This document shows, piece by piece, positions 1 to 50,390 of a stretch of DNA of 50,390 nucleotides. The translations under genes were made by a program, and so were the position numbers. Source of the DNA: a virus (Duplodnaviria > Caudoviricetes); IMG/VR virus record IMGVR_UViG_3300032318_000833, positions 1-50,390 of that record; one strand, given 5' to 3'. Below the pieces are notes generated by a model. It did no database searches. It had not been told where the DNA came from and was given only the letters and a program-made list of their open reading frames with translations. Positions within the stretch are counted from its first letter, which is position 1; the number at the start of each line of letters is the position of its first letter.

Positions 1-614
1 ATCGCCACCGTGTCATCGGCAGGGTGGAAGATGCCCGTGTTCGTGTCGCCCGTGTTCGTGATCGACGGGGCAGACGCGGAACCGTCAGGGAACTGAGCGA
101 CGCCAGTAAATGTAGGGTTAGCGCTTAGAGCGTACGCGCTCGCCGTGAACGTCGGGACATCAGAATCCGTGTCCACCCACAACGTTCCGTTATCGGGGTT
201 AAGTGGTTGAGTAGGAGACATCTCCACGGTCGCGCCACCGGAAGCCTCCGCCCAAATCAGGCCCTGCGCCCCTGCGGAAGAGGAAGTCAGGACATAACCC
301 TGCGCGCCTTTGCCTAGGCGGGTAACGCTTGCGGAGCCTGCGCCAACGATGAGATCACCAGCCGTCGTCACGACAGACGCGGCGACCCTGCCAGCAACCG
401 TGGAATCGAGAGCGGTGAATCGTGCCGCTACCGTGGACGCTGACGCGCCAGAAGGATCAGTACCTAGTTCCTCCTGCACCGCCTCCATAGCGGCTTCTAT
501 GTCGTCGTGACGCTCACTATGGGTACGCCCTGTGCTGTCCTCATCGCCCAGATTTGTCGGGGATGCTTCTGCGAAGTTGTCTAGCGCACCGGGGTAGTTG
601 CTTGTTCCTGCCAC
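1..614 (-). CDS. tail fibre / minor tail protein (partial, runs off left edge)
   Basis: Hand-translated from GTG 614 (RBS GAAGGAG): MAGTSNYPGALDNF...TTAGDLIVGAGSASVTRLG...FPDGSASAPSITNTGDTNTGIF. Open to the window edge; lies downstream of tail-tip genes; not in the ORF track. Confidence 0.75.
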   Translation of the reverse strand, partial: MAGTSNYPGALDNFAEASPTNLGDEDSTGRTHSERHDDIEAAMEAVQEELGTDPSGASASTVAARFTALDSTVAGRVAASVVTTAGDLIVGAGSASVTRLGKGAQGYVLTSSSAGAQGLIWAEASGGATVEMSPTQPLNPDNGTLWVDTDSDVPTFTASAYALSANPTFTGVAQFPDGSASAPSITNTGDTNTGIFHPADDTVA

Positions 615-617
615 GGT

Positions 618-773
618 CTACTCCTTCGGGACGCAAGTATGGGTGAAGTCCGCGCCGCAGATACCGCATCCGATGCGTTGAAGTACCCCATCCAGGCTGG
701 GAGCGTCAAACCAGAGCCCCTCGTTCGCGCAACCCTGCGTGTCGCAGTAGCCGTGATAGTCGAAAGTAATCAT
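618..773 (-). CDS. small Cys-rich protein in tail operon (51 aa)
   Basis: Hand-translated MITFDYHGYCDTQGCANEG...GCGICGADFTHTCVPKE. ATGA overlap with upstream gene; fills the gap between two tail genes. Confidence 0.6.
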   Translation of the reverse strand: MITFDYHGYCDTQGCANEGLWFDAPSLDGVLQRIGCGICGADFTHTCVPKE

Positions 774-1324
774 CCCGTGGCACTCCCAGACGCGTACTGA
801 GTAGCGATAAAGAAGCCTAGAGCCTCAGTCATGTTTCCACCTCCAGCGATAGACGCCGCAGGACCCGCGTTCATTAAGAAGAAAGTGACCGCCGAAGCCG
901 TAACACTAGTGACAGACCACTTAGCGTATTCGGCTCGCGTACCTGCGGCTCCATCTCGCGTTTGCGCCACAACCACGGGAGGAACGGAGAATCTGCCTGC
1001 CGGGAACGTCACCGTCGCTGCGCCTCCCGTCGCCCCTGATGTGTACGGGGCAATCGCCAGTCCGCTGAATGAGGCAGTCAGGACCGCCATCGCGTGCGGG
1101 ATCTCAGTCCCGGCAACGCTAGTCCAGGATGCCCCGTTGTAAACCTCGACCGCGTTAGTGGAATCCAGGTAACTCATCATGCCCTCGGACGGGGAAGGCA
1201 GAGCAGTCGCGCGCGTCGCGGAAGATGAGAACCTCATAACCGCCTGATCCATCAGATACGAGTTAACGTCAGACGCGGTAAGTATGTCACCCGCGACAAA
1301 CGTCTTTCTACCCGCGCCAGCCAT
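770..1324 (-). CDS. minor tail protein
   Basis: N-terminus MAGAGRKTFVAGDILTASDVNSYLMDQ typical of actinophage tail proteins; C-terminal VTFPAGRFSVPPVVVA (H-type-lectin-like); operon position. Confidence 0.7.
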   Translation of the reverse strand: MAGAGRKTFVAGDILTASDVNSYLMDQAVMRFSSSATRATALPSPSEGMMSYLDSTNAVEVYNGASWTSVAGTEIPHAMAVLTASFSGLAIAPYTSGATGGAATVTFPAGRFSVPPVVVAQTRDGAAGTRAEYAKWSVTSVTASAVTFFLMNAGPAASIAGGGNMTEALGFFIATQYASGSATG

Positions 1325-1330
1325 GAGTCC

Positions 1331-2629
1331 TCACAATCCCAGAACGTTCGTGTTCAGAATACCGTAGTCGGTCGAATCCAGTTCGAATGGGAAGTAGGTG
1401 ATCCGCTCGAACTGGAATGTCATTTGGTGCCGTGATGGGGATACTTCGTGCGAGATACCCTCAATCGTTAGGTACTGGTCGATAGGGGCACCGATACCGT
1501 TCGGCGTGAACCTGACGCGGACCACATCCCCAAAGTCCAAGCCAAGCAGACCAGTCTTGTTCGGGCTGTTACCCACATCCACCCCGACGCTGCGAATACG
1601 AACTTGCGGCGTGCCGTAACGGTTCACTAGGTATTCCGCCATTGGAGCCAACTGATCGTCCGCAGCAAACAGAAGACCCGTCCGTGACAAGGTGGAAACA
1701 CCGAACGCCGCTTGGCTTACCGTGTCATCTGCTGCTGCGGTCGTCGCGCTGCCCTCTCGCCCGATGACTACGCGGTTATGGAGAGTCTCTGTTCCGTACT
1801 CCACACCGATATCGTTGAACGGGATGTAGGTCCCAGAGATGGCATCGAACGCATACGCAACAGTTAGCGAGTCATACTCCACCGTGAGGCTGTCATATGG
1901 CGTATCTATGCCTTCATTCCCGTTAGTGAAGACGAAACCTGTGTATGCCCCGGATGGTGTGTTACTGCTGTTGAAGGTGAGGACGCCATCTGATGCGACG
2001 AACAACGCGCCAGCATCCGTCTCCTCCACTATCTGCAGATAGTTCAAGGCTCCGGTGCCTTCATCCACCGTATCCAGTTGCAACTGCTGCGTCCCGGTCG
2101 CGATATCGCGTGCGCCAGCAGGCCACGCAATTTCAGGCCGATCCAGTACCTCGGTGATACGCGGACCCGGTAATGTCGCTGAGGCTGTGAAACCAGCGAG
2201 TTCAGAAGATGCCAGCAGCGTGAAACCATCCACGCACAACGCGGTCGCGATACTGTCTCGGTTCAGGGAGTAATCCAGGTTCCAGTCTTCGACCAGCCCG
2301 ACGAACAGGAAGTTCACACCATCCGTGATCTGGATGGGGCGACGCGGCTGGATCTGTCCAGCGTATGGTGATCCTGCATACTCTGGATCGAACACTCTCT
2401 GCGTATTGTCCAGAGCGACCGTCGCGGTCCCCGTCTGGAACTTATCCAGCCTGCGCGACCTTCCCCTGCGAACAACGACTGAGCGAACGTATTGTGTTAC
2501 GTCCTGGAAGAGGGTGCCGCCCAGCACATAAGTGGAATCCAACTCGCCCTGCACCGGATCATCCAGGGTGAAAAGCGTCGGATCACCAATCGCGGAAAGA
2601 TCGAAGCCGATGCGGACGGTGAGTGACAT
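1331..2629 (-). CDS. minor tail / tail-tip hub protein
   Basis: 432 aa directly after tape measure; DVTQYVRSVVVRRGRSRRLDKFQTGTATVALDN pattern typical of actinophage minor tail proteins. Confidence 0.75.
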   Translation of the reverse strand: MSLTVRIGFDLSAIGDPTLFTLDDPVQGELDSTYVLGGTLFQDVTQYVRSVVVRRGRSRRLDKFQTGTATVALDNTQRVFDPEYAGSPYAGQIQPRRPIQITDGVNFLFVGLVEDWNLDYSLNRDSIATALCVDGFTLLASSELAGFTASATLPGPRITEVLDRPEIAWPAGARDIATGTQQLQLDTVDEGTGALNYLQIVEETDAGALFVASDGVLTFNSSNTPSGAYTGFVFTNGNEGIDTPYDSLTVEYDSLTVAYAFDAISGTYIPFNDIGVEYGTETLHNRVVIGREGSATTAAADDTVSQAAFGVSTLSRTGLLFAADDQLAPMAEYLVNRYGTPQVRIRSVGVDVGNSPNKTGLLGLDFGDVVRVRFTPNGIGAPIDQYLTIEGISHEVSPSRHQMTFQFERITYFPFELDSTDYGILNTNVLGL

Positions 2630-5600
2630 TATGCGCTCGCAAACACGCGACCGTTAGAACGCTCGTATGCCTTGATCGCTTCCACAGTTACGCGCCCGAT
2701 CTCGCGTGGATCACCGATACCAGCGTTAACCGTAATCTGATAGGTGTTATTCGTTGTGGCTGCTGCTGCGCCCGGTGCCGCGACAGGAACAGATACAGTC
2801 CCGACGTTCACGCCACTCGCGCTCGGGGAGAACGCTGCGCGGCTGCGCCCAGAACGTGCGCCAGCATCACGGACGGGAACCGTGGAATCGTAGACAGCCT
2901 GAACCGTGAGAGTCGCGGTGCGCGAAAGTGAACTAGCCAACTGATCCATGAGCCTGTTGAGTTTGTCGTAAACCTTCGGGTATTCCTTACGGAACCCTTC
3001 CAGCAGCCCAGCGCCAGCCTTTACGCCAGCCTCCGCGCTCTTCGCTGCTGTCCTGTTCAGCATCGTGAGGATCTTCTGTTCAATCTGTGCGGCGACAGCA
3101 TCCATCTCAGCCTGCATTGCAGTAGCCTGCGCCTGCAACGCCGACTTCTCCGCGTTGTATGCGGCGTCAATGGCAGCGAGCGCGGACTTTCGTTCACTAC
3201 GCAGGGTCTCCAACTGCTTACGCGCCGCTGCGAGTTCCTGATCACGGAGCGCGTTAGCGTCATCCAGCGCCTTCTGTGCCGCATCCCGCGCGATCTCCAG
3301 CGGCGTAACGATGGCCTGCTGCTGCGCGATACCGATGTCATGCCATTGTGCGGATGCGTACTTTCCGAAGTCCTCAGTCTCAGCGAGCAACTGCGCCTGT
3401 ACCGCGTTAATCGCGGAGAGATCCTCCTGCGATCCAGCGGCGAGCGCGGCAGCAGCCTCACCAGCGCCAGCCACACCAGCAGATACGAAGTCCTGCACCA
3501 GCGCAGGATCCAGGCCACGCTGCATCAGCGTACGAATATTGCGAGAGAAGTCACGCACCGCTGCGAGGCGCTCTTCCAGCGTCTGCCGGATAGCAGCAGG
3601 ACCGCCACCGACTTCCAGTTCACGCTCCAGCGTCACCGTGATTCCGTTAGCGAGGCGCTGCGTTTCCTTCACGATCTGCTTAGATGCGGATCGCGACTCA
3701 AAGGAAAGGCTGTTCACGAACGAACGGAAGCCTGATTTTATCTGCCCGACGAACTCGTCACGTTGGCTGATCAGGTTCTGCAGGACCGCGTTCTCCTTAT
3801 CGAACGCTTCATTCGCACCCTTCAGCGCGGCTTCTAGGCCAGGTATCGCGGAAGCCCAGCGATCCTCAATCGCCTTGATGTTCTCTTCCGCTTTCTTCTC
3901 AGCCGCATCATAGAAAGCGTTAGTATCAGCAATCGACTTCTGATAATCCTTCTCTAGAGTCTCCAACTCCTGCATCACCGTGTCGTACTGCTCACGCAAC
4001 TGCACCGCCTGCGAGGTCAATGCGCGGAGTTGCCCGATTGTCTTCTGCATCTCCGCACGGTTACGCGCAGCAGCCTTGGCCCCGACAATAGATGCATCGG
4101 TCAATACCGAATAAGCCTGCTCAACTTGATCGCGGATTGACAAGAACCCGTCGATAACACTATCTATGTCGGCTTCACTACCGAACATCTCAGAGATTTG
4201 TGATTTGCGACCGAACGGGCGAGCCACCAGTTCACCCAAGGAAGTGAACGCCTCTCCCGCATATTGAACCTTCTCGTTAATGCGGTCGATTGCTTCGCCG
4301 AGTTCTATCAACGCGGCAAGCGCTTGTTTATTGTCCTTGACAAACTTCTCCGCACCCTTAACGCCGAGTTGCGCTTCCAACGGCGTCTTAGTCGGAATGG
4401 AGCCGAAGATATCGTTGATCGCAGCAGCGACAGAACCACCACTCTCTCGAAACGAAGTGGCAAACGCTTCTGCCATACCCTTTGCCAGTTTCCCGCTCTC
4501 GCCCTTTGCCTTTGGGATAATGCTCGCGATAGCGCGGAACAACGTGGGGGACATACGTAGCCACCCCATAGCAACACCTAACACCATATTGTCGCCAGTT
4601 TGCGCGAATAGGCGAGACGGGGATTTCGATTCAACTGCGGCATCAGCGGCAGCCTTAGCCGCTGCCATTACACGCTCTACTGCAGCGATAACAATTGGGC
4701 TTGATTGATTAATGCCATATGCAGCGCCAGAGCCAATAGACTTACCAGTCAATTCACCGTTGTTGAACGCAGTCGGGCGCAAAGCAGTAGTCGCGGACTT
4801 AATAATTCCACCAAGTTCTGGCTCAAGAGTCAGTCCCAACTTCTCCTTAGCAGACTTGCTAGCCCCCTCTGCTAGTTGCTCCATAGCATCAGCAGTCATA
4901 GGCGCACCCGCCTTAACCGACTTATCAAATGCCTTCTCAACATCGCTCTTGAAGTCAGTATCGCCAATGGCTTGAGCCGCAGCACGCATAATGTCAGACA
5001 CACTCGCGGGCAAACCATCCATTGCACCCAGGAAAGCCTCAATATCCTTCGGCTTAACTCCGCTAGCCTTAAGCGAGTTGACAATCTTGACCAACTCGCC
5101 TGTGAAAATTGCACGCTGGGTGGGCAAATCATCGCTCAATGATTGAGCAGCCTTAGCCGATGCCTCAAAAGCATTTACAACTTCACCACGGAATGACCTA
5201 GCCTTTGGCGTTTGGCCCATAAGGTTAGTCCCGAACTCAACGGATGCCGTTCCAATTTTCTCCAACGCTGCGGCTGCGGAATCAACTGCCGATATTTGCC
5301 CTGTTACAGAAAGCCAAGTTTCATACTCGGCCTTCATTGCATTAATCTCGTCAGCGGCTTCGTCGGCAGCCTCACCTACCCCGCCGATAGACATAGCAAG
5401 GCCTTGCGTCGGGCCTGCGGCTTCCCCTGCGGCAATCGCCGCTGCAACAGTCGCTGAAGTGGCGGCTGCTGTAGCCGCTGCCGCTGCTTGCTCAGCCTTA
5501 TTTTTATCTTCTAGTTCAATGCGTGCTGCTTCAATAGCCTGCCGCTCCTCAAGCAACGCCTCTGACAATTGCCTAGATTCTGCACTTGAGATTTGGCCTT

Positions 5601-7254
5601 GTCGCGCAGCCTCAGCAATTTGCTCAACCATCGCATCGTACTCAGCAGTAGTCCCATGTACTGCGCGAGATACTTCATCCAATGACAACCCGGCTTGAGT
5701 CGCCAATTCCTCAAAAGACTTAGTGCCAATCCCGAGGAAGCCGCCTAGTTCCTTTTGCAACAAATTAAAAATTGCAACTTCTTGGCTAGCCTTAGTTGCG
5801 GCACCAGTAACTTGATCAAGCGCGTCCTTGTATTGCATCGCTCTTGCTTCGGCATCTGCGCTACGACTAGAGAAAACTTCAAATGCGACAGATAGGCCAA
5901 TCATTGCCCACCCAATTGGCCCCAAAGACGCCATGAATCCCTTAATTGCAACGCCCATTGTGCGAAAAGCGCTCGCAACACCAACCGCCGCAGCCCTTGC
6001 TCCCGCAACTAATGCACCAAATTGTGTACGCGTTTTAATCATTTCTGCTTTAACCGTATTGCTAAAGCCAATGACCGACATTCGCATTTGAGAAAAAGAA
6101 GTGGCCAATGAAGTGCGTGCTTGCGCGGCCCCCGCAATTAATGCTTGACCCATTCTTGTACGAAGAATCAACAGTGCTGCGGCAGCAGCCATAATCGGGC
6201 CTGGAATCCCAGAAATTACTTTTGCTAGAAGATCAATTGCTGGAACCACTCCTTGAAGCAACTTGCCTAACAACGCTAATGCAGGAGCAAATACGGAACG
6301 CAACTCTCCGGCAATTGTCAAGATGCTTTTACCAATTGAGAGCAATTGCGGCAATAGTTCTTGGAAACCCTCTGCTAGTTGTGGCCCAAGGCTATCTTTT
6401 GCAGTATTAGCAAAGTCTTGCAACGACGGAATAATGTGAGTTTGAATAGCGCCAGCCACCGACTCGAACAATGGCAGCAACGCGAATCCTAGAGTCTCTT
6501 TAACCTCGCCCATTGATGCGCTAAGGCGAGTCATTGATGTTGCTGTCGCAGCAGCCGTGCCACCTACTTGCTTTTCGACCGCCCCCATAATGATTTCTTG
6601 AGCTTCGAAAAGACGGTTCGACTCAACAAGCGCCTTAATCTTTTCTTTCTCTTGCGCCGTGAAGGAAACGCCTTGGCGGCTCAACATGGTCAATCCGCGC
6701 AATGGGTCCTGCAAAGCGCGAGCAAGACTCCTAGCGTTACCCTCAACACTTCCGAACCCAGCGGCAGCAAGGTCTAGCGCGGCTGTAGTAGTTCTATCGA
6801 ACATCCCTCCGGCTTCACCAGCGGATGAGGCAACATCCTTAAAGGTAAGAATGATTGCTTGACCAGCCTTGATTACCTCATCGTCTACGCCAGTTTGCTT
6901 CATCAATGTATCGGCGTACTCTGTAAGCCTTTGAGTGGAGCCGCCCAATTCGGTTTGTAGCAAACCCATCGAACGAGAAATTGCTTCGATACGGCGATCA
7001 GCCAATTGGCTTTCTTGTGCTGCAGCAACAGCCTCTGTTGCAAAATCCTTAAGGGCTGTGCCAGCATTAGCAATACCAAGAACAGCCGCCGTTCCAAATG
7101 CTGCGCCCACAACACCCTTGAGCATTGTGAAAGAGCCAGCGACTTGCTTTACGCCCTTTTGAACATCCTGCATGGAGGATGCTGCTTTACGAACACCTGT
7201 TTGTAGGCTTGTTGTATCGGCAACAAACTTTGCGGTAACGACAGTTTCGCTCAT
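2629..7254 (-). CDS. tape measure protein
   Basis: 1541 aa, Ala-rich, helical/coiled-coil; follows tail assembly chaperone. Confidence 0.93.
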   Translation of the reverse strand: MSETVVTAKFVADTTSLQTGVRKAASSMQDVQKGVKQVAGSFTMLKGVVGAAFGTAAVLGIANAGTALKDFATEAVAAAQESQLADRRIEAISRSMGLLQTELGGSTQRLTEYADTLMKQTGVDDEVIKAGQAIILTFKDVASSAGEAGGMFDRTTTAALDLAAAGFGSVEGNARSLARALQDPLRGLTMLSRQGVSFTAQEKEKIKALVESNRLFEAQEIIMGAVEKQVGGTAAATATSMTRLSASMGEVKETLGFALLPLFESVAGAIQTHIIPSLQDFANTAKDSLGPQLAEGFQELLPQLLSIGKSILTIAGELRSVFAPALALLGKLLQGVVPAIDLLAKVISGIPGPIMAAAAALLILRTRMGQALIAGAAQARTSLATSFSQMRMSVIGFSNTVKAEMIKTRTQFGALVAGARAAAVGVASAFRTMGVAIKGFMASLGPIGWAMIGLSVAFEVFSSRSADAEARAMQYKDALDQVTGAATKASQEVAIFNLLQKELGGFLGIGTKSFEELATQAGLSLDEVSRAVHGTTAEYDAMVEQIAEAARQGQISSAESRQLSEALLEERQAIEAARIELEDKNKAEQAAAAATAAATSATVAAAIAAGEAAGPTQGLAMSIGGVGEAADEAADEINAMKAEYETWLSVTGQISAVDSAAAALEKIGTASVEFGTNLMGQTPKARSFRGEVVNAFEASAKAAQSLSDDLPTQRAIFTGELVKIVNSLKASGVKPKDIEAFLGAMDGLPASVSDIMRAAAQAIGDTDFKSDVEKAFDKSVKAGAPMTADAMEQLAEGASKSAKEKLGLTLEPELGGIIKSATTALRPTAFNNGELTGKSIGSGAAYGINQSSPIVIAAVERVMAAAKAAADAAVESKSPSRLFAQTGDNMVLGVAMGWLRMSPTLFRAIASIIPKAKGESGKLAKGMAEAFATSFRESGGSVAAAINDIFGSIPTKTPLEAQLGVKGAEKFVKDNKQALAALIELGEAIDRINEKVQYAGEAFTSLGELVARPFGRKSQISEMFGSEADIDSVIDGFLSIRDQVEQAYSVLTDASIVGAKAAARNRAEMQKTIGQLRALTSQAVQLREQYDTVMQELETLEKDYQKSIADTNAFYDAAEKKAEENIKAIEDRWASAIPGLEAALKGANEAFDKENAVLQNLISQRDEFVGQIKSGFRSFVNSLSFESRSASKQIVKETQRLANGITVTLERELEVGGGPAAIRQTLEERLAAVRDFSRNIRTLMQRGLDPALVQDFVSAGVAGAGEAAAALAAGSQEDLSAINAVQAQLLAETEDFGKYASAQWHDIGIAQQQAIVTPLEIARDAAQKALDDANALRDQELAAARKQLETLRSERKSALAAIDAAYNAEKSALQAQATAMQAEMDAVAAQIEQKILTMLNRTAAKSAEAGVKAGAGLLEGFRKEYPKVYDKLNRLMDQLASSLSRTATLTVQAVYDSTVPVRDAGARSGRSRAAFSPSASGVNVGTVSVPVAAPGAAAATTNNTYQITVNAGIGDPREIGRVTVEAIKAYERSNGRVFASA

Positions 7255-7256
7255 CG

Positions 7257-7801
7257 TTACCTACCTCTCTTGGCCTTCTTTGCCGCTTGCTCTTGCTCCC
7301 AAACGCGCAAATGCTCTAGTGCTATCCACTCAGTCAATTCTTGTGACGAGAGAGGACGGTGGCTTGGACCGCCATAAAGCAGTTCATCCACCGTCCTCCC
7401 AAGTCGTTGCGCTATTTCGAAGGCGAATCGTCGCTCGGGGTGTTGGAGGAATCTTTTCCCGCCGCGTCCTGCTCGTCCTTGCCGATGCCAGAAAGCCGAA
7501 GTCCGACATTAGCCAGTCGCTCAACTGCAGCGCTGGACTTTGCCAGGATTGCGTCCTTGTCTGCCGGGGTGAAAATCGGCTCGGTGCTTGTAGGGTCAAA
7601 CGCGCATGCCACGACAACATCTGGGTAAACGATGCTCATGTTCACTTGCTGAGTTGCCTGGTCAAACGCGTTTTGCATGAGAGTGATTCGATCACCCGCG
7701 CTCATCCCGCGAACAAGAATGTCAACTCCCCATTCGGGGATAGAGACAACCTCTGAGGGAATGTCCTGAGCAGCGAGGATCTTGTCACGCAAACCAGCCA
7801 T
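7257..7801 (-). CDS. tail assembly chaperone, long form (gpGT-like, -1 programmed frameshift)
   Basis: Slippery G GGA AAA at 7460-7454. The -1 frame reads RFLQHPERRFAFEIAQRLGRTVDELLYGG...SSQELTEWIALE...KRGR, stopping at 7257 just before the tape measure start. Confidence 0.85.
7412..7801 (-). CDS. tail assembly chaperone, short form (gpG-like)
   Basis: MAGLRDKILAAQDIPSEVVSIPEWGVDILVRGMS; lies between tail tube and tape measure; RBS GAAAGGA. Confidence 0.85.
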   Translation of the reverse strand: MAGLRDKILAAQDIPSEVVSIPEWGVDILVRGMSAGDRITLMQNAFDQATQQVNMSIVYPDVVVACAFDPTSTEPIFTPADKDAILAKSSAAVERLANVGLRLSGIGKDEQDAAGKDSSNTPSDDSPSK

Positions 7802-7856
7802 TACTGTTTCCTTTCGATTGGCCCACTAAGGGAACGTGGAATTAACTGACCGTGCG

Positions 7857-8285
7857 TCAGAACGTAGAGCCAGTAATAGCGCCCGTGACCTGGAGTTCCA
7901 GCGAGTACGTCACGACATCACCAACGGGACTGGAAACCTCGTAGGAAGTGATGAGCGCCTCGCCCGTGAACTTCGGCTGCGCGGATGCGGAGCCAGCGGG
8001 ACCATACTCAAAACTAATGGATGACACCGAACCGGACTTGAGGTTGGCGATGTTGCCTGCGATCTGCGTATCAACGGTGGAATCGAACATGCCGGAGAGC
8101 GAAATCGTGGCGTCACCAAGGCCCGTGATGTACGTCTTGTCGTTCTGTCCGAAAGCGGTGGTCTCCGCAGTCTCGATCTCACGAGGCATACTAATCTCGT
8201 TGAGCGTGTCGCTAATGTTCACCAAGGAACCGGTGGTTCCATCAAGGCGAAATTGGGCGTTCTTACCATGCTTGAAAGTGGGCAT
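7857..8285 (-). CDS. major tail (tube) protein
   Basis: 142 aa; ETAETTAFG..DKTYITGLGDATISLSG and YEVSSPVGDVVTYSLELQVTG fit a tube-protein pattern; upstream of chaperone. Confidence 0.8.
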   Translation of the reverse strand: MPTFKHGKNAQFRLDGTTGSLVNISDTLNEISMPREIETAETTAFGQNDKTYITGLGDATISLSGMFDSTVDTQIAGNIANLKSGSVSSISFEYGPAGSASAQPKFTGEALITSYEVSSPVGDVVTYSLELQVTGAITGSTF

Positions 8286-8287
8286 TA

Positions 8288-9007
8288 CTATCTCCTTGCT
8301 GCCGAAACGTGATAGGTGATGGAGCCGGAGGTTCCGGCGAGGGTATGCGTTGCACGGAGATATTGATTTACCGTGCCTGTGCTGGTAATGCTCTCTCCCG
8401 TCGTGGTTGACGCGGAGACAACTGTGAATGTAACTAGATCAGCCCATGTTGCGTTATCCGCTGAGTGCTGAACCTTAATGGTGGAGTTCCCATCTCTAGT
8501 GTTAGCGGTCAAGTGGAGGTTGAACAAGCCACCGCCGCTACTACTACCCGCATCATTGATCCCGGTGAGGGATGCTGACGTTCCAGTATTTGTCAGGGCA
8601 TTGAGAGCGCGACCTGAGAAAAGACCACCATCGGCTTGAACCTCCGCGCTAATGGCAACAACGTCGCCCACGGGGGATGAAACCTCATATGAGGTCAATT
8701 GCCCGTTAGCAATGATCGAGCGTGCGCCAGCGGTAGCGCCCTCAGGAAGCACTGTGAAAGTGTTATCTTCCTGTCCGATGGTTCCAGTAAGCACATCGTT
8801 AGATGCGTTAGCGGTTCCATCGAACAAGCCGCTAGTGGAGATCGTCCCATCGGCAAGACCAGTAATGTATGTCTTGTCGGTATCCGAAAACGTGGTTGTC
8901 TCAGCGGTTTCGATCTCTTGGCTTTGAGTAGCCTCATTGAGGAACGGACTCATATTCGTACCGTTAAGCAATACGACGGTGCGCTTGCCATGACGGAATG
9001 TAGGCAT
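8288..9007 (-). CDS. tail tube paralogue with C-terminal beta-rich extension
   Basis: First ~130 aa align by eye with 7857-8285 (MPTF[RK]HGK, EIETAETT, DKTYITGL, YEVSSPVGDVV); about 110 extra residues follow. Confidence 0.75.
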   Translation of the reverse strand: MPTFRHGKRTVVLLNGTNMSPFLNEATQSQEIETAETTTFSDTDKTYITGLADGTISTSGLFDGTANASNDVLTGTIGQEDNTFTVLPEGATAGARSIIANGQLTSYEVSSPVGDVVAISAEVQADGGLFSGRALNALTNTGTSASLTGINDAGSSSGGGLFNLHLTANTRDGNSTIKVQHSADNATWADLVTFTVVSASTTTGESITSTGTVNQYLRATHTLAGTSGSITYHVSAARR

Positions 9008-9210
9008 TACTTATCTCCCTTGTTAGGAGACTGTGGCTCACGGGATTTGGTGGGCTTCGGCGCATCTTGGTTGGGCAGCTCTGTAGTTGGCTCAATGATG
9101 CCTTGCTCTACCAACCAAGTAACACTTGATGCGGGAATGTCGTCCACAATGGCACCGGGTTCGGCACGCTTTCCTGCGTAATCAATGCCGACCACTACGC
9201 GGTGCTTCAT
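9007..9210 (-). CDS. small hypothetical protein, first gene of tail operon
   Basis: ATG 9210 with RBS AAGGAG; MKHRVVVGIDYAGKRAEPGAIVDDIP...WLVEQGIIEP. Confidence 0.65.
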   Translation of the reverse strand: MKHRVVVGIDYAGKRAEPGAIVDDIPASSVTWLVEQGIIEPTTELPNQDAPKPTKSREPQSPNKGDK

Positions 9211-9302
9211 CCCGCTCCTTAGGCATGGCAACCCCAGCCTCCGGGGGAACAAGTCCACGACGGGAGCGGGGCCACGGTGGACACGTTGCTACTTCTAGTT
9301 TA
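9211..9302 (-). promoter_or_regulatory. putative late promoter (-10 TAAACT) and structured 5' UTR of tail operon
   Basis: TAAACT on minus strand at 9302-9297; nested stems GCAAC/GTTGC (9289-9285 with 9232-9228), GTCCAC/GTGGAC and CCCC/GGGG. Confidence 0.45.
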
Positions 9303-9454
9303 CATGCAATAGCGAGTCTTTGAATGTCCTTTAACTGCGCCATTTTTTGCCCATTTGGGGATGATTTGGGCCCGAATCATTACCCCTTTTGGGGCCTTTC
9401 CCGGGGACCCCTAGGGGCCAAAAAACCTTTACAGCATAAGGGTTTTTTAGGTAC

Positions 9455-9483
9455 TTGACCCTACAGCCTGAGCCTGCTAGACT
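9455..9483 (+). promoter_or_regulatory. sigma70/SigA-type early promoter
   Basis: TTGACC (9455-9460), 17-nt spacer, TAGACT (9478-9483), at the start of the plus-strand block. Confidence 0.8.
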
Positions 9484-9489
9484 CTACCC

Positions 9490-10100
9490 ATAAGTGAATA
9501 GGGGTGGGGTTGAGGTTAGGTAAGGCCGAAACCGCGAAGCCATAGGTGCTAATGCAACTCAATGAAGATGCGAAGGACGTTGGGGCCGGGAGTGGTTCGC
9601 AGTGGTCAAGACACTAGCAGGTCGGCAAGTACCGGGACTCCTCATAAGACTCCTCCCCGTTGATGTTTGAGAATTGAATAGAGATGGATGACCTGCCAAG
9701 GAGTAGGCCACGCGACGCATGATGCAAGAAGATGCGCGGCAATTGGTGTAAAGCGGTGATGCTTGGGATTGCCAATTGTTACGGGAGCGGAAACAAGAGG
9801 AGTACGCAGGGCGTGGTGAAACTGCCTAGATTGAAGCAACGCACGGTGCAAAGCACCTAAGCCATTAGTAACGTAGCGAATTGTTAGTGGCAGCCGTCTA
9901 GTAGTAGCCAAGTAGCGCTTAAAGCGCGGGAGTCTGGTGGGGCTAGATGGTGGAAGCGCAATGTGGATGTCGATGGGCTGTAGTCCCCAAAGTAAAAAGT
10001 ACCGGGGAGGCAAGGTTCCATATCAGCGATGTGCTGGGTATCGAGCATGAATGAGAGAGACGTTCCTTTAGTCATGCTTGGTGCGGAGGGCATCGCCTCC
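9490..10100 (+). ncRNA. large structured ncRNA (ROOL/GOLLD-like ornate phage RNA; family unconfirmed)
   Basis: About 600 nt with no credible ORF. Stems with G-U pairs: 9501-9510/9649-9658, 9617-9623/9690-9696, 9738-9746/9772-9780, 9845-9857, 9861-9891, 9893-9902/9942-9951, 9955-9967/10017-10035, 10038-10050/10072-10084, 10085-10100. Confidence 0.75.
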
Positions 10101-10120
10101 AATAACGAAAGGGCAACGTA

Positions 10121-10441
10121 ATGGCAAGCAACAAGAAGATGTGCGACATGTTTGTTGTCGGTTGGAACATGCCCGGCTACTTGCCGGAGTCAGAGCCAGA
10201 GCGATTCCTTACTTGGATTGACGCCAAGATGCACCTAGCGATAACGCTTGATGATTGGTGCGAGGACGATTTGCAGTCAGTCGGTTGGGCACCAGCAACC
10301 GAGCAAGACGTTATCGCTTCGCAAATAGTCGATCGTTACGCCGAAGTGATCGACGCTGTCATTGCTAGCGATGGTCCGTCCTTCGCTATGGAGATTGCCG
10401 AGCAAAACGTTGTTGTTTGGATTGCACAGGAGGTTAAGTGA
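10121..10441 (+). CDS. hypothetical early protein
   Basis: ORF with start motif GAAAGGGCAAC; VGWNMPGYLPESEP segment. Confidence 0.7.
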   Translation: MASNKKMCDMFVVGWNMPGYLPESEPERFLTWIDAKMHLAITLDDWCEDDLQSVGWAPATEQDVIASQIVDRYAEVIDAVIASDGPSFAMEIAEQNVVVWIAQEVK

Positions 10442-10674
10442 TGTATTGGCGCAAAGAGCGTGACGATTACGGACGCACGGTGCATGCTTTAAAAGCAGAC
10501 ACGGGACGCACGCTAGGGGTTGTCGTCAAGCACCCGCTATTGAAGAAGGGCGACCCGAACGCCTATTGGTACAACAGATGGGATGTGCCATTTGACACTC
10601 CCGTCGAAATCAAGATCAAGCACTTCACCAACCTCAAAGACGCTAAGACCGCTTTGGAAGGGGCAACAAAATGA
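10438..10674 (+). CDS. hypothetical early protein
   Basis: RBS AGGAGG; 4-nt overlaps with both neighbours. Confidence 0.65.
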   Translation: MMYWRKERDDYGRTVHALKADTGRTLGVVVKHPLLKKGDPNAYWYNRWDVPFDTPVEIKIKHFTNLKDAKTALEGATK

Positions 10675-11099
10675 AGGATGTAACAGAACGCACAGCGAAG
10701 TTCGAGTTCCGCGGCATTGAGTGCATTGCAAAAGTCACCTACACCGATTACCGCAAGAGCGATTGGGACCCACGGCAAATGAAATTCTTGCAGTTCCGTA
10801 AGGAGCAAGAGAAGAAGTCGCGTCTTTACTACGGTGAGGATGGAGTAATGGATAAGGCATATGGTGATCACCCGCCTTACTCCGTTAAGGGAGACGACCT
10901 TGCTAACGACAAAGCGTGGCGTAAATACAACAAGATGGAGTCCGATCTTGCGCGAGCAGCGATTGATGCTGTGTTCCCCGAGTTTGGGAAGTCGTTGTTC
11001 TCGCGTAAGGCTGGTTGCTCTTGCCCTTGCTCGCCCGGATTCATTAGCAAGTCGCTTGTTGGTGGACAGGGTTGGATTCGGGTGACGCTTGTTGAGTAG
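10671..11099 (+). CDS. hypothetical early protein (FSRKAGCSCPCSPGF motif)
   Basis: RBS GAAGGGGCAAC; Cys motif; stop codon abuts hammerhead 1. Confidence 0.7.
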   Translation: MKDVTERTAKFEFRGIECIAKVTYTDYRKSDWDPRQMKFLQFRKEQEKKSRLYYGEDGVMDKAYGDHPPYSVKGDDLANDKAWRKYNKMESDLARAAIDAVFPEFGKSLFSRKAGCSCPCSPGFISKSLVGGQGWIRVTLVE

Positions 11100-11160
11100 T
11101 CGAAACCGCCGTGAGGCGGTCGCGTGGAATTAGCCACCCACGCCTGATGAGACAGGCTTA
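11099..11160 (+). ncRNA. hammerhead ribozyme type II, copy 1
   Basis: GTC-GAAA-CCGCC(GTGA)GGCGG-TC^-GCGTGG(loop)CCACGC-CTGATGA-GAC. Loop AGCC pairs with 3' tail GGCT; predicted cut after 11121. Confidence 0.92.
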
Positions 11161-11176
11161 ACGAAAGGGCAACGTT

Positions 11177-11569
11177 ATGCAGTCAAAAGTGTATGACCTT
11201 GGCACCATCCGGCTTGACGATGTGGCGCTGATCATTTCAGATGAAGTGCGTTACTACGAGCGAGCAATGTCCTACACGCATTACATCATCGACGACGAGT
11301 GCGTGCGATTGATCAATTACAATCGCCGTCGCATGACACGGCATCGTCTTATCGCTGCCCGTAAAGTTCAAGAAGCGTTGAATGATCCCGAGTCGCAGTA
11401 CTACGACATGACGACGTTTGACGCAACGCGGCGTTTGGCAGAAGCAGCCGAGTGGTACGGGCGTTGCATCGAATTGGTAACGCACTTTGTCCATTTGGAT
11501 AGGGAAGCGACAATTGCAAACATCAAGTTGGAGAACGCTCGCCGTGAGGCAAGGGGTTACGAAGACTAG
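11177..11569 (+). CDS. hypothetical early protein flanked by two hammerheads
   Basis: Start motif GAAAGGGCAAC; 130-aa ORF. Confidence 0.7.
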   Translation: MQSKVYDLGTIRLDDVALIISDEVRYYERAMSYTHYIIDDECVRLINYNRRRMTRHRLIAARKVQEALNDPESQYYDMTTFDATRRLAEAAEWYGRCIELVTHFVHLDREATIANIKLENARREARGYED

Positions 11570-11575
11570 CCGTTA

Positions 11576-11634
11576 GTCGAAACGCCGTGAGGCGTCGCGT
11601 AGACCTGACCACCTACGCCTGATGAGACAGGTCA
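11576..11634 (+). ncRNA. hammerhead ribozyme type II, copy 2
   Basis: GTC-GAAA-CGCC(GTGA)GGCG-TC^-GCGTAG(loop)CTACGC-CTGATGA-GAC. Loop TGACC pairs with tail GGTCA; cut after 11596. Confidence 0.92.
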
Positions 11635-11653
11635 TAACAGAAAGGGCAACGTC

Positions 11654-11977
11654 ATGGCTAGAACTAAGAAGGTAACGCAGCGTCAGGCTGATCGCGTGCT
11701 TCGTGCTGTCGCTGATTGGATGTACCAGCAGAACGGTTACACGCAGCCAATCCCTACTGGTGAGGATGCCGCATACAAGGGGCTTGGTCCGATGCTCAAC
11801 ATGACTTGGGATTGGCCTTCGTCTAGCCCAACGCCCACCGTCTTGCTTGAGGGTGGGCCGGAGGAGTGGGCGGTTCGTTGCTGCCAGTACGTTCAAGAGT
11901 TGATGGACGCTCGCAAGATTCCCGTGTTCGTTGAGCCGTACGCATCGTATGCGCTTTGCATCTACAGGGAGGACTAA
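11654..11977 (+). CDS. hypothetical early protein
   Basis: Start motif GAAAGGGCAAC; 107-aa ORF. Confidence 0.7.
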   Translation: MARTKKVTQRQADRVLRAVADWMYQQNGYTQPIPTGEDAAYKGLGPMLNMTWDWPSSSPTPTVLLEGGPEEWAVRCCQYVQELMDARKIPVFVEPYASYALCIYRED

Positions 11978-11980
11978 GCA

Positions 11981-12196
11981 ATGGCAAAAGCATGGGACGT
12001 TGTCGCATACACCGCGGACGGAGATATCTATTGCCCACGTTGCGCCGTTGTGCGTTACAGCACTTGGATTGAGAAGACCGACGTTCCAGACCATGAGGGC
12101 AACAACATCATGGCGGTTTTTGCTTCCGATCCACATAAAGGTGAAACATGCGGGGGTTGTCTTGCCCCGATCTACATTAGCGAAAGGGTTAGGTGA
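11981..12196 (+). CDS. small Zn-binding hypothetical protein
   Basis: CPRC and CGGC pairs; RBS GGAGG. Confidence 0.65.
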   Translation: MAKAWDVVAYTADGDIYCPRCAVVRYSTWIEKTDVPDHEGNNIMAVFASDPHKGETCGGCLAPIYISERVR

Positions 12197-12459
12197 TCGT
12201 GATGGACCGTGTAATGACACCGCGCGTTGCAGGATTGATCGACGCAGCGAAAGACCTTGTTGTGCAGGCTATGTATGAGGGGTCGCACATTCAACGACAA
12301 GAACCTGCGCCAGTTGAGGGTACTCCTTGGGATCGTCCCGACTTGCCTAATGGTGCGTTGGTGATGTTGGTGAACATCCAACACGACCTAGAGGTTTTGC
12401 TTGCCACTCATTTTGCAGGCCAAACCCCGGAGCGTCCCGGTACTTGGGTCGCAACGTGA
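12193..12459 (+). CDS. hypothetical protein
   Basis: Overlapping start/stop with neighbours. Confidence 0.55.
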   Translation: MIVMDRVMTPRVAGLIDAAKDLVVQAMYEGSHIQRQEPAPVEGTPWDRPDLPNGALVMLVNIQHDLEVLLATHFAGQTPERPGTWVAT

Positions 12460-12614
12460 ACATCAACATTCGTTGGGTGCAATCGAAGCCTGAGGATTGG
12501 GTTGATTACCCAAGCGATTGCGCGAACTGCAATCGTCCAATGAACTGCCTTTACAAGCAAGAGAGTGGGGCTTACTTCTGCTCCACTTGCCATTACAAGA
12601 AGGAGGGGAAATGA
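12456..12614 (+). CDS. small Zn-finger-like protein (52 aa)
   Basis: Hand-translated MNINIRWVQSKPEDWVDYPSDCANCNRPMNCLYKQESGAYFCSTCHYKKEGK; GTGA and ATGA overlaps at the two ends. Confidence 0.6.
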   Translation: MNINIRWVQSKPEDWVDYPSDCANCNRPMNCLYKQESGAYFCSTCHYKKEGK

Positions 12615-12817
12615 ACATCAAGGAGATTGGCGTGGGTTTCTTTACACGCCCAACTATTGATTCATTGCGTGAGTTGCTTGATCGGCTTGAGCGTGAGGGT
12701 TGGAGCGCCGACCAACAAATCCAAGTGATCCAGTTGGGGAACAAGCCGGAAGCGTTTGTCATCCAGGCTGTTGAGGAGTGGCTTGGTTCAAGTGAGCCAC
12801 CCATTCGTCGCTACTAG
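12611..12817 (+). CDS. hypothetical protein
   Basis: RBS AAGGAGG, ATG 12611; stop abuts hammerhead 3. Confidence 0.6.
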   Translation: MNIKEIGVGFFTRPTIDSLRELLDRLEREGWSADQQIQVIQLGNKPEAFVIQAVEEWLGSSEPPIRRY

Positions 12818-12880
12818 TTCGAAACCTCGCTTCGGCGGGGTTGCATGGAATTGACCAACCATGCCTGACGAGATAGGTCA
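12817..12880 (+). ncRNA. hammerhead ribozyme type II, copy 3
   Basis: GAAA-CCTCGC(TTCG)GCGGGG-TT^-GCATGG(loop)CCATGC-CTGACGA-GAT. Loop TGACC pairs with tail GGTCA; GUU cleavage triplet, cut after 12842; stem II is weak. Confidence 0.82.
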
Positions 12881-12895
12881 TAGCGAAAGGGCAAT

Positions 12896-13186
12896 GTGAT
12901 GCTAGAAGAAAACAAGAAAGAACTGTACGCGTTAGTTCTTGCTCACATGGAACGTTACGGGCAAGACTTGACAGAGCATCGTATTTGGGATGCGCACGAT
13001 GGTCGCCCAGATGGAACGCTAGTCACCAACGACAACCTTCACCTTTTCCGTCAATTCCGTAACACCATCAGCAGTTCGCCTCGCGTCATGGTGCATGCCG
13101 CATTGGAATCAAGAAATCAATTCGATGCCGTGTTCCCCGATCCCAACATTACGCCATATGACATCCCGAAGAAGGTGGAGCGATGA
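12896..13186 (+). CDS. hypothetical protein
   Basis: Start motif GAAAGGGCAA. Confidence 0.6.
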   Translation: MMLEENKKELYALVLAHMERYGQDLTEHRIWDAHDGRPDGTLVTNDNLHLFRQFRNTISSSPRVMVHAALESRNQFDAVFPDPNITPYDIPKKVER

Positions 13187-13434
13187 ACGACGAGATTGTT
13201 AAGTACGACTTGACATTAGGTCGGCCTGTCAATGGCATTGAGATGATTGAGGTGCGACGTATCGCGCGACCATACATTGTTGACAAGGCAGGGCGTCGGC
13301 AATGGATGAAAGAACATTCGCAAGAGGACCGCGAGGTTCTAATGACAATCCCGTTCACCGACGTTCCTGCTTTGCTACAAGCAGTAGCGGAATGGGCGGC
13401 ATGGCATATGTCGCCTACTCCATTGAAGGATTGA
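13183..13434 (+). CDS. hypothetical protein
   Basis: ATGA overlap; RBS GGTGGAG. Confidence 0.6.
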   Translation: MNDEIVKYDLTLGRPVNGIEMIEVRRIARPYIVDKAGRRQWMKEHSQEDREVLMTIPFTDVPALLQAVAEWAAWHMSPTPLKD

Positions 13435-13436
13435 TG

Positions 13437-13649
13437 ATGATGATTGAGTTTCATTACGAAAATGATTATGGCGTCTCCGTTGTGTTCAAGTGGAATCGCA
13501 GCCAGACCATCAACCTCTACGTCAATGGTGTGGAGAGCGAGTCGTTCACGTTGCTCCATGCCGATGTGATGAAGGTGATGGAGTGGTGCGATGACATGGC
13601 AGACGATGTGATGACGCGGTTGGTCGATGAGTTGGGCGACCAAGCCTAG
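13437..13649 (+). CDS. hypothetical protein
   Basis: RBS GAAGGA; start among tandem ATGs at 13434-13440. Confidence 0.55.
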   Translation: MMIEFHYENDYGVSVVFKWNRSQTINLYVNGVESESFTLLHADVMKVMEWCDDMADDVMTRLVDELGDQA

Positions 13650-13702
13650 GAGGGGTCGTCCCCCATGGCGGTATGAGGTCATGGGGGATTCCCCCCTTGG
13701 GG

Positions 13703-13807
13703 CGATCTGGGCGATTCTGGGGGGTCAACATGGGGGGATGGGTACCATTATGGCCCCTATGGGGGTCTGCTCCCCCAACAACCCCCAGATTGCCCCTGAG
13801 GGGGAGG
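13703..13807. repeat. dispersed ~105-bp G-run element, copy A (intergenic)
   Basis: Shares CGATCTGGGCGATTCTGGGGG...ATGGGGG...GGGTACC...CTATGGGGG...CCCCCA...CAGAT[T/A]GCCCCTG with 19774-19877. Confidence 0.75.
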
Positions 13808-13950
13808 CCCATAGCCCGAATCATTTGGGGATGGGGTCCCGGCCCTATGGCCTTTGGTCGCTCAATTGCCGTGGCTATTGGCGTGGAATTGCTATTGGAC
13901 AACACACCAAATGCCATTGAGCGTACAGTCGTTGGCTGCTACTTTCTTGC

Positions 13951-14020
13951 TATCGAAACCTTGCCCATGCAATTGGGCGGGTCCATCGGGGATCGCCTCC
14001 CGATGCTGAGGAGATAGGCG
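13951..14020 (+). ncRNA. hammerhead ribozyme type II, copy 4
   Basis: TATC-GAAA-CCTTGCCCA(TGCAAT)TGGGCGGG-TC^-CATCGGG(loop)CCCGATG-CTGAGGA-GATA. Loop CGCC pairs with tail GGCG; cut after 13983. Confidence 0.88.
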
Positions 14021-14038
14021 GCAGAAGAAAGGGGCAAC

Positions 14039-14365
14039 ATGCCTTGGTTGAACAAGCGATTCGTAGATGACATCGCCGGAGAGGTCGATGCTCTACGATC
14101 CAGCGTTGATCCAGTAACAAAGCAGTTTGTTGAGGGGTATGACCGTGCAGTCGGCAACCCCGACTACTTCCGCTTTAGGGGTAGGGGTGAGCAGATTGAT
14201 CTCCCTATCGGTGAGGACGCCTACCCCTTGATGGAAAGTATCGCGCTTAACCGCGTGTCCTATTGGGATGACGCACTTGCTAGCGCACCCGACCCGATGC
14301 GCAAGGACATTTGCCGTCGGGGCATTAGGCGATCCAAGAAGGTAGCCGCACGATTCAAGAAGTGA
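14039..14365 (+). CDS. hypothetical protein
   Basis: Start motif GAAAGGGGCAAC. Confidence 0.65.
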   Translation: MPWLNKRFVDDIAGEVDALRSSVDPVTKQFVEGYDRAVGNPDYFRFRGRGEQIDLPIGEDAYPLMESIALNRVSYWDDALASAPDPMRKDICRRGIRRSKKVAARFKK

Positions 14366-14370
14366 CGTTG

Positions 14371-14408
14371 GGTGTAGGCCTTACCTCAATTGGGGTAGGG
14401 CTTACACC
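14371..14408 (+). other. 17-bp intergenic hairpin
   Basis: GGTGTAGGCCTTACCTC-AATT-GGGGTAGGGCTTACACC with three G-U pairs and no U-tail; lies just before the GAAAGGGCAA start motif. Confidence 0.65.
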
Positions 14409-14429
14409 GTCAATCGAAAGGGCAAGCAA

Positions 14430-14645
14430 ATGTCAATGGATATGGGGCACTACTACGACAACGAGACAGACCGCTGCATCGACTGTGATTGCAGGCCGTG
14501 GGGTCGTTGGGCAAAACTCCCGTGCGGGATTGACCCTAAGACGGTTGATATCTCGCAAGGCAACGTGCAGGCGCATAGCGATGAGTTCTTCAAGGGGTTC
14601 ATTGAGTACGCAATGATCAAGGCTGCGCTTGAGGGTGACAAGTGA
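14430..14645 (+). CDS. small Cys-containing hypothetical protein
   Basis: Start motif GAAAGGGCAA; CIDCDC...PCG. Confidence 0.6.
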   Translation: MSMDMGHYYDNETDRCIDCDCRPWGRWAKLPCGIDPKTVDISQGNVQAHSDEFFKGFIEYAMIKAALEGDK

Positions 14646-14688
14646 GGGCACGTTACGGTGACGCAATCGTTGATATCAAGGAGGAATC

Positions 14689-14793
14689 GTGAGACTCACA
14701 AAACGCGGAGAGATCGTTCTAGCCACCGTCGCAACAATCGTCCTACTCGCAATGATGGGAATTGCCGGATGGGTGGAAGGAGGAATGCAGTGA
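14689..14793 (+). CDS. small membrane peptide (34 aa)
   Basis: RBS AAGGAGG; MRLTKRGEIVLATVATIVLLAMMGIAGWVEGGMQ. Confidence 0.6.
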   Translation: MRLTKRGEIVLATVATIVLLAMMGIAGWVEGGMQ

Positions 14794-14849
14794 TTGATCC
14801 AGAAGACGATGACGACGATTACGGTGACGGCGTTGTTTACGTTTGACTA

Positions 14850-14905
14850 GGTCGAAACCCCGTGAGGGGTCCGGTACTGAATGGTGCCGCTGACGAGACC
14901 GTCAG
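14850..14905 (+). ncRNA. hammerhead ribozyme type II, copy 5
   Basis: GGTC-GAAA-CCCC(GTGA)GGGG-TC^-CGGTAC(TGAATG)GTGCCG-CTGACGA-GACC. CTGA can pair with tail TCAG; cut after 14871. Confidence 0.9.
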
Positions 14906-14923
14906 ATAACGAAAGGGTATGCA

Positions 14924-15925
14924 ATGCCAGCAGCAGTAGAAACATTCAAGGACGGGAGCGCAGCGTTCTTTTCCAACCGCGTTGCTCCGTGGCACGCACT
15001 CGGCACCATTACTGACGGGGCGCAGACCGCAGAGGATGCGTTGCGTCTAGCGCAGTTGGATTGGGAGGTCATTAAGAGCGACGATCCCGTACAGGTCCCC
15101 GTTCTTACGCCAAGCGGCGTGCAAAGCGTTACGGTGCCAGATAAGTTCATGACATATCGCAATCACCCGAAGTTGGGATTGCAGGGTCTTGGTGTTGTGG
15201 GTTCTCAATACACCGTGATCCAGAACAAGGAAGCGTTCGACTTCCTTAACGGGTTGGTTGATGAGGGTGGGGCTGTGTTTGAGACAGCCGGGTCAATCTT
15301 TGACGGGCGACAGGTCTTTATGTCCATGAAGTTGCCGAACACGATTGAGTTGGCTGGTGGTCAAGACACGCTAGACCTTTACCTCATTGCGACTACATCC
15401 CACGATGGGACCAAGGCGTTCACCGTCTACTTGTCCTACGTTCGCCCGGTGTGCGCTAACACCGTGCAATGGGGGTTGTCGTCGGCGGTAGACCGTTGGT
15501 ATCTCAAGCACACGACGGGCGTTACGGGCAAGGTTCATGTTGCTAGGGAAACGCTTGGTCTTGTGTTTAAGCACCAAGCCGATTTTGAGCGGGAAGTGCA
15601 GCGGCTTGTGTCCACGCCGATGACGAACAATGAGTTCGCCAAGTTCGTTGAGGTCATTGTGCCTTCGCCCAAGAGCCCGACGTTGCGGCAGGGAACGCGT
15701 ATTGACACCGTGCGGGGAGAGTTGATGGGGCTTTGGAACGCTCCCACACAAGAGCCTGTCAAGAACACACGTTACGCAGCGTTCAATGCGGTAACGGAGT
15801 GGGTTGATTGGGTCAAGCCTGTCAAGGCTAAGAAGAAGGAAGCAGACGTTGTGCGTGCGCAACGCGTTTTCATTCCTCGTAGTGATGCGCTTAAGAAGCG
15901 CGCCCTCATGCTGCTCGCTAAGTAG
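14924..15925 (+). CDS. DUF932/DUF945-family phage/plasmid protein (TIGR03299-like)
   Basis: PWHALG, ALRLAQLDWEV, LGVVGSQYTVIQNKEAF, FETAGS, SHDG, RPVCANT, KHT, AFNAVTEWVD motifs. Confidence 0.85.
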   Translation: MPAAVETFKDGSAAFFSNRVAPWHALGTITDGAQTAEDALRLAQLDWEVIKSDDPVQVPVLTPSGVQSVTVPDKFMTYRNHPKLGLQGLGVVGSQYTVIQNKEAFDFLNGLVDEGGAVFETAGSIFDGRQVFMSMKLPNTIELAGGQDTLDLYLIATTSHDGTKAFTVYLSYVRPVCANTVQWGLSSAVDRWYLKHTTGVTGKVHVARETLGLVFKHQADFEREVQRLVSTPMTNNEFAKFVEVIVPSPKSPTLRQGTRIDTVRGELMGLWNAPTQEPVKNTRYAAFNAVTEWVDWVKPVKAKKKEADVVRAQRVFIPRSDALKKRALMLLAK

Positions 15926-16006
15926 CGGGTGATCGAAGTGGGGCAGGGATAGTTGCCCGTCCCTGCCCTGCCTCGGCTAACCGCTAGCCGGGAAGGGGTA
16001 ATTGCA

Positions 16007-16414
16007 ATGGAGTTCACGTTTTCATCGCCTAACGAGATTTACCCCGTAGGCGACAAGCGCTACAAGATAGTGCGGGAGACCAACCCTTGGCAAGACAGCG
16101 ATCCGAAGGTTTGGTACACCGTTCGCATCAACATGTACGGCCCGTTCAATTACAGTTACATTCGCTCATTCCCTCGCGCTATTGAAGCGCTTGTGTGGGT
16201 TGAGAGCGACGCTAACGACACCAAGGTATTCATCCCCAACAAGGATGGGTTGTTTGAGTGTCGTTGGTGTGGGCTTGGCAAGGATTACCTAGAGTCGGCT
16301 CCCCCGTGGTGGTTCGGCTGCAACTTGTGTGAAACAGAGTTGGACAAGTTCCGGGTTGTCGATCCTTACTTGCCAAAGGTGACATATGGCGGCATTGATC
16401 CGTGGCTAACGTGA
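16007..16414 (+). CDS. hypothetical protein with CxxC pairs
   Basis: ATG 16007 with RBS GAAGGGG; CRWC and CNLC. Confidence 0.6.
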   Translation: MEFTFSSPNEIYPVGDKRYKIVRETNPWQDSDPKVWYTVRINMYGPFNYSYIRSFPRAIEALVWVESDANDTKVFIPNKDGLFECRWCGLGKDYLESAPPWWFGCNLCETELDKFRVVDPYLPKVTYGGIDPWLT

Positions 16415-16581
16415 CGCCAATCCTTAAGCAATACCAATGGCGTTGCGTCATATGCGGTCACAAGAGCAAGTCGTATCACCCGATATCCGCGTTCCAAGAT
16501 CACTACGAAACACACCATTACGACAATCCAAAGATTCGACAGGCTAACCCTGTAGAATTAGATTTCGGGGAGGAGAAGTAA
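16411..16581 (+). CDS. small C2H2-like zinc-finger protein (56 aa)
   Basis: Hand-translated MTPILKQYQWRCVICGHKSKSYHPISAFQDHYETHH...; overlaps neighbours at both ends. Confidence 0.55.
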   Translation: MTPILKQYQWRCVICGHKSKSYHPISAFQDHYETHHYDNPKIRQANPVELDFGEEK

Positions 16582-16817
16582 TGTCCGATGACACCAAGCA
16601 AACATGGCACTTGTGGCGTGGGGCCACACCGTACACGCTCCTAGTTTTTCCACCTACTCGTTCTAGCAGGTGGGTAGTAGACATTCATAAGGGGCATGTA
16701 GACGTAGCCGATACTGCAACGTGGCTCAATACCGTGTTGCTAGATCGCGGCACGCACATTGTGGGCGATTGCTATGACGTTGCAGAGCAAGCATTAGGAG
16801 AGAGGAAGGAGGAGTAA
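16581..16817 (+). CDS. hypothetical protein
   Basis: RBS GGAGGAG. Confidence 0.6.
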   Translation: MSDDTKQTWHLWRGATPYTLLVFPPTRSSRWVVDIHKGHVDVADTATWLNTVLLDRGTHIVGDCYDVAEQALGERKEE

Positions 16818-17008
16818 TGGTCGAGTATCTAACAGTCGGGGATGTGGCAGAGCGGCTTGGGGTTTCGCGTAGCACCATCACCGCGTACAAGGCAAGGAAG
16901 CAAATGCCTAAGCCTGATAAGCAGTACGGCAGGACCCCGCTATGGCGGGAATCAACAATCGAAAATTGGCGTAACACCAAGAAGGGGCAGTCAAATGAAA
17001 CTCACTAA
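16817..17008 (+). CDS. AlpA/excisionase-like HTH DNA-binding protein
   Basis: YLTVGDVAERLGVSRSTITAY...MPKPD..GRTPLWRESTIENW. Confidence 0.85.
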   Translation: MVEYLTVGDVAERLGVSRSTITAYKARKQMPKPDKQYGRTPLWRESTIENWRNTKKGQSNETH

Positions 17009-17711
17009 CGAGCAGTACGAGAAGTTGCTTCAACCGCTTGCCGCTAACCGCGTGGCTAGCCGTAAGCAAGCCGGAATGAACTTGTCTTACCTAGAGGCTT
17101 GGGATGTAAAGGCTCATCTCATTCGCATCTTTGGGTTCGGAGGTTGGTCGGCTGACGTTATCTCCGCTGACCTAGCGTTTGAGGATAAGGATGAGAAGGG
17201 TCGCTGGAACGTGGGCTACAAGGTCGTGATGCGTTTGCGCATCCACACTTATGACGACTTTCTTGGAGAACCAACGTTCACAGAGGCAGCGGTTGGGTCG
17301 TCTACGCAATCGTCAAGGGGTGACGCGCACGACATGGCAATAAAGACTGCGGAGTCGGATGCTCTTAAGAGGGCGGCGATTAACCTTGGTACACAGTTCG
17401 GCCTCAGTCTTTACGACAATGGCAACAAGCGGGATGTTGTCGGGTACACGATGGTGGAGCCGGAGGGCTACGAGCAGCCGACAACGACTAGCGTTGAGCC
17501 TGAGTCGCAGCCTTCCACCCCTGTGCCTAATGATCTTGTGGCTAAGGTGGCAGAAGCCACGGACAAGGTCGCGCTTAAGGCCATTTGGGATTTGTGCGTT
17601 GCTAACGGGTGGCTTGACCAATCGCTCGACGGTGCCGAGATCAGCATGCGTAACGTGATCATTGATCGACTTGCTGAGATCGAGCCCCTTGTAGAGGCAG
17701 TTGACGAGTGA
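16995..17711 (+). CDS. Rad52/Sak-like single-strand annealing protein
   Basis: LSYLEAWDVKAHLIRIFGFGGWS and HDMAIKTAESDALKRAAINLGTQFGLSLY are Rad52-family motifs; ATG 16995. Confidence 0.88.
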   Translation: MKLTNEQYEKLLQPLAANRVASRKQAGMNLSYLEAWDVKAHLIRIFGFGGWSADVISADLAFEDKDEKGRWNVGYKVVMRLRIHTYDDFLGEPTFTEAAVGSSTQSSRGDAHDMAIKTAESDALKRAAINLGTQFGLSLYDNGNKRDVVGYTMVEPEGYEQPTTTSVEPESQPSTPVPNDLVAKVAEATDKVALKAIWDLCVANGWLDQSLDGAEISMRNVIIDRLAEIEPLVEAVDE

Positions 17712-18070
17712 CTGTCATCACCCCGGCGCAAGTGGAGCAAAAACTTGTGCAACTCTCGCGGGAATACGACGAAGCGCACAAGGAATTGGAGGAAGCGGAA
17801 ATGGGTTACGCTTCTGCTAAGTCTTTGTGGGAAATCAATAGCGCAAGGGCGCGTCTTGGTATTGCTGCTCGCGCATTAGAGAACGGAAGGAAGATAACCG
17901 TTCAAGAGCGTGACGATGAGGCTCTAGTGCGTTGCCAAGACGAATTGGTTGCGCTCAACAATTCCGAAGCAATTGTGCGTGCGGCTCGCGCTAACGCTCA
18001 ACGGCTGCGCACGCAGATAGACATTGCTCGGAGCGTTGGCACAGCCGTTCGCGCGGCCTTGGAATTGTGA
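17708..18070 (+). CDS. coiled-coil hypothetical protein
   Basis: Helical ORF; GTGA overlap. Confidence 0.65.
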   Translation: MTVITPAQVEQKLVQLSREYDEAHKELEEAEMGYASAKSLWEINSARARLGIAARALENGRKITVQERDDEALVRCQDELVALNNSEAIVRAARANAQRLRTQIDIARSVGTAVRAALEL

Positions 18071-18150
18071 TGGGCGATATTGCTGACATTGTCGTCACAT
18101 TGTTTGCATTAGGTATCGGTTATTGGCTCGGCTACACAAGTGAGAAATAA
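18070..18150 (+). CDS. possible 26-aa membrane micropeptide
   Basis: MGDIADIVVTLFALGIGYWLGYTSEK fills the gap, with TGATG coupling. Confidence 0.35.
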   Translation: MGDIADIVVTLFALGIGYWLGYTSEK

Positions 18151-18170
18151 AAACTAGCGAAGGGGCAGCA

Positions 18171-18827
18171 ATGCAGAAAGAATACTTCTTGTCTTTGCTT
18201 AATAAGCAAAAGAGGAGCAAGCGATCTAAGCAAAAGCGTATCGGGCCTAGCGAGATCGGCGGTTGCTCGCGCCGCCTATGGCATCGACTAAATGATACGC
18301 CAGAGACCAACCCCGACACGTTGGTCATGGCTGCTTGGATGGGTACTGCGATTCACACCGCGCTTGAGAACAGCATTCGGCGTGACGACCCATTTGGTGA
18401 TCGGTACTTGCTAGAGCAACGATTGGAGTGGGAGGAGTTCAAGGGCCAGGTGGATTGCTTCGACAAGGAAGACCTTGAGGTTATCGACTGGAAGACAACG
18501 TCCAAGCGTAACCTCTCCGACTTCCCTAATGAGAAGCACATTGCTCAGGTCAATATGTACGGGTTCTTGCTAGAGAAGCATGGGCTTGAGGTCAAGAATG
18601 TGACGTTAGTTGGTATCCCGCGTGATGGGCATGAGACTGACGTTGTGTGGCATACAGAAGCCTACAATCGTGACGCAGCGTTGGAGTCGATAGCGCACGC
18701 TCGCAACGTGGCCTCGATGGTTGAGCCTCCCGCGCCCGAAATGTACAAGCGGTTTTGCCAAATGTTTTGCCCGTACTATGACGCGACTGAGCAAGTGGGT
18801 TGCCCTGGTAGAACGGGTCGATCATGA
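18171..18827 (+). CDS. Cas4/RecB-like PD-(D/E)XK exonuclease
   Basis: IGPSEIGGCSRR, GTAIH, GQVD, VIDWKT, QVNMY and C-terminal CQMFCPY..C. Confidence 0.85.
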   Translation: MQKEYFLSLLNKQKRSKRSKQKRIGPSEIGGCSRRLWHRLNDTPETNPDTLVMAAWMGTAIHTALENSIRRDDPFGDRYLLEQRLEWEEFKGQVDCFDKEDLEVIDWKTTSKRNLSDFPNEKHIAQVNMYGFLLEKHGLEVKNVTLVGIPRDGHETDVVWHTEAYNRDAALESIAHARNVASMVEPPAPEMYKRFCQMFCPYYDATEQVGCPGRTGRS

Positions 18828-19237
18828 ACTACACGCTTTGGGAATTGTGGGACGAGCCTGAGAAGAAACGTGACACTCATGCTTGCGCGGGTCCTAGTTG
18901 CCAGTATTGCGCGACGATGTACTTGTCGGCTGCGATGGATGCGTCATTGTCGTTGGCTAGTGATTGGCGATACAAGGCAGACTCTTGGTTTGTTGGTCTT
19001 CCGATCGGTGCTACCTTCACCAGCGAGGACTTGACTTCGGCTGTAGGTTTACCGTCAGGGGCAGAGGGAATGAATCGCAATAACGCAGTTGGGGCTTACC
19101 TACAGTCCCTCTCGCGCAGCAAGAAAATCAAGAAGGTTGATGTTGTTGCTTCACGTGCGCCGCGTTCTCATGGTGCAACGATTCTGCTTTGGCGAAAGTG
19201 CTATGACGCGGGGAAGCCCCAAGCCTCGGGGGGATGA
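18824..19237 (+). CDS. hypothetical protein (possible winged helix)
   Basis: FTSEDL...NNAVGA pattern; ATGA overlap. Confidence 0.6.
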   Translation: MNYTLWELWDEPEKKRDTHACAGPSCQYCATMYLSAAMDASLSLASDWRYKADSWFVGLPIGATFTSEDLTSAVGLPSGAEGMNRNNAVGAYLQSLSRSKKIKKVDVVASRAPRSHGATILLWRKCYDAGKPQASGG

Positions 19238-19270
19238 CTTGGGGCCTCTCACACACGAAAGGGCAATCGC

Positions 19271-20257
19271 ATGACCGAGGATAGCAGAGTGGTCGCCGAA
19301 AGGGGACCTTTTGAGATGGTTCCGCATTGGTTGTTGCACGACCTAGAAGTAAATGCGCTAGCCATTCGGCTGTACCTAGTGTTACGTCAACATGCTAATG
19401 CTCAAGGTACTTGTTTCCCCAGTCGGCAACGCCTATGCGATTTGCTTGGCGTTTCGTTACCGACATTGGATAAAGCCCGTGAGCAATTGGTTCACGCCGG
19501 AGCATTGACGATACGCAAGAGAAAGGATGCTGCAAACCAATGGGCGTCGTCGTTGTATGTCGTACATTGGGAGAAGCAAGATTTTTATGCACGGGCTACC
19601 AAGTTTTTTGATGAGGGTCATCAAGAATCTTCTATACGAACTAATACCCACTTAACTAAGACAAGTACTACTACTCCACTACAGCAAACTAATTTGCCTA
19701 CCGCTCCGGATGGGGCCAATGGTGTCGATTCCCACCCCGGCATGGGGGGCAAGGGGGACCTATGCCCCAGGCCCGATCTGGGCGATTCTGGGGGACCAGA
19801 TATGGGGGAGGGTACCCATGGGGGGACTATGGGGGACCGACCCCCCAGCGGCCTTCAGATAGCCCCTGGGAGGGGGGTCGATATCCCCGATTCCCCGATC
19901 AACCCGACCCAAAAGGGGAGGCAAGGATGGACCGTAAATGGCACTCACCCCGCATCATTTGATGACTTTTGGCGTGCGTATCCACGGCGAGCAGGCAAGA
20001 AGGCTGCGCTACAAGCGTGGCTTGCTGCGATCCGTGAAGCCGATGCAGATTGCATCGTGGAAGCCGCAAGACGTTACTCAAATGATCCGAATAGAGAACC
20101 ACGATTCACACCGCATCCCGCTACTTGGCTACGTCAAGGACGTTGGGATGATGAACCATTACCCTCGCGTTCGACTGGCGCAGCAGGCCAGCGACGAATG
20201 GACGCGTATCAAGATATCTATAACAAGATCAATCAACGAAAGGGCATCGAACAATGA
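19271..20257 (+). CDS. replication initiator (N-terminal HTH, phage O/Rep-like)
   Basis: LYLVLRQHA...CFPSRQRLCDLLGVS HTH; C-terminal FDDFWRAYPRRAGKKAA...HPATWLRQGRWDDE; low-complexity linker. Confidence 0.8.
   Translation: MTEDSRVVAERGPFEMVPHWLLHDLEVNALAIRLYLVLRQHANAQGTCFPSRQRLCDLLGVSLPTLDKAREQLVHAGALTIRKRKDAANQWASSLYVVHWEKQDFYARATKFFDEGHQESSIRTNTHLTKTSTTTPLQQTNLPTAPDGANGVDSHPGMGGKGDLCPRPDLGDSGGPDMGEGTHGGTMGDRPPSGLQIAPGRGVDIPDSPINPTQKGRQGWTVNGTHPASFDDFWRAYPRRAGKKAALQAWLAAIREADADCIVEAARRYSNDPNREPRFTPHPATWLRQGRWDDEPLPSRSTGAAGQRRMDAYQDIYNKINQRKGIEQ
19774..19877. repeat. dispersed G-run element, copy B (inside initiator gene; candidate origin)
   Basis: Homologous to 13703-13807; ATGGGGG occurs four times in 19742-19835. 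Confidence 0.7.
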
Positions 20258-20421
20258 CAAAAGAATCTACTTGTCCATGTGGTGACAATTGCGAGAAAGT
20301 GTTAGCCGAATGTTGCGGGGAACACCAAAACAAGTGCGAAACCGTGGCCTACCAAGACTTTAGGTTGTGCCACGTTGACGAAGGGTGCACTACACCGAAG
20401 GGGGGACGTACTTATGAATGA
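20254..20421 (+). CDS. small Cys-rich protein (55 aa, 8 Cys)
   Basis: Hand-translated MTKESTCPCGDNCEKVLAECCGEHQNKCETVAYQDFRLCHVDEGCTTPKGGRTYE; start motif GAAAGGGCA. Confidence 0.6.
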   Translation: MTKESTCPCGDNCEKVLAECCGEHQNKCETVAYQDFRLCHVDEGCTTPKGGRTYE

Positions 20422-20896
20422 CAACGACATACTAGGGCTACTCATCTACGCAAATGAATTAGACGGGAGGCATGCCCCGAACGAAGCCAAGGTCTACGCA
20501 TGGAAAGAAGTCCTAGATGATGCTGCCCCTGGGATGCCATTGGCTTTCGCTAAAGACGTTATCAAGCGTCACTATGGGCTTACCGACACGATGGTATCCC
20601 CGTCAATCCTTGTGAAAGCCTGGAATGACAATAGGCGCACAAGATCAGAGGCAGCCCTAGCGTTAGCCGGAAGTAACATCGAATCCCATTGTGGGATGAA
20701 GGACTGCCGATGTACGCACAATGAACCATGTTTCAAAGGATGGTTTGACAATAACGATAACACCACCACCCCGTGCCCCATATGTCGTAGATCATTATCT
20801 GAGGTCTTGCACAAATTATCTCCATTGGGCATGAGGACCTCGTACGAATACTCAATGATTAGGCAAAGGAATTACGAGGGGGTGGATCATGGATAA
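20414..20896 (+). CDS. putative helicase loader/inhibitor-like protein
   Basis: Follows initiator; LLIYANELDGR...AWKEVL...IKRHY pattern and C-terminal Cys cluster. Confidence 0.5.
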   Translation: MNDNDILGLLIYANELDGRHAPNEAKVYAWKEVLDDAAPGMPLAFAKDVIKRHYGLTDTMVSPSILVKAWNDNRRTRSEAALALAGSNIESHCGMKDCRCTHNEPCFKGWFDNNDNTTTPCPICRRSLSEVLHKLSPLGMRTSYEYSMIRQRNYEGVDHG

Positions 20897-20987
20897 CAAA
20901 GTGGAGCGTTGTAACGCCTGCGGCGGTTGGGTCCATTCGACACGCCGTTGCACGACATGCTTGATACTCGCACATCGAAACCGATAG
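20889..20987 (+). CDS. tiny Zn-ribbon peptide (32 aa)
   Basis: MDNKVERCNACGGWVHSTRRCTTCLILAHRNR; RBS GAGGGGG. Confidence 0.45.
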   Translation: MDNKVERCNACGGWVHSTRRCTTCLILAHRNR

Positions 20988-21114
20988 CATCTTATTGTCG
21001 GGGTGGCGGTCCATCCAGGCAAAAGCGAATATGGGATAACGGTAGGGGCCAGGAGCCAGGAATCCCCTGGCCTTTACCTATTTCATCTCCAAATAATGAT
21101 GCTACTGTTACCAA

Positions 21115-21495
21115 GTGGCCGTTAGTTTTTCGTTTGCGGTTGAGGGCACCCCGGTCCCGCAAGGCAGCATGAGTGTTTTCAATGGGCGCATCGTGCACCA
21201 AAAAAGCAAGCAACTCATGGCGTGGCGTAACGTAATCCATGCCGCTTGCCGTGATGTAATGCTTCCATTGGATGGGCCAGTCAAAGTGGAAGTGGACTTC
21301 ATGCTTGCACAACCCAAAAGCACCAAGCGAACAACTCCATACGTTAAGCCAGACGTTGACAAACTAGCGCGCGCCGCCCTTGATGGACTCACGGGTGCAG
21401 CGTTCCACGACGATTGCCAAGTAATCGAATTGAGAGTGCGAAAAGAGTACGGGATGCCAGGTGCATTCTTCACGATTTGGGGCGTAGAGGAATGA
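21115..21495 (+). CDS. rusA: RusA-like Holliday junction resolvase
   Basis: GTPVPQGS, KPDVDKLARAALDGLTG, DDCQV. Confidence 0.9.
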   Translation: MAVSFSFAVEGTPVPQGSMSVFNGRIVHQKSKQLMAWRNVIHAACRDVMLPLDGPVKVEVDFMLAQPKSTKRTTPYVKPDVDKLARAALDGLTGAAFHDDCQVIELRVRKEYGMPGAFFTIWGVEE

Positions 21496-21830
21496 AACAA
21501 GAACTACGCGAAGCGGTATTCGCTCGCGACACACATTGCGTTAAATGCGGTAAGGGCTTGTGTGAGCCTGTCGCGGTTCACCATCGCAAGTTAAAGAAGC
21601 AAGGCGGCAAAGACGAACTATGTAACCTGATTGCGCTTTGCTCCCCTTGCCACAACATTGCACCCGGATCAGTGCATCAAAATCCCCGCGTGAGTTATGA
21701 GCGCGGTTGGCTTGTTCCGTCGTGGGCAGACCCAGCGGAATGGCCTATTACGTTAGATGACGGTAGCCGAATCTGGCTAGACAACGAAGGATCAATTAGA
21801 AAAGAGGAGGGGCGGGCTAATGGCTGGTGA
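21492..21830 (+). CDS. HNH endonuclease
   Basis: RDTHCVKCG...HHRK..QGG...NLIALCSPCH. Confidence 0.85.
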   Translation: MKQELREAVFARDTHCVKCGKGLCEPVAVHHRKLKKQGGKDELCNLIALCSPCHNIAPGSVHQNPRVSYERGWLVPSWADPAEWPITLDDGSRIWLDNEGSIRKEEGRANGW

Positions 21831-22191
21831 AGCCGCAATCTCGCTTGTCGGATATGTAAAGAAAGACCCCGAACTAAAGTTCATGCCAAACGGTGACGCG
21901 GTATGCAACCTCACGATCAAGGTCGTTCCGCGCAAGCGCGGCGAATCGGGATACAAGCCTGGTAAGGCTTCTTGGTATCGCGTTGCCGTATGGCGTAAGG
22001 CAGGGGAAGCAGTAGCAGAAAAGGTGAACCTTGACGATCAGGTAGTGGTCGTCGGCTCTTTGGAGATGGACGAGTATGAGAAAGATGGGGAGAAACGCGT
22101 TATCCCGAAGATCAACGCAGACGTTGTAGGGATTGTGCCGCAAATCGCAGAAACATCAGAAACATCAAGTAACGACGGGAGTCCTTGGTAA
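21820..22191 (+). CDS. ssb: single-stranded DNA-binding protein
   Basis: LVGYVKKDPELKFMPNGDAVCNL, WYRVAVW, acidic tail ending in PW. Confidence 0.9.
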   Translation: MAGEAAISLVGYVKKDPELKFMPNGDAVCNLTIKVVPRKRGESGYKPGKASWYRVAVWRKAGEAVAEKVNLDDQVVVVGSLEMDEYEKDGEKRVIPKINADVVGIVPQIAETSETSSNDGSPW

Positions 22192-22442
22192 TGAATAATG
22201 AGTTTCCTACGCATGTGTTCGTGGCACCGGCTAATTACACGCCGGAACCGACTATTGCCGTAACGCCAACGATTGTTGACCAGATGGATAGCATCGAGGT
22301 CGCTGCTTACCTTGGTATCACGACCAACAACCTTCGACAGATGGTCTTCAAGAAGAAGTTGCTTCCGTCAGGCAAGAACGGGCGACGGCTTGTGTTCAAT
22401 AAGTCTGACGTTATTGCATTTGCGGAGGGCAGGAATAAGTGA
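22191..22442 (+). CDS. HTH DNA-binding protein
   Basis: EVAAYLGITTNNLRQMV...GRRLVFNKSDV. Confidence 0.75.
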   Translation: MNNEFPTHVFVAPANYTPEPTIAVTPTIVDQMDSIEVAAYLGITTNNLRQMVFKKKLLPSGKNGRRLVFNKSDVIAFAEGRNK

Positions 22443-23053
22443 GCGACGCGCTAAAGATCGAAAAGGTTAAGTGCGCTGCCCTAAAGACTGACCCGCAAAA
22501 CGCTCGCAAGCATTCGGAGCGTAACATCAAGGTAATTGCTAGCAGCCTTGCATCGTTCGGGCAGCGACGACCCCTTGTCGTTTGGAACGACACCATTATC
22601 GCGGGTAATGGAACACTAGAGGCAGCACAGTCACTTGGCTGGACGGACGTTTTCATTACGCGCGTCCCCGCCGATTGGACAGAAGATCAAGCCCGAGCAT
22701 TTGCGCTTGCCGATAATCGATCATCCGAACTTGGGGATTGGGATTCCGAACTCCTTGCTAGCCAGTTGATCGCTCTTAACGACACAGGTTTCGAGATTGA
22801 AGACATTGGCTTCTCCCTTGACCTTGACAATGATGACTACAACCCTTCCGGCTTCCTTGACGACATTGATCCTGGGGTTCCAAAGACTGACTCCGACTTC
22901 GGGGATAAGGACAAGTATTCGCTTCCGTACGGTTTTGATTCTGACCAACGCGAAGTAATCATTGCGGCGATCAATCATGCAAAGAAGTTGTATTCGATTG
23001 AGGCTCCGCAAGCCCTAACGCATATCGCTAAGTGCTACTTGGATTCTCCGTAG
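22439..23053 (+). CDS. ParB/Srx-like N-terminal domain protein
   Basis: DPQNARKH, SLASFGQRRPLVV, IIAGNGTLEAA, ALADNRSSEL. Confidence 0.85.
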   Translation: MSDALKIEKVKCAALKTDPQNARKHSERNIKVIASSLASFGQRRPLVVWNDTIIAGNGTLEAAQSLGWTDVFITRVPADWTEDQARAFALADNRSSELGDWDSELLASQLIALNDTGFEIEDIGFSLDLDNDDYNPSGFLDDIDPGVPKTDSDFGDKDKYSLPYGFDSDQREVIIAAINHAKKLYSIEAPQALTHIAKCYLDSP

Positions 23054-23074
23054 TAGGAAGGAGCCGAAGCCTCA

Positions 23075-24316
23075 ATGGGAAAGATGATTCGCAAGAAAAA
23101 AGAAGTAGACCGTAACGTTTACGAAATGGCTAAAGAGCGAGTAGCGCACGCGTTCGACATTTTCGATGAGATCGTAGTGTCATTCTCAGGCGGTAAAGAC
23201 TCAACTACCGTTTTGGAACTTGTGCTTGAAGAAGCAGAGAAGCGTGATCGTCTACCGCAACGCGTGGTCTTTTTCGATGAGGAAGCGATCCCTTGGCAAA
23301 CGGTCGAATACGTTGAGCGACGTAGGCAAGATCCGCGTATCAAACTAGAGTGGTACTGCGTATCCTTGCCATGTCGTAACGCTTGTGCGCGGGATGAGTC
23401 ATATTGGTACCCATGGAATCCTGACGAGAAGGACAAATGGGTTCGACCATTGCCGGAGCATGCAATCACTTCGCATCCGTTGATTGACGATTTGCCGTTA
23501 GAGAAGCGTCCCGGTTGGGCAACATTTGCAGACTTCCTTGGTAACGGAAAAGGATCAACGGCATTTGCGCTTGGTATCCGCGCTGATGAGTCGCTTGGTC
23601 GATACATGCAAGTGGCTAAGCGAGAGAAAGATAATTGGATCATCAACCTTCGGCCCGGCGTAGCCAAGGTTCTTCCGATCTATGACTTCCGCACCGAAGA
23701 TGTGTGGACTGCGCCTGCCATGTTTGGTTGGGATTACAATCGCGCCTACGACATTCTTGAAATGCTCGGCATTAGCCCGTCGCAACAGCGTTGCGCCCCG
23801 CCATACGGCGAGGAGCCGATGCAGAAACTTTGGGTGTTTCGTGAGGGATTCCCTGAGATTTGGGACAAGATGGTTTACCGCGTTCCCGGCGCAGCAACAG
23901 CGGCGCGTTACTCCAATACAGAGTTGTATGCGTTCAATGATCGCCTTGAGAAGCCTGTCGATATCTCGTGGAAGGACTACATCTACGAGTTGGCTGGCGG
24001 GTTGGAGGAAAAGTCTCGCGGTAAGGCTATCTACACAATTCGCACCATGATTAATGGTCACTACAAGGCTGTATCTACTCCGATCATGGAAGATAGCGCG
24101 CACCCTCGCGGCGGCGTGACTTGGCAAATCATTGGGAAGATCGCCATGCGAGGAGACGACAAGGGAAGGAAAGCGCAAATGGCGCGGCACTTCTCCGACC
24201 CAAGCAAGCCAGACTTTGAGCCAATGCTCAAGAAGTACAACAATGAACTAGACAATGTGACCAGGGCTGGACGGCTTTGGGAGTTTGAGTTGGAGAATAA
24301 TAATGGGGAAGCCTGA
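23075..24316 (+). CDS. PAPS-reductase-family protein (IbrA/YbdN, DUF3440-like)
   Basis: PP-loop VSFSGGKDS, FFDEE, GIRADES, PIYDF..EDVW, YNRAYD, QRCAPPYG. Confidence 0.88.
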   Translation: MGKMIRKKKEVDRNVYEMAKERVAHAFDIFDEIVVSFSGGKDSTTVLELVLEEAEKRDRLPQRVVFFDEEAIPWQTVEYVERRRQDPRIKLEWYCVSLPCRNACARDESYWYPWNPDEKDKWVRPLPEHAITSHPLIDDLPLEKRPGWATFADFLGNGKGSTAFALGIRADESLGRYMQVAKREKDNWIINLRPGVAKVLPIYDFRTEDVWTAPAMFGWDYNRAYDILEMLGISPSQQRCAPPYGEEPMQKLWVFREGFPEIWDKMVYRVPGAATAARYSNTELYAFNDRLEKPVDISWKDYIYELAGGLEEKSRGKAIYTIRTMINGHYKAVSTPIMEDSAHPRGGVTWQIIGKIAMRGDDKGRKAQMARHFSDPSKPDFEPMLKKYNNELDNVTRAGRLWEFELENNNGEA

Positions 24317-24812
24317 CGATCATCCTTTGTCTAAAGTTGAATGGGTTGATCCAAAAAAGTTGAGGGCAAATAACTACAATCCGAACAAGGTCGCACCGCC
24401 CGAAATGAAATTGCTCAAGTTGAGCATTATGGAAAACGGTTGGACGCAGCCAATTGTGGCGCACCCGGACGGCGAGATCGTTGACGGGTTCCATCGTTGG
24501 ACACTAGCGTCGCAGGATAAGCAAGTTGCTGCGCTCGCTGGTGGGCTTTGCCCCGTAGTGCGATTGAAGATTAACGAGAGCGATTCGCGTCTTGCGACAA
24601 TTCGCCACAATCGCGCACGCGGCTCGCATTACGTCGTTCAAATGTCCAATATTGTTATTGATCTTTTGGAGGCTGGACTGTCGGAAGATGAAATCAGCAA
24701 GCGACTTGGCATGGAACCTGAGGAGGTTCTGCGCCTAAAGATGCGAGGAGATTCCATTGCGCGCAAAGCCAAGAAAGACTTCAACAACGGCTGGGTACCT
24801 GGGGATAAGTAA
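24303..24812 (+). CDS. ParB-like protein (IbrB/YbdM-like)
   Basis: ANNYNPNKVAPPEMKLLKLSI..GWTQPIV, IVDGFHR, TIRHNRARG. Confidence 0.88.
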   Translation: MGKPDDHPLSKVEWVDPKKLRANNYNPNKVAPPEMKLLKLSIMENGWTQPIVAHPDGEIVDGFHRWTLASQDKQVAALAGGLCPVVRLKINESDSRLATIRHNRARGSHYVVQMSNIVIDLLEAGLSEDEISKRLGMEPEEVLRLKMRGDSIARKAKKDFNNGWVPGDK

Positions 24813-25284
24813 GGCTCTTGTTCTTGTGACAGCCTTTGTCCTGGCTTCCCTAACGGGGGTTCATTCCCCTGCTTCCGCTGGGGAGTGTCGAACCGTGAAG
24901 ATTCTTCACAATGCTGGTTTCACGGGAAACAAATTGCAAATTGCATACGGGATCGTGATGCGAGAGAGCAAGGGACAAAACCTGTCCGAAAGTAGTCCAT
25001 GGTTCAGCGGAGCGTTAGGTTACTGGCAAGTGCAAACGTCAGCGCACTCGCATAACAAGTGGTGGTCTCGCGCCGCGATGCTCAATCCGTTACGGCAAAG
25101 CCAAATTGTCTACAAGTACATGAGCAAGAAGGGGACGTATTGGCGACCGTGGGGATTGAGCGGCGACGGTAAATCAATGGACACAACCCAATACGGTGCA
25201 TGGTCAGGTTGGCAGCATTACAATTGGATTTGGTTGCCTTACATTCGTTACTACAATTCTTTCCCGAAGTGCAAACTAACTTAA
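24757..25284 (+). CDS. secreted lytic-transglycosylase-like protein (start uncertain)
   Basis: Hydrophobic signal-like segment, then IAYGIVMRESKG...GYWQV...NP...WRPW (lysozyme-fold motifs). Confidence 0.65.
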   Translation: MRAKPRKTSTTAGYLGISKALVLVTAFVLASLTGVHSPASAGECRTVKILHNAGFTGNKLQIAYGIVMRESKGQNLSESSPWFSGALGYWQVQTSAHSHNKWWSRAAMLNPLRQSQIVYKYMSKKGTYWRPWGLSGDGKSMDTTQYGAWSGWQHYNWIWLPYIRYYNSFPKCKLT

Positions 25285-25296
25285 TAAGGAGTAGCA

Positions 25297-25737
25297 ATGC
25301 CTGACGTTAGCAACAACGAAAACTCACTCATCATCACGAACATCTTTGAGTTGCAACATAAGATTCTTGATGAGGGCGTTCAGGTTTGGGGTGCCCCAGC
25401 AATTGGCGTCCCGCTTCACACTAACGGTAACCTTGGCGTTGATTTACTCCGAGTCGAAGCCGGGGACTCATTCCCGATTCACACGCATCCTGGCGATCAT
25501 CTTTTGCTTTGCGTCGCAGGGACAGGATCAATCTCAATTGGGCGACGTACCTACGAGGTAAAGCCCGGCGATCTTTACATGGTGCCCGGACTGATCCCGC
25601 ATGCTGTTGGCGCAGGCGATAATGAGTTCCATGTGCTTGCGGCTTTCGGTTCTCCGCATAAGCCCGTCGCGTCGCCCGAGCGTATGACGCTCGTTGATTG
25701 GGACGGTAGCGTCGTTTCCTCTGCGAAGTTTGCTTAG
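25297..25737 (+). CDS. cupin-domain protein
   Basis: HTHPGDH...GTG...PGDLYMVPGLIPHAV cupin motifs. Confidence 0.85.
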   Translation: MPDVSNNENSLIITNIFELQHKILDEGVQVWGAPAIGVPLHTNGNLGVDLLRVEAGDSFPIHTHPGDHLLLCVAGTGSISIGRRTYEVKPGDLYMVPGLIPHAVGAGDNEFHVLAAFGSPHKPVASPERMTLVDWDGSVVSSAKFA

Positions 25738-25738
25738 C

Positions 25739-27052
25739 ATGGGTACGCTCTACAATCCGCGTACGGGTAAGCCTCGCGGGGAAAGCTATGAAACTTCATC
25801 CGTTGAGTTGGGTGACGCAATTAGTAGAGCAAGAAATGCGGCTAAGACTTGGGCTGAAAAAACCCCAGCGGAAAGGGCGTTGGCTCTAACGCATTTCACG
25901 CAAGCCTTGTACGTTAAGCGCGGGGTTCTTGCCGACCTTGAGTGTCTTGGCACTGGGAAGCCGAGGTCGCAGGCGCTTGCGGAAGTAGAAGGTGCTATTG
26001 ACGTTATTCGATTCTATGCGGGTGCTGCTCGCGTTGCCACTGCGCCTTCCGCTGGCAAATACATAGACGGTTACTTCTCATCTGTTGTGTTGGAGCCACT
26101 TGGCACAATCGGTGTTATCTTGCCGTGGAACTATCCAATGATGATGCTTGCTTGGCGTCTTGGCCCGATCCTTGCGGTTGGTAATACTGCCGTTGTGAAG
26201 CCTGCTTATGAGACTCCCGAAACCGCTGTTGAGGTTGCGCGCGTGGCTCGTTGCTATCTCGGAGAGGGAATCGTTGAGGTTGTTCCCGGCAGCGATTCCG
26301 TTGGTAAAAGACTTGCAGTGACTCGCGCATTAGACGGGTTGGCTTTCACAGGTTCTGTTTCCGCAGGGTATTCGGTTGCTGCGGCAGCTGGTATCAAGCC
26401 AGTATCACTTGAGTTGGGTGGTAACGGCGCGGCTGTCGTTTTGCCCGACGCCCCACTAGATACAGCGCGCATCCTTGTAGATGCATCTACATACAACGCT
26501 GGACAATCGTGCGCCTCTCCCGCAAGAGTTATTGTTGTTGGGAAGCAAGCTGACTTTGTAAATGCGTTGGCTAGAGAAGCGCAATCTCGTAACGCTACAG
26601 ATTTTGGTCCGTTGATTTCAAGTGAAGCACTCAATCGTGTTCGCTCAATGGTTGCTAATACAGAGTATTCGATTGGGGCTAGGGGCGCTGCGCCTACTGA
26701 TGGGTACTACTTCCCGGCGACGGTGTTGATTGATGCTGTTGGGGAAGCGGTGGAGAAGGAAGTGTTCGGACCAGTTCTAACGGTTGAGCGAGTCGATACC
26801 GTTGATGATGCTATTGAGAAAGCCAACTCCATGCCGCAAGCATTGGGTTGTTCAATTCACACTTCAAGCCATACGTCAGCATTGACTTTGGCTCCGAAGA
26901 TTAACGGTGGCGAGGTTTGGGTGAATTGCCACCTAGTTCAATCGCCCGAATTGCCGCACTCTGGAAGGGGATCTAGTGGGCAAGGGATTGACCTTTCAAT
27001 GGATGCGCTACGCGACTTCACGCGTCCAAAGACCATCACATCACGGCTCTAG
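25739..27052 (+). CDS. NAD(P)-dependent aldehyde dehydrogenase
   Basis: NPRTG, PWNYP, KPA.ETP, FTGS, LELGG (catalytic Glu), NAGQSC (catalytic Cys), EVFGPV. Confidence 0.92.
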   Translation: MGTLYNPRTGKPRGESYETSSVELGDAISRARNAAKTWAEKTPAERALALTHFTQALYVKRGVLADLECLGTGKPRSQALAEVEGAIDVIRFYAGAARVATAPSAGKYIDGYFSSVVLEPLGTIGVILPWNYPMMMLAWRLGPILAVGNTAVVKPAYETPETAVEVARVARCYLGEGIVEVVPGSDSVGKRLAVTRALDGLAFTGSVSAGYSVAAAAGIKPVSLELGGNGAAVVLPDAPLDTARILVDASTYNAGQSCASPARVIVVGKQADFVNALAREAQSRNATDFGPLISSEALNRVRSMVANTEYSIGARGAAPTDGYYFPATVLIDAVGEAVEKEVFGPVLTVERVDTVDDAIEKANSMPQALGCSIHTSSHTSALTLAPKINGGEVWVNCHLVQSPELPHSGRGSSGQGIDLSMDALRDFTRPKTITSRL

Positions 27053-27086
27053 GAACGCCATAGTTTTAGACAATTACAACAGCCCA

Positions 27087-27272
27087 ATGACTAACGACAT
27101 TGTGGCTAACTTGTTCTACAAAGGGGCGCAAGCCTACAAAGACAAGGCGCTAGCAGACATAGTTTGGTTTGCCGAGTCTGCGCCTAACCAAGAGGCTGTA
27201 AACCACATGTGGGAAATGATCACGCATTTGATGAAATTGACTGTTACTCATAGGGGATCTGATGAGTCCTGA
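27087..27272 (+). CDS. hypothetical protein
   Basis: ORF MTNDIVANLFYKGAQ...; start uncertain. Confidence 0.45.
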   Translation: MTNDIVANLFYKGAQAYKDKALADIVWFAESAPNQEAVNHMWEMITHLMKLTVTHRGSDES

Positions 27273-27495
27273 GCAAGCGAATGACATAAATGAGGCTTAT
27301 TGGCTAGGCCAATCAGAGGGCTACAAGAAAGGGCGAGAGGCGGCGGCTAACTCGCTTACTGATCTTGCAAATCTAGTCGGTAGCCGTTACGTTAAATCTG
27401 AATGGCGTTACATGGATGATGGGCATACACAAGACGTTTTGGATATTTGGTTGAGCGCCCCTCATGCTGTGTCAATCGCGCGCGGCGAGTGGTGA
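27262..27495 (+). CDS. hypothetical protein
   Basis: Coupled ORF. Confidence 0.5.
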   Translation: MSPEQANDINEAYWLGQSEGYKKGREAAANSLTDLANLVGSRYVKSEWRYMDDGHTQDVLDIWLSAPHAVSIARGEW

Positions 27496-27535
27496 ATCAA
27501 GTACGCTTACCAAAACTATTTAGGAGTTAGAGGTC

Positions 27536-28015
27536 ATGGCACGCAAGCGATCTTCGTTGCGGCTCACCCCAGAAGTGCATGCAAAGATAGTTGGGGCTCT
27601 ACGCGACGGTAGTTATGTCGATACGGCTGCCGCTTACGCAGGAATTAGCCGACCAACTTTGTATCGTTGGCTAGATAAAGGCGATAACGCTGCCGCAAAG
27701 TTGGATAACAACGAAGAACTAACAGAAAACGACGAACTCTACCTAGCCTTCCGTGATGATGTTGAGGAGGCCAGGGCAATTGCAATGGTCCGTAACGTTC
27801 ACTTCATTACAACGGCGGCGCAAACAACTTGGCAGGCTGCCGCTTGGTGGCTTGAGAGAAGCAACCCGCAAATGTGGGGACGACAAGTTAAAGCCGAGGT
27901 TAGCGGTCCCAACAATGGGCCTATTAACGTGCATGTTTCTAGCGACGAGTTGGAAATGCTAGTCAAGGAAATCTTGCAACAGGACGGGGAGCCGGAATCC
28001 GGCGACGATGCTTGA
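27536..28015 (+). CDS. terminase small subunit
   Basis: HTH AAAYAGISRPTLYRW, WQAAAWWLER; directly upstream of the large subunit. Confidence 0.8.
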   Translation: MARKRSSLRLTPEVHAKIVGALRDGSYVDTAAAYAGISRPTLYRWLDKGDNAAAKLDNNEELTENDELYLAFRDDVEEARAIAMVRNVHFITTAAQTTWQAAAWWLERSNPQMWGRQVKAEVSGPNNGPINVHVSSDELEMLVKEILQQDGEPESGDDA

Positions 28016-29552
28016 CGAGATACTAAGGGCAACCCCGGAGCAACGCCGTAAGTTATTTGCTGCAGCGACCCCGGAGCAAAAGTTCGCGCTCCGTAAAATC
28101 TTGTCCGATAGGGCAAGCAATCCTTGGCTTCGTTTTGAGGACGATCCAGTATCTTTCGTTACTAAAGGTATTGGTGAGGACGTTTGGTCTAAGCAGATAG
28201 AGATTCTTGAAAGCGTCCGTGACAATAAGCGAACTGCGGTTCCGGCTTGTCACGCTCCGGGTAAATCGCATATTGCTGCTCGTATTGTGGCGTGGTGGAT
28301 TACGTCGCATCCGATTGGTACAGCCCGTGTCGTTACTACCGCGTCGTCATACCGTCAGGTCAAGAACATCCTTTGGGCGCACATCCGTAGATTGCATGCC
28401 GCTCATGGCATGGTTGGGGAAGTGTTTACGGCGAATTGGCAAGTAGACGGGATTGTTGTTGCGGACGGGTTCTCCCCCGCTGATCATAATGAAACCGCGT
28501 TGCAGGGTATCCACGCTGAGCATTTATTGGTCGTGGTTGATGAGGCTGGCGGTATTAGCCAAACAATCGGAACCGCGCTTGAAGCACTAATGACTGGTGG
28601 GCATACACGCTTGCTTGTTTTGGGTAACCCTCCGACCGATAATCAAGGCTCTTGGTTTGAGCGTACATGCAATAGCGACCTCTACAACGTTATTCCAATC
28701 CCCGCTTTCGATACGCCCAACTTCACGGGCGAACATGTAGGTAAGTGGGGACACAACCTTGTAGATCATGAATGGGTTGATGAAGTTATTCGCGAGTTCG
28801 GGGAGGAATCGCCGTTTGTACAAGCCCGTGTGTTTGCTCGATTCCCGCGCAACACAACTAACGTTACGCTTCCGATTACTTGGCTAGAGAACGTTGTTAC
28901 CGACGAGTACCAATTGGAAGGGGCTATTCGCCTAGGGGTTGATGTTGCTGCGGAAGGCGGCGACGAGTTTGTTGTAGCGCGTTTCGACGGCGACCTAGGG
29001 CGAGTAATGCACGCTTCCGCGTACTCGCGTACTGCGGTGGAAGTATCTGGAATTGTGCTAGAGCATATACATGAAGCAGAGAAAGACCAACAATCGCGTG
29101 GGATAGCGGAGCCAGTCCGCGTGAAAGTGGACAGTATCGGCTTGGGGTGGGGTGTTGTAGGCCTTTTGGAGGAATGGGGTAAAGAGGGACGCCACCATTC
29201 CACAATCGTTCCTGTGAACGTCGCAGAGAGAGCGCACGATAACAACAAGTTCGTGTCCCAAAAAGCCGAGATGTGGTGGACGATGCGGCAAATGATCCAA
29301 CCTGATGAAACTGGCAGGGTTGGCATAATGCTAGACGTTGATCGCAAGACTGTAGCGCAATTGACTGGACCCACCTACAAGACTAATAGTTCGGGCAAAA
29401 TTCAAATCGAATCTAAAGTCGATATGAAACGCCGAGGATTGAATAGCCCTGATCGCGCTGAGGCGTTATTGTTAGCGTTGTTTGAGCCGCCAGAAAAGAC
29501 TATCCCTAATGTTGCTCCGTTGAGCATCACACAAACAAGCGGGTGGATATGA
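28008..29552 (+). CDS. terminase large subunit
   Basis: Walker A variant CHAPGKS, Walker B VVVDEA, LGNP, nuclease LGVDVA and SPDRAEA. Confidence 0.92.
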   Translation: MLDEILRATPEQRRKLFAAATPEQKFALRKILSDRASNPWLRFEDDPVSFVTKGIGEDVWSKQIEILESVRDNKRTAVPACHAPGKSHIAARIVAWWITSHPIGTARVVTTASSYRQVKNILWAHIRRLHAAHGMVGEVFTANWQVDGIVVADGFSPADHNETALQGIHAEHLLVVVDEAGGISQTIGTALEALMTGGHTRLLVLGNPPTDNQGSWFERTCNSDLYNVIPIPAFDTPNFTGEHVGKWGHNLVDHEWVDEVIREFGEESPFVQARVFARFPRNTTNVTLPITWLENVVTDEYQLEGAIRLGVDVAAEGGDEFVVARFDGDLGRVMHASAYSRTAVEVSGIVLEHIHEAEKDQQSRGIAEPVRVKVDSIGLGWGVVGLLEEWGKEGRHHSTIVPVNVAERAHDNNKFVSQKAEMWWTMRQMIQPDETGRVGIMLDVDRKTVAQLTGPTYKTNSSGKIQIESKVDMKRRGLNSPDRAEALLLALFEPPEKTIPNVAPLSITQTSGWI

Positions 29553-30565
29553 CAACGACTTTGCTCACGGGTGCATCTGGTTTCGTCGGATCACATGTGT
29601 TACGCCATATCTTGGCGAACACAGACCATAAGGTCGTATGCCTTGTCTCATTCCGGCATCGTGGGATAACCGATCGAATCCGTTTGGCAATCGCAGGCTT
29701 AGACCCAACGTTCGCCCGAACTAAGGTACTCGTCCACGATTTGATCGCCCCAGTTTCGCCCGTACTTGCCGAAGAAATCGGCACCGTTGATTACATACTT
29801 AATGTGGCTAGCGAATCCCACGTTGATCGCTCAATCATCGAACCCGCTTCGTTCATCGTGAATAACGTGGCTTTGATGGTGAACATGTTGGATTACGCAA
29901 AGGACTACTTGCCGGAATTGCAATCATTCGTGCATGTTTCTACCGATGAGGTGTACGGTCCTGCTCCCCTTGGGCACGCTCATCGTGAATGGGTGGATGC
30001 TTACTATCCAAGCAATCCTTACTCCGCATCTAAAGCAGCGCAAGAGTCAATTGCTTACTCGTATTGGCGCACGTATGGAACCCTGCTCACAATCACTAAC
30101 ACAATGAACATTATTGGGGAAATGCAAGACCCTGAGAAGTTCGTACCAATGGTGATAAAGCGAGTGCTTTCCGATCAGATTGTCCCAATCCATGCGTCAC
30201 CAAACGGGGAGATCGGGTCAAGGTTCTACCTACATGCAAGGAATCAAGCCGACGCATTGTTGTTCGCGCTAGACCAGCCTAATGTCAAGTATGGCGATTC
30301 GCTTGTGCCTAATAAGTGGCATGTTGTTGGAGAGCGCGAAGTGAATAATCTTGAAATGGCTGAGATGATCGCGTCGATTATCGGCAAACCGTTGCGTTAC
30401 GAGTTGATTGACTTTCATTCATCACGCCCAGGACACGATTTGCGTTACGCCCTAGATGGGGAAAAGATCGCTACCGCAGGATGGACAGCACCATTGTCGC
30501 TAGAGGAGTCGTTAGAGCGCACTATCAAATGGACGCTCGCTCACCCCGAATGGTTATCCCTTTAA
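29549..30565 (+). CDS. dTDP-glucose 4,6-dehydratase (RmlB-like)
   Basis: TGASGFVGS, ASESHVDRSI, VSTDEVYG, PSNPYSASKAA, RPGHDLRYALD. Confidence 0.9.
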   Translation: MTTTLLTGASGFVGSHVLRHILANTDHKVVCLVSFRHRGITDRIRLAIAGLDPTFARTKVLVHDLIAPVSPVLAEEIGTVDYILNVASESHVDRSIIEPASFIVNNVALMVNMLDYAKDYLPELQSFVHVSTDEVYGPAPLGHAHREWVDAYYPSNPYSASKAAQESIAYSYWRTYGTLLTITNTMNIIGEMQDPEKFVPMVIKRVLSDQIVPIHASPNGEIGSRFYLHARNQADALLFALDQPNVKYGDSLVPNKWHVVGEREVNNLEMAEMIASIIGKPLRYELIDFHSSRPGHDLRYALDGEKIATAGWTAPLSLEESLERTIKWTLAHPEWLSL

Positions 30566-31101
30566 GACAACGGATCGACTAGTTCTACCAATCGGTAATG
30601 TTGCGGATCATTCTCAGACCACCCCAGGTTCATGTGAACTGTGGAGGACTGGTTTGAGACATTTACGAACCGCATAACATAAACCGTATTGTCGCGCAGG
30701 GTGTGAATCTTCTGCTTCGTGATATCACCACCAGCCTTAGCAGTATTACCGACCAGTTCGGAAGCGATAGGTGTTCCTCCTGTGACCGCGCTAGCAGCGG
30801 ATAATGATGCCGCAGCGGTGTCGGGGAACTTCCTATTAAGGTTCCTTGGGGTGATGTAGTTGTACTGCGTCACCGTAGCGGGAGCCTCTAGTAGTGTCGC
30901 TTGGATCTCCCCCCGGTCGCTAGCGATGTAATAGAACTGAAACTCGACTTCAGCGTCGTTAGTGTCAATCGCAAAGTACACAGAAGCACCAGCCTCGACG
31001 GTGAAAAACTGATTCATCAAGTAGACGAGTCCACGCTTGGCTAGGCCATCAGGTTCAGTCGCTGCCTGTTGATATGTGCGCTTCTGCCAGTAGTTTGCCA
31101 C
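30562..31101 (-). CDS. hypothetical beta-rich protein
   Basis: 179-aa ORF; leaderless pattern TAGAAT-6 nt-GTG. Confidence 0.65.
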   Translation of the reverse strand: MANYWQKRTYQQAATEPDGLAKRGLVYLMNQFFTVEAGASVYFAIDTNDAEVEFQFYYIASDRGEIQATLLEAPATVTQYNYITPRNLNRKFPDTAAASLSAASAVTGGTPIASELVGNTAKAGGDITKQKIHTLRDNTVYVMRFVNVSNQSSTVHMNLGWSENDPQHYRLVELVDPLS

Positions 31102-31110
31102 GTTCCTATT

Positions 31111-31716
31111 CTACACGGCAATAACGCGCTTAGCGCCTGCCGCGTAATACACACTCTCTGGGGTAATGTCAGCAAAATTGCCTGTCATCACATCCAAGTA
31201 GGGCACGACTCTAGGGTTTCGTTTCTCCACGACCGCGCACGATTGGTAAATGTCTACCCGCATCACTTCCTCAATCGGAAGCCAAGAGTCATCTTCTAAC
31301 GCAAGGTCGCGAGCAAGCATCATTATCATTTCTGGAACATATCCTTCATAAATGAGAATCCCGCCAGGGCGCAAAAAGGGCCAAGCATAAGGTTGCATCG
31401 TTGTTGTCGCGTCAATCACTACATCGAACCATTGTCCCTTGAGCGCATCTCGTACTTCGATACGGTTTTGCGTATCGCATCTGATAACGCCTAGTCCAGG
31501 GAGTTCGACAGCAACAGGATCAGAGTCCAATGCGATAACGCTTGAGCCTTCTGGGAGAGCGTTGCGCCATATTTCCACCACGCCACCGTTACCGATACCG
31601 ATGAGTAGCAGAGCAATTGGGCGGGACGGTATGCTGCGGTCTAGTGCATGTATGGTTGCTTCATTCTGCACCGCAATGCAACCTGCGTGGTTTAAGAAGT
31701 GATCGCGGTAGCCCAC
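31111..31716 (-). CDS. methyltransferase-fold protein
   Basis: LLIGIGNGG, IALD, FDVVIDA resemble class I SAM-methyltransferase motifs; GTG 31716 with RBS GGGGAGG. Confidence 0.6.
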   Translation of the reverse strand: MGYRDHFLNHAGCIAVQNEATIHALDRSIPSRPIALLLIGIGNGGVVEIWRNALPEGSSVIALDSDPVAVELPGLGVIRCDTQNRIEVRDALKGQWFDVVIDATTTMQPYAWPFLRPGGILIYEGYVPEMIMMLARDLALEDDSWLPIEEVMRVDIYQSCAVVEKRNPRVVPYLDVMTGNFADITPESVYYAAGAKRVIAV

Positions 31717-32756
31717 GCCTCCCCCATCCCTTTTACATCGAATTGTTCTCGAACAATATCCCTGTTCCGCTTCGCTTCCGCAATACGCGTAGACGGGTCT
31801 AGGAGGGCCGTGGCGTGGTCGCGCCACTCGTCAGGGGTACTGGCTAGCCTCCCGACTCCTGCAGCCGCTAGAAGCCGATATTCCTTTGTAGGTGTGGCGA
31901 TGAAAGGGATACCTGCTGCCGCATACTCAAGCCCTTTCAAATAACTCTTAGCCTCGTTAAACGCCCCCGGAGCGAGCGGCACTAGCCCCACATGGAAATT
32001 GTGCATCATTTTAGGCACATCGCTCACAAGTCGCATAGGCGCGGTATCCACGCGAGTTAGTCCCGCGCGCACAGCGAAATGCTTAGGATCACCGGGGATG
32101 TGCCCCGCGTGATGCACACGGATTCCGTGGTCCTTCACGAAACCCGGCAACCAGTCGCGGAGCATTTCGATATCGCCCGAACGCCACAACGTGCCACCCA
32201 ACCACCCGAACTTAGGCAACTCAGGTTGTTTCACGGGAGTGAACCTGTCAGTCTCCACAACATTACGCACTAGACGCACATCACGGCATCGTCGCCCGTA
32301 AAAATCCGCAAGGAACGCTGTAGACACCGTAACAAAATCTGCTTGCCGTATCCCAATCTCATACCACATGCGGTTATTCGTGGGATTTGTGTGCGGGTTA
32401 GTTGCAGTGTAAGCAATGTTCTCTTGGTGCATATCAAAGTGGAAGTCGTCAATGTCAATTGCAACAGTCTCCCCCTTCGCTTGCATTACGTTAAATAGTT
32501 GGGGCACGCTGGCATGCATCATCAACTTAAAAACGCTAATGTCAAAACCGAATAATGCGCCGTCTTTGTATGCAACACCAATTCCCATTTGTTCATGGGG
32601 TTGTGGGCGACCTACTGTTACATCGAAACCAATTTCATTAAGCAATCGACCTGGCAAAACTTGCCGATAGTAGGCGCACCCATTTGGGGTAGGGGGGTTA
32701 GTTGTTTCGTTCCAATCTCCGCTAATGAAAGCAACGCTAGGCAGATTGTCCGACAT
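31692..32756 (-). CDS. glycosyltransferase (GT-B, family 4-like)
   Basis: YYRQVLP, DIDD, VTVST..LA, FNEAKSYLKGLEYAAAGIPFIAT. Confidence 0.85.
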   Translation of the reverse strand: MSDNLPSVAFISGDWNETTNPPTPNGCAYYRQVLPGRLLNEIGFDVTVGRPQPHEQMGIGVAYKDGALFGFDISVFKLMMHASVPQLFNVMQAKGETVAIDIDDFHFDMHQENIAYTATNPHTNPTNNRMWYEIGIRQADFVTVSTAFLADFYGRRCRDVRLVRNVVETDRFTPVKQPELPKFGWLGGTLWRSGDIEMLRDWLPGFVKDHGIRVHHAGHIPGDPKHFAVRAGLTRVDTAPMRLVSDVPKMMHNFHVGLVPLAPGAFNEAKSYLKGLEYAAAGIPFIATPTKEYRLLAAAGVGRLASTPDEWRDHATALLDPSTRIAEAKRNRDIVREQFDVKGMGEAWATAITS

Positions 32757-32922
32757 AGACTTCCCCTACCGCATGTTGGCAAAAGCAACTACCCTTAGTC
32801 CATCTACAACGAGCATGCGCTTTTTCGGCTGCCTTGTAATTGCCTTCAGCATTTGCATTACCAGCGGTTTTACATTCCGAGCAAATCACAAATGCCCCTC
32901 TCAAAGTACGGCAATGTCGCAC
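32737..32922 (-). CDS. small Cys/His-rich protein
   Basis: ICSEC...HARC...CFCQH; real start probably internal. Confidence 0.5.
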   Translation of the reverse strand: MRHCRTLRGAFVICSECKTAGNANAEGNYKAAEKAHARCRWTKGSCFCQHAVGEVYVGQSA

Positions 32923-34073
32923 ACGCGTTGACCACTTGTTGTTACAAAGGTGAGCATACCCGTCTCAGACACTTCACCTTGGGACGCACGCCACCAATCA
33001 CTACCACCATCTAACGCCGGAGACTGCATCCATAGGCATCCACCCCAATCAGCCATTCGGAAATGATGGTAATGACCAGACACAAGAATGTCGGCATCCC
33101 CAATGGCTTGTCTTCCCGCTGCTTGTTTTTGCCACCATGTTCGTAGCCGCGATTCCGCGCTATCCCCACGATTAGCAACGTGACCATGCGTTATGCCGAT
33201 AATCCACTCCCCGGCAGGGACAGTTGCCGTCAAATTATCTTTTGCAATTGCAAAGTTGATATGACCATAAGCATCTTGGTTTGCCGCCAAGATTTCGGAC
33301 ACTTGTTCGACAATAGCCAAATCGTCATTATCGTGCGTCCCCGTAAATGCCTTACCGCCATTGTTGCGATTCTCGCCATGGTTACCACCTACAGCCGCGA
33401 CAGTAATGCTCTCAAAATGCTTAGCCCATTCCTGCAACGAATCAACAAGCAACCGCCGAGTGATCTTCACTTGATCCCTGCGGTCGATCTCCACTGCAAA
33501 AGTCTGGGATGGGTAATGGCCCATACAACCCTCTACGCTATCGCCAGTCCAAAGCACGTTGAGATGTGCAATGTCCCTGCCAATCTTCCTCAACTCTTTA
33601 ACGCGAAGAACTACCGCATCCCTCGCGTCAATAACCCTTTGGATCGTTCCCTCAAGCCCGTCCCCGTCTGCTTTACCAATTTGCCAATCGGCAAGGACAA
33701 CGTTAAGGAACGACGAGCCTTCGTACGTTTTCGACTTCGGCTTTTGCTTGAGCGCTTTTTCGATAAGAGGTTCAATATCGACAAAAGTATGCGATCTCTT
33801 AATGACCTTTGCTTTGTATTGCCTGTTCGTGAGCCCATCTTCACCGCCCCAAGAGTTGAACAAAACAGGTTCCACGATTTGGAATTGGTGCGGGTCCAAT
33901 CCCCACATCACAAGGATGCTGTCCCAATTGGGATCTCCTTGCAAAGCATCCGTCGTTACGGTGCCTTCATTGCCCAACCATTCAACACCGGGAACCCACT
34001 TGCGCTTTTTAACTACAAGTTCGTTTGCTTCATTTATTGCCTTAGTGAACTCATCTTTAAGACTCAAAATCAC
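32901..34073 (-). CDS. calcineurin-like metallophosphoesterase
   Basis: ADWQIGK, GDSVEG, GNHGE, THGH, GHYHH. Confidence 0.85.
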   Translation of the reverse strand: MILSLKDEFTKAINEANELVVKKRKWVPGVEWLGNEGTVTTDALQGDPNWDSILVMWGLDPHQFQIVEPVLFNSWGGEDGLTNRQYKAKVIKRSHTFVDIEPLIEKALKQKPKSKTYEGSSFLNVVLADWQIGKADGDGLEGTIQRVIDARDAVVLRVKELRKIGRDIAHLNVLWTGDSVEGCMGHYPSQTFAVEIDRRDQVKITRRLLVDSLQEWAKHFESITVAAVGGNHGENRNNGGKAFTGTHDNDDLAIVEQVSEILAANQDAYGHINFAIAKDNLTATVPAGEWIIGITHGHVANRGDSAESRLRTWWQKQAAGRQAIGDADILVSGHYHHFRMADWGGCLWMQSPALDGGSDWWRASQGEVSETGMLTFVTTSGQRVCDIAVL

Positions 34074-34207
34074 TCCTGCTTGTTAGCAGCCTTACACCGG
34101 GGGCAAGTGATACGCCAAGGTGCCGTTACTTGTTCGGCTAGCAATTTGTTGCAACGCCAACAACGCGGCCTTTCCGTAGTCTTTGTTCCCTTTCCGTAAG
34201 CATCCAT
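34070..34207 (-). CDS. Mu Com-like zinc-ribbon protein (45 aa)
   Basis: Hand-translated MDAYGKGTKTTERPRCWRCNKLLAEQVTAPWRITCPRCKAANKQE; RCxxCNKLLA...CPRC is the Com-family pattern. Confidence 0.75.
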   Translation of the reverse strand: MDAYGKGTKTTERPRCWRCNKLLAEQVTAPWRITCPRCKAANKQE

Positions 34208-34605
34208 CAACGCTCCACAACGGTCATAAGAGACAACGTGAACAACGGCCTGTCGTTCTCATCAGTCCCGACCGCGTTAATGGACGAGTTTTGATTCACA
34301 CGCAAAAATCTAACACCACTAATATCTTCATCAACAATAGTTGTTAGTGTGTCGCGAACATTTGCGACAAGAGTCCTAGCGGTAGGGTAATCGTTACGGC
34401 TAGCGCGCACAATTACTTGAACACTAGGCCTCTCTAACGTTTCATTGTTGTTGCGGAAAACCTCTAGCGGCGCGCTTCCGGCATACTCATACAAGCCTAC
34501 GCACACATCAGGGCTAGTCGGCATCAACCCAATAAACAAGTTAGTGCCAACTGTGGCTACAGAGGCCGAGGTTAATCTATCCGCTAGCGCTTCAAGAAAC
34601 ATCAT
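34207..34605 (-). CDS. tail terminator / completion protein
   Basis: NLFIGLMP..PD, PSVQVIVRA; position after head-tail genes. Confidence 0.7.
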   Translation of the reverse strand: MMFLEALADRLTSASVATVGTNLFIGLMPTSPDVCVGLYEYAGSAPLEVFRNNNETLERPSVQVIVRASRNDYPTARTLVANVRDTLTTIVDEDISGVRFLRVNQNSSINAVGTDENDRPLFTLSLMTVVER

Positions 34606-35024
34606 CGACCTCGCAAGTGATACAACACGCGCTCTTTTACGTTACGCACGAACTTGTCGCGATGCGCTAATGCGGGAATCTCCAAAAACTTGTACGTTTG
34701 TCCACCCTTATGCTTCATCCCAGTGCCCCAACGCCCTCCACTATTTGGGGGAACCTCATGCACAATTAGCGCGTAAGGCGCTGCAGCGCCACCGTAAGTC
34801 ACTTCTACAAGGGTGTTGCCGCTAGTTGTCTTAGGATTTTCCACCTTGCCAGAAGCCCTTAGATTGCCAGTATCTACAGGCACAATCTTCTTAGATTCGT
34901 TAAGCACCGTATTTGCTTCGGTGTAAACGGCTTTCTCAAGGATAGGAGCCAACTTCTTCTCTCGCTGCAAAGCCGAAATCAACTTATCCATACCTTTAAG
35001 TTCAACAGAAACATTCATTGTCAC
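34602..35024 (-). CDS. HK97 gp10-like head-tail component
   Basis: VPVDTGNLRAS, PYALIVHE, KFLE. Confidence 0.8.
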   Translation of the reverse strand: MTMNVSVELKGMDKLISALQREKKLAPILEKAVYTEANTVLNESKKIVPVDTGNLRASGKVENPKTTSGNTLVEVTYGGAAAPYALIVHEVPPNSGGRWGTGMKHKGGQTYKFLEIPALAHRDKFVRNVKERVLYHLRGR

Positions 35025-35353
35025 CCGTCCCCAACATGGACGACAGTATGGTGCGCCCCATCTTCGTCATACGGCGTATCCACCGCAATAATGATCGGCT
35101 CCGTGCCGTCATCCAAACGCAATTTGTAATCCGTAGTAACAGGGAAGATGCCGTACAAGTAAAAACGACCAACCTCAACAACATCACGACCATCCGGGGA
35201 TCGTCGCAACACAGTCTCACTCACATAATGGGCGCATGCCGACACGCTCGCAGACGCGGTGAATGATCGCTTCCCATACTTATCAATAGATGCCAAAGAA
35301 AAAAGAGTTACTGTTTGGGAGAATAGTTCGCGATAATTGCTTTCAATGCTCAT
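35021..35353 (-). CDS. head-closure / head-tail adaptor
   Basis: Size and position; DKYGKRSF motif. Confidence 0.65.
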   Translation of the reverse strand: MSIESNYRELFSQTVTLFSLASIDKYGKRSFTASASVSACAHYVSETVLRRSPDGRDVVEVGRFYLYGIFPVTTDYKLRLDDGTEPIIIAVDTPYDEDGAHHTVVHVGDG

Positions 35354-35763
35354 GTTCGATTGTCCATTTGCCCGACAACAAAATCGCTACCCTCATCTTC
35401 AAGGTCACGCTTATCTGTGGGCAGCAACACGTTATCGTTGATCACTGGGGCTGCAGGATTACGACGGAACTGCTCTTGACGTAGATACTTGAGCAACGCT
35501 TCCCATTGAGCAACCCGCGCTCCTGACTTAATAGTAAGGGATAGGTCAGCAACCTTCTTCGATTCGTCAACAGCGCGTGACGCTTGAGCAATCAAAGTGG
35601 TAACGCAAGAGATAGCGGCAAGGTAAGGGTCGGTGTAAACACCCAGCAAGTAGTTAATTTCCTCATTGCTAAGTAGTTGATCTGCAGCGTCGGTGTCTTG
35701 GATGAGGAAACGCACTTCATCTAGTTTGGAGGCACCGGGATTGCCGGAGTAAGTGAATGTCAT
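35350..35763 (-). CDS. head-tail connector
   Basis: LDEVRFLIQDTD...LLSNEEINYLL; follows capsid gene. Confidence 0.75.
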   Translation of the reverse strand: MTFTYSGNPGASKLDEVRFLIQDTDAADQLLSNEEINYLLGVYTDPYLAAISCVTTLIAQASRAVDESKKVADLSLTIKSGARVAQWEALLKYLRQEQFRRNPAAPVINDNVLLPTDKRDLEDEGSDFVVGQMDNRT

Positions 35764-35796
35764 TTTTACCTCCCGCGTAAAGTCTACTAGTCAATA

Positions 35797-35840
35797 CGCC
35801 AAGCGGGGCCACCCTTTGTGAGAGTGACCCCGCCTGCGCT
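35797..35840 (-). terminator. hairpin after major capsid gene
   Basis: GGCGGGGTCACTCT-CACAA-AGGGTGGCCCCGCTT stem; weak U-tail. Confidence 0.5.
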
Positions 35841-35861
35841 ATTTAGTTATGTGTTACTGGA

Positions 35862-36839
35862 TCAACCAACGATGGTGTTCCAGAAGTAGCCAAGATCGGA
35901 AGCAACAACCTTGTTGTCGAACGCGATCTGCGACTCAATGCGGGTCGCGCGAAGCGACTCAAGACGGAACGAGGACGTACCAATGGTCGCGCCCATCCCG
36001 TCGCTAACGCCAGTCCACGCGAACGTGTAGCCAGCGGAAGGGGTGAGGAGGCCGGGGCTAGGAGCAACGTGCGCGAGCAGCGCCGTCTTGCCCGTGGTGA
36101 ACGAGTAAGCGCCAGCAGCGCCCTCATTGTTCGTCGCCTTGACCGACTTTGACACAAGCACGCGCTCAATGTCGAACATGCGAGCGAGCATATCCTCAGT
36201 GATCGTCTGGCTGCTGGTGTACTTGATGCGATCAACCAGATCGGGGTGGTTCTTGAGCGAACGGAAAACGTCGTAGCCAAGAACAAGCGTGTTTGCCTCA
36301 AACCCGGTCTTAGACAGGATGCCAGCCTTGCCAGCCTCAATGTCCTCAATCGGATCGGAGTTGGTGTAGTCATCCCACTGGATGGTCTGGCCCGTGGTGG
36401 GCGACGCGGAAACGCCAGTAACGTCCTGCGACCAAACGCCCGTCGTGAGGAAGTCGCTAACAAACTGGTTCTCGCGACGAAGAAGCAGACGATGGGTCAC
36501 AAACTCCGTGGCCTCGCGGTCCACATTGATCGGAGCGTCAGCGTTAGCGCGGGTCTGATCGCCAATGTCCTTGTGAATCGCGTACACATCGGCGTAGTAG
36601 GTCGCGGTCGAAATGTTGTAACCGCTACCAACCGACTCAGTACCGTCAGCGCGAACCTGGGCCTCGTCACGCAGCCAGTCATTCTTGTCGTACACAAAGT
36701 ACTTGTCGCTCTGCTTGTCCACCGGGACAACCGGGAAAACCTTATCCGCAATGAAGTTCTCTGCACGCTGCAGATAAGCAACCGAGATATTGGTCAGGAT
36801 TGCATCAACATGCACCTGACTTGACGTGGGCTGTGGCAT
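35862..36839 (-). CDS. major capsid protein
   Basis: VHVDAILTNISVAY...FIADKVFPVVPV, WDDYTNSDPIEDI; follows scaffold and decoration genes. Confidence 0.88.
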   Translation of the reverse strand: MPQPTSSQVHVDAILTNISVAYLQRAENFIADKVFPVVPVDKQSDKYFVYDKNDWLRDEAQVRADGTESVGSGYNISTATYYADVYAIHKDIGDQTRANADAPINVDREATEFVTHRLLLRRENQFVSDFLTTGVWSQDVTGVSASPTTGQTIQWDDYTNSDPIEDIEAGKAGILSKTGFEANTLVLGYDVFRSLKNHPDLVDRIKYTSSQTITEDMLARMFDIERVLVSKSVKATNNEGAAGAYSFTTGKTALLAHVAPSPGLLTPSAGYTFAWTGVSDGMGATIGTSSFRLESLRATRIESQIAFDNKVVASDLGYFWNTIVG

Positions 36840-36852
36840 TGTCTATCTCTCC

Positions 36853-37251
36853 TTAGAGTCCACGCGCAGCGTTAGCGCAGTCGATAACAGCGGTCGTAAT
36901 AGCCCCTGCAGCAGCGTTCTCAATGAACGTGCCAACAGAGTAGGCCGCTGACGCGGTAGTACCGAACGCAAGCGTTACGGCAGTAGCGGAAGCCGAAGCG
37001 AAGAGAGGCGTTCCGAACGACGCGGACCCACCAGCCTTAATCTTCGTGCCGCCAACAATCGTGACCTCAGCAGCCTGACCAGAGGTCGGCGTGTTCTGAA
37101 GGACACCAATCGGACGATCGGTAGCCGCGCTCACAGCAACAACATCACCATTGCCATTATTGATCTTCACGAAGTGGAACTGCTTCGTAGAAAGATCCTC
37201 GCCAGCGGTGAAGGTGTGCTTGACCGCATAAGTAGAGAACTCGTAAGCCAT
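36853..37251 (-). CDS. capsid decoration / cement protein
   Basis: AGEDLS..QFHFVK, PIGVLQNTP; lies between scaffold and capsid genes. Confidence 0.75.
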   Translation of the reverse strand: MAYEFSTYAVKHTFTAGEDLSTKQFHFVKINNGNGDVVAVSAATDRPIGVLQNTPTSGQAAEVTIVGGTKIKAGGSASFGTPLFASASATAVTLAFGTTASAAYSVGTFIENAAAGAITTAVIDCANAARGL

Positions 37252-37254
37252 TGG

Positions 37255-38094
37255 TTAGGCTCCCTTCTCGGTCAGGTACTCGTTGTAAAGTGCAGGGTTC
37301 TCAGTCGCAACAAGGGCCATAGCCTGCGCCTCCGTTGCTGCCTTACCCTCTGCCACCGCTGCCTTAGCGAGGGAAGTAATCTTTGCAATAGCGTCACCCG
37401 TGACAACGTAACCCTTGCCAACCTCGGTGAAGATATCCGCACTCTCGTTTTGCGCGTCAGCGGAAACAAGCGCTTCCTCAACTGACTTAGCAAGATCGGC
37501 GTCAATGAGCGAAAGGCGGCGAAGCGCGGGACCGATCTTCTCAGGCTCAAGCGCAAGATGCTTAAACATATCGCGAGCCTTAAGAATCGACTCCGAATCG
37601 GCACGATCGTCGCGCTCCTTAGCAAGCGCGTTCTCAGCCTCGGCCTTAGCCTTAGCAAGTTCCTCTAGCGCCTTACGAATTGGCTCTGGGGCTGACTTGG
37701 CAAGCGCGAGAACGTTGTCCTCCGCAGACTCCTCAACCTCGCCCATATCCGACTCGTCAGCATTCGACTCAAGTTCTGCAATGCGAGCCTGCAGTTCCTC
37801 AATACGAGCAAGTGCCATAGCAAGTTCCTCTTCGACCTGCTTAGCCTCAGGCTCGGTGTCGTATCCCTTGTCCTCGTCGGCGTTCTGCACGGGAGCGTCA
37901 GTCTCAACGGCCTCCGTAACGTCCTCCGGCATGCTCTCTCCTAACGGTTCGGGCAGAGCATTGAGAACGTCTGCCACATTTGCTGTATCAGATGCCTTAA
38001 TGACAAGCCAACCCTCGTGCAAATGCGCCGGATGATCGACGCCAGACGTTTCCTCAATGATGAGGTCAGTCATTTTTGGGGCTTTGCGTGCCAT
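37255..38094 (-). CDS. capsid scaffolding protein
   Basis: EETSGVDHPAH N-terminus, acidic coiled coil, NPALYNEY C-terminus. Confidence 0.7.
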   Translation of the reverse strand: MARKAPKMTDLIIEETSGVDHPAHLHEGWLVIKASDTANVADVLNALPEPLGESMPEDVTEAVETDAPVQNADEDKGYDTEPEAKQVEEELAMALARIEELQARIAELESNADESDMGEVEESAEDNVLALAKSAPEPIRKALEELAKAKAEAENALAKERDDRADSESILKARDMFKHLALEPEKIGPALRRLSLIDADLAKSVEEALVSADAQNESADIFTEVGKGYVVTGDAIAKITSLAKAAVAEGKAATEAQAMALVATENPALYNEYLTEKGA

Positions 38095-38152
38095 TGCACC
38101 TCCTACATTCCTTTAATCATACTATGAAAATAACCCACGAAAACATTACTTC

Positions 38153-38356
38153 CTAGTCCTCTAGGAAGATCGTCCCGCGAGTCGTAGTAGAAACAATCCT
38201 ATCCGCATCAAACACTACCGACGCGCTACTTTTAGGCGTCCCCAAACGCACCGCGATGTTGTCTTGATCCGAAACGGCAGTAACGCGAGCGTGGCGAATA
38301 CGCCCGTCGTCCATTTGCACAGGCAAATGCGTTCCAGAGCGAATAATCTTAGCCAT
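38153..38356 (-). CDS. small hypothetical protein
   Basis: TAATG coupling to protease gene. Confidence 0.55.
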   Translation of the reverse strand: MAKIIRSGTHLPVQMDDGRIRHARVTAVSDQDNIAVRLGTPKSSASVVFDADRIVSTTTRGTIFLED

Positions 38357-40026
38357 TACGCGTCCTCTTGGTTGATCTCAATGCCGTCACGTGACGCTTC
38401 TTCCGGCAAGTTTGCAAGCACCCTGTCAGAGAACCCGCCAATCGAATATCCACGCAACTCACCATTCACAATCTTTCGCCAAGGCTCCTCGTCCCAAATA
38501 ACGCCAAGGAAAACAGTGCCAGTCGGGTAAGTAACAGAGCCGACAGCATTTCCGCTACCGTCCATCATGTTTACCTTCCACGGCTGCGGCATTGTCATAA
38601 CCTCAACCCACTCGCCAGCGCGTACATCCCGATCATGCTGCAGATAGATCGTTCGATTACCGCTTTGCACCCACTTCCATACGGCTTGTTGCAACTCGTC
38701 CGCGTCAGTCCACTCCCCGTGCGCGTCCATAAAGTCCGGGACGTAAAGCGGCCCAAGAGTAAAACGCCTAGCAACCTCTTTACGCATGAAAGTCGGAGAC
38801 GAAGCCTTAAACGTTACCGTTTCTGTGGATTTGTTAATCAAGTTCTCTGGGATGATCCATAGTTTGCAAGCGGCGTTAGCCTCAACGGGGAGGTCAAGAA
38901 TCTCACAACCGCCGCCACCGTCGTAGAAAACACAGTTAGCGCAATTTATCCCTTTCTCCGCAAAAGGATTATCTTGCGCCGCCATGTAATGCGCCCCATT
39001 AGCGCCGTCGCTAGCATCCCAAGGACCGAAAACGTCAACAATCCACTCGTACGTTTCGTACATCATCTTTTGGCGAGGGTTGAGAGCAGACTCAGGGTCA
39101 TACTCTTTGTTCTCCTCTTGCCGATCAAGACGTTCCGCAATTGTTTCAGTCCAACTAACCGCAGGATCGCCGCCCCACGCGTCCCAAGCAACACGACCAG
39201 CGGACGGGAAGTCCTCATCCCCAGCGTTCCAACCAGGCTTATTGCGGTTCACGCCATGCCGAGCAAGGAATGAGCGCATACGACGAATAGTGCGCTCGCT
39301 AACGTTATCGCCGCGTGCTAGTTGAGAAGCCCTAGCGCGACCAACGTCGGTGAAGTTCGCGCCAGCAAGACCCTCACCGATCCATTCAAGTGCGCGTTGC
39401 GCTGCCTCTTGAACGCCCTTTGGCGGCTTAAACGATTCCTCTTTAGACAGAGGCTCAATACGGGTAAGCGTGGACATCTTATGCCCGACTAGAGTTTCGG
39501 TAGCAGCCCAACCATCGGCAGTATTACGCCAAATGCGAATGAGAACAGCGGGATTGTCCGGCTCTGCGTTGATCGAAAACTCTGAGTCGGGAACGCCAAG
39601 CACTCCCTCATACATCACATGCTCTACTTGCCCTCTAGCCCTACCGCCGCTGGAGTTCCATGACACAAACGATCCCTCACGGATAGCCTCACGAAACGTG
39701 TGGATTTGGCGTAGACGTTCCTCCGCTTCCTCCATCGTGTCGTAACAACCAAAAGCGCGATCACCGTCTTCAGAGTAAACGCAGTATTGTCCTGCTTCTT
39801 GAAGAATAACCTTACTCACGTAATCGACCGGGATTTGTACGATCTTGCCATTACGCGCAACGATGATGTAACCGTCACCCATAACGGCAGCGGTACGCTC
39901 GGGTGCAGGCAAACCCCTAAGTTCGGCAAGACGATACGCTGCAAGAACGCCAGTAACGTCGTCGCGCTCTGCGACCATGCGCAGTTGATCGTCGGTAAGA
40001 GCGTTGATGCGCTCAAGCAAGTCCAT
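38356..40026 (-). CDS. multidomain prohead protease (C-terminal XkdF-like domain)
   Basis: C-terminal RFTLGPLYVPD..DAHGEW, LQHD, GTVFLGV, GELRGYSIGG; several N-terminal accessory modules. Confidence 0.8.
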   Translation of the reverse strand: MDLLERINALTDDQLRMVAERDDVTGVLAAYRLAELRGLPAPERTAAVMGDGYIIVARNGKIVQIPVDYVSKVILQEAGQYCVYSEDGDRAFGCYDTMEEAEERLRQIHTFREAIREGSFVSWNSSGGRARGQVEHVMYEGVLGVPDSEFSINAEPDNPAVLIRIWRNTADGWAATETLVGHKMSTLTRIEPLSKEESFKPPKGVQEAAQRALEWIGEGLAGANFTDVGRARASQLARGDNVSERTIRRMRSFLARHGVNRNKPGWNAGDEDFPSAGRVAWDAWGGDPAVSWTETIAERLDRQEENKEYDPESALNPRQKMMYETYEWIVDVFGPWDASDGANGAHYMAAQDNPFAEKGINCANCVFYDGGGGCEILDLPVEANAACKLWIIPENLINKSTETVTFKASSPTFMRKEVARRFTLGPLYVPDFMDAHGEWTDADELQQAVWKWVQSGNRTIYLQHDRDVRAGEWVEVMTMPQPWKVNMMDGSGNAVGSVTYPTGTVFLGVIWDEEPWRKIVNGELRGYSIGGFSDRVLANLPEEASRDGIEINQEDA

Positions 40027-40037
40027 AACTCCCCATT

Positions 40038-40985
40038 CTACTCATTAAGTAGTTCCGCTAACGCGGCATCAAGTTCCTCATCCGTCATCGCGCTAATGTC
40101 ATCGGGGATTTCATCAACCAACAACAAGTCGCAACGGCAATTTGGGTGTGCTGGTGGTTCGTCAATCGGGAACGGCTCATTCAACGGGACACTAACGCCG
40201 CTCATTGGCTCACAAATATCGCAAGCGTCATCCTCTGCGATCCATTCCTTCTTAGCGTTAGGGCCAATCCAACCTCCTTCAACCCCTTGCGCCCAAGCCT
40301 CACGACGACCCTCACTATTGGCACGCATAATCTCCGTGCGCGCGATCGTCTTAGCGCGATAACGCACTACTTGGTCTTGGTATCTATCCGCTGCCGCACT
40401 AGCCCTATCCCACGCTTCACGATACGAGTAGCCAGCGTTGATTTTTTCATTAAACGCGCGCTCGTAAAAGTTGTTGACCCAATCCGATTGTTGACTAGTA
40501 AGCCCAATACCGTTACGAATCTCTCGCGCTACATCCCTAGGAGATAACTCTGTCAATTGCGCACGCGCTACAAGATCACGAACCATCTCACGTTGCGAAT
40601 TAGTAATGTCACGGATCAACGATCCCGCTTCGTTACGCGCCCAATTCGCTGCTTCCTCACGCGTCCTATCAAAAGAGAAACTCAACTTCGCTTTTTGAAT
40701 AGGTTGCAATTTCACGCGAGACCCGGCATCAAGCAACTCCGCAAGCAACTCTCGCTCTATCGCTTTTTGCGCGTCATACCAAGGATCGACAGGCATCATG
40801 TTCACCACGAAATCAACGGGACGATGAGCCACAGCATCAGTAAGCCTGTCACGCATACGCGTAACGTCACGCCTTACCTCTTGCATTGCCTTATCCACGA
40901 TGCGAATGATCCGACGCTCGCTCTCCGTTACCTTGCCTTGAGGTTGCAGCGCTGGGCTTTTACGGCGCGCCTTAAACCTAAGCAT
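40038..40985 (-). CDS. MuF/SPP1 gp7-like head morphogenesis protein
   Basis: RAKTIARTE, KEW, CDIC, PPAHPNCRC. Confidence 0.88.
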   Translation of the reverse strand: MLRFKARRKSPALQPQGKVTESERRIIRIVDKAMQEVRRDVTRMRDRLTDAVAHRPVDFVVNMMPVDPWYDAQKAIERELLAELLDAGSRVKLQPIQKAKLSFSFDRTREEAANWARNEAGSLIRDITNSQREMVRDLVARAQLTELSPRDVAREIRNGIGLTSQQSDWVNNFYERAFNEKINAGYSYREAWDRASAAADRYQDQVVRYRAKTIARTEIMRANSEGRREAWAQGVEGGWIGPNAKKEWIAEDDACDICEPMSGVSVPLNEPFPIDEPPAHPNCRCDLLLVDEIPDDISAMTDEELDAALAELLNE

Positions 40986-42250
40986 TACACCAACGGTTCG
41001 CTGTCAGGTAGATCGCCAAGCGAACGCAAGTGGCCTTCCAACTGAGGGTCGGGCATGATCGCGCCAACCCCAACCAACTTGCTCACGTAATCCGCAACCT
41101 CACCAAGTTCCACACTACTCACCTGCCCGTATGTGAGTTGCGGCATCTTATCCATCCGCATCGCGTTAAGTTTCAACAAGCGCGGAATTGCGTACTGGTT
41201 CACGACCTCCGCGATTGTCTTAGCGATTGAATCGACAGCGAGAGTCCAAAGGTCAACCTTCGCGGTACCAAGAGCAAACGAGCCGACCCTATCGCTACCT
41301 AGCAGTAGGAAGTCCGACAACAAAGACATAGCAATACGCTGATCGTAACGTTGGATAACGGCCCCAGTATCGAACTGCCTCGCGCCGGATGCAGATAGCA
41401 ATTGAAGATCGAAAATGCGATTGTTGTTCTCGTCATATGCCGCAGGAAAAATGATGCCCTCTTGCTCGTTCCTCTTCACGTTCTGCACGATGCTCGTTAT
41501 TGCTTGCAGAACTGCCTTTTGTTGCGGGGTGGCGGTGTTCGACAGGTACTCAGGTGGCACATACGCCATTGGCAAGCCTGCGAGGTCCCGCTCAATGCCA
41601 ATAGCCTCAATCTCCTCAATGCGCCGCTTGTAGAACCAAGGACGATAAGCGTTACGGAGTAGTGAATATCCCTCAGGGTTGTTCCGATTCGTAGTCGTCC
41701 TAAACAGTAATGCTTTCTCAATTGGGATGCGATGCAACCCGCCAACAGCGGGATCAATCTGGATCATCCCCTGGATGCCACCACGCTCATCAAGCATCCA
41801 CTCTTGCAACGTCTCCTGCGCACGCACAGGCCACTTACGCCAACCAATGCGATTGTCCATGAAACGAGACGAAGTACGAGAGTCCTCAGTAGGGCCACGG
41901 CGAATCTTGTAAACAACCTCGTGGAAAGACCAACCGTACACAAGCATCGACAAAATGTTTTGCAACGTGGCATCCCACGAATCGCTCATATCGTCAAGGC
42001 ACTCTTGAACGAACGTCGTAGTGCGCTCGTCCTCCCCCTCAACCTTCCACTCTAGGCGAGTGATGACCTTGTCGATCGCGTAAAGCATCGCGCCAATAAC
42101 GGGATCGTTGTCCCGCATCTCACGATAGACCTTAAAGCCTTTAACGCCTTGAAGGTTAGGGAGGAACTCCTCATTGATTGTGCCACCCGAACGGCGCAGA
42201 CCACTAGAGCCGATCTCTAGGAAAGCAGAACTGCGGTCATCTTCGTGCAT
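40985..42250 (-). CDS. portal protein
   Basis: YREMRDNDPVIGAML, NPEGYSLLRNAY, IGIERDLAG, GSFAL (DUF935/Mu gp29-like). Confidence 0.88.
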   Translation of the reverse strand: MHEDDRSSAFLEIGSSGLRRSGGTINEEFLPNLQGVKGFKVYREMRDNDPVIGAMLYAIDKVITRLEWKVEGEDERTTTFVQECLDDMSDSWDATLQNILSMLVYGWSFHEVVYKIRRGPTEDSRTSSRFMDNRIGWRKWPVRAQETLQEWMLDERGGIQGMIQIDPAVGGLHRIPIEKALLFRTTTNRNNPEGYSLLRNAYRPWFYKRRIEEIEAIGIERDLAGLPMAYVPPEYLSNTATPQQKAVLQAITSIVQNVKRNEQEGIIFPAAYDENNNRIFDLQLLSASGARQFDTGAVIQRYDQRIAMSLLSDFLLLGSDRVGSFALGTAKVDLWTLAVDSIAKTIAEVVNQYAIPRLLKLNAMRMDKMPQLTYGQVSSVELGEVADYVSKLVGVGAIMPDPQLEGHLRSLGDLPDSEPLV

Positions 42251-42368
42251 CAGCCTGCATCCTTTGTCCGGTTAGGTAAATTGCTTGAGCCTCCGTGAAC
42301 CCTGCCTGCTGCAACGCGCTATACAACTCATGCACCGTTATCGCGTACACGGCGAGCGGGGTCATCAC
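42237..42368 (-). CDS. small protein upstream of portal (43 aa)
   Basis: MMTPLAVYAITVHELYSALQQAGFTEAQAIYL...; leaderless TAGAAT-6 nt-GTG. Confidence 0.6.
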   Translation of the reverse strand: MMTPLAVYAITVHELYSALQQAGFTEAQAIYLTGQRMQADARR

Positions 42369-42652
42369 GCCATTATTCTATCGCCACCATCGCCCCTGTA
42401 AAGCAAATTGATATTCCTACCGTTCAACCAAACCTTGCCGCCACACACGCCCTCAAAGAAAGACTTCTTCGGGTTCACAAATTGCTCGCACTCTTTCTTC
42501 ACATCGCACTTCCGGCAATAGTCCAGCGCGTATCTAGCGAGCACCCCACCAGTTGCATCGAATAACGATGGGTCAGCTTCTATACACGCCGCGCCTCGCA
42601 TAAGCACGGGCAAAAGGTTTCTCGCGGGTGGCTCAATCTTGCGACCTACCAT
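42365..42652 (-). CDS. WhiB-family transcription factor
   Basis: AAC...DPSLF...CRKCDVKKEC...GVCGG (four Cys plus a G[VI]WGG-like turn). Confidence 0.8.
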   Translation of the reverse strand: MVGRKIEPPARNLLPVLMRGAACIEADPSLFDATGGVLARYALDYCRKCDVKKECEQFVNPKKSFFEGVCGGKVWLNGRNINLLYRGDGGDRIMA

Positions 42653-42851
42653 GTGACCCCTCTCAGTCGCGACGAGTGTTCCACCTACTGCATCAAAGCG
42701 GACGCTGACACGCCGGGGATACGCAAATGCTGCTCCACAAGGAAATGCACTAACGCTCTCTCAATAATGTCCGATGCTTCTTGCAATTGTGGGTTGCTCA
42801 ACTCGCTCACACGCGCAACATAACCGTCCAAGCAAGCGGAAAGTTCCGCAA

Positions 42852-43112
42852 TCACAAGTCCTCATCCTCATCCTCAAGGTCTTCCTCATCGACATAGTTC
42901 ATCTCATAAGGAGCAGCCTCAAGCATCCCGTTAATCTTCCAATACGGCATGTTAGTGGCAGCGAAAGCGGCAAGGTCTTGCGTGCCCTCAGTATCAACAA
43001 ACTCCGCGACAACAACCCAACCAGTAACAATAGCCGGGTTCTCGTAAGTCTCACGCAAATACTCAAGAATGGCGGCGTTGACTACGTCCTCACCAGAAAT
43101 GGAGTCAGCCAT
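42852..43112 (-). CDS. hypothetical acidic protein
   Basis: RBS GGAGG; IVTGWVVVAEF...PYWKINGML. Confidence 0.65.
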   Translation of the reverse strand: MADSISGEDVVNAAILEYLRETYENPAIVTGWVVVAEFVDTEGTQDLAAFAATNMPYWKINGMLEAAPYEMNYVDEEDLEDEDEDL

Positions 43113-43300
43113 ATTGCCTCCAATGCGCTCAGCCCAATTGTACGGCTTGCGCTTGTTACTACGGTTCCCCTTCATAGCAAGTGTCCCTGCTCGATAACGC
43201 TAGACATTGGGGTCCCTTTTTTTATGTGTCTCAGTTGTCACGGGTGGTGAGGGAGGAGAGGAGGGGCGCCAATCCTCCCCCACCCGTAGGGAACGCGCGC

Positions 43301-43549
43301 TCAACCTACGTTTCTGAGGGTGCTGCACTCTTTACGCCTATGCCTGCGTAGGGTGGCGATTGAGATTGATGCACCGTATTCTTCTAGCGCGCGCACGATC
43401 ATTGTTGCTGTAACACGAGCGTTATCTAATGCTTCGTTGAGTGCGTTAACATCCTCTTTGTTAAGTGATGGGATGAGTTCGCATACCTGGCAATATGGAC
43501 CGCCGTGCCTAGGGGCTTGCGAGGATAGTGCTTCGGCAAGGCTAGGCAT
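43301..43549 (-). CDS. small Zn-binding/HTH hypothetical protein
   Basis: CQVC...TLRRHRRKEC. Confidence 0.65.
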   Translation of the reverse strand: MPSLAEALSSQAPRHGGPYCQVCELIPSLNKEDVNALNEALDNARVTATMIVRALEEYGASISIATLRRHRRKECSTLRNVG

Positions 43550-44309
43550 CCGTCTTCCCGAATACCCGTCGCAGCCTCTGTGATAGCCGTGGGCGCGTGT
43601 TCATCGCAGCCTCGGTATCTACCGCCTTCTGGTCAGGAGCGGCAGCGAGAGCAGCCATGATCCTCTTTACCCTGCGACGCTCGTCGGCAAGATCAAGGCC
43701 GTCAATGTCATTCTTCCTGCCATACGTTACGAACTTGCCGTTGCCGTCAATGAGCCCATTCGTCCAGTCAAGATGCCGGAGCAACCCAGGCTTAGGGGTA
43801 AGGCCATACTTGAGCATGATCGCAGCCGTACCGCGACGCAGGCTATTCAACTGCGCTTGCTTCTTTGCTCCTGTCCAACGCTCACCGTAGGTGTGATCGG
43901 TTTCAATCCCTAGGCTTACTGCATTCATCCCATCAACAGGAACACCCCAAGTGTTACCGCGCTTGGCGGGGTCGTTACCGCCAGTACCCGCATGGTTGGA
44001 CAACCCGGCGGCGATCAAATGCCAAGTGCCGGAGGCATGTTTCTCGTTGCAGCCGGAGCAAACCCAAATCGCGCCTGCGGGAGCAATCTCCATGTATTTC
44101 ATCCACTCCAACGCTCCCGGCGAATCCCCGCTCGGAGAGGCGTCGTGATGCCAGAGAATGAACTTGAAGTCACGGTATCCCTGCCCATTAAAGCCGACAG
44201 TCTTCCAAGTGCGACCCGCATAAGGGCCACGATTGTAACTCTCTTGGATTACTGGAACATCAGCCGCCTTGAGAATCTTGGCGAGGTCTTTTAGCCACAC
44301 GCTTGACAT
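43542..44309 (-). CDS. endolysin, N-acetylmuramoyl-L-alanine amidase
   Basis: LWHHDA, NHAG, SLGIE, RHLDWT, RKND amidase-2 motifs; next to holin genes. Confidence 0.82.
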   Translation of the reverse strand: MSSVWLKDLAKILKAADVPVIQESYNRGPYAGRTWKTVGFNGQGYRDFKFILWHHDASPSGDSPGALEWMKYMEIAPAGAIWVCSGCNEKHASGTWHLIAAGLSNHAGTGGNDPAKRGNTWGVPVDGMNAVSLGIETDHTYGERWTGAKKQAQLNSLRRGTAAIMLKYGLTPKPGLLRHLDWTNGLIDGNGKFVTYGRKNDIDGLDLADERRRVKRIMAALAAAPDQKAVDTEAAMNTRPRLSQRLRRVFGKTDA

Positions 44310-44610
44310 TGCTTGTCCCCTCCTTCAACACACTTTGGATAACAACTTCCAGCGCATCTAGTTTCCCTTGCATCGTGCGCTGCTCAAACTCAATCCGATT
44401 GATCTTATCGGTGAGGCTACTGCCGCCATTAGGGAACAATTGGTGTTCGACACGCGACAACCGATCGCTAATAGTTCTACCCTCGCTGTCCACGCCTAGA
44501 GCGTCATCAATCCTGCGAGCAATCTTGTAAACCCTAAAAGTAAAAACGGAGATTGTCGTTATTGCCAGAAAGAGCGCCGCAACGCCAACGATTTGCTCGG
44601 GAATATTCAT
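44260..44610 (-). CDS. membrane protein in lysis cassette
   Basis: N-terminal hydrophobic helix; PNGGSSLTDKINRIE. Confidence 0.7.
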   Translation of the reverse strand: MNIPEQIVGVAALFLAITTISVFTFRVYKIARRIDDALGVDSEGRTISDRLSRVEHQLFPNGGSSLTDKINRIEFEQRTMQGKLDALEVVIQSVLKEGTSNVKRVAKRPRQDSQGG

Positions 44611-44635
44611 AACACTCTCCGTTATTAAGTTGTGC

Positions 44636-44860
44636 TTACTCTGGCTTCACAAGGCTAGCGGTTCCATTCTTGCGAATCTCCGCAGTAACAATTGACGAAG
44701 CGTAGGAAAGTATTACTGCGCCTAGCGCAACCCCAAGAACCTTTGCCCAATCAACAGCAAAAGCATCCAATGCGCCAGCGACACCAAGGGCAAGTATTAC
44801 CTGGGCAAAAGTTTTGATAGCACGCTCTGTCGCATCCAACCAAAAAACTTTAGACCACAT
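44636..44860 (-). CDS. holin (r1t-like)
   Basis: FWLDATERAIKTFAQ signature; two hydrophobic segments. Confidence 0.85.
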   Translation of the reverse strand: MWSKVFWLDATERAIKTFAQVILALGVAGALDAFAVDWAKVLGVALGAVILSYASSIVTAEIRKNGTASLVKPE

Positions 44861-45134
44861 TGCTTTCCTCCATGTATTCGCTAGCGTCCAAAGAATCACT
44901 ACTAGTTGTAACAGTTACTCGTTGCGGGAAAAGCCTTGCATCCTCATACGCTGCGCCACCGATGTATGCGGCGACTACCGCGCCGATAAGACCAAACCCC
45001 GAAAGCGCTAATGTTTGAGCGAGGCTAGTGTCATCCCATCGAATTGCAACATAGATGATGATTGCTGCCCCGAAAATCATTGAGCCGAAAACTGCGCGAC
45101 GCCTCAACTTCCACGACGGTTTCGTTGTTGCCAT
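44850..45134 (-). CDS. two-TM membrane protein (holin-like)
   Basis: WKLRRRAVF, two hydrophobic helices, YIGGAAYED. Confidence 0.7.
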   Translation of the reverse strand: MATTKPSWKLRRRAVFGSMIFGAAIIIYVAIRWDDTSLAQTLALSGFGLIGAVVAAYIGGAAYEDARLFPQRVTVTTSSDSLDASEYMEESNVV

Positions 45135-45190
45135 TTGCACCCCATGCGTGTCGTATGAGCATTCACTCGGCTTCCCATAGGATACAGGAC

Positions 45191-45463
45191 ATGCCTAACA
45201 ATCGGCGTAAGCCAATGGAAGTCGTGAATAACGACACTCCAACACTTGCCGACCATTACCCGTTTCGGCATCCGCTAGATACAGGGGACAAGGGTTTCCT
45301 AGTGCTTTGGGTTCAATCTCGGCTAGCAACGCTAGGTTTCTACAAAGGGGATTTGGACGGTAGGTACGATAGAGAAATGTCCTTATCTGTAAGGGCATTT
45401 CAAGCGTCCGCGAACCTAAAGGTGACAGGCGTAGTTGATCGTAAAACGTGGGACGCTCTATGA
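45191..45463 (+). CDS. stand-alone peptidoglycan-binding domain protein
   Basis: GDKG..VLWVQSRL..LGF...DG.Y...VRAFQ....LKVTGVVDRKTWDAL. Confidence 0.85.
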   Translation: MPNNRRKPMEVVNNDTPTLADHYPFRHPLDTGDKGFLVLWVQSRLATLGFYKGDLDGRYDREMSLSVRAFQASANLKVTGVVDRKTWDAL

Positions 45464-46116
45464 CCATCGGAGTTGTTAGCGTTGCGTATGGTGAAAAGTA
45501 CCGGGCGTTCGTGCCGCGTTGGATGCGTGCGATAACCGCGCTAGAAACAAAACCCGACAAGGTGTTGATCATTACTGACGATGTGCGAGATTGCATTGAT
45601 CAACTAGGGGATGTTCACCTTGACTCTGTCGTTTTCAAGCAAGCGCACAGGACTTTCACCCGCCACCCCCAATACCTTGTCAATGAAGCAATCCAAGATG
45701 TGAGAACGGATTGGATTTGCAAAATGGATATTGACGATTTGATCTACCCGCATGCGTTAAACAATCTTGATCGTTGCGATGCCGATGTTTACATGTTCGG
45801 GATTAGTTACATGGGGCAATGGCTTCCCGCGCGACCCGTCAATGCATACACAATCTTGACCACGATGCATAACCTTGTGTTCTCTTGCTCCCCGTTTAGA
45901 CGTTGGGTTTGGGAAAAGTCACCATACAAAGACATTCTTTGCGAGGACTGGGCTTTTTGGGTTGACGCGGCACGCAACAATGCCAAGTTCCAGCCGTCTT
46001 CGACCATAGACTACGAGTACGTGCAACATGGGGACAACATTAGTTTGGACGCAGACTTTGTTGCTTACGAAAGATTAGTGAGGGATTCATATGATCGTAG
46101 GGGTAACGGGCGGTAA
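45460..46116 (+). CDS. glycosyltransferase (GT-A, family 2-like)
   Basis: MDIDD DXD motif, EDWAFW, YVQH. Confidence 0.78.
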   Translation: MTIGVVSVAYGEKYRAFVPRWMRAITALETKPDKVLIITDDVRDCIDQLGDVHLDSVVFKQAHRTFTRHPQYLVNEAIQDVRTDWICKMDIDDLIYPHALNNLDRCDADVYMFGISYMGQWLPARPVNAYTILTTMHNLVFSCSPFRRWVWEKSPYKDILCEDWAFWVDAARNNAKFQPSSTIDYEYVQHGDNISLDADFVAYERLVRDSYDRRGNGR

Positions 46117-47104
46117 TGGCTTCATCGGGAGTTGGGTTCTAAAAAGCCTTTTAAACAGAGGACATAACGCCCTTGTGTTCGATCACAAGAACAAGCCCGC
46201 CGTCATGTTGGGTGATATTCGTGACGAGACAGCGGTACATGAGTTCGCAGCGCACGTTGATGGGATTATCCATCTTGCCGCAGTCCTAGGAACCGCAGAA
46301 ACAATCGACTCCCCGCTTCCCGCCGCGCACACAAACATTATTGGGACGTTGAATGTTTTCGAGGCCGCGTCCCGTTACAACTTGCCAGTTGTTTTCGCTG
46401 CTGTAGGCAATAGCGGCATTGGTCGTGGAACGTACTGCATCACTAAGGCATGTGGCGAGGAGTTCGTTCACATGTACCGTGAGGATCGCGGTCTTAAAGT
46501 TACTGCCGTTAGGCCAATGAACGCTTATGGCCCAGGGCAATCCGCTCCCACCCCATTCGGGCCAAGCAAGGTGAGAAAGATCGTCCCATCTTTTGTTTGC
46601 TCTGCTTTGTCAGGAATCCCGATGCCTTTGTATGGCGGGGGAGAGCAAGTATCAGACGCCGTGTTCGTTGCAGATGTAGCCAAAACATTCGTTATCGCGC
46701 TAGAGGAAGCGGCTAGGGGGAACGTGCCCGACTTCCCAATTGACGTAGGTAGCGTTAAGCCGAGCCGCGTAATTGACGTTGCTAACACTATTGCTAAGCA
46801 TGTACCTGGCGCGACAATTGAATCCTTGCCGATGAGGGCTGGTGAGCCTTTTGGGGGGCCGTTGGATAGCCCGGACACAATATCCCCAATAGTGGATTCT
46901 GTATTGGCTGCGGCCCCGACATTGCCGCGAACAAGGGTCAATAGGGTTGTTAAGCAACTTGGCACGGCGGTGTACGCGGATACATCAATGCTCAAGTTCT
47001 TGGGAATTGACCCTAATGATTTCACTCCGCTTGATGGAGGCATTGAGATGACTATTGACTGGTTTCGCAAGAATGAGGGTGCAACGTGGCGATCCCCCAA
47101 ATAA
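46091..47104 (+). CDS. NAD-dependent sugar epimerase/dehydratase
   Basis: TGGNGFIGS, HLAA, YCITK, NAYGPGQ. Confidence 0.88.
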   Translation: MIVGVTGGNGFIGSWVLKSLLNRGHNALVFDHKNKPAVMLGDIRDETAVHEFAAHVDGIIHLAAVLGTAETIDSPLPAAHTNIIGTLNVFEAASRYNLPVVFAAVGNSGIGRGTYCITKACGEEFVHMYREDRGLKVTAVRPMNAYGPGQSAPTPFGPSKVRKIVPSFVCSALSGIPMPLYGGGEQVSDAVFVADVAKTFVIALEEAARGNVPDFPIDVGSVKPSRVIDVANTIAKHVPGATIESLPMRAGEPFGGPLDSPDTISPIVDSVLAAAPTLPRTRVNRVVKQLGTAVYADTSMLKFLGIDPNDFTPLDGGIEMTIDWFRKNEGATWRSPK

Positions 47105-47739
47105 TTCATAGGGCTTGGTTCGGTCCAAGAGAGATGCCGCAGCAATATGTTGAGTACGATAGACGTTGGAAGGAACTCAACCCTAATTGGCAAGTGATCG
47201 AATGGGGTTATGACAATCGACCACCACTCATTAACGAGTCCTTGTTTGTTAATTGCGGTACAGAGTGGACGCCAATTGCTGGGGCAGCAAAAAGCACAAG
47301 CATTATTCAAGTAGCGCAAGCGGACTTGCTTGGATACGAACTACTTTATCGTTACGGCGGTTTGTATGTGAATACCGATATGGAACCGTTGCGCCCAATC
47401 CCTGACGAGTTCACGCAGATGGATATTTTGCTTGCGAATGAGATTGACGATTGGCTGATCTCTAACGCTTGGATGATGAGCGCCCCCGAACAGCCCCTTA
47501 TCCGCGCGGTAATTGACGCGATCCCCGGCAACATCGCTAAAGAGACACGTTCGATTGACTGGCAAACCGGACCAAAATTGTTGACGCGGATCAAAGAGGA
47601 ACAGTACCCGGATACGCCTGTGCTGCCTGCCCGGTTCTGTAATCCGTGGACGGATACGCCGTGGGGCGAACCGCACCCCGACTCTATTTGCGCGCATCAT
47701 TGGGGGCATAAGCACCCCGATCATTTACTGTGGGGCTGA
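47086..47739 (+). CDS. glycosyltransferase (GT32/OCH1-like)
   Basis: IPQIIHRAWFG, ADLLGYELLYRYGGLYVNTD, TGPKLLT. Confidence 0.82.
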   Translation: MAIPQIIHRAWFGPREMPQQYVEYDRRWKELNPNWQVIEWGYDNRPPLINESLFVNCGTEWTPIAGAAKSTSIIQVAQADLLGYELLYRYGGLYVNTDMEPLRPIPDEFTQMDILLANEIDDWLISNAWMMSAPEQPLIRAVIDAIPGNIAKETRSIDWQTGPKLLTRIKEEQYPDTPVLPARFCNPWTDTPWGEPHPDSICAHHWGHKHPDHLLWG

Positions 47740-48396
47740 CGGCCCATTACCTACCGGGCGACGATCCCAACGGATACGAATGTGCGGGTTCTGGTACTGG
47801 TTCGCAGGCCAGATACCTAACGACTTACCTTCCCGCCACAACAGATACGGCAGGCTTACTTGATCCTGGCAGCCCCACGCGTACTGCTCCCCTAGCCACG
47901 CGTCCCCGAACGCTATTGCTTCCGGGGTGAACCGCCAGCCGATCATTCCGCACGCGAACAACCCCCAACCATTAGGCATCCCATCCGCTTCATACTCCGC
48001 CACCTGGCCCCGCAAGTCATACCGTGAGTATTTAGGCCAGTCCCAGCAAACCGCAGCCTCATCCCGATAACAGGTGCGTCCTTCGGGGTGCGACCAGACC
48101 ACGAGATCGTTCGCCGTCAGTTGCGGTTCCACCCATGCCCGAAGGTTAGGAGATGTCACTTCGATGGAAGCGTCCAGGAAGATTGCGGCATCGCAATCCG
48201 TGAACCGCCACGGCTGCATCTTCGCAGTCTTACCGTCCAGTCGCGGGTCATCCGTGCCCGACTGCACTACCGTCCGCCAGCCCTCAGGAACATCCCCCGC
48301 GTTATCGGTTACGCAAACGGCGTCATCGAAATCAGGAGGCGGTGAGGAGAGTGGATCGTACGCCCCGAACAGGGTGGTTACTACGGCGATACGCAT
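47725..48396 (-). CDS. glycosyltransferase-like protein (DUF616-like)
   Basis: TTLFGAYD, CVTD, KMQP, FLDAS, HP.R.C, QDQVSLPY. Confidence 0.72.
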   Translation of the reverse strand: MRIAVVTTLFGAYDPLSSPPPDFDDAVCVTDNAGDVPEGWRTVVQSGTDDPRLDGKTAKMQPWRFTDCDAAIFLDASIEVTSPNLRAWVEPQLTANDLVVWSHPEGRTCYRDEAAVCWDWPKYSRYDLRGQVAEYEADGMPNGWGLFACGMIGWRFTPEAIAFGDAWLGEQYAWGCQDQVSLPYLLWREGKSLGIWPANQYQNPHIRIRWDRRPVGNGPSAPQ

Positions 48397-48447
48397 GACC
48401 AGATCATACGGTTACGAACCCTCACAGGTAAGCATAGACATACGCGG

Positions 48448-48744
48448 TCAGGAGGGTGGCGGCTGCCAATCGTAGTTTTCGTCGAGCGTCCAGCCGTCGC
48501 CAGGGCACGGGGTCACGAATACATCGGCTTCCGCATAGTATTGGAAACCCGGACCAGCGTACTGCTTGCGGAACGAGCCGTGATACGAAGTCTGAATCCA
48601 CTGTCCAGGCAAACCGAGGGATGCGATGAATCGCTGACCTAGCGGTTCGGAGTGATCAGGTGCGGGGTCTGGAGCCTCCGCATTAGAGATAACGATGACT
48701 TGTAGGACATAGCCGTCCTGGTCTATTTCTGCGAAGTGTGCCAT
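48448..48744 (-). CDS. small tail-associated protein
   Basis: MAHFAEID...WIQTSYHGSFRKQYAG; follows a Gly-rich gene. Confidence 0.7.
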   Translation of the reverse strand: MAHFAEIDQDGYVLQVIVISNAEAPDPAPDHSEPLGQRFIASLGLPGQWIQTSYHGSFRKQYAGPGFQYYAEADVFVTPCPGDGWTLDENYDWQPPPS

Positions 48745-49625
48745 TAGGGTGCATACCTCACGATCACAACACCGCTGCCGCCGCTAGCACCTTGGCCTGA
48801 GCCGACACCGTTATGGAACGTGCCCCCGCCACCACCACCACCTGTATTGGCAGTACCCGCAGTTCCGCTTCCGGTGTTTCCTGTACCACCAGCGCCGCCA
48901 CCGCCAGTTGCCGTGCCCCCACCGTCTCTTGCTCCACCGCCACCGCCACCCGCACGGGTGACAGATGTTCCTGTAATGGAAGAAGCGGTCCCAGTGCCTC
49001 CGGCTCCCGCCGTGTAAGTGTCCGTGGAGTTACCTCCGGCCCCCGTAGCGCCACCGCCACCGGACCCGGCATATCCGGTAGAGGGGGCGGTACCACTACC
49101 GCCATTGGCTCCGGTGACTCCAACTCCACCACTTTCCGTGCCGGGGCTGTTTAGGCATCCCCCCGACCCTCCACCGGAACCGCCGCCAGTACCGGGGAAA
49201 AGGATGACATCTGCGTCGCTGCTCTTGCGCCGTCCGCCACCGCCACCGCCAGCCGCCGTGATAATCCCAAACGTCGAGTCACTACCGCGAGAGCCACGGG
49301 AATCGGTAACGTTCGCTCCACCCGCCCCGACGGTCACGGTGTAGACACCCGGATTTAGATAAATGCTGGCAGTCAGGTGCCCCCCGGCCCCTCCACCGCC
49401 ACCCCCGATCGCACCGCCACCGCCACCACCAGCGACAACGAGATACTCCACCAGTCCACCGTTAACCACCGACAAACTCGCACTACTGGTGAACGAGTGA
49501 ATACGAAACCCGGCTGAAGCGGAGACAGTCCCGCCAGTAGCGAACGCAGTATTCGTCGCTCCTCGCGAAACTTTCTGCCGACCCCTGCCCCGCAACCCTG
49601 ACTGCTTAGCAGACTTCATCGACAT
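48744..49625 (-). CDS. glycine-rich virion/tail protein
   Basis: EYLVVAGGGGGG...GGSGVVIVRY Gly-rich domain. Confidence 0.75.
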   Translation of the reverse strand: MSMKSAKQSGLRGRGRQKVSRGATNTAFATGGTVSASAGFRIHSFTSSASLSVVNGGLVEYLVVAGGGGGGAIGGGGGGAGGHLTASIYLNPGVYTVTVGAGGANVTDSRGSRGSDSTFGIITAAGGGGGGRRKSSDADVILFPGTGGGSGGGSGGCLNSPGTESGGVGVTGANGGSGTAPSTGYAGSGGGGATGAGGNSTDTYTAGAGGTGTASSITGTSVTRAGGGGGGARDGGGTATGGGGAGGTGNTGSGTAGTANTGGGGGGGTFHNGVGSGQGASGGSGVVIVRYAP

Positions 49626-49954
49626 TAGGTGATCTCCGCAATGGCCGCCGCAAACGTGCATGTGCTTGCTGAAGATGCGACACGGATGAATCGCGTATTG
49701 CCCAAGGCGTAAGGCCCGAAAGAGAGAGTCTCAGCGCCACTCACCACGACCTCCTCCAGCAAGAACTGGCCTGATGCTGGTGCGCTCGCGGAGTTCGCAA
49801 CACCTAGGTTCACTGTGACCGCTGACGCCGACTCGTTAGCGATAATGATGTTAGAAATGATCGCTGTCGTGCTGGCGCTCGTACTGTAAAGCGTCGCATA
49901 TGTTCCGATTGAAGCGGTGCCCTGCACCATTGCGTCTTTGTATGCCGTGGGCAT
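49625..49954 (-). CDS. putative virion structural protein
   Basis: Beta-rich TLYST...IISNIIIAN pattern; context. Confidence 0.6.
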   Translation of the reverse strand: MPTAYKDAMVQGTASIGTYATLYSTSASTTAIISNIIIANESASAVTVNLGVANSASAPASGQFLLEEVVVSGAETLSFGPYALGNTRFIRVASSASTCTFAAAIAEIT

Positions 49955-49957
49955 GGG

Positions 49958-50236
49958 TCACACTCCTGCGAGAAATAGTGGGTCGATTGCGGAACCGCCT
50001 CCAGCGGCAGCGGCCCATTTAATGCCAGCGGACTGAGTGGAGTCTGCGGTCAAAACGAAGTTATTGGTTCCCCTGGGGAGGACGCTGACTGCCGATCCGG
50101 TGGAAGTGATGAGGCTTCCCTGACTGGCACTAACAAGTGAACCGGAAAGGAAGTCGGCTGTGGACGGCAACTCGACGCCGACACCTTCCCACGCCGATGC
50201 TGACGCGTTCCACACCTTAATGGTTCGTACTGCCAC
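49958..50236 (-). CDS. putative tail-fibre-associated protein
   Basis: GSLIT...LPRGTNNFVLTADST...IKWA, similar to a motif in the 1-614 protein. Confidence 0.6.
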   Translation of the reverse strand: MAVRTIKVWNASASAWEGVGVELPSTADFLSGSLVSASQGSLITSTGSAVSVLPRGTNNFVLTADSTQSAGIKWAAAAGGGSAIDPLFLAGV

Positions 50237-50390
50237 CTTAACCTCCGCGATGAGTCGCTGTTATCTGATTCTAGTGGATGCGCGGCACGCCTGCGGATAA
50301 CGCTTTTAACTCTTACTTTCACGACATGCACATCAGCCCCGCGCAAGGCGGGGCCGATGGCGGTGCGAACGGCTACCGGCAGCGGCTCGC

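Follow-up and report, generated by a model that had tools for sequence, protein, structure and literature searches.

What becomes of the message of a phage gene arm in which self-cleaving RNA motifs alternate with small genes behind a long untranslated leader? We analysed such an arm in a 50,390-nucleotide stretch of viral DNA (IMG/VR record IMGVR_UViG_3300032318_000833), the whole of which is called the window below. An earlier note on this DNA had described the arm as one transcription unit and had speculated that its pieces become circular or stabilised mRNAs for host-takeover or anti-defence proteins, or that its repeats act as recombination joints. The features of the region are collected in Table 1.

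RESULTS

Hammerheads fused to RBS sequences

With a descriptor whose chance rate was 0.01 matches per dinucleotide shuffle (100 shuffles), we located five type II hammerhead motifs (HH1 to HH5) on the + strand, in agreement with the five self-cleaving RNAs claimed earlier, and no sixth anywhere else in the window. All five carry the CUGANGA and GAAA core with an NUH cleavage triplet (GUC in four, GUU in one), loop-closed stems I and III, an open stem II of 2 to 5 bp, and a pseudoknot of 4 to 6 bp between loop I and the 3′ tail. The copies, all on one strand, are 67 to 73% alike over 55 nt, and since the core, the three stems and the pseudoknot are preserved in all five despite these differing sequences, the array points to selection on the fold. 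The Rfam model Hammerhead_II (RF02276) scored 37 bits at 11098-11161, which equals its gathering score of 37 and makes this the one copy of the five to reach it, and 30.6 bits at 13951-14023; the three others had no Rfam match at E 10. HH3, with its GUU triplet and 2-bp stem II, is likely the weakest of the five. From these sequence features, we infer that the five motifs cleave in the cell.

The order at the ribozymes is constant, running from stop codon through ribozyme and RBS, the latter with the motif GAAAGGG, to the start. As the claim of a shared start motif had it, GAAAGGG occurs seven times in the region (10107, 11163, 11640, 12885, 14027, 14416 and 14911), with one copy behind each hammerhead; two further copies lie outside the region. 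When folding was calculated without pseudoknots, cleavage was predicted to raise RBS accessibility from 0.03 to 0.62 at HH1 and from 0.16 to 0.43 at HH4, the gains at HH2, HH3 and HH5 being small.

Table 1. Coordinates of the features of the arm and of the adjoining recombination genes
Feature	Position	Strand	Details
Promoter P1	9455-9483	+	TTGACC-17-TAGACT, extended -10; operator-like palindrome in spacer
Leader, ~620 nt, two domains	9490-10106	+	Longest stop-free + strand stretch 45 codons
boxA-like word	9660-9681	+	Directly behind first closed domain; 170 nt past predicted start
Hairpin module	9740-9778	+	4-bp stem, GGTGAT loop, GGGA; common to L176 and L222 leaders
Start motif and three coupled ORFs (106, 78, 142 aa)	10107-11099	+	
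HH1 and RBS tail	11099-11176	+	GUC, predicted cut after 11121
130-aa ORF, single-gene cassette	11177-11569	+	Homologs 54-64% identical in L176, L178, L184, L222
HH2 and RBS tail	11576-11653	+	GUC, predicted cut after 11596
Five ORFs (107, 71, 88, 52, 68 aa)	11654-12817	+	
HH3 and RBS tail	12819-12895	+	GUU, 2-bp stem II, predicted cut after 12842
Three ORFs (96, 83, 72 aa)	12896-13649	+	Without family
G/C-run palindromic element	13650-13850		Folds, z -3.3
Predicted promoter P2	13917-13945	+	TTGAGC-17-TACTTT, same register as P1
HH4 and RBS tail	13950-14038	+	GUC, predicted cut after 13983
ORFs of 108, 71, 16, 34, 18 aa	14039-14846	+	34-aa ORF conserved in relatives
17-bp hairpin	14371-14408	+	Between stop codon and start motif; without U tract; z -8.0
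HH5 and RBS tail	14850-14923	+	GUC, predicted cut after 14871
DUF932 / TIGR03299 protein, 333 aa	14924-15925	+	
Long hairpin after DUF932	15923-15986	+	15925-15995 folds, z -3.6; without U tract
Rad52-like annealing protein and Cas4-like exonuclease	16995-18827	+	Conserved in 7/7 relatives checked

Genes and transcription units

Eighteen ORFs are listed within 10121-15925, two of them shorter than 20 aa, in keeping with the earlier count of more than 15 small genes. DUF932, which goes unmentioned in PMC5512222, was the only named family among the 16 arm proteins scanned, and none of the 16 had a PADLOC match. The seven ORFs that span the leader or the 13650-13950 gap were all without PHROG matches, and the ESM Atlas yielded nothing usable on the family of two cassette proteins. 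The 68-aa ORF that closes the five-gene cassette has homologs in the arrays of relatives, and DUF932 is preceded in L001-L004 by the same ribozyme type as HH5.

The promoter that had been claimed was located as P1, whose spacer motif recurs in the promoters of relatives L182-L187. A second predicted promoter, P2, follows the same pattern (drawn up after both window sites had been seen) just ahead of HH4, and its predicted start falls within the first bases of HH4. Folding signals mark three hairpins (13650-13850, 14371-14408 and 15925-15995), but one of the long hairpins claimed earlier holds a copy of other DNA: 13703-13817 matches 19774-19887, within the replication-initiator gene, at 74% identity. 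The palindromic element around it has two 12-mers in common with the DNA upstream of P1 and is by its sequence likely a DNA element. Because of P2 and this copy of replication-initiator DNA, the arm is probably not one transcript, as the earlier note had assumed. The 14371-14408 hairpin may have a processing, stabilising or terminating role, and the hairpin behind DUF932 is a possible terminator.

The untranslated leader and its relatives

The supposed large ncRNA lacks coding capacity on the + strand. It folds with a modest signal (z -1.55 overall; z -1.86 for the second domain, equalled or bettered by 5 of 100 shuffles) and matches no Rfam family. The conserved-region model of GOLLD RNA (RF02032) yielded no leader candidate at E 10 in a search that weakly detected 5 of 14 controls; the ROOL RNA model (RF03087) gave no leader match in cmscan, and a second search with it was empty, as were its controls. 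The leader is collinear with that of L222 (z 4.0; 0 of 300 shuffles). It also holds a hairpin module whose stem shows compensatory changes between the window, L176 and L222 leaders; within the 5.4 Mb scanned, the module occurs only in these leaders, and it had 0 matches in 1000 window shuffles. On this sequence comparison, we take the window leader to be a long relative of the 230- to 320-nt structured leaders of related phages.

One alternative, possible if tentative, is that the leader belongs to a new phage family of structured RNAs that stand alone and act after transcription; boxA here would only secure synthesis of the longer version, as for rRNA, and the first hammerhead of relatives would free an RNA of 260 to 330 nt. 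In all 13 related contigs long enough, a related shorter leader does lie directly ahead of the first hammerhead with no ORF between, as the predicted co-occurrence of ncRNA and hammerheads would have it. Domain 1 of the relatives' leaders covaries, with double changes in 8 of 24 pairs among six related sequences (a level reached by 0 of 500 shuffles, with slid controls falling far below it), their indels are whole hairpins, and the shared module with its compensatory changes fits as well. Against such an RNA, no ribozyme lies between the leader and the first gene in the window, so that the first fragment would be 1.6 kb with three ORFs. Leader length and sequence are highly variable inside one clade, and hammerheads occur without the leader in four more close relatives, which also qualifies the co-occurrence (the underlying table of relatives left out L215, L220 and L221, where the match was partial or at the locus edge). 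Nor were homologs found outside the clade: exact-pattern scans of viral contigs gave none, the best blastn match among GenBank phages was 27 nt long (E 0.7), and 0 of 401 actinobacterial genomes had one. An nhmmer search over 250 loci returned nothing below E 1.9. A covariance model of the relatives' domain 1 hit the window leader at the right place with a nonsignificant E of 6.7, and the domain 2 model did not match it at that place. The gut-phage locus L088, with a promoter, a boxA-like word, ~390 non-coding nt and two hammerheads, was considered as a leader relative and rejected, its sequence being unrelated (z 0.6).

The boxA-like word

The boxA-like word in the leader is identical at 16 of 18 positions to an Actinomycetota motif upstream of 16S rRNA and at 18 of 21 to its longer form. 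Read by eye, 9660-9672 agrees at 10 of 13 positions with the B. subtilis boxA consensus (PMC13753749). The window has one match at up to three mismatches, against 0.02 expected. Among genome matches with at least 300 nt downstream, 48 of 57 were followed by a 16S start; SSU rRNA was present in 18 of 20 tested loci with the word, and in six of six high-GC viral loci the word stood ahead of 132 to 442 ORF-free nt. Since boxA raises the transcription of long untranslated arrays (PMC7862264), the 620-nt leader with this word likely helps transcription continue.

The word was absent from all four related genomes searched. Two of these have the leader, one with 8 ribozymes and the other with at least 2, so a ribozyme array does not depend on the word; among related leaders, that of the window alone carries it. 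An apparent link between boxA and hammerheads (9 of 125 loci versus 0 on the other strand) was discarded, as four of the five hits inspected fall within one coding sequence and only L088 is a leader. Among the literature matches listed, those for the word were unrelated papers only, and none of those for actinophage antitermination contains boxA.

Gene exchange at the repeats

Relatives share the layout, with eight ribozymes in each of four and six in L258, and copy number ranges from 1 to 8 within the clade. Genes and whole units have been gained, lost and reordered among them at the repeats, as expected of the recombination joints proposed earlier, but most joints fall within the RBS tail or on the stop-codon side rather than at the cut site: homology segments between relatives stop at +38 to +60 or at -20 to -35 from the cut. 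The excess of adjacency breaks is modest, too (68 of 96 at ribozyme junctions versus 30 of 54 at other gene junctions, the pairs not being independent). In comparisons among the four closest genomes, stem I goes with the gene ahead of it, at an identity of at least 0.77 in 17 of 17 pairs, versus 4 of 13 where the downstream gene is shared; with L258 included (27 versus 23 pairs), the linkage was not significant (p 0.19).

The repeat might be kept chiefly as a recombination joint, or through selfish spread, with cleavage tolerated and not selected. We regard this as unlikely: it would account for the exchange of whole units and the range of copy number, and T4-type PeSL repeats drive shuffling and DNA mini-circles (PMC2839356), but the fold is kept across five different sequences, the diverged stems leave less homology for exchange, two of the inserts in relatives bear a copy of the RBS only, and breaks are just slightly more frequent than at ordinary junctions.

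Fate of the inter-ribozyme fragments

The fragments predicted earlier (11122-11596, 11597-12842, 12843-13983 and 13984-14871) match the cut sites, and 12843-13983 is doubtful because of P2 and the palindromic element. Their ends have the right chemistry for RtcB, as hammerhead products do, and each holds complete ORFs and an RBS. That host RtcB or reverse cleavage joins them into circular mRNAs as the working form is nonetheless very improbable: RtcB was present in a control actinobacterium, and the host may have one, but neither RtcB nor any RNA-ligase family turned up in the five phage genomes searched (two at least 90% complete), and each junction would rebuild a full hammerhead with pseudoknot and a stem II of 3, 2, 5 or 3 bp, respectively. 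In circular folding, stem I at the junction forms incompletely (P 0.16 to 0.52), and the 5-bp junction stem II of 12843-13983 exceeds the 2 bp of HH3 itself, both of which would suit circles. Stem II, however, pairs better within the ribozyme in 24 of 37 informative neighbour pairs and better across the junction in 6, with means of 3.5 and 2.2 bp (the search required at least 2 bp within). A PHROG label of "RNA ligase" on 38356-40026 was set aside, as it spans an XkdF protease stretch. For three hammerhead clusters, circular or spliced products were not detected, according to Perreault et al. 2011 (PMC3088659).

DISCUSSION

We consider it fairly probable that this region is the early gene arm of a phage, probably infecting Actinomycetota, whose hammerheads cut the mRNA into linear pieces, whose leader boxA loads Nus factors, and whose relatives exchange genes at the repeats. 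The five RBS-fused hammerheads are predicted to yield hairpin-capped mRNAs, each with a 5′-OH and the stem I hairpin at its start and the stem III hairpin and a cyclic phosphate at its end. Such ends should resist 5′-monophosphate-dependent and 3′ exonucleases, so that each cassette would have its own half-life and translation rate. The leader with its boxA-like word likely recruits host Nus factors, letting the polymerase read on; there would be two promoters, and HH4 would trim the 5′ end of the P2 transcript. Gain, loss and reordering of genes likely proceed through DNA recombination, with the phage Rad52-like annealing protein acting at the 12- to 20-nt shared repeat ends; together with the Cas4-like exonuclease, it is candidate machinery for exchange at short repeats. 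Cleavage by clustered hammerheads that flank phage genes occurs both in vitro and in E. coli, and processing of long phage transcripts is the proposed role of clustered type II hammerheads (PMC3088659). The earlier suggestion of stabilised mRNAs is plausible for gene-sized linear mRNAs, the published reading of such arrays in that paper, but not supported in circular form.

Hammerhead arrays between phage genes have been known since 2011 (Perreault), and a specialist would not be surprised by the array; less familiar, and of moderate interest, are the leader family and the boxA-like word. What self-cleaving ribozymes do in bacteria and phages is still called largely elusive (PMC6765202). The clade forms a natural comparison set, with 1 to 8 ribozymes, with or without the structured leader and boxA, and with gene exchanges mapped, which opens to testing whether cleavage sets cassette-specific mRNA levels, whether gene capture is faster at the repeat, and how the leader RNA acts. 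More speculatively, and we think rather doubtfully, the leader could be the largest in a hitherto undescribed family of structured RNAs from phages, produced in rRNA-like fashion through a captured host boxA and freed by a hammerhead in most relatives. Standing in front of an integron-like platform of ribozyme-RBS cassettes, it would act, as RNA alone, on processivity or against the host. If that platform is real, the ribozyme-RBS repeat would turn any incoming gene into a separately expressed unit.

Among known systems, retrozymes and viroid-like circular RNAs resemble the arm in that tandem hammerheads would excise a unit with ligatable ends (PMC6765202, in part). Their repeats, however, are near-identical and flank the unit, whereas the copies here differ and lie on one strand. 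Retrozymes and viroid-like RNAs replicate or transpose through the circle, and the arm gives no sign of an RNA step in its mobility. Like GOLLD and ROOL (PMC12286853; RF02032, RF03087), the leader is several hundred nucleotides long, phage-encoded and without an ORF, but it had no match to the GOLLD model at E 10 or to the ROOL model in cmscan, has a narrow clade range and variable length, runs straight into an RBS, and lies in a window with 0 tRNA genes, whereas GOLLD and ROOL are often near tRNA islands. T4-type PeSL cassettes (Arbiol et al. 2010, PMC2839356) likewise have a short regulatory repeat, set between small genes that are non-essential, where gene content changes; a PeSL joins a promoter to a terminator, and DNA mini-circles have been demonstrated for it, whereas the element here is a ribozyme with an RBS. 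As in the rrn leader (NusB:S10; PMC13753749) and CRISPR arrays (PMC7862264), the boxA-like word follows a closed 5′ helix and precedes several hundred untranslated bases, and it is nearly identical to that of the actinobacterial 16S leader. It differs in standing ahead of a phage mRNA arm and not of rRNA, in that its Nus binding is putative, and in being missing from relatives; a long leader-trailer helix as in rrn was not found in the fold of the window leader. A search of the main text of PMC3088659 found neither RBS fusion nor recombination at the repeat. Its clusters (RF02276) share with this array the type II permutation, the pseudoknot between loop I and the 3′ tail, and several copies that flank either single genes or short blocks whose identity varies; the published clusters tested were three-copy, whereas the array has five copies here and eight in relatives, with a long structured leader in front.

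Organization of the hammerhead array

A descriptor search of the window recovered five type II hammerheads, HH1 to HH5 in 5′-to-3′ order, all on the plus strand and against a chance rate of 0.01 per shuffle (100 shuffles), which bears out the earlier note's five putative self-cleaving RNAs; no type I or III hammerhead was found there. Rfam lists two of the five. In each, loop I and the 3′ tail can form a pseudoknot of 4 to 6 bp whose sequence differs between copies. GAAAGGG and a start codon follow every hammerhead within about 30 nt, and four of the five begin at, or at most 9 nt from, the upstream stop codon. HH3 is probably the weakest of the five, given its GUU triplet and 2-bp stem II. 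The layout itself is already published: Perreault et al. (PMC3088659) describe prophages where multiple hammerheads surround individual genes or gene blocks, demonstrate cleavage for three hammerhead clusters, and propose processing to gene-length mRNAs. Extrapolating from 5 of 64 parts, some 1,800 of the stored viral stretches fit a loose type II pattern, and in the unrelated viral contigs L094, L098, L046/L047, and L100 a single arm holds 8, 9, 6, and 5 hammerheads of type II, respectively. The low-GC phages L007, L005, and L009 have such a ribozyme no more than about 900 nt ahead of DUF932, in some cases with a very long stem III.

The window, an entire viral record of 50,390 bases, is about 85% complete and contains head, tail, terminase, and replication genes but 0 tRNA genes. 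An actinobacterial host is suggested by its WhiB gene, by the best GenBank matches of its DUF932 protein (actinophages, 36 to 40% identity), and by the boxA variant discussed below. The hammerhead arm diverges from the tail genes and runs into a Rad52-like annealing protein, a Cas4-like exonuclease, and the replication initiator; the Rad52-like protein and exonuclease are kept in all seven relatives checked. Of the arm's ORFs, 15 were compared with PHROGs and Pfam and 16 with NCBIfam and PADLOC: three match function-unknown PHROGs, one encodes DUF932/TIGR03299, and none matches PADLOC, which speaks neither for nor against the host-takeover or anti-defense role suggested in the earlier note. 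Short contigs encode relatives of ORF 10121-10441.

Features of the window and of compared loci
Feature	Position	Strand	Remark
P1, predicted promoter	9455-9483	+	
Leader	9490-10106	+	
AACT(A/G/T)AATA-like word	9490		Predicted leader start
Same word	35853	-	Intergenic; probably just 3′ of a promoter
Same word	44636	-	Intergenic; probably just 3′ of a promoter
16-nt segment, leader domain 1	9518-9533		88% complementary, perhaps by chance, to 14371-14386, the 5′ arm of a strong hairpin 4.8 kb further 3′
boxA-like word	9660-9681		Just 3′ of the leader's first closed domain
HH1	Cut after 11121	+	
HH2	Cut after 11596	+	
HH3	Cut after 12842	+	
P2, predicted second promoter	13917-13945	+	
HH4	Cut after 13983	+	
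HH5	Cut after 14871	+	
G/C-run stretch in initiator gene	19690-19900		Paralog of 13703-13817; linker not aligning with relatives' proteins; possibly a replication origin
Possible DNA or surface modification genes	22439-32756 and 45448-48396		ParB-like proteins, PAPS-reductase-like protein with DUF3440, cupin, aldehyde dehydrogenase, two sugar epimerases, three glycosyltransferases
Leader of relative L170	9250-9505	-	As in L175, L176, L180, L222, and L258: 230-320 nt, covarying, directly before a hammerhead
Early arm of relative L184	2577-9338		As in L185 and L187: built from promoter cassettes that recur in both orientations, with a palindromic operator in each -35/-10 spacer; only 1-2 hammerheads
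Hammerhead/DUF932 region of L007	1851-3800		
Leader region of low-GC phage L088	About 2050-2600		boxA-like word after a promoter and a hairpin; about 390 nt of non-coding DNA, followed by hammerhead-separated genes; no Rfam match; sequence unrelated to the window's leader

A second predicted promoter

The arm had been read as a single transcription unit. Against this, the P1 pattern, with a palindromic spacer in the same register as in promoters of the relatives L182-L187, occurs once more in the window, as P2 just before HH4, and 0 times in 100 shuffles; as the pattern was written after both sites had been seen, its independent support is nine matches in five related loci. The predicted P2 start, near 13952, lies within the first bases of HH4; this ribozyme would then shorten the 5′ end of the P2 transcript instead of bounding a fragment. 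Ahead of P2 stands a G/C-run hairpin that matches part of the initiator gene at 74% identity over 116 nt (E 3e-14) and has two 12-mers in common with the DNA upstream of P1, as do 0 of 988 other windows. Among four relatives examined, two likewise show a weak 22-nt match (E 0.03) between the initiator gene and the G/C-run region upstream of the promoter. We take the hairpin to be a DNA element that may be origin-like.

The leader RNA and its relatives

The plus strand of the leader has no frame longer than 45 codons, and a 123-aa minus-strand ORF across it has no family match. To that extent the proposed large noncoding RNA stands, but its folding signal is modest, only slightly exceeding that of shuffles. 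Syntenic arms of relatives were retrieved with DUF932 and the neighboring tail protein as queries, and 14 related contigs carry a 230- to 320-nt leader at the same place. A hammerhead follows immediately in all 13 that extend far enough, as expected if the two RNAs co-occur; L184-L187, however, have hammerheads and lack the leader. Neither the window's leader nor the shorter form matches an Rfam family. The relatives' leader covaries at 8 of 24 pairs among six related sequences, a level reached in 0 of 500 shuffles. By eye, the 5′ and 3′ ends of this leader can base-pair, and a compensatory change distinguishes two types.

The window's leader is likely kin to this family. With gap costs set by the analyst, it is collinear with the L222 leader (z 4.0, 0 of 300 shuffles) and, at z 2.9, with that of L258, the other five of seven scoring below 1.2. 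In 5.4 Mb, a hairpin module whose stem changes are compensatory was found only in the leaders of the window, L176, and L222. A predicted fold common to both forms is established for this module alone, because covariance models of the relatives' leader did not confirm the window's. No description of the leader was found in the literature searched, which was largely open-access.

The window's leader contains a boxA-like word with a chance expectation in the window of 0.02. At 16 of 18 positions it equals the commonest of 122 genome matches, and nearly all of the 80 matches listed are actinobacterial. A 16S start lies 109 to 396 nt downstream in 48 of the 57 genome matches having at least 300 nt downstream, and SSU rRNA is present in 18 of 20 loci tested. 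We take the actinobacterial word to be boxA from its position and likeness; no such naming was found in the literature searched. Ten of 13 positions agree with the B. subtilis boxA consensus, which binds NusB and comes after a 5′ helix (PMC13753749), and boxA is described as boosting transcription across long untranslated arrays (PMC7862264). Six high-GC viral loci (L279, L283, L293, L299, L301, and L305) have the word ahead of 132 to 442 nt of non-coding DNA, which in L279 holds a tRNA-Lys and in several others T-loop-like hairpins not called by ARAGORN. The word is absent from four related genomes, and therefore the array works without boxA there; this absence fits a word that would have come in with the longer leader.

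Circular mRNAs

The earlier note proposed that inter-ribozyme fragments become circular mRNAs, which we consider unlikely. Neither RtcB (PF01139) nor RNA ligase (PF09414) turned up in any of five genomes, two of them at least 90% complete, while positive controls were recovered; RtcB may be supplied by the host. Circle junctions of the four window fragments would rebuild a complete hammerhead (stem II of 3, 2, 5, and 3 bp, pseudoknot intact), although in circular folding stem I at the junction reaches a probability of only 0.16 to 0.52. Stem II differs in 37 of 101 distinct neighbor pairs, and in these 37 pairing within its own ribozyme averages 3.5 bp versus 2.2 bp at the circle junction (24 better, 6 worse, 7 equal), although the hammerhead search itself demanded 2 bp of own pairing. 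The HH3-to-HH4 junction is an exception, its circle-junction stem II pairing better. Perreault et al. (PMC3088659) considered circles an option and detected none.

Gene exchange and comparison with known systems

Hammerheads number 8 each in L170, L175, L178, and L179, 6 in L258, and 1 or 2 in L184-L187; 31 more distant loci yielded none, although many of them are too short for a verdict. Single-gene units are gained, lost, and reordered among relatives, as the idea of the repeats as recombination joints predicts, but the excess of breaks at ribozymes over ordinary gene junctions is small (68 of 96 adjacencies versus 30 of 54 elsewhere, the pairs being non-independent). Nor do the joints fall mainly at the cut sites: homology segments stop for the most part 38 to 60 nt past the cut, at the ribosome-binding site (RBS), or 20 to 35 nt before it, on the stop codon side. 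In the four closest genomes, the ribozyme part 3′ of the cut tracks the upstream gene (identity 0.77 or higher in 17 of 17 pairs, versus 4 of 13 with a shared downstream gene), and therefore the joints there are not at the cut site, where movement of cleaved RNA fragments would place them. L258 shows the opposite linkage, and the test over all genomes is not significant (p 0.19). Two inserts in relatives bring only an RBS copy.

The array falls squarely within a known kind. Three things are new here: a leader family at the level of the clade, the enlarged form of it that bears boxA, and exchange joints mapped away from the cut site. For gene exchange at repeats of this type, the closest precedent is the PeSL-mediated shuffling in T4-type phages (PMC2839356).

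Follow-up and report, generated by a model that had tools for sequence, protein, structure and literature searches.

The stretch analyzed here, which we call the window, is the whole 50,390-nt record IMGVR_UViG_3300032318_000833. By gene content it is an uncultured siphophage, about 85% complete. Its host probably belongs to the Actinomycetota, because the genome carries a WhiB gene and its capsid protein is closest to those of Arthrobacter phages (the nearest matches, Ottawa and Kharcho, stand at 60.6% identity). Close strains of the phage are present in freshwater and wastewater sequencing runs. Matches to a ParB-like nuclease, a PAPS-reductase-like protein, several glycosyltransferases and a nucleotide-sugar epimerase (22439-24812, 29543-32756 and 45448-48396) hint at a possible modification of DNA or virion.

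The locus is a divergent gap. The tail operon runs leftward from about 9210, the early arm runs rightward from 10121, and the gene upstream of the RNA is a divergent tail-operon gene. A preliminary description of this DNA had read the gap as an ornate non-coding RNA of about 600 nt made from the early promoter. The features are as follows, all on the plus strand.

9455..9483, +, sigma-A-type early promoter, TTGACC-17-TAGACT with an extended -10 TG, found by sequence scan
9490..9663, +, variable 5' leader with putative start site, from strain differences
9521..9626, +, optional segment of about 105 nt with approximate ends, from the X2 loose end, X6 joint and X3 contig
9637..9803, +, predicted domain 1 with a closing helix of 7 bp, 9637-9643/9797-9803 (p 0.86)
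9664..9681, +, rRNA-type boxA element, 18 nt, matching actinobacterial rrn leaders
9692..9707, +, hairpin (p 0.88); in the homologue 9695/9704 changes from G-U to A-U
9738..9780, +, two-tier hairpin; double changes 9742/9776 and 9751/9764 in the homologue
9861..9891, +, 11-bp hairpin; double change 9863/9889 in the homologue
9893..9951, +, nested three-stem domain (p 0.95-0.99); double change 9897/9947 in the homologue
9955..10035, +, predicted nested domain, from structure prediction
10038..10100, +, 13-bp hairpin and 5-bp hairpin (p 0.99 and 0.88), no U tract
10103..10123, +, ribosome-binding cassette that runs into the start of the first early ORF; belongs to repeat family D1 (95% to 11159-11179)
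10121..10441, +, first early ORF; no PHROG, relatives at 95% and 59% identity
11098..11161 (core 11101), +, type II hammerhead 1; Rfam RF02276, 37.0 bits, cut-off 37
11578, 12820, 13954 and 14853 (within 11576..14897), +, four more hammerhead cores, one at E 0.011

The consensus-like promoter of the preliminary description is present and its grammar recurs in the tail-gene relatives L013 and L015-L018, though by scan alone such sites are no more frequent than expected (3 sites in 8 kb versus 6.2 in shuffles). The strain changes listed for it lie in the spacer or shift the -10 closer to consensus. The absence of a credible ORF from the 600 nt also holds: the longest plus-strand ORF wholly within 9490-10120 is 42 aa, and a 123-aa minus-strand ORF that overlaps the RNA is frameshifted in a diverged homologue. 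No terminator was called directly after the RNA, where the hairpins of 10038-10100 have no U tract; in the predicted fold these are likely its 3' boundary. Terminator-like sites are not enriched in 6000-14000 (9 versus 8.8 expected).

Downstream, five type II hammerhead cores each precede a near-identical ribosome-binding cassette, and only the first reaches the Rfam cut-off. Its predicted cut, placed by motif near 11121, would end the first piece of the transcript. The cassette at 10103-10123 is near-identical to the one behind hammerhead 1, and no hammerhead lies directly after the RNA in this phage. Clustered type II hammerheads are known in prophage operons (PMC3088659). The present early operon likewise has five cores, each ahead of a ribosome-binding site; that work describes the ribozymes and is not known to mention a large leader RNA in front of them. 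Two small genes may be fused in the first early ORF, because X2 and X6 have 95 additional letters upstream of 10148 and its two protein relatives start about there.

A short conserved motif with inverted ends at 9255-9290, which 25 of 52 relatives carry upstream of their tail operon, is a possible late promoter or operator. A second non-coding gap (13650-13945), rich in G and C runs, resembles 9340-9430, and at its end lies a second promoter-like site at 13917, followed by a hammerhead. The plus strand of 13190-13660 folds very strongly (z -5.07), with long imperfect hairpins over two small ORFs.

A boxA element and a conserved core

The preliminary description overlooked the boxA at 9664-9681. 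It is identical at 16 of 18 positions to the rrn leaders of all three Micrococcaceae (Arthrobacter-like) compared, at 13-14 of 18 to those of three other Actinomycetota, and at 12 of 18 to an E. coli element that fits the published boxA consensus (PMC5725501). A profile of the six leaders places its top match in the window exactly here (19.0 bits versus at most 18.2 in 20 shuffles); the window served as probe in choosing the leader sites, but a search among the leaders alone returns the same element as their most conserved 18-mer. At 9674, the changes in the strains and in the homologue bring back the rrn letter. We consider it probable that the boxA is functional. In E. coli boxA nucleates the Nus complex, a chaperone of rRNA folding (PMC8632103), and a putative boxA motif is also present in mycobacterial rrn leaders (PMC10218544). 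As in an rrn leader, the 18-nt element comes after a promoter, at a distance of about 175 nt, and is followed by a folded RNA that is not translated; the phage, however, uses it before a non-ribosomal RNA and without a supported leader-trailer helix. A 14-bp candidate for such a helix (9656-9669/9964-9977) was rejected as broken in the homologue, as was a predicted hairpin over the boxA, broken at 9674 in X3 and X6. The boxA pattern was found at seven loci in viral contigs, with the likeness confined to boxA, and once in genomes, inside a Treponema gene.

The strains divide the RNA into two parts. Four runs, found by words of the stretch, were compared (X4, X5, X7 and X9-X21 were left out); none of the runs listed for the stretch is an RNA run, and X8 is probably DNA. 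Across the close strains 9691-10106 varies less than the neighboring genes. X2 differs at 10 of 402 positions in 9705-10106 versus 39 of 553 in the next ORFs (Fisher p 0.0016), and X3 at 12 of 411 positions of the RNA stretch versus 32 of 439 in the downstream ORFs (Fisher p 0.005), an excess of conservation that is biased upward because the runs were picked by words of the stretch and their contigs may mix strains. The comparison indicates that the RNA stretch is under purifying selection.

Further upstream, 19 of 149 places differ in X2 (9372-9520), and X6 has 56 letters in place of 9509-9666. A loose end in X2 fits the same short form as X6, without about 9521-9626, while one contig of X3 spans the long form. 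These short and long forms are why we describe the element as a variable leader followed by a conserved core. As the strains delimit it, the core is about 440 nt (9664-10100); the whole leader is about 610 nt and the short strain form about 505 nt, all with unmapped ends. A uniform 600-nt ornate unit is not supported; the structure in evidence is one of hairpins and a few multi-stem domains. The strain table lists 40 of 160 differing places, from contigs that may come from different strains. Its ten core changes include one compensatory pair of changes, 9871/9881 (A-U to G-C in X2 and X3, a terminal pair with p 0.34 only), two more that keep a pair, two at unpaired positions and four that lose a pair, one of the four inside the boxA. 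X3 also has a 1-nt deletion at 9971.

Evidence for structure from a diverged homologue

Folding thermodynamics by itself is no proof of a structured RNA here. The folding energy of the whole region is unremarkable (z -1.13 versus shuffles). The z-score is -2.07 for 9630-10105, -4.07 for 9980-10099 and -2.7 for the core, the last equalled or beaten by 3 of 14 control windows. Watson-Crick helices of at least 7 bp number 8, versus 6.2 +/- 2.8 in 40 shuffles. Several parts of the preliminary description are nevertheless borne out by the predicted fold. It had counted at least nine stems, and more than nine helices are predicted; it had argued that G-U pairs favor the plus-strand RNA, and these make up 27 of 167 pairs on the plus strand versus 9 of 119 on the minus strand. 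Its nested domains at 9893-9951 (p 0.99) and 9955-10035 (outer helix p 0.84) are predicted too, but not as folding beyond chance. The proof of a structured RNA comes from comparison.

The covariation comes from one diverged relative. A search with the 123-aa antisense ORF returned a single protein cluster (P0001, P0004), 67% identical over 73 aa, which beyond those 73 residues continues into a different reading frame of the window. The cluster is a diverged copy of the RNA that was wrongly called as a gene. A codon-aware alignment covers 9661-9990 with a score of 180 versus 48-61 for three shuffles. The homologue's letters were deduced through amino-acid constraints and represent one homologous lineage; among the 159 letters that could be fully determined, 120 match. 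Five of the six indels are not multiples of three, so a conserved reading frame, which would have spoken against an RNA, is not what the homologue keeps.

The covariation count covers 48 predicted pairs in 9685-9960 for which both positions are informative, excluding the boxA hairpin and the ragged end; the 3' 140 nt lie outside this span. Sixteen of these pairs are touched. There are four double changes (9742/9776, 9751/9764, 9863/9889 and 9897/9947), and all four pair. Simulations with an equal number of changes give a mean of 0.4, with P<=0.001 at three transition rates. Among the single changes six keep the pair, three have a free partner and three lose it (9894, 9895 and 9919), versus 5-7 lost in simulation; the excess of kept over lost pairs is not significant (P 0.05-0.20). 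The two-tier hairpin at 9738-9780 has four of the pair-keeping single changes and two more with a free partner, and none lost. All three pairs scored as lost belong to the domain at 9893-9951, where 9897 is also unpaired in X2. The inner 3-bp helix of 9955-10035 is broken at 9993 in X2, X3 and X6, and the helix closing domain 1 retains its 5' arm in the short strain form. The double changes indicate that three hairpin domains are selected as RNA structure, and we are highly confident, on these comparative grounds, that a real structured non-coding RNA lies on the plus strand.

The pseudoknot suggested earlier does not survive. The 7-bp complementarity GCAGGTC/GACCTGC (9617-9623/9690-9696) exists, but it is one of eight such helices where about six are expected. 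Its pairing probability is 0.007 in a nested ensemble, a weak test for a pseudoknot. Its 5' arm lies in the segment absent from strains X2 and X6, and the homologue change at 9695 suits the local hairpin 9692-9707 instead. The same change tells against a helix 9681-9697/10009-10024, which is also absent from the ensemble. The supported structure is one of hairpins and nested domains, from an alignment that is shallow for other pseudoknots, with its one homologue lineage.

Further homologues were sought widely. None was found by blastn of phages and plasmids, among the protein-anchored loci, or by blastn and nhmmer against the other 385 loci. Exact-pattern scans gave 12 matches in viral contigs and 61 in metagenome contigs, none of which extends, and 100 chosen virus records searched whole gave only 17-26-nt matches. 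The 3' antisense ORF has no protein match.

Known families and the slot in related phages

The preliminary description had seen a likeness to ROOL in size and architecture and offered a divergent member or a new class in an actinobacterial phage. A new RNA outside Rfam stands; membership in ROOL or GOLLD does not. No Rfam family matches the RNA region at gathering, or 9200-10300 at E<=10. This includes ROOL (RF03087, gathering cut-off 99.1 bits); the ROOL model run alone was also blank, a weak test whose controls gave no signal. GOLLD (RF02032, a model of the conserved 3' domain) gave no match at E<=10, in a test whose controls gave a weak signal in 5 of 14, and manA (RF01745) none in five records, the window's own included. 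ROOL has a mean length of 581 nt (PMC5737381) and an architecture of six junctions and three pseudoknots; many GOLLDs exceed 800 nt (PMC12286853); both are often near tRNA genes and form RNA-only nanocages, as 8-mer and 14-mer. The present RNA shares with ROOL that it is large, phage-borne, non-coding and covarying, and is of similar length if the whole leader is counted (PMC5737381, PMC12286853), but it matches no model, has no tRNA nearby or supported pseudoknot, and opens an early operon, behind a boxA, with a conserved core of about 440 nt. With GOLLD it shares a freshwater phage setting and a conserved 3' part after a variable 5' part (PMC12286853); it differs in lacking a model match and a tRNA island and in being much shorter. 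No tRNA gene was found in the 50,390-nt window, from a record about 85% complete. We do not file the RNA under either family because the model tests fail and the tRNA context is missing. A search of the literature by title and beginning of abstract found no description of it; six of its short motifs are absent from six supplementary files of PMC10690425, though the RNA may be among that paper's candidates. By these comparisons this boxA-led early phage RNA is a new family, known from one lineage.

None of the 52 tail-gene relatives has this RNA. Among the 20 nearest whose flanks are long enough, an unrelated RNA occupies the same slot in 11 records (6 distinct sequences), and 9 are without it. 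The sister RNA is about 250-320 nt, covaries in 20 of 67 pairs, has a type II hammerhead directly behind it and has no Rfam match; its model matches strongly at 13 of 62 pattern loci. The same boxA 20-mer is present in Arthrobacter Amigoviruses (Amigo, Anansi, Molivia), ahead of a different covarying RNA of about 300 nt, with double changes in 14 of 36 pairs, in the early promoter gap before rightward genes; it too has no Rfam match.

L001:5263-5510, L004:1558-1837, L007:444-761, L011:410-652 and kin, -, sister-slot RNA behind an early promoter
L180, L181, L184:1195-1510 and L275:2580-2890, +, Amigovirus boxA and RNA

Homology to either was rejected: the two models (R1 from six sister-slot sequences, R2 from four Amigovirus sequences) score at most 2.5 bits in 9490-10110 with filters off. 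Because the sister RNA is present in 11 and absent in 9 of the 20 relatives, the slot appears to be a swappable accessory position, behaving like the accessory early genes around it. The hammerhead directly behind the sister RNA would free it.

What the RNA may do

Our leading reading, held tentatively and at somewhat less than even confidence, is an accessory early RNA gene that would be transcribed in the manner of rRNA and yield a free product acting in trans. Transcription, Nus loading, release and the trans role are all inferred. Host polymerase would start near 9490, making the RNA the first product in infection. The boxA would load the host Nus complex, which would shield the 630-nt untranslated stretch from Rho and let the RNA fold as rRNA does. 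Hammerhead 1 would cut the early message near 11121, and either 3'-to-5' trimming or an endonuclease would shorten the piece as far as the hairpins at 10038-10100, leaving a stable RNA. This RNA could then serve as a decoy or scaffold that binds host proteins while the cell is taken over; a decoy is the most likely trans role, a candidate suggested by context. The RNA may instead remain the 5' leader of a 1.6-kb message, because neither a hammerhead nor a U-tract terminator directly follows it.

The rival we take most seriously, though we think it unlikely, is a cis antiterminator in which boxA and folded RNA ride the polymerase through the early arm of about 20 kb, as with HK022 put or conAn2. 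The RNA comes first in its operon, has a boxA and is followed by no terminator, and large RNA antiterminators are known to head long operons (PMC8191782; PMC9378689). Like conAn2 and put, it is a folded RNA with which a long operon of a mobile element begins. However, the terminator-like sites it would have to overcome are not enriched, the promoter-like site at 13917 offers a second start, and sister phages cut their slot RNA off by hammerhead or do without one. The likeness to conAn2 and put is also limited by the boxA, by the lack of an Rfam match and by the hammerheads that follow the analogous sister RNAs. In the conAn system the gene for a partner processivity protein lies directly upstream. 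We rank action in trans above this because the slot is swappable and its sister occupant is cut free. It is improbable, in our opinion, that the RNA is simply a structured 5' leader that stabilizes the first hammerhead-bounded message (three small ORFs) or sets its translation. The RNA does adjoin the ribosome-binding cassette directly and the first cut lies 1 kb downstream, but a core of 440 nt whose conservation exceeds that of the ORFs it is supposed to serve goes far beyond the needs of stability, and the ribosome-binding site is unpaired in the predicted folds.

We are still more doubtful of a cage-forming RNA like ROOL or GOLLD, either a divergent member or a convergent multimer. The whole leader of about 610 nt is near the ROOL mean (PMC5737381), the RNA is phage-borne and its modest folding z-scores are compatible, but to the failed models and missing tRNA must be added that no pseudoknot or kissing loop is supported and that the 5' third is dispensable in strains. 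A replication origin in the divergent gap, acting as DNA or through a primer RNA, is very improbable. Mycobacterial prophages do have RNA-based origins (PMC7157519), and the cumulative GC skew turns near 7.8-9.6 kb. Against this, the skew follows the coding strand, covariation with G-U pairs indicates an RNA, and even the sister RNA is missing from 9 of 20 relatives. The RNA origin of cluster A mycobacteriophages comes with adjacent parABS and no RepA-like initiator, and neither applies here: the phage has its own initiator gene (19271-20257), the 61 proteins scanned include no ParA or integrase, and the ParB-like matches are 12 kb away. As for a 123-aa antisense protein, the 67% match of one gene-call cluster speaks for it, but that was one match among 12 candidates, the homologue switches frame into another window ORF and X3 has its 1-nt deletion at 9971; these frameshifts largely refute it and we give it almost no credence.

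A broader idea, which we offer as speculative and rather doubtful, is that the first-transcribed position is a slot for RNA genes, where unrelated folded RNAs, made like rRNA with the help of boxA and cut free by a ribozyme or nuclease, would be swapped like accessory early proteins and act as RNA-only effectors of takeover or counter-defense, this RNA founding one family. GOLLD and ROOL have structures but no assigned function; the new family sits in a context that can be read: an early promoter, a host rRNA boxA, a swappable slot and a hammerhead-cut operon. The Arthrobacter Amigoviruses are a cultured analogue, in which it can be tested whether such an RNA acts in cis or in trans and what boxA contributes. 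In one prophage record (L183, minus strand, behind 1200), with no Rfam match at gathering, the same boxA stands before a tRNA-like element that ends in CCA.

Follow-up and report, generated by a model that had tools for sequence, protein, structure and literature searches.

Why would a phage set self-cleaving RNAs one after another among its small genes? What self-cleaving ribozymes are for when they lie beside phage genes has been called largely unresolved (PMC6765202; PMC10085705). The locus studied here belongs to an uncultured member of the Caudoviricetes, likely a phage of actinobacteria; by the window we mean the whole stretch of 50,390 nt analysed from record IMGVR_UViG_3300032318_000833, which is about 85% complete. 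Five type II hammerheads (E1 to E5) lie there among small genes that are likely early genes. We consider it reasonably probable, judging from the sequence, that through them the early transcript would process itself into expression units that are insulated and swappable, with both cleavage and stabilisation as predictions. Processing into units is an already published idea and is not new (PMC3088659); the surprise is limited, given an uncultured phage and an array concept that dates from 2011. What is added here are relatives with eight ribozymes and gene swapping, a core-pairing tail in E5 and hairpin junctions, the remainder being a known arrangement. The features concerned are the following.

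9455..9483, + strand: candidate early promoter (-35/-10, 17-nt spacer, extended TG) pointing away from the tail genes; a consensus match only, of chance frequency in the region
10026..10097, + strand: long hairpin 5' of the first small gene, putative RNase III-type site (z -4.5, segment chosen by eye)
11099..11158, + strand: E1, type II hammerhead, GUC, predicted cut after 11121, stem II of 3 bp, pseudoknot AGCC/GGCT
11160..11174, + strand: ribosome-binding motif with GAAAGGG core, also at 10104, 11637, 12882, 14027, 14416 and 14911
11177..11569, + strand: 130-aa gene, the sole single-gene unit (E1-E2)
11576..11634, + strand: E2, type II hammerhead, GUC, predicted cut after 11596, pseudoknot TGACC/GGTCA
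12819..12880, + strand: E3, type II hammerhead, GUU, predicted cut after 12842, stem II of 2 bp, pseudoknot TGACC/GGTCA
13650..13949, + strand: GC-rich non-coding stretch 5' of E4
13950..14021, + strand: E4, type II hammerhead, GUC, predicted cut after 13983, stem II of 5 bp, pseudoknot CGCC/GGCG
14363..14415, + strand: 17-bp hairpin between a stop codon and a ribosome-binding motif (z -6.7)
14850..14905, + strand: E5, type II hammerhead of a short-loop-I subtype, GUC, predicted cut after 14871, stem II of 4 bp
14890..14905, + strand: alternative 6-bp hairpin of E5, pairing 3' tail and catalytic core; it and stem II exclude each other
14924..15925, + strand: DUF932 protein (Pfam PF06067)
15923..15990, + strand: long hairpin 3' of the DUF932 gene
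16995..17711, + strand: Rad52/22-family single-strand annealing protein (Pfam PF04098, E 1.4e-24)

A structure-aware scan of both strands, confined to type II hammerheads, found five elements in the window, all on the + strand, and none in 40 dinucleotide shuffles; a sequence pattern recovered the identical five and none in 100 shuffles. Each carries the core in type II order (GAAA, UH, CUGANGA), with stems I and III closed by loops and stem II open; stem I has 6-8 bp, stem II 2-5 bp, and stem III is paired in every element. The five coding-strand hammerheads reported in the initial annotation are thus borne out, and all its cut positions coincide with the H17 residues of the scan (11121, 11596, 12842, 13983, 14871). 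Rfam, which it had named as a check, agreed in part: at E<=1, family RF02276 matched two of the five elements, E1 (37.0 bits, gathering score 37) and E4 (30.6 bits), while E2, E3 and E5 were unlisted. Beyond these two, the only match in the whole window at that threshold was a weak one to Ms_AS-8. E3, with its GUU triplet and 2-bp stem II, is the weakest element. In all five, the lowest-energy ViennaRNA fold (computed without pseudoknots and without Mg2+) differs from the specified hammerhead fold.

The layout follows a constant order of stop codon, ribozyme, ribosome-binding motif and start codon. From the predicted cut to the start codon there are 55, 57, 56, 55 and 52 nt, and the ribozyme tail ends 18-20 nt before the start, in keeping with the 15-20 nt first estimated. 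The GAAAGGG-core motif is present 3' of every ribozyme tail and at several further junctions. As had been noticed for four elements, a stop codon stands close by, ending 2, 9, 3 and 7 nt 5' of GAAA in E1, E2, E3 and E5, respectively; stem II of E1 takes in the G of the upstream TAG. Within the phage's family, 39 of the 46 unique ribozymes lie at most 9 nt from the stop of a long ORF, and stem-II TAGs close an ORF of at least 50 codons in 26 of 27 cases, against 164 of 826 other TAGs; in the four closest relatives the upstream stop mostly falls within stem II. E4 is instead preceded by about 300 nt of non-coding DNA with no credible gene, which may interrupt the operon and which has a 55-nt repeat (73%) in common with positions 19765-19819, within the replication initiator gene. 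A promoter just 5' of E4 (13917-13945), which would make E4 the 5' end of a transcript, was set aside as a weak lead, the window holding 11 copies of the pattern where 12.9 were expected; a promoter scan of the five elements came back without a match. No Pfam family was found among 13 scanned genes between 10121 and 14645, three small early proteins match PHROG families without known function, and no tRNA genes were found in the window. An apparent phage RNA ligase was rejected, since its PHROG match (residues 420-543 of 38356-40026) overlaps a Pfam XkdF protease domain (413-535).

The cutting of a polycistronic RNA into units is plausible from this anatomy. Expression control gene by gene, as first proposed, is overstated, since only one of the four inter-ribozyme units is single-gene, the other three holding 3 or 4 genes. 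The 130-aa gene of that one unit has a homologue in relative L135 that likewise lies between two hammerheads, with other stem-I types. Perreault 2011 (PMC3088659) already describes clustered prophage hammerheads for which single-gene mRNAs were proposed, tandem ones cleaving within 2-kb transcripts and in E. coli. Its clusters (Clostridium scindens, Azorhizobium, Agrobacterium ardA) place several coding-strand ribozymes around one gene or a short run of genes, the identity of which varies, traits that the window array also has, and processing into short mRNAs was proposed for them. Core, permutation and a stem II of down to two pairs are as in RF02276 and that paper, as is the pseudoknot of at least 4 pairs in E1-E4; a loop-I/3'-tail pseudoknot occurs in the majority of RF02276 members, not in all. 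The arrangements tested there were tandem and triple ones, against five ribozymes here and eight in relatives, and what distinguishes the present case is the fixed geometry from stop to start, the gene turnover traced between close relatives and the mixing of ribozymes with long-hairpin junctions.

Processing of the T7 early transcript depends on a host protein and leaves 5'-phosphates. There RNase III cuts a phage early RNA into mono- and dicistronic mRNAs, (PMC4858673), whereas the five sites of the window are predicted to be protein-free. In the laboratory, a synthetic insulator made of a hammerhead and a hairpin standardised 5' ends, with gains of about twofold in mRNA and of two- to tenfold in protein (PMC6206723). 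RiboJ of that report is engineered and sits downstream of a promoter, whereas our elements are natural, operon-internal and putative insulators, the resemblance being one of working, not of membership.

In the self-processing model, the five hammerheads would cut the early transcript into short mRNAs, each headed by a similar folded leader of about 55 nt that would likely render the expression of the next gene independent of upstream sequence. Each hammerhead would fold after transcription and cleave at H17, so that the upstream unit would end in the stem-III hairpin and the downstream unit would start with a 5'-OH, with no 5' nucleotide left unpaired. The pseudoknot in E1-E4, or a tail-to-core hairpin in E5, would then keep the ribosome-binding site accessible and the 5' end compactly folded; in E5 the hairpin would, in addition, take the place of stem II and make re-ligation harder. 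The protective 5'-OH suggested in the initial annotation holds up in part: a 5'-monophosphate activates RNase E, but the RNase J of M. smegmatis cuts 5'-OH and 5'-P oligos similarly, so that protection would come largely from the 5' hairpin (10.64898/2026.04.06.716707). The M. tuberculosis enzyme prefers 5'-P (same source). A 5'-OH is no shield against every RNase J.

Cleavage might conversely act as a decay timer, its new ends feeding RNase J and 3' exonucleases and keeping the expression of early, possibly toxic genes brief. The indifference of the M. smegmatis enzyme would suit such a timer, as would the presence of RNase J in the likely host group and the degradation that follows glmS ribozyme cleavage (PMC6765202). 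Nevertheless, the predicted 5' ends are paired from their first nucleotide, the 3' ends lie behind a GC-rich stem III, and a similar synthetic design gave higher expression in E. coli (PMC6206723), and we regard a timer as unlikely.

Within its own element, loop I pairs with the 3' tail over 4-5 bp in all five; loops crossed with the tails of other elements average 2.9. Across the family, such own pairing reaches at least 4 bp in 46 of 46 ribozymes, against 25% of crossed pairs. The covarying pseudoknots originally described are sound for E1-E4; the one assigned to E5 (CTGA/TCAG) is better read as tail-to-core pairing and was probably mis-assigned. E5 typifies a subtype with a loop I of 3-5 nt, a stem II of 4 bp and a tail whose sequence complements the catalytic core; this subtype is matched in hundreds of viral contigs, departs from RF02276 and was not found in the available part of PMC3088659. 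The core-sequestering fold of E5 is predicted to lie 4.3 kcal/mol below the hammerhead fold (ViennaRNA, pseudoknots and Mg2+ excluded), and covariation between the tail and core position N7 is seen in 104 of 111 phage examples. If functional, the core-pairing tail would be conformational control built into a hammerhead and a ready design for 5'-end insulators.

These properties of E5 may also be read as conditional cleavage, in which the anti-core tail, or a ribosome terminating at a stop within stem II, holds the ribozyme off so that cutting reports translation or timing. The retained N7 pair and the lower energy of the tail-core fold would agree with this, and an in-frame stem-II TAG occurs in 26 of 46 family ribozymes and in 18 of 135 unrelated ones. 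On the other hand, AG is common at this position even without a stop (CAG, AAG, GAG), so that the overlap may be plain genome compaction; the E5 tail hairpin may form only after cleavage, and no ligand or trigger was found. We doubt that cleavage is conditional.

Three junctions without ribozymes carry long hairpins (10026..10097, 14363..14415 and 15923..15990), at places where some relatives have hammerheads. In four relatives the first hammerhead sits where the window has the first of these hairpins; in L184 hammerheads stand 5' of the homologue of the gene that follows the second and at the spot of the third, and a long hairpin after the DUF932 gene is present in all seven relatives folded. 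In contigs of three other runs, 10043 G>A converts a G.U pair of the first hairpin to A-U and 14402 T>C a G.U pair of the second to G-C. Among the junction elements of the window, only these hairpins, with core helices of 13-17 bp, could be RNase III sites, though they may also be terminators without a U-run; under the self-processing model they would probably serve the same role as the ribozymes through a host nuclease. More tentatively, we suggest that gene expression in the family might be plug-and-play by nature, built from three kinds of exchangeable punctuation (a hammerhead with pseudoknot, a hammerhead that caps itself and a nuclease hairpin), the E5 subtype being a natural two-state hammerhead whose own tail closes the core, either gating cleavage or locking the product afterwards.

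Among 40 DUF932 relatives, each of the four closest has eight hammerheads at the corresponding location, nearly one per gene, and 31 are without such a ribozyme nearby; an E5-subtype hammerhead lies directly 5' of the DUF932 gene in L133-L136, L196 and L184. Between the ribozymes, genes have been inserted, deleted and replaced in the relatives, and reordered in L187. Seven contigs hold 48 ribozyme copies with 11 stem-I types and 36 distinct gene-ribozyme-gene junctions, and contigs of other runs part from the window at 11097, 11163, 11560 and 13979, which are ribozyme edges. Self-processing would accommodate this turnover: DNA recombination at the common ribozyme and ribosome-binding blocks would exchange genes, plausibly through the phage Rad52-like protein, a candidate driver of exchange between the repeats, and expression would need no re-tuning because every unit has standard ends. 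The eight-ribozyme relatives, the natural gene swaps and the substitutions of ribozyme and hairpin provide matched constructs that could separate stabilisation, decay and insulation.

It seems very improbable that the elements persist chiefly for their value as repeats for DNA recombination, in the manner of the T4 PeSL cassettes, with self-cleavage incidental. Gene turnover and the Rad52-family gene adjoining the array speak for it, and similar shuffling is mediated by PeSLs, repeated regulatory elements that border non-essential genes inserted, deleted and replaced (PMC2839356). However, stems diverge while pairing is kept, pseudoknots included, which lowers DNA homology and argues for selection on RNA structure, and breakpoints at ribozymes are not in excess over other gene junctions. 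A PeSL combines a promoter and a terminator, and both its recombination and its mini-circles have been demonstrated (same source), whereas the window repeat joins a ribozyme to a ribosome-binding motif, with recombination inferred; none of the five elements shows the promoter-plus-terminator make-up of a PeSL. The breakpoints gave no sign of recombination hot spots at the ribozymes, as they follow gene junctions in general (8 of 12 alignment ends between L134 and L135, against 8 of 13 junctions, by hand count).

The 5'-OH and cyclic phosphate left by hammerhead cleavage are ligase substrates. A ligation of the segments between cuts into circles, or their movement as RNA intermediates, is nonetheless hardly credible: such predicted ends and the retention of stem I with the downstream gene in 19 of 36 informative pairs would suit it, but in 26 of 35 pairs (not independent) it is the upstream gene that keeps the whole ribozyme, which is impossible by cut-to-cut transfer, no RtcB, kinase or reverse transcriptase was hit among 80 ORFs scanned of the roughly 85% complete record, and no circles were found by Perreault (PMC3088659).

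None of the 19 runs listed as holding the sequence was an RNA run, which carries no information about expression either way. Outside the close relatives, blastn gave no cultured phage with an E2-like element. The family-style pattern was found at 42 loci of GTDB genomes in scattered phyla, none labelled actinobacterial among the titles shown, which gave no pointer to the host, and a metagenome search with the DUF932 protein returned 69 loci, none above 50% identity, four of which had a scanner hit.

A structural scan of both strands of the window (GAAA, stem III, UH, stem I, CUGANGA, open stem II) returned exactly five matches, all on the + strand, and none in 40 dinucleotide shuffles; a plain sequence pattern recovered the identical five elements, with none in 100 shuffles. 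This confirms the five complete hammerheads that the initial annotation had placed on the coding strand; the array is genuine, has good support and belongs to a known kind. The Rfam type II model agreed in part, with two of the five elements listed (37.0 and 30.6 bits) and the other three not. The predicted cuts of elements E1 to E5 are separated from the following start codon by 55, 57, 56, 55 and 52 nt, and a GAAAGGG ribosome-binding motif common to all five is placed after each tail (the 3' segment following stem II). As had been claimed, the elements adjoin stop codons, which end 2, 9, 3 and 7 nt before the GAAA of E1, E2, E3 and E5; E4 is preceded by ~300 non-coding nt. E3 combines a GUU triplet with a two-pair stem II and, judging from these features, may cleave slowly.

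Type II hammerheads with a pseudoknot between loop I (the loop closing stem I) and the 3' tail were defined by Perreault et al. 2011 (PMC3088659). According to the accessible text of that paper, prophage clusters flank single genes or short blocks, cleavage was demonstrated with three 2-kb constructs as well as in E. coli, and the role proposed for the clusters is processing into operon- or gene-length mRNAs. The cutting of an early polycistronic mRNA into units, as initially suggested for this phage, is therefore an already published hypothesis. The biological role was described as largely elusive in a 2019 review (PMC6765202, accessible part). The pattern is common: an estimated ~3,800 IMG/VR stretches match it, and a structurally valid element was present in 104 of the 132 matching loci retrieved. 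We regard the window array as a variant worth an assay, not as a new category; it is set apart by relatives with regular sets of eight ribozymes, gene turnover that could be traced, hairpins in place of ribozymes and a covarying anti-core tail.

It is very probable that the elements cleave at all. Cleavage of each would give the downstream unit a uniform 5' end, paired throughout and ~55 nt ahead of the start codon; such an end would make expression independent of the upstream neighbour, and this independence would render genes freely swappable. Taken jointly, these predicted steps are the most likely reading, one that we hold with moderate confidence. The synthetic insulator RiboJ embodies the design proposed here, and in the available text of PMC6206723 it standardises 5' ends and can increase expression in E. 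coli. Cleavage might otherwise time decay, which we consider unlikely, or be conditional, which seems slightly less likely still.

Among 40 viral loci with a relative of the DUF932 gene (14924..15925, +, directly after E5), the four closest (63-65% identity) have eight hammerheads each between the tail genes and DUF932, and five at 49-51% identity have one to three each. No hammerhead was found in the searched neighbourhood of the other 31, all distant. For stop codons we used 181 of 220 unique elements (at least 400 nt upstream required), including 46 unique ribozymes of this phage's family. TAG stands two nucleotides before GAAA in 27 of these 46, its G falling in stem II, and 26 of the 27 close an ORF of at least 50 codons vs 164 of 826 other nearby TAGs; in unrelated phages the stem-II TAG does so in 18 of 25 cases vs 116 of 1087 other TAGs. 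Loop-I/tail pairing of at least 4 bp occurs in 46/46 family ribozymes vs 25% with loops and tails crossed. In three further viral contigs (L180, L198 and L042), a single array holds five elements, either type II hammerheads or matches to the pattern.

Gene content between ribozymes differs among relatives through insertions, deletions and replacements, and one contig (L187) has two genes in reversed order; 48 ribozymes from seven contigs form 36 distinct junctions, with 11 stem-I types. Contigs from other runs, compared at 85% likeness, diverge from the window at 11097, 11163, 11560 and 13979, points that may stem from contigs of more distant relatives. In 26 of 35 informative pairs the stem-I type has remained beside the upstream gene; for the downstream gene the count is 19 of 36 (pairs not independent). 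This retention with either neighbour therefore places crossovers in both the ribosome-binding repeat and the 5' half of the ribozyme. Such a pattern is consistent with DNA recombination between shared blocks and speaks against RNA units, moved from cut to cut, as the general route. At 1 kb beyond DUF932, on its downstream side, there is a Rad52-family gene; proteins of this family recombine diverged sequences (PMC3945230, accessible text). In the comparison of two relatives, L134 and L135, no hot-spot excess at ribozymes was seen, because the 8 of 12 alignment ends within a ribozyme zone compare with 8 of 13 gene junctions carrying a ribozyme (hand count). That the elements are recombination repeats only (cf. 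the accessible part of PMC2839356) is very improbable. Formation of RNA circles from the units is equally improbable, and Perreault et al. found none, according to the accessible text of PMC3088659.

The CTGA/TCAG pairing of E5 had been read as a loop-I/tail pseudoknot. This assignment is probably wrong: pairing of the tail with the core, supported by covariation between tail and core position N7, explains the tail better. In the predicted fold of E5 (14850..14905), the tail pairs with the catalytic core. A C-X-TCA tail occurs in 18 of 211 unique elements, and X pairs with N7 in 18/18. Two further pattern scans, with N7 and X both free, were estimated at ~440 and ~240 stretches; the matches listed comprised 220 unique elements, of which 111 passed the structural filter and 109 failed. 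Among the matches listed that passed, N7-X is Watson-Crick in 104/111 (58 T-A, 46 C-G) and paired in 108/111 when G.U is included (shuffled mean 53.8, maximum 72); among the 109 that failed, 83 are Watson-Crick vs 41 shuffled. T-A and C-G pairs each recur across many of the 68 stem-I starts in the matches listed, different starts being the sole control for relatedness in this count. Within the same 111 listed elements, stem II has 4 bp in 107, loop I measures 3-5 nt in 108, and the stem-I hairpin contains TGA in 32 and CTGA in only 4; these counts therefore rule out a loop-I pseudoknot as the explanation of E5-type tails.

The tail-core hairpin and stem II are mutually exclusive, and the hairpin is predicted to be lower in energy than the active secondary fold by 4.3 kcal/mol in a model without tertiary contacts. 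Since the core stays invariant, the hairpin is most likely a post-cleavage cap driving product release; alternatively, it could act as a pre-cleavage brake. This subtype was found neither in a literature search covering few subscription journals nor in the accessible part of PMC10085705.

Long hairpins occupy three ribozyme-free junctions (z values are for windows picked by eye):

10026-10097, long hairpin, z -4.5
14363-14415, long hairpin, z -6.7
15923-15990, long hairpin, z -3.1

Contigs from three other runs show the changes 10043 G>A and 14402 T>C, either of which converts a G.U to a Watson-Crick pair. At the leader junction, where the window has a long hairpin, a hammerhead is present in four relatives (L133-L136); in another (L184), one hammerhead follows DUF932 and one precedes the homologue of gene 14430. 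Because hammerheads occupy these hairpin junctions, the comparison suggests that the two may be interchangeable processing signals. The candidate processing hairpins resemble the situation in T7, whose early RNA is cut by RNase III (PMC4858673, accessible text); they could also be terminators without a U-run. Ahead of the first hammerhead, L133 has a conserved non-coding leader of ~250 nt (4540-4770), with matching leaders in L134, L187 and L211 and compensatory changes, judged by eye, in the outer stem of L187. Its predicted release would yield a small RNA.

The virus record spans 50 kb (completeness estimate 85%). On one side the array is bordered by a leftward block of tail genes and on the other by rightward genes for recombination and replication; it lies downstream of one further feature:

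9455-9483, promoter-like site upstream of the array

From this gene layout we infer an early operon. We also infer an actinobacterial host, because the window's ORFs include a WhiB match and the 30 best cultured DUF932 matches are all actinophages (36-40% identity). No Pfam family was found for the array's small genes. A 630-nt leader at 9490-10120 holds no credible gene or Rfam match (whole-region fold z -1.1). The GC-rich non-coding stretch before E4 (13650-13950) folds strongly (z -4.2); a 55-nt repeat within it recurs in a repeated tract (19765-19838) inside the replication initiator gene, possibly marking initiator-binding sites or a second origin. A promoter-like match at 13917-13945 would start transcripts on E4's first paired nucleotides; its pattern is not above chance frequency within the window. 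In the product of the gene at 38356-40026 (-), a TUDOR-like domain is joined to a capsid maturation protease (XkdF); the gene's PHROG label of RNA ligase was rejected, as it derives from the protease part. Before the terminase, 23075-27052 (+) holds a PAPS-reductase-like gene, two ParB-like genes, a cupin and a full-length aldehyde dehydrogenase, possibly a DNA-modification cluster. Genes for nucleotide-sugar epimerases and glycosyltransferases form two clusters (29543-32756 and 45448-48396) that possibly serve virion glycosylation, and two adjacent major-tail-protein paralogues lie at 7857-9007 (-).
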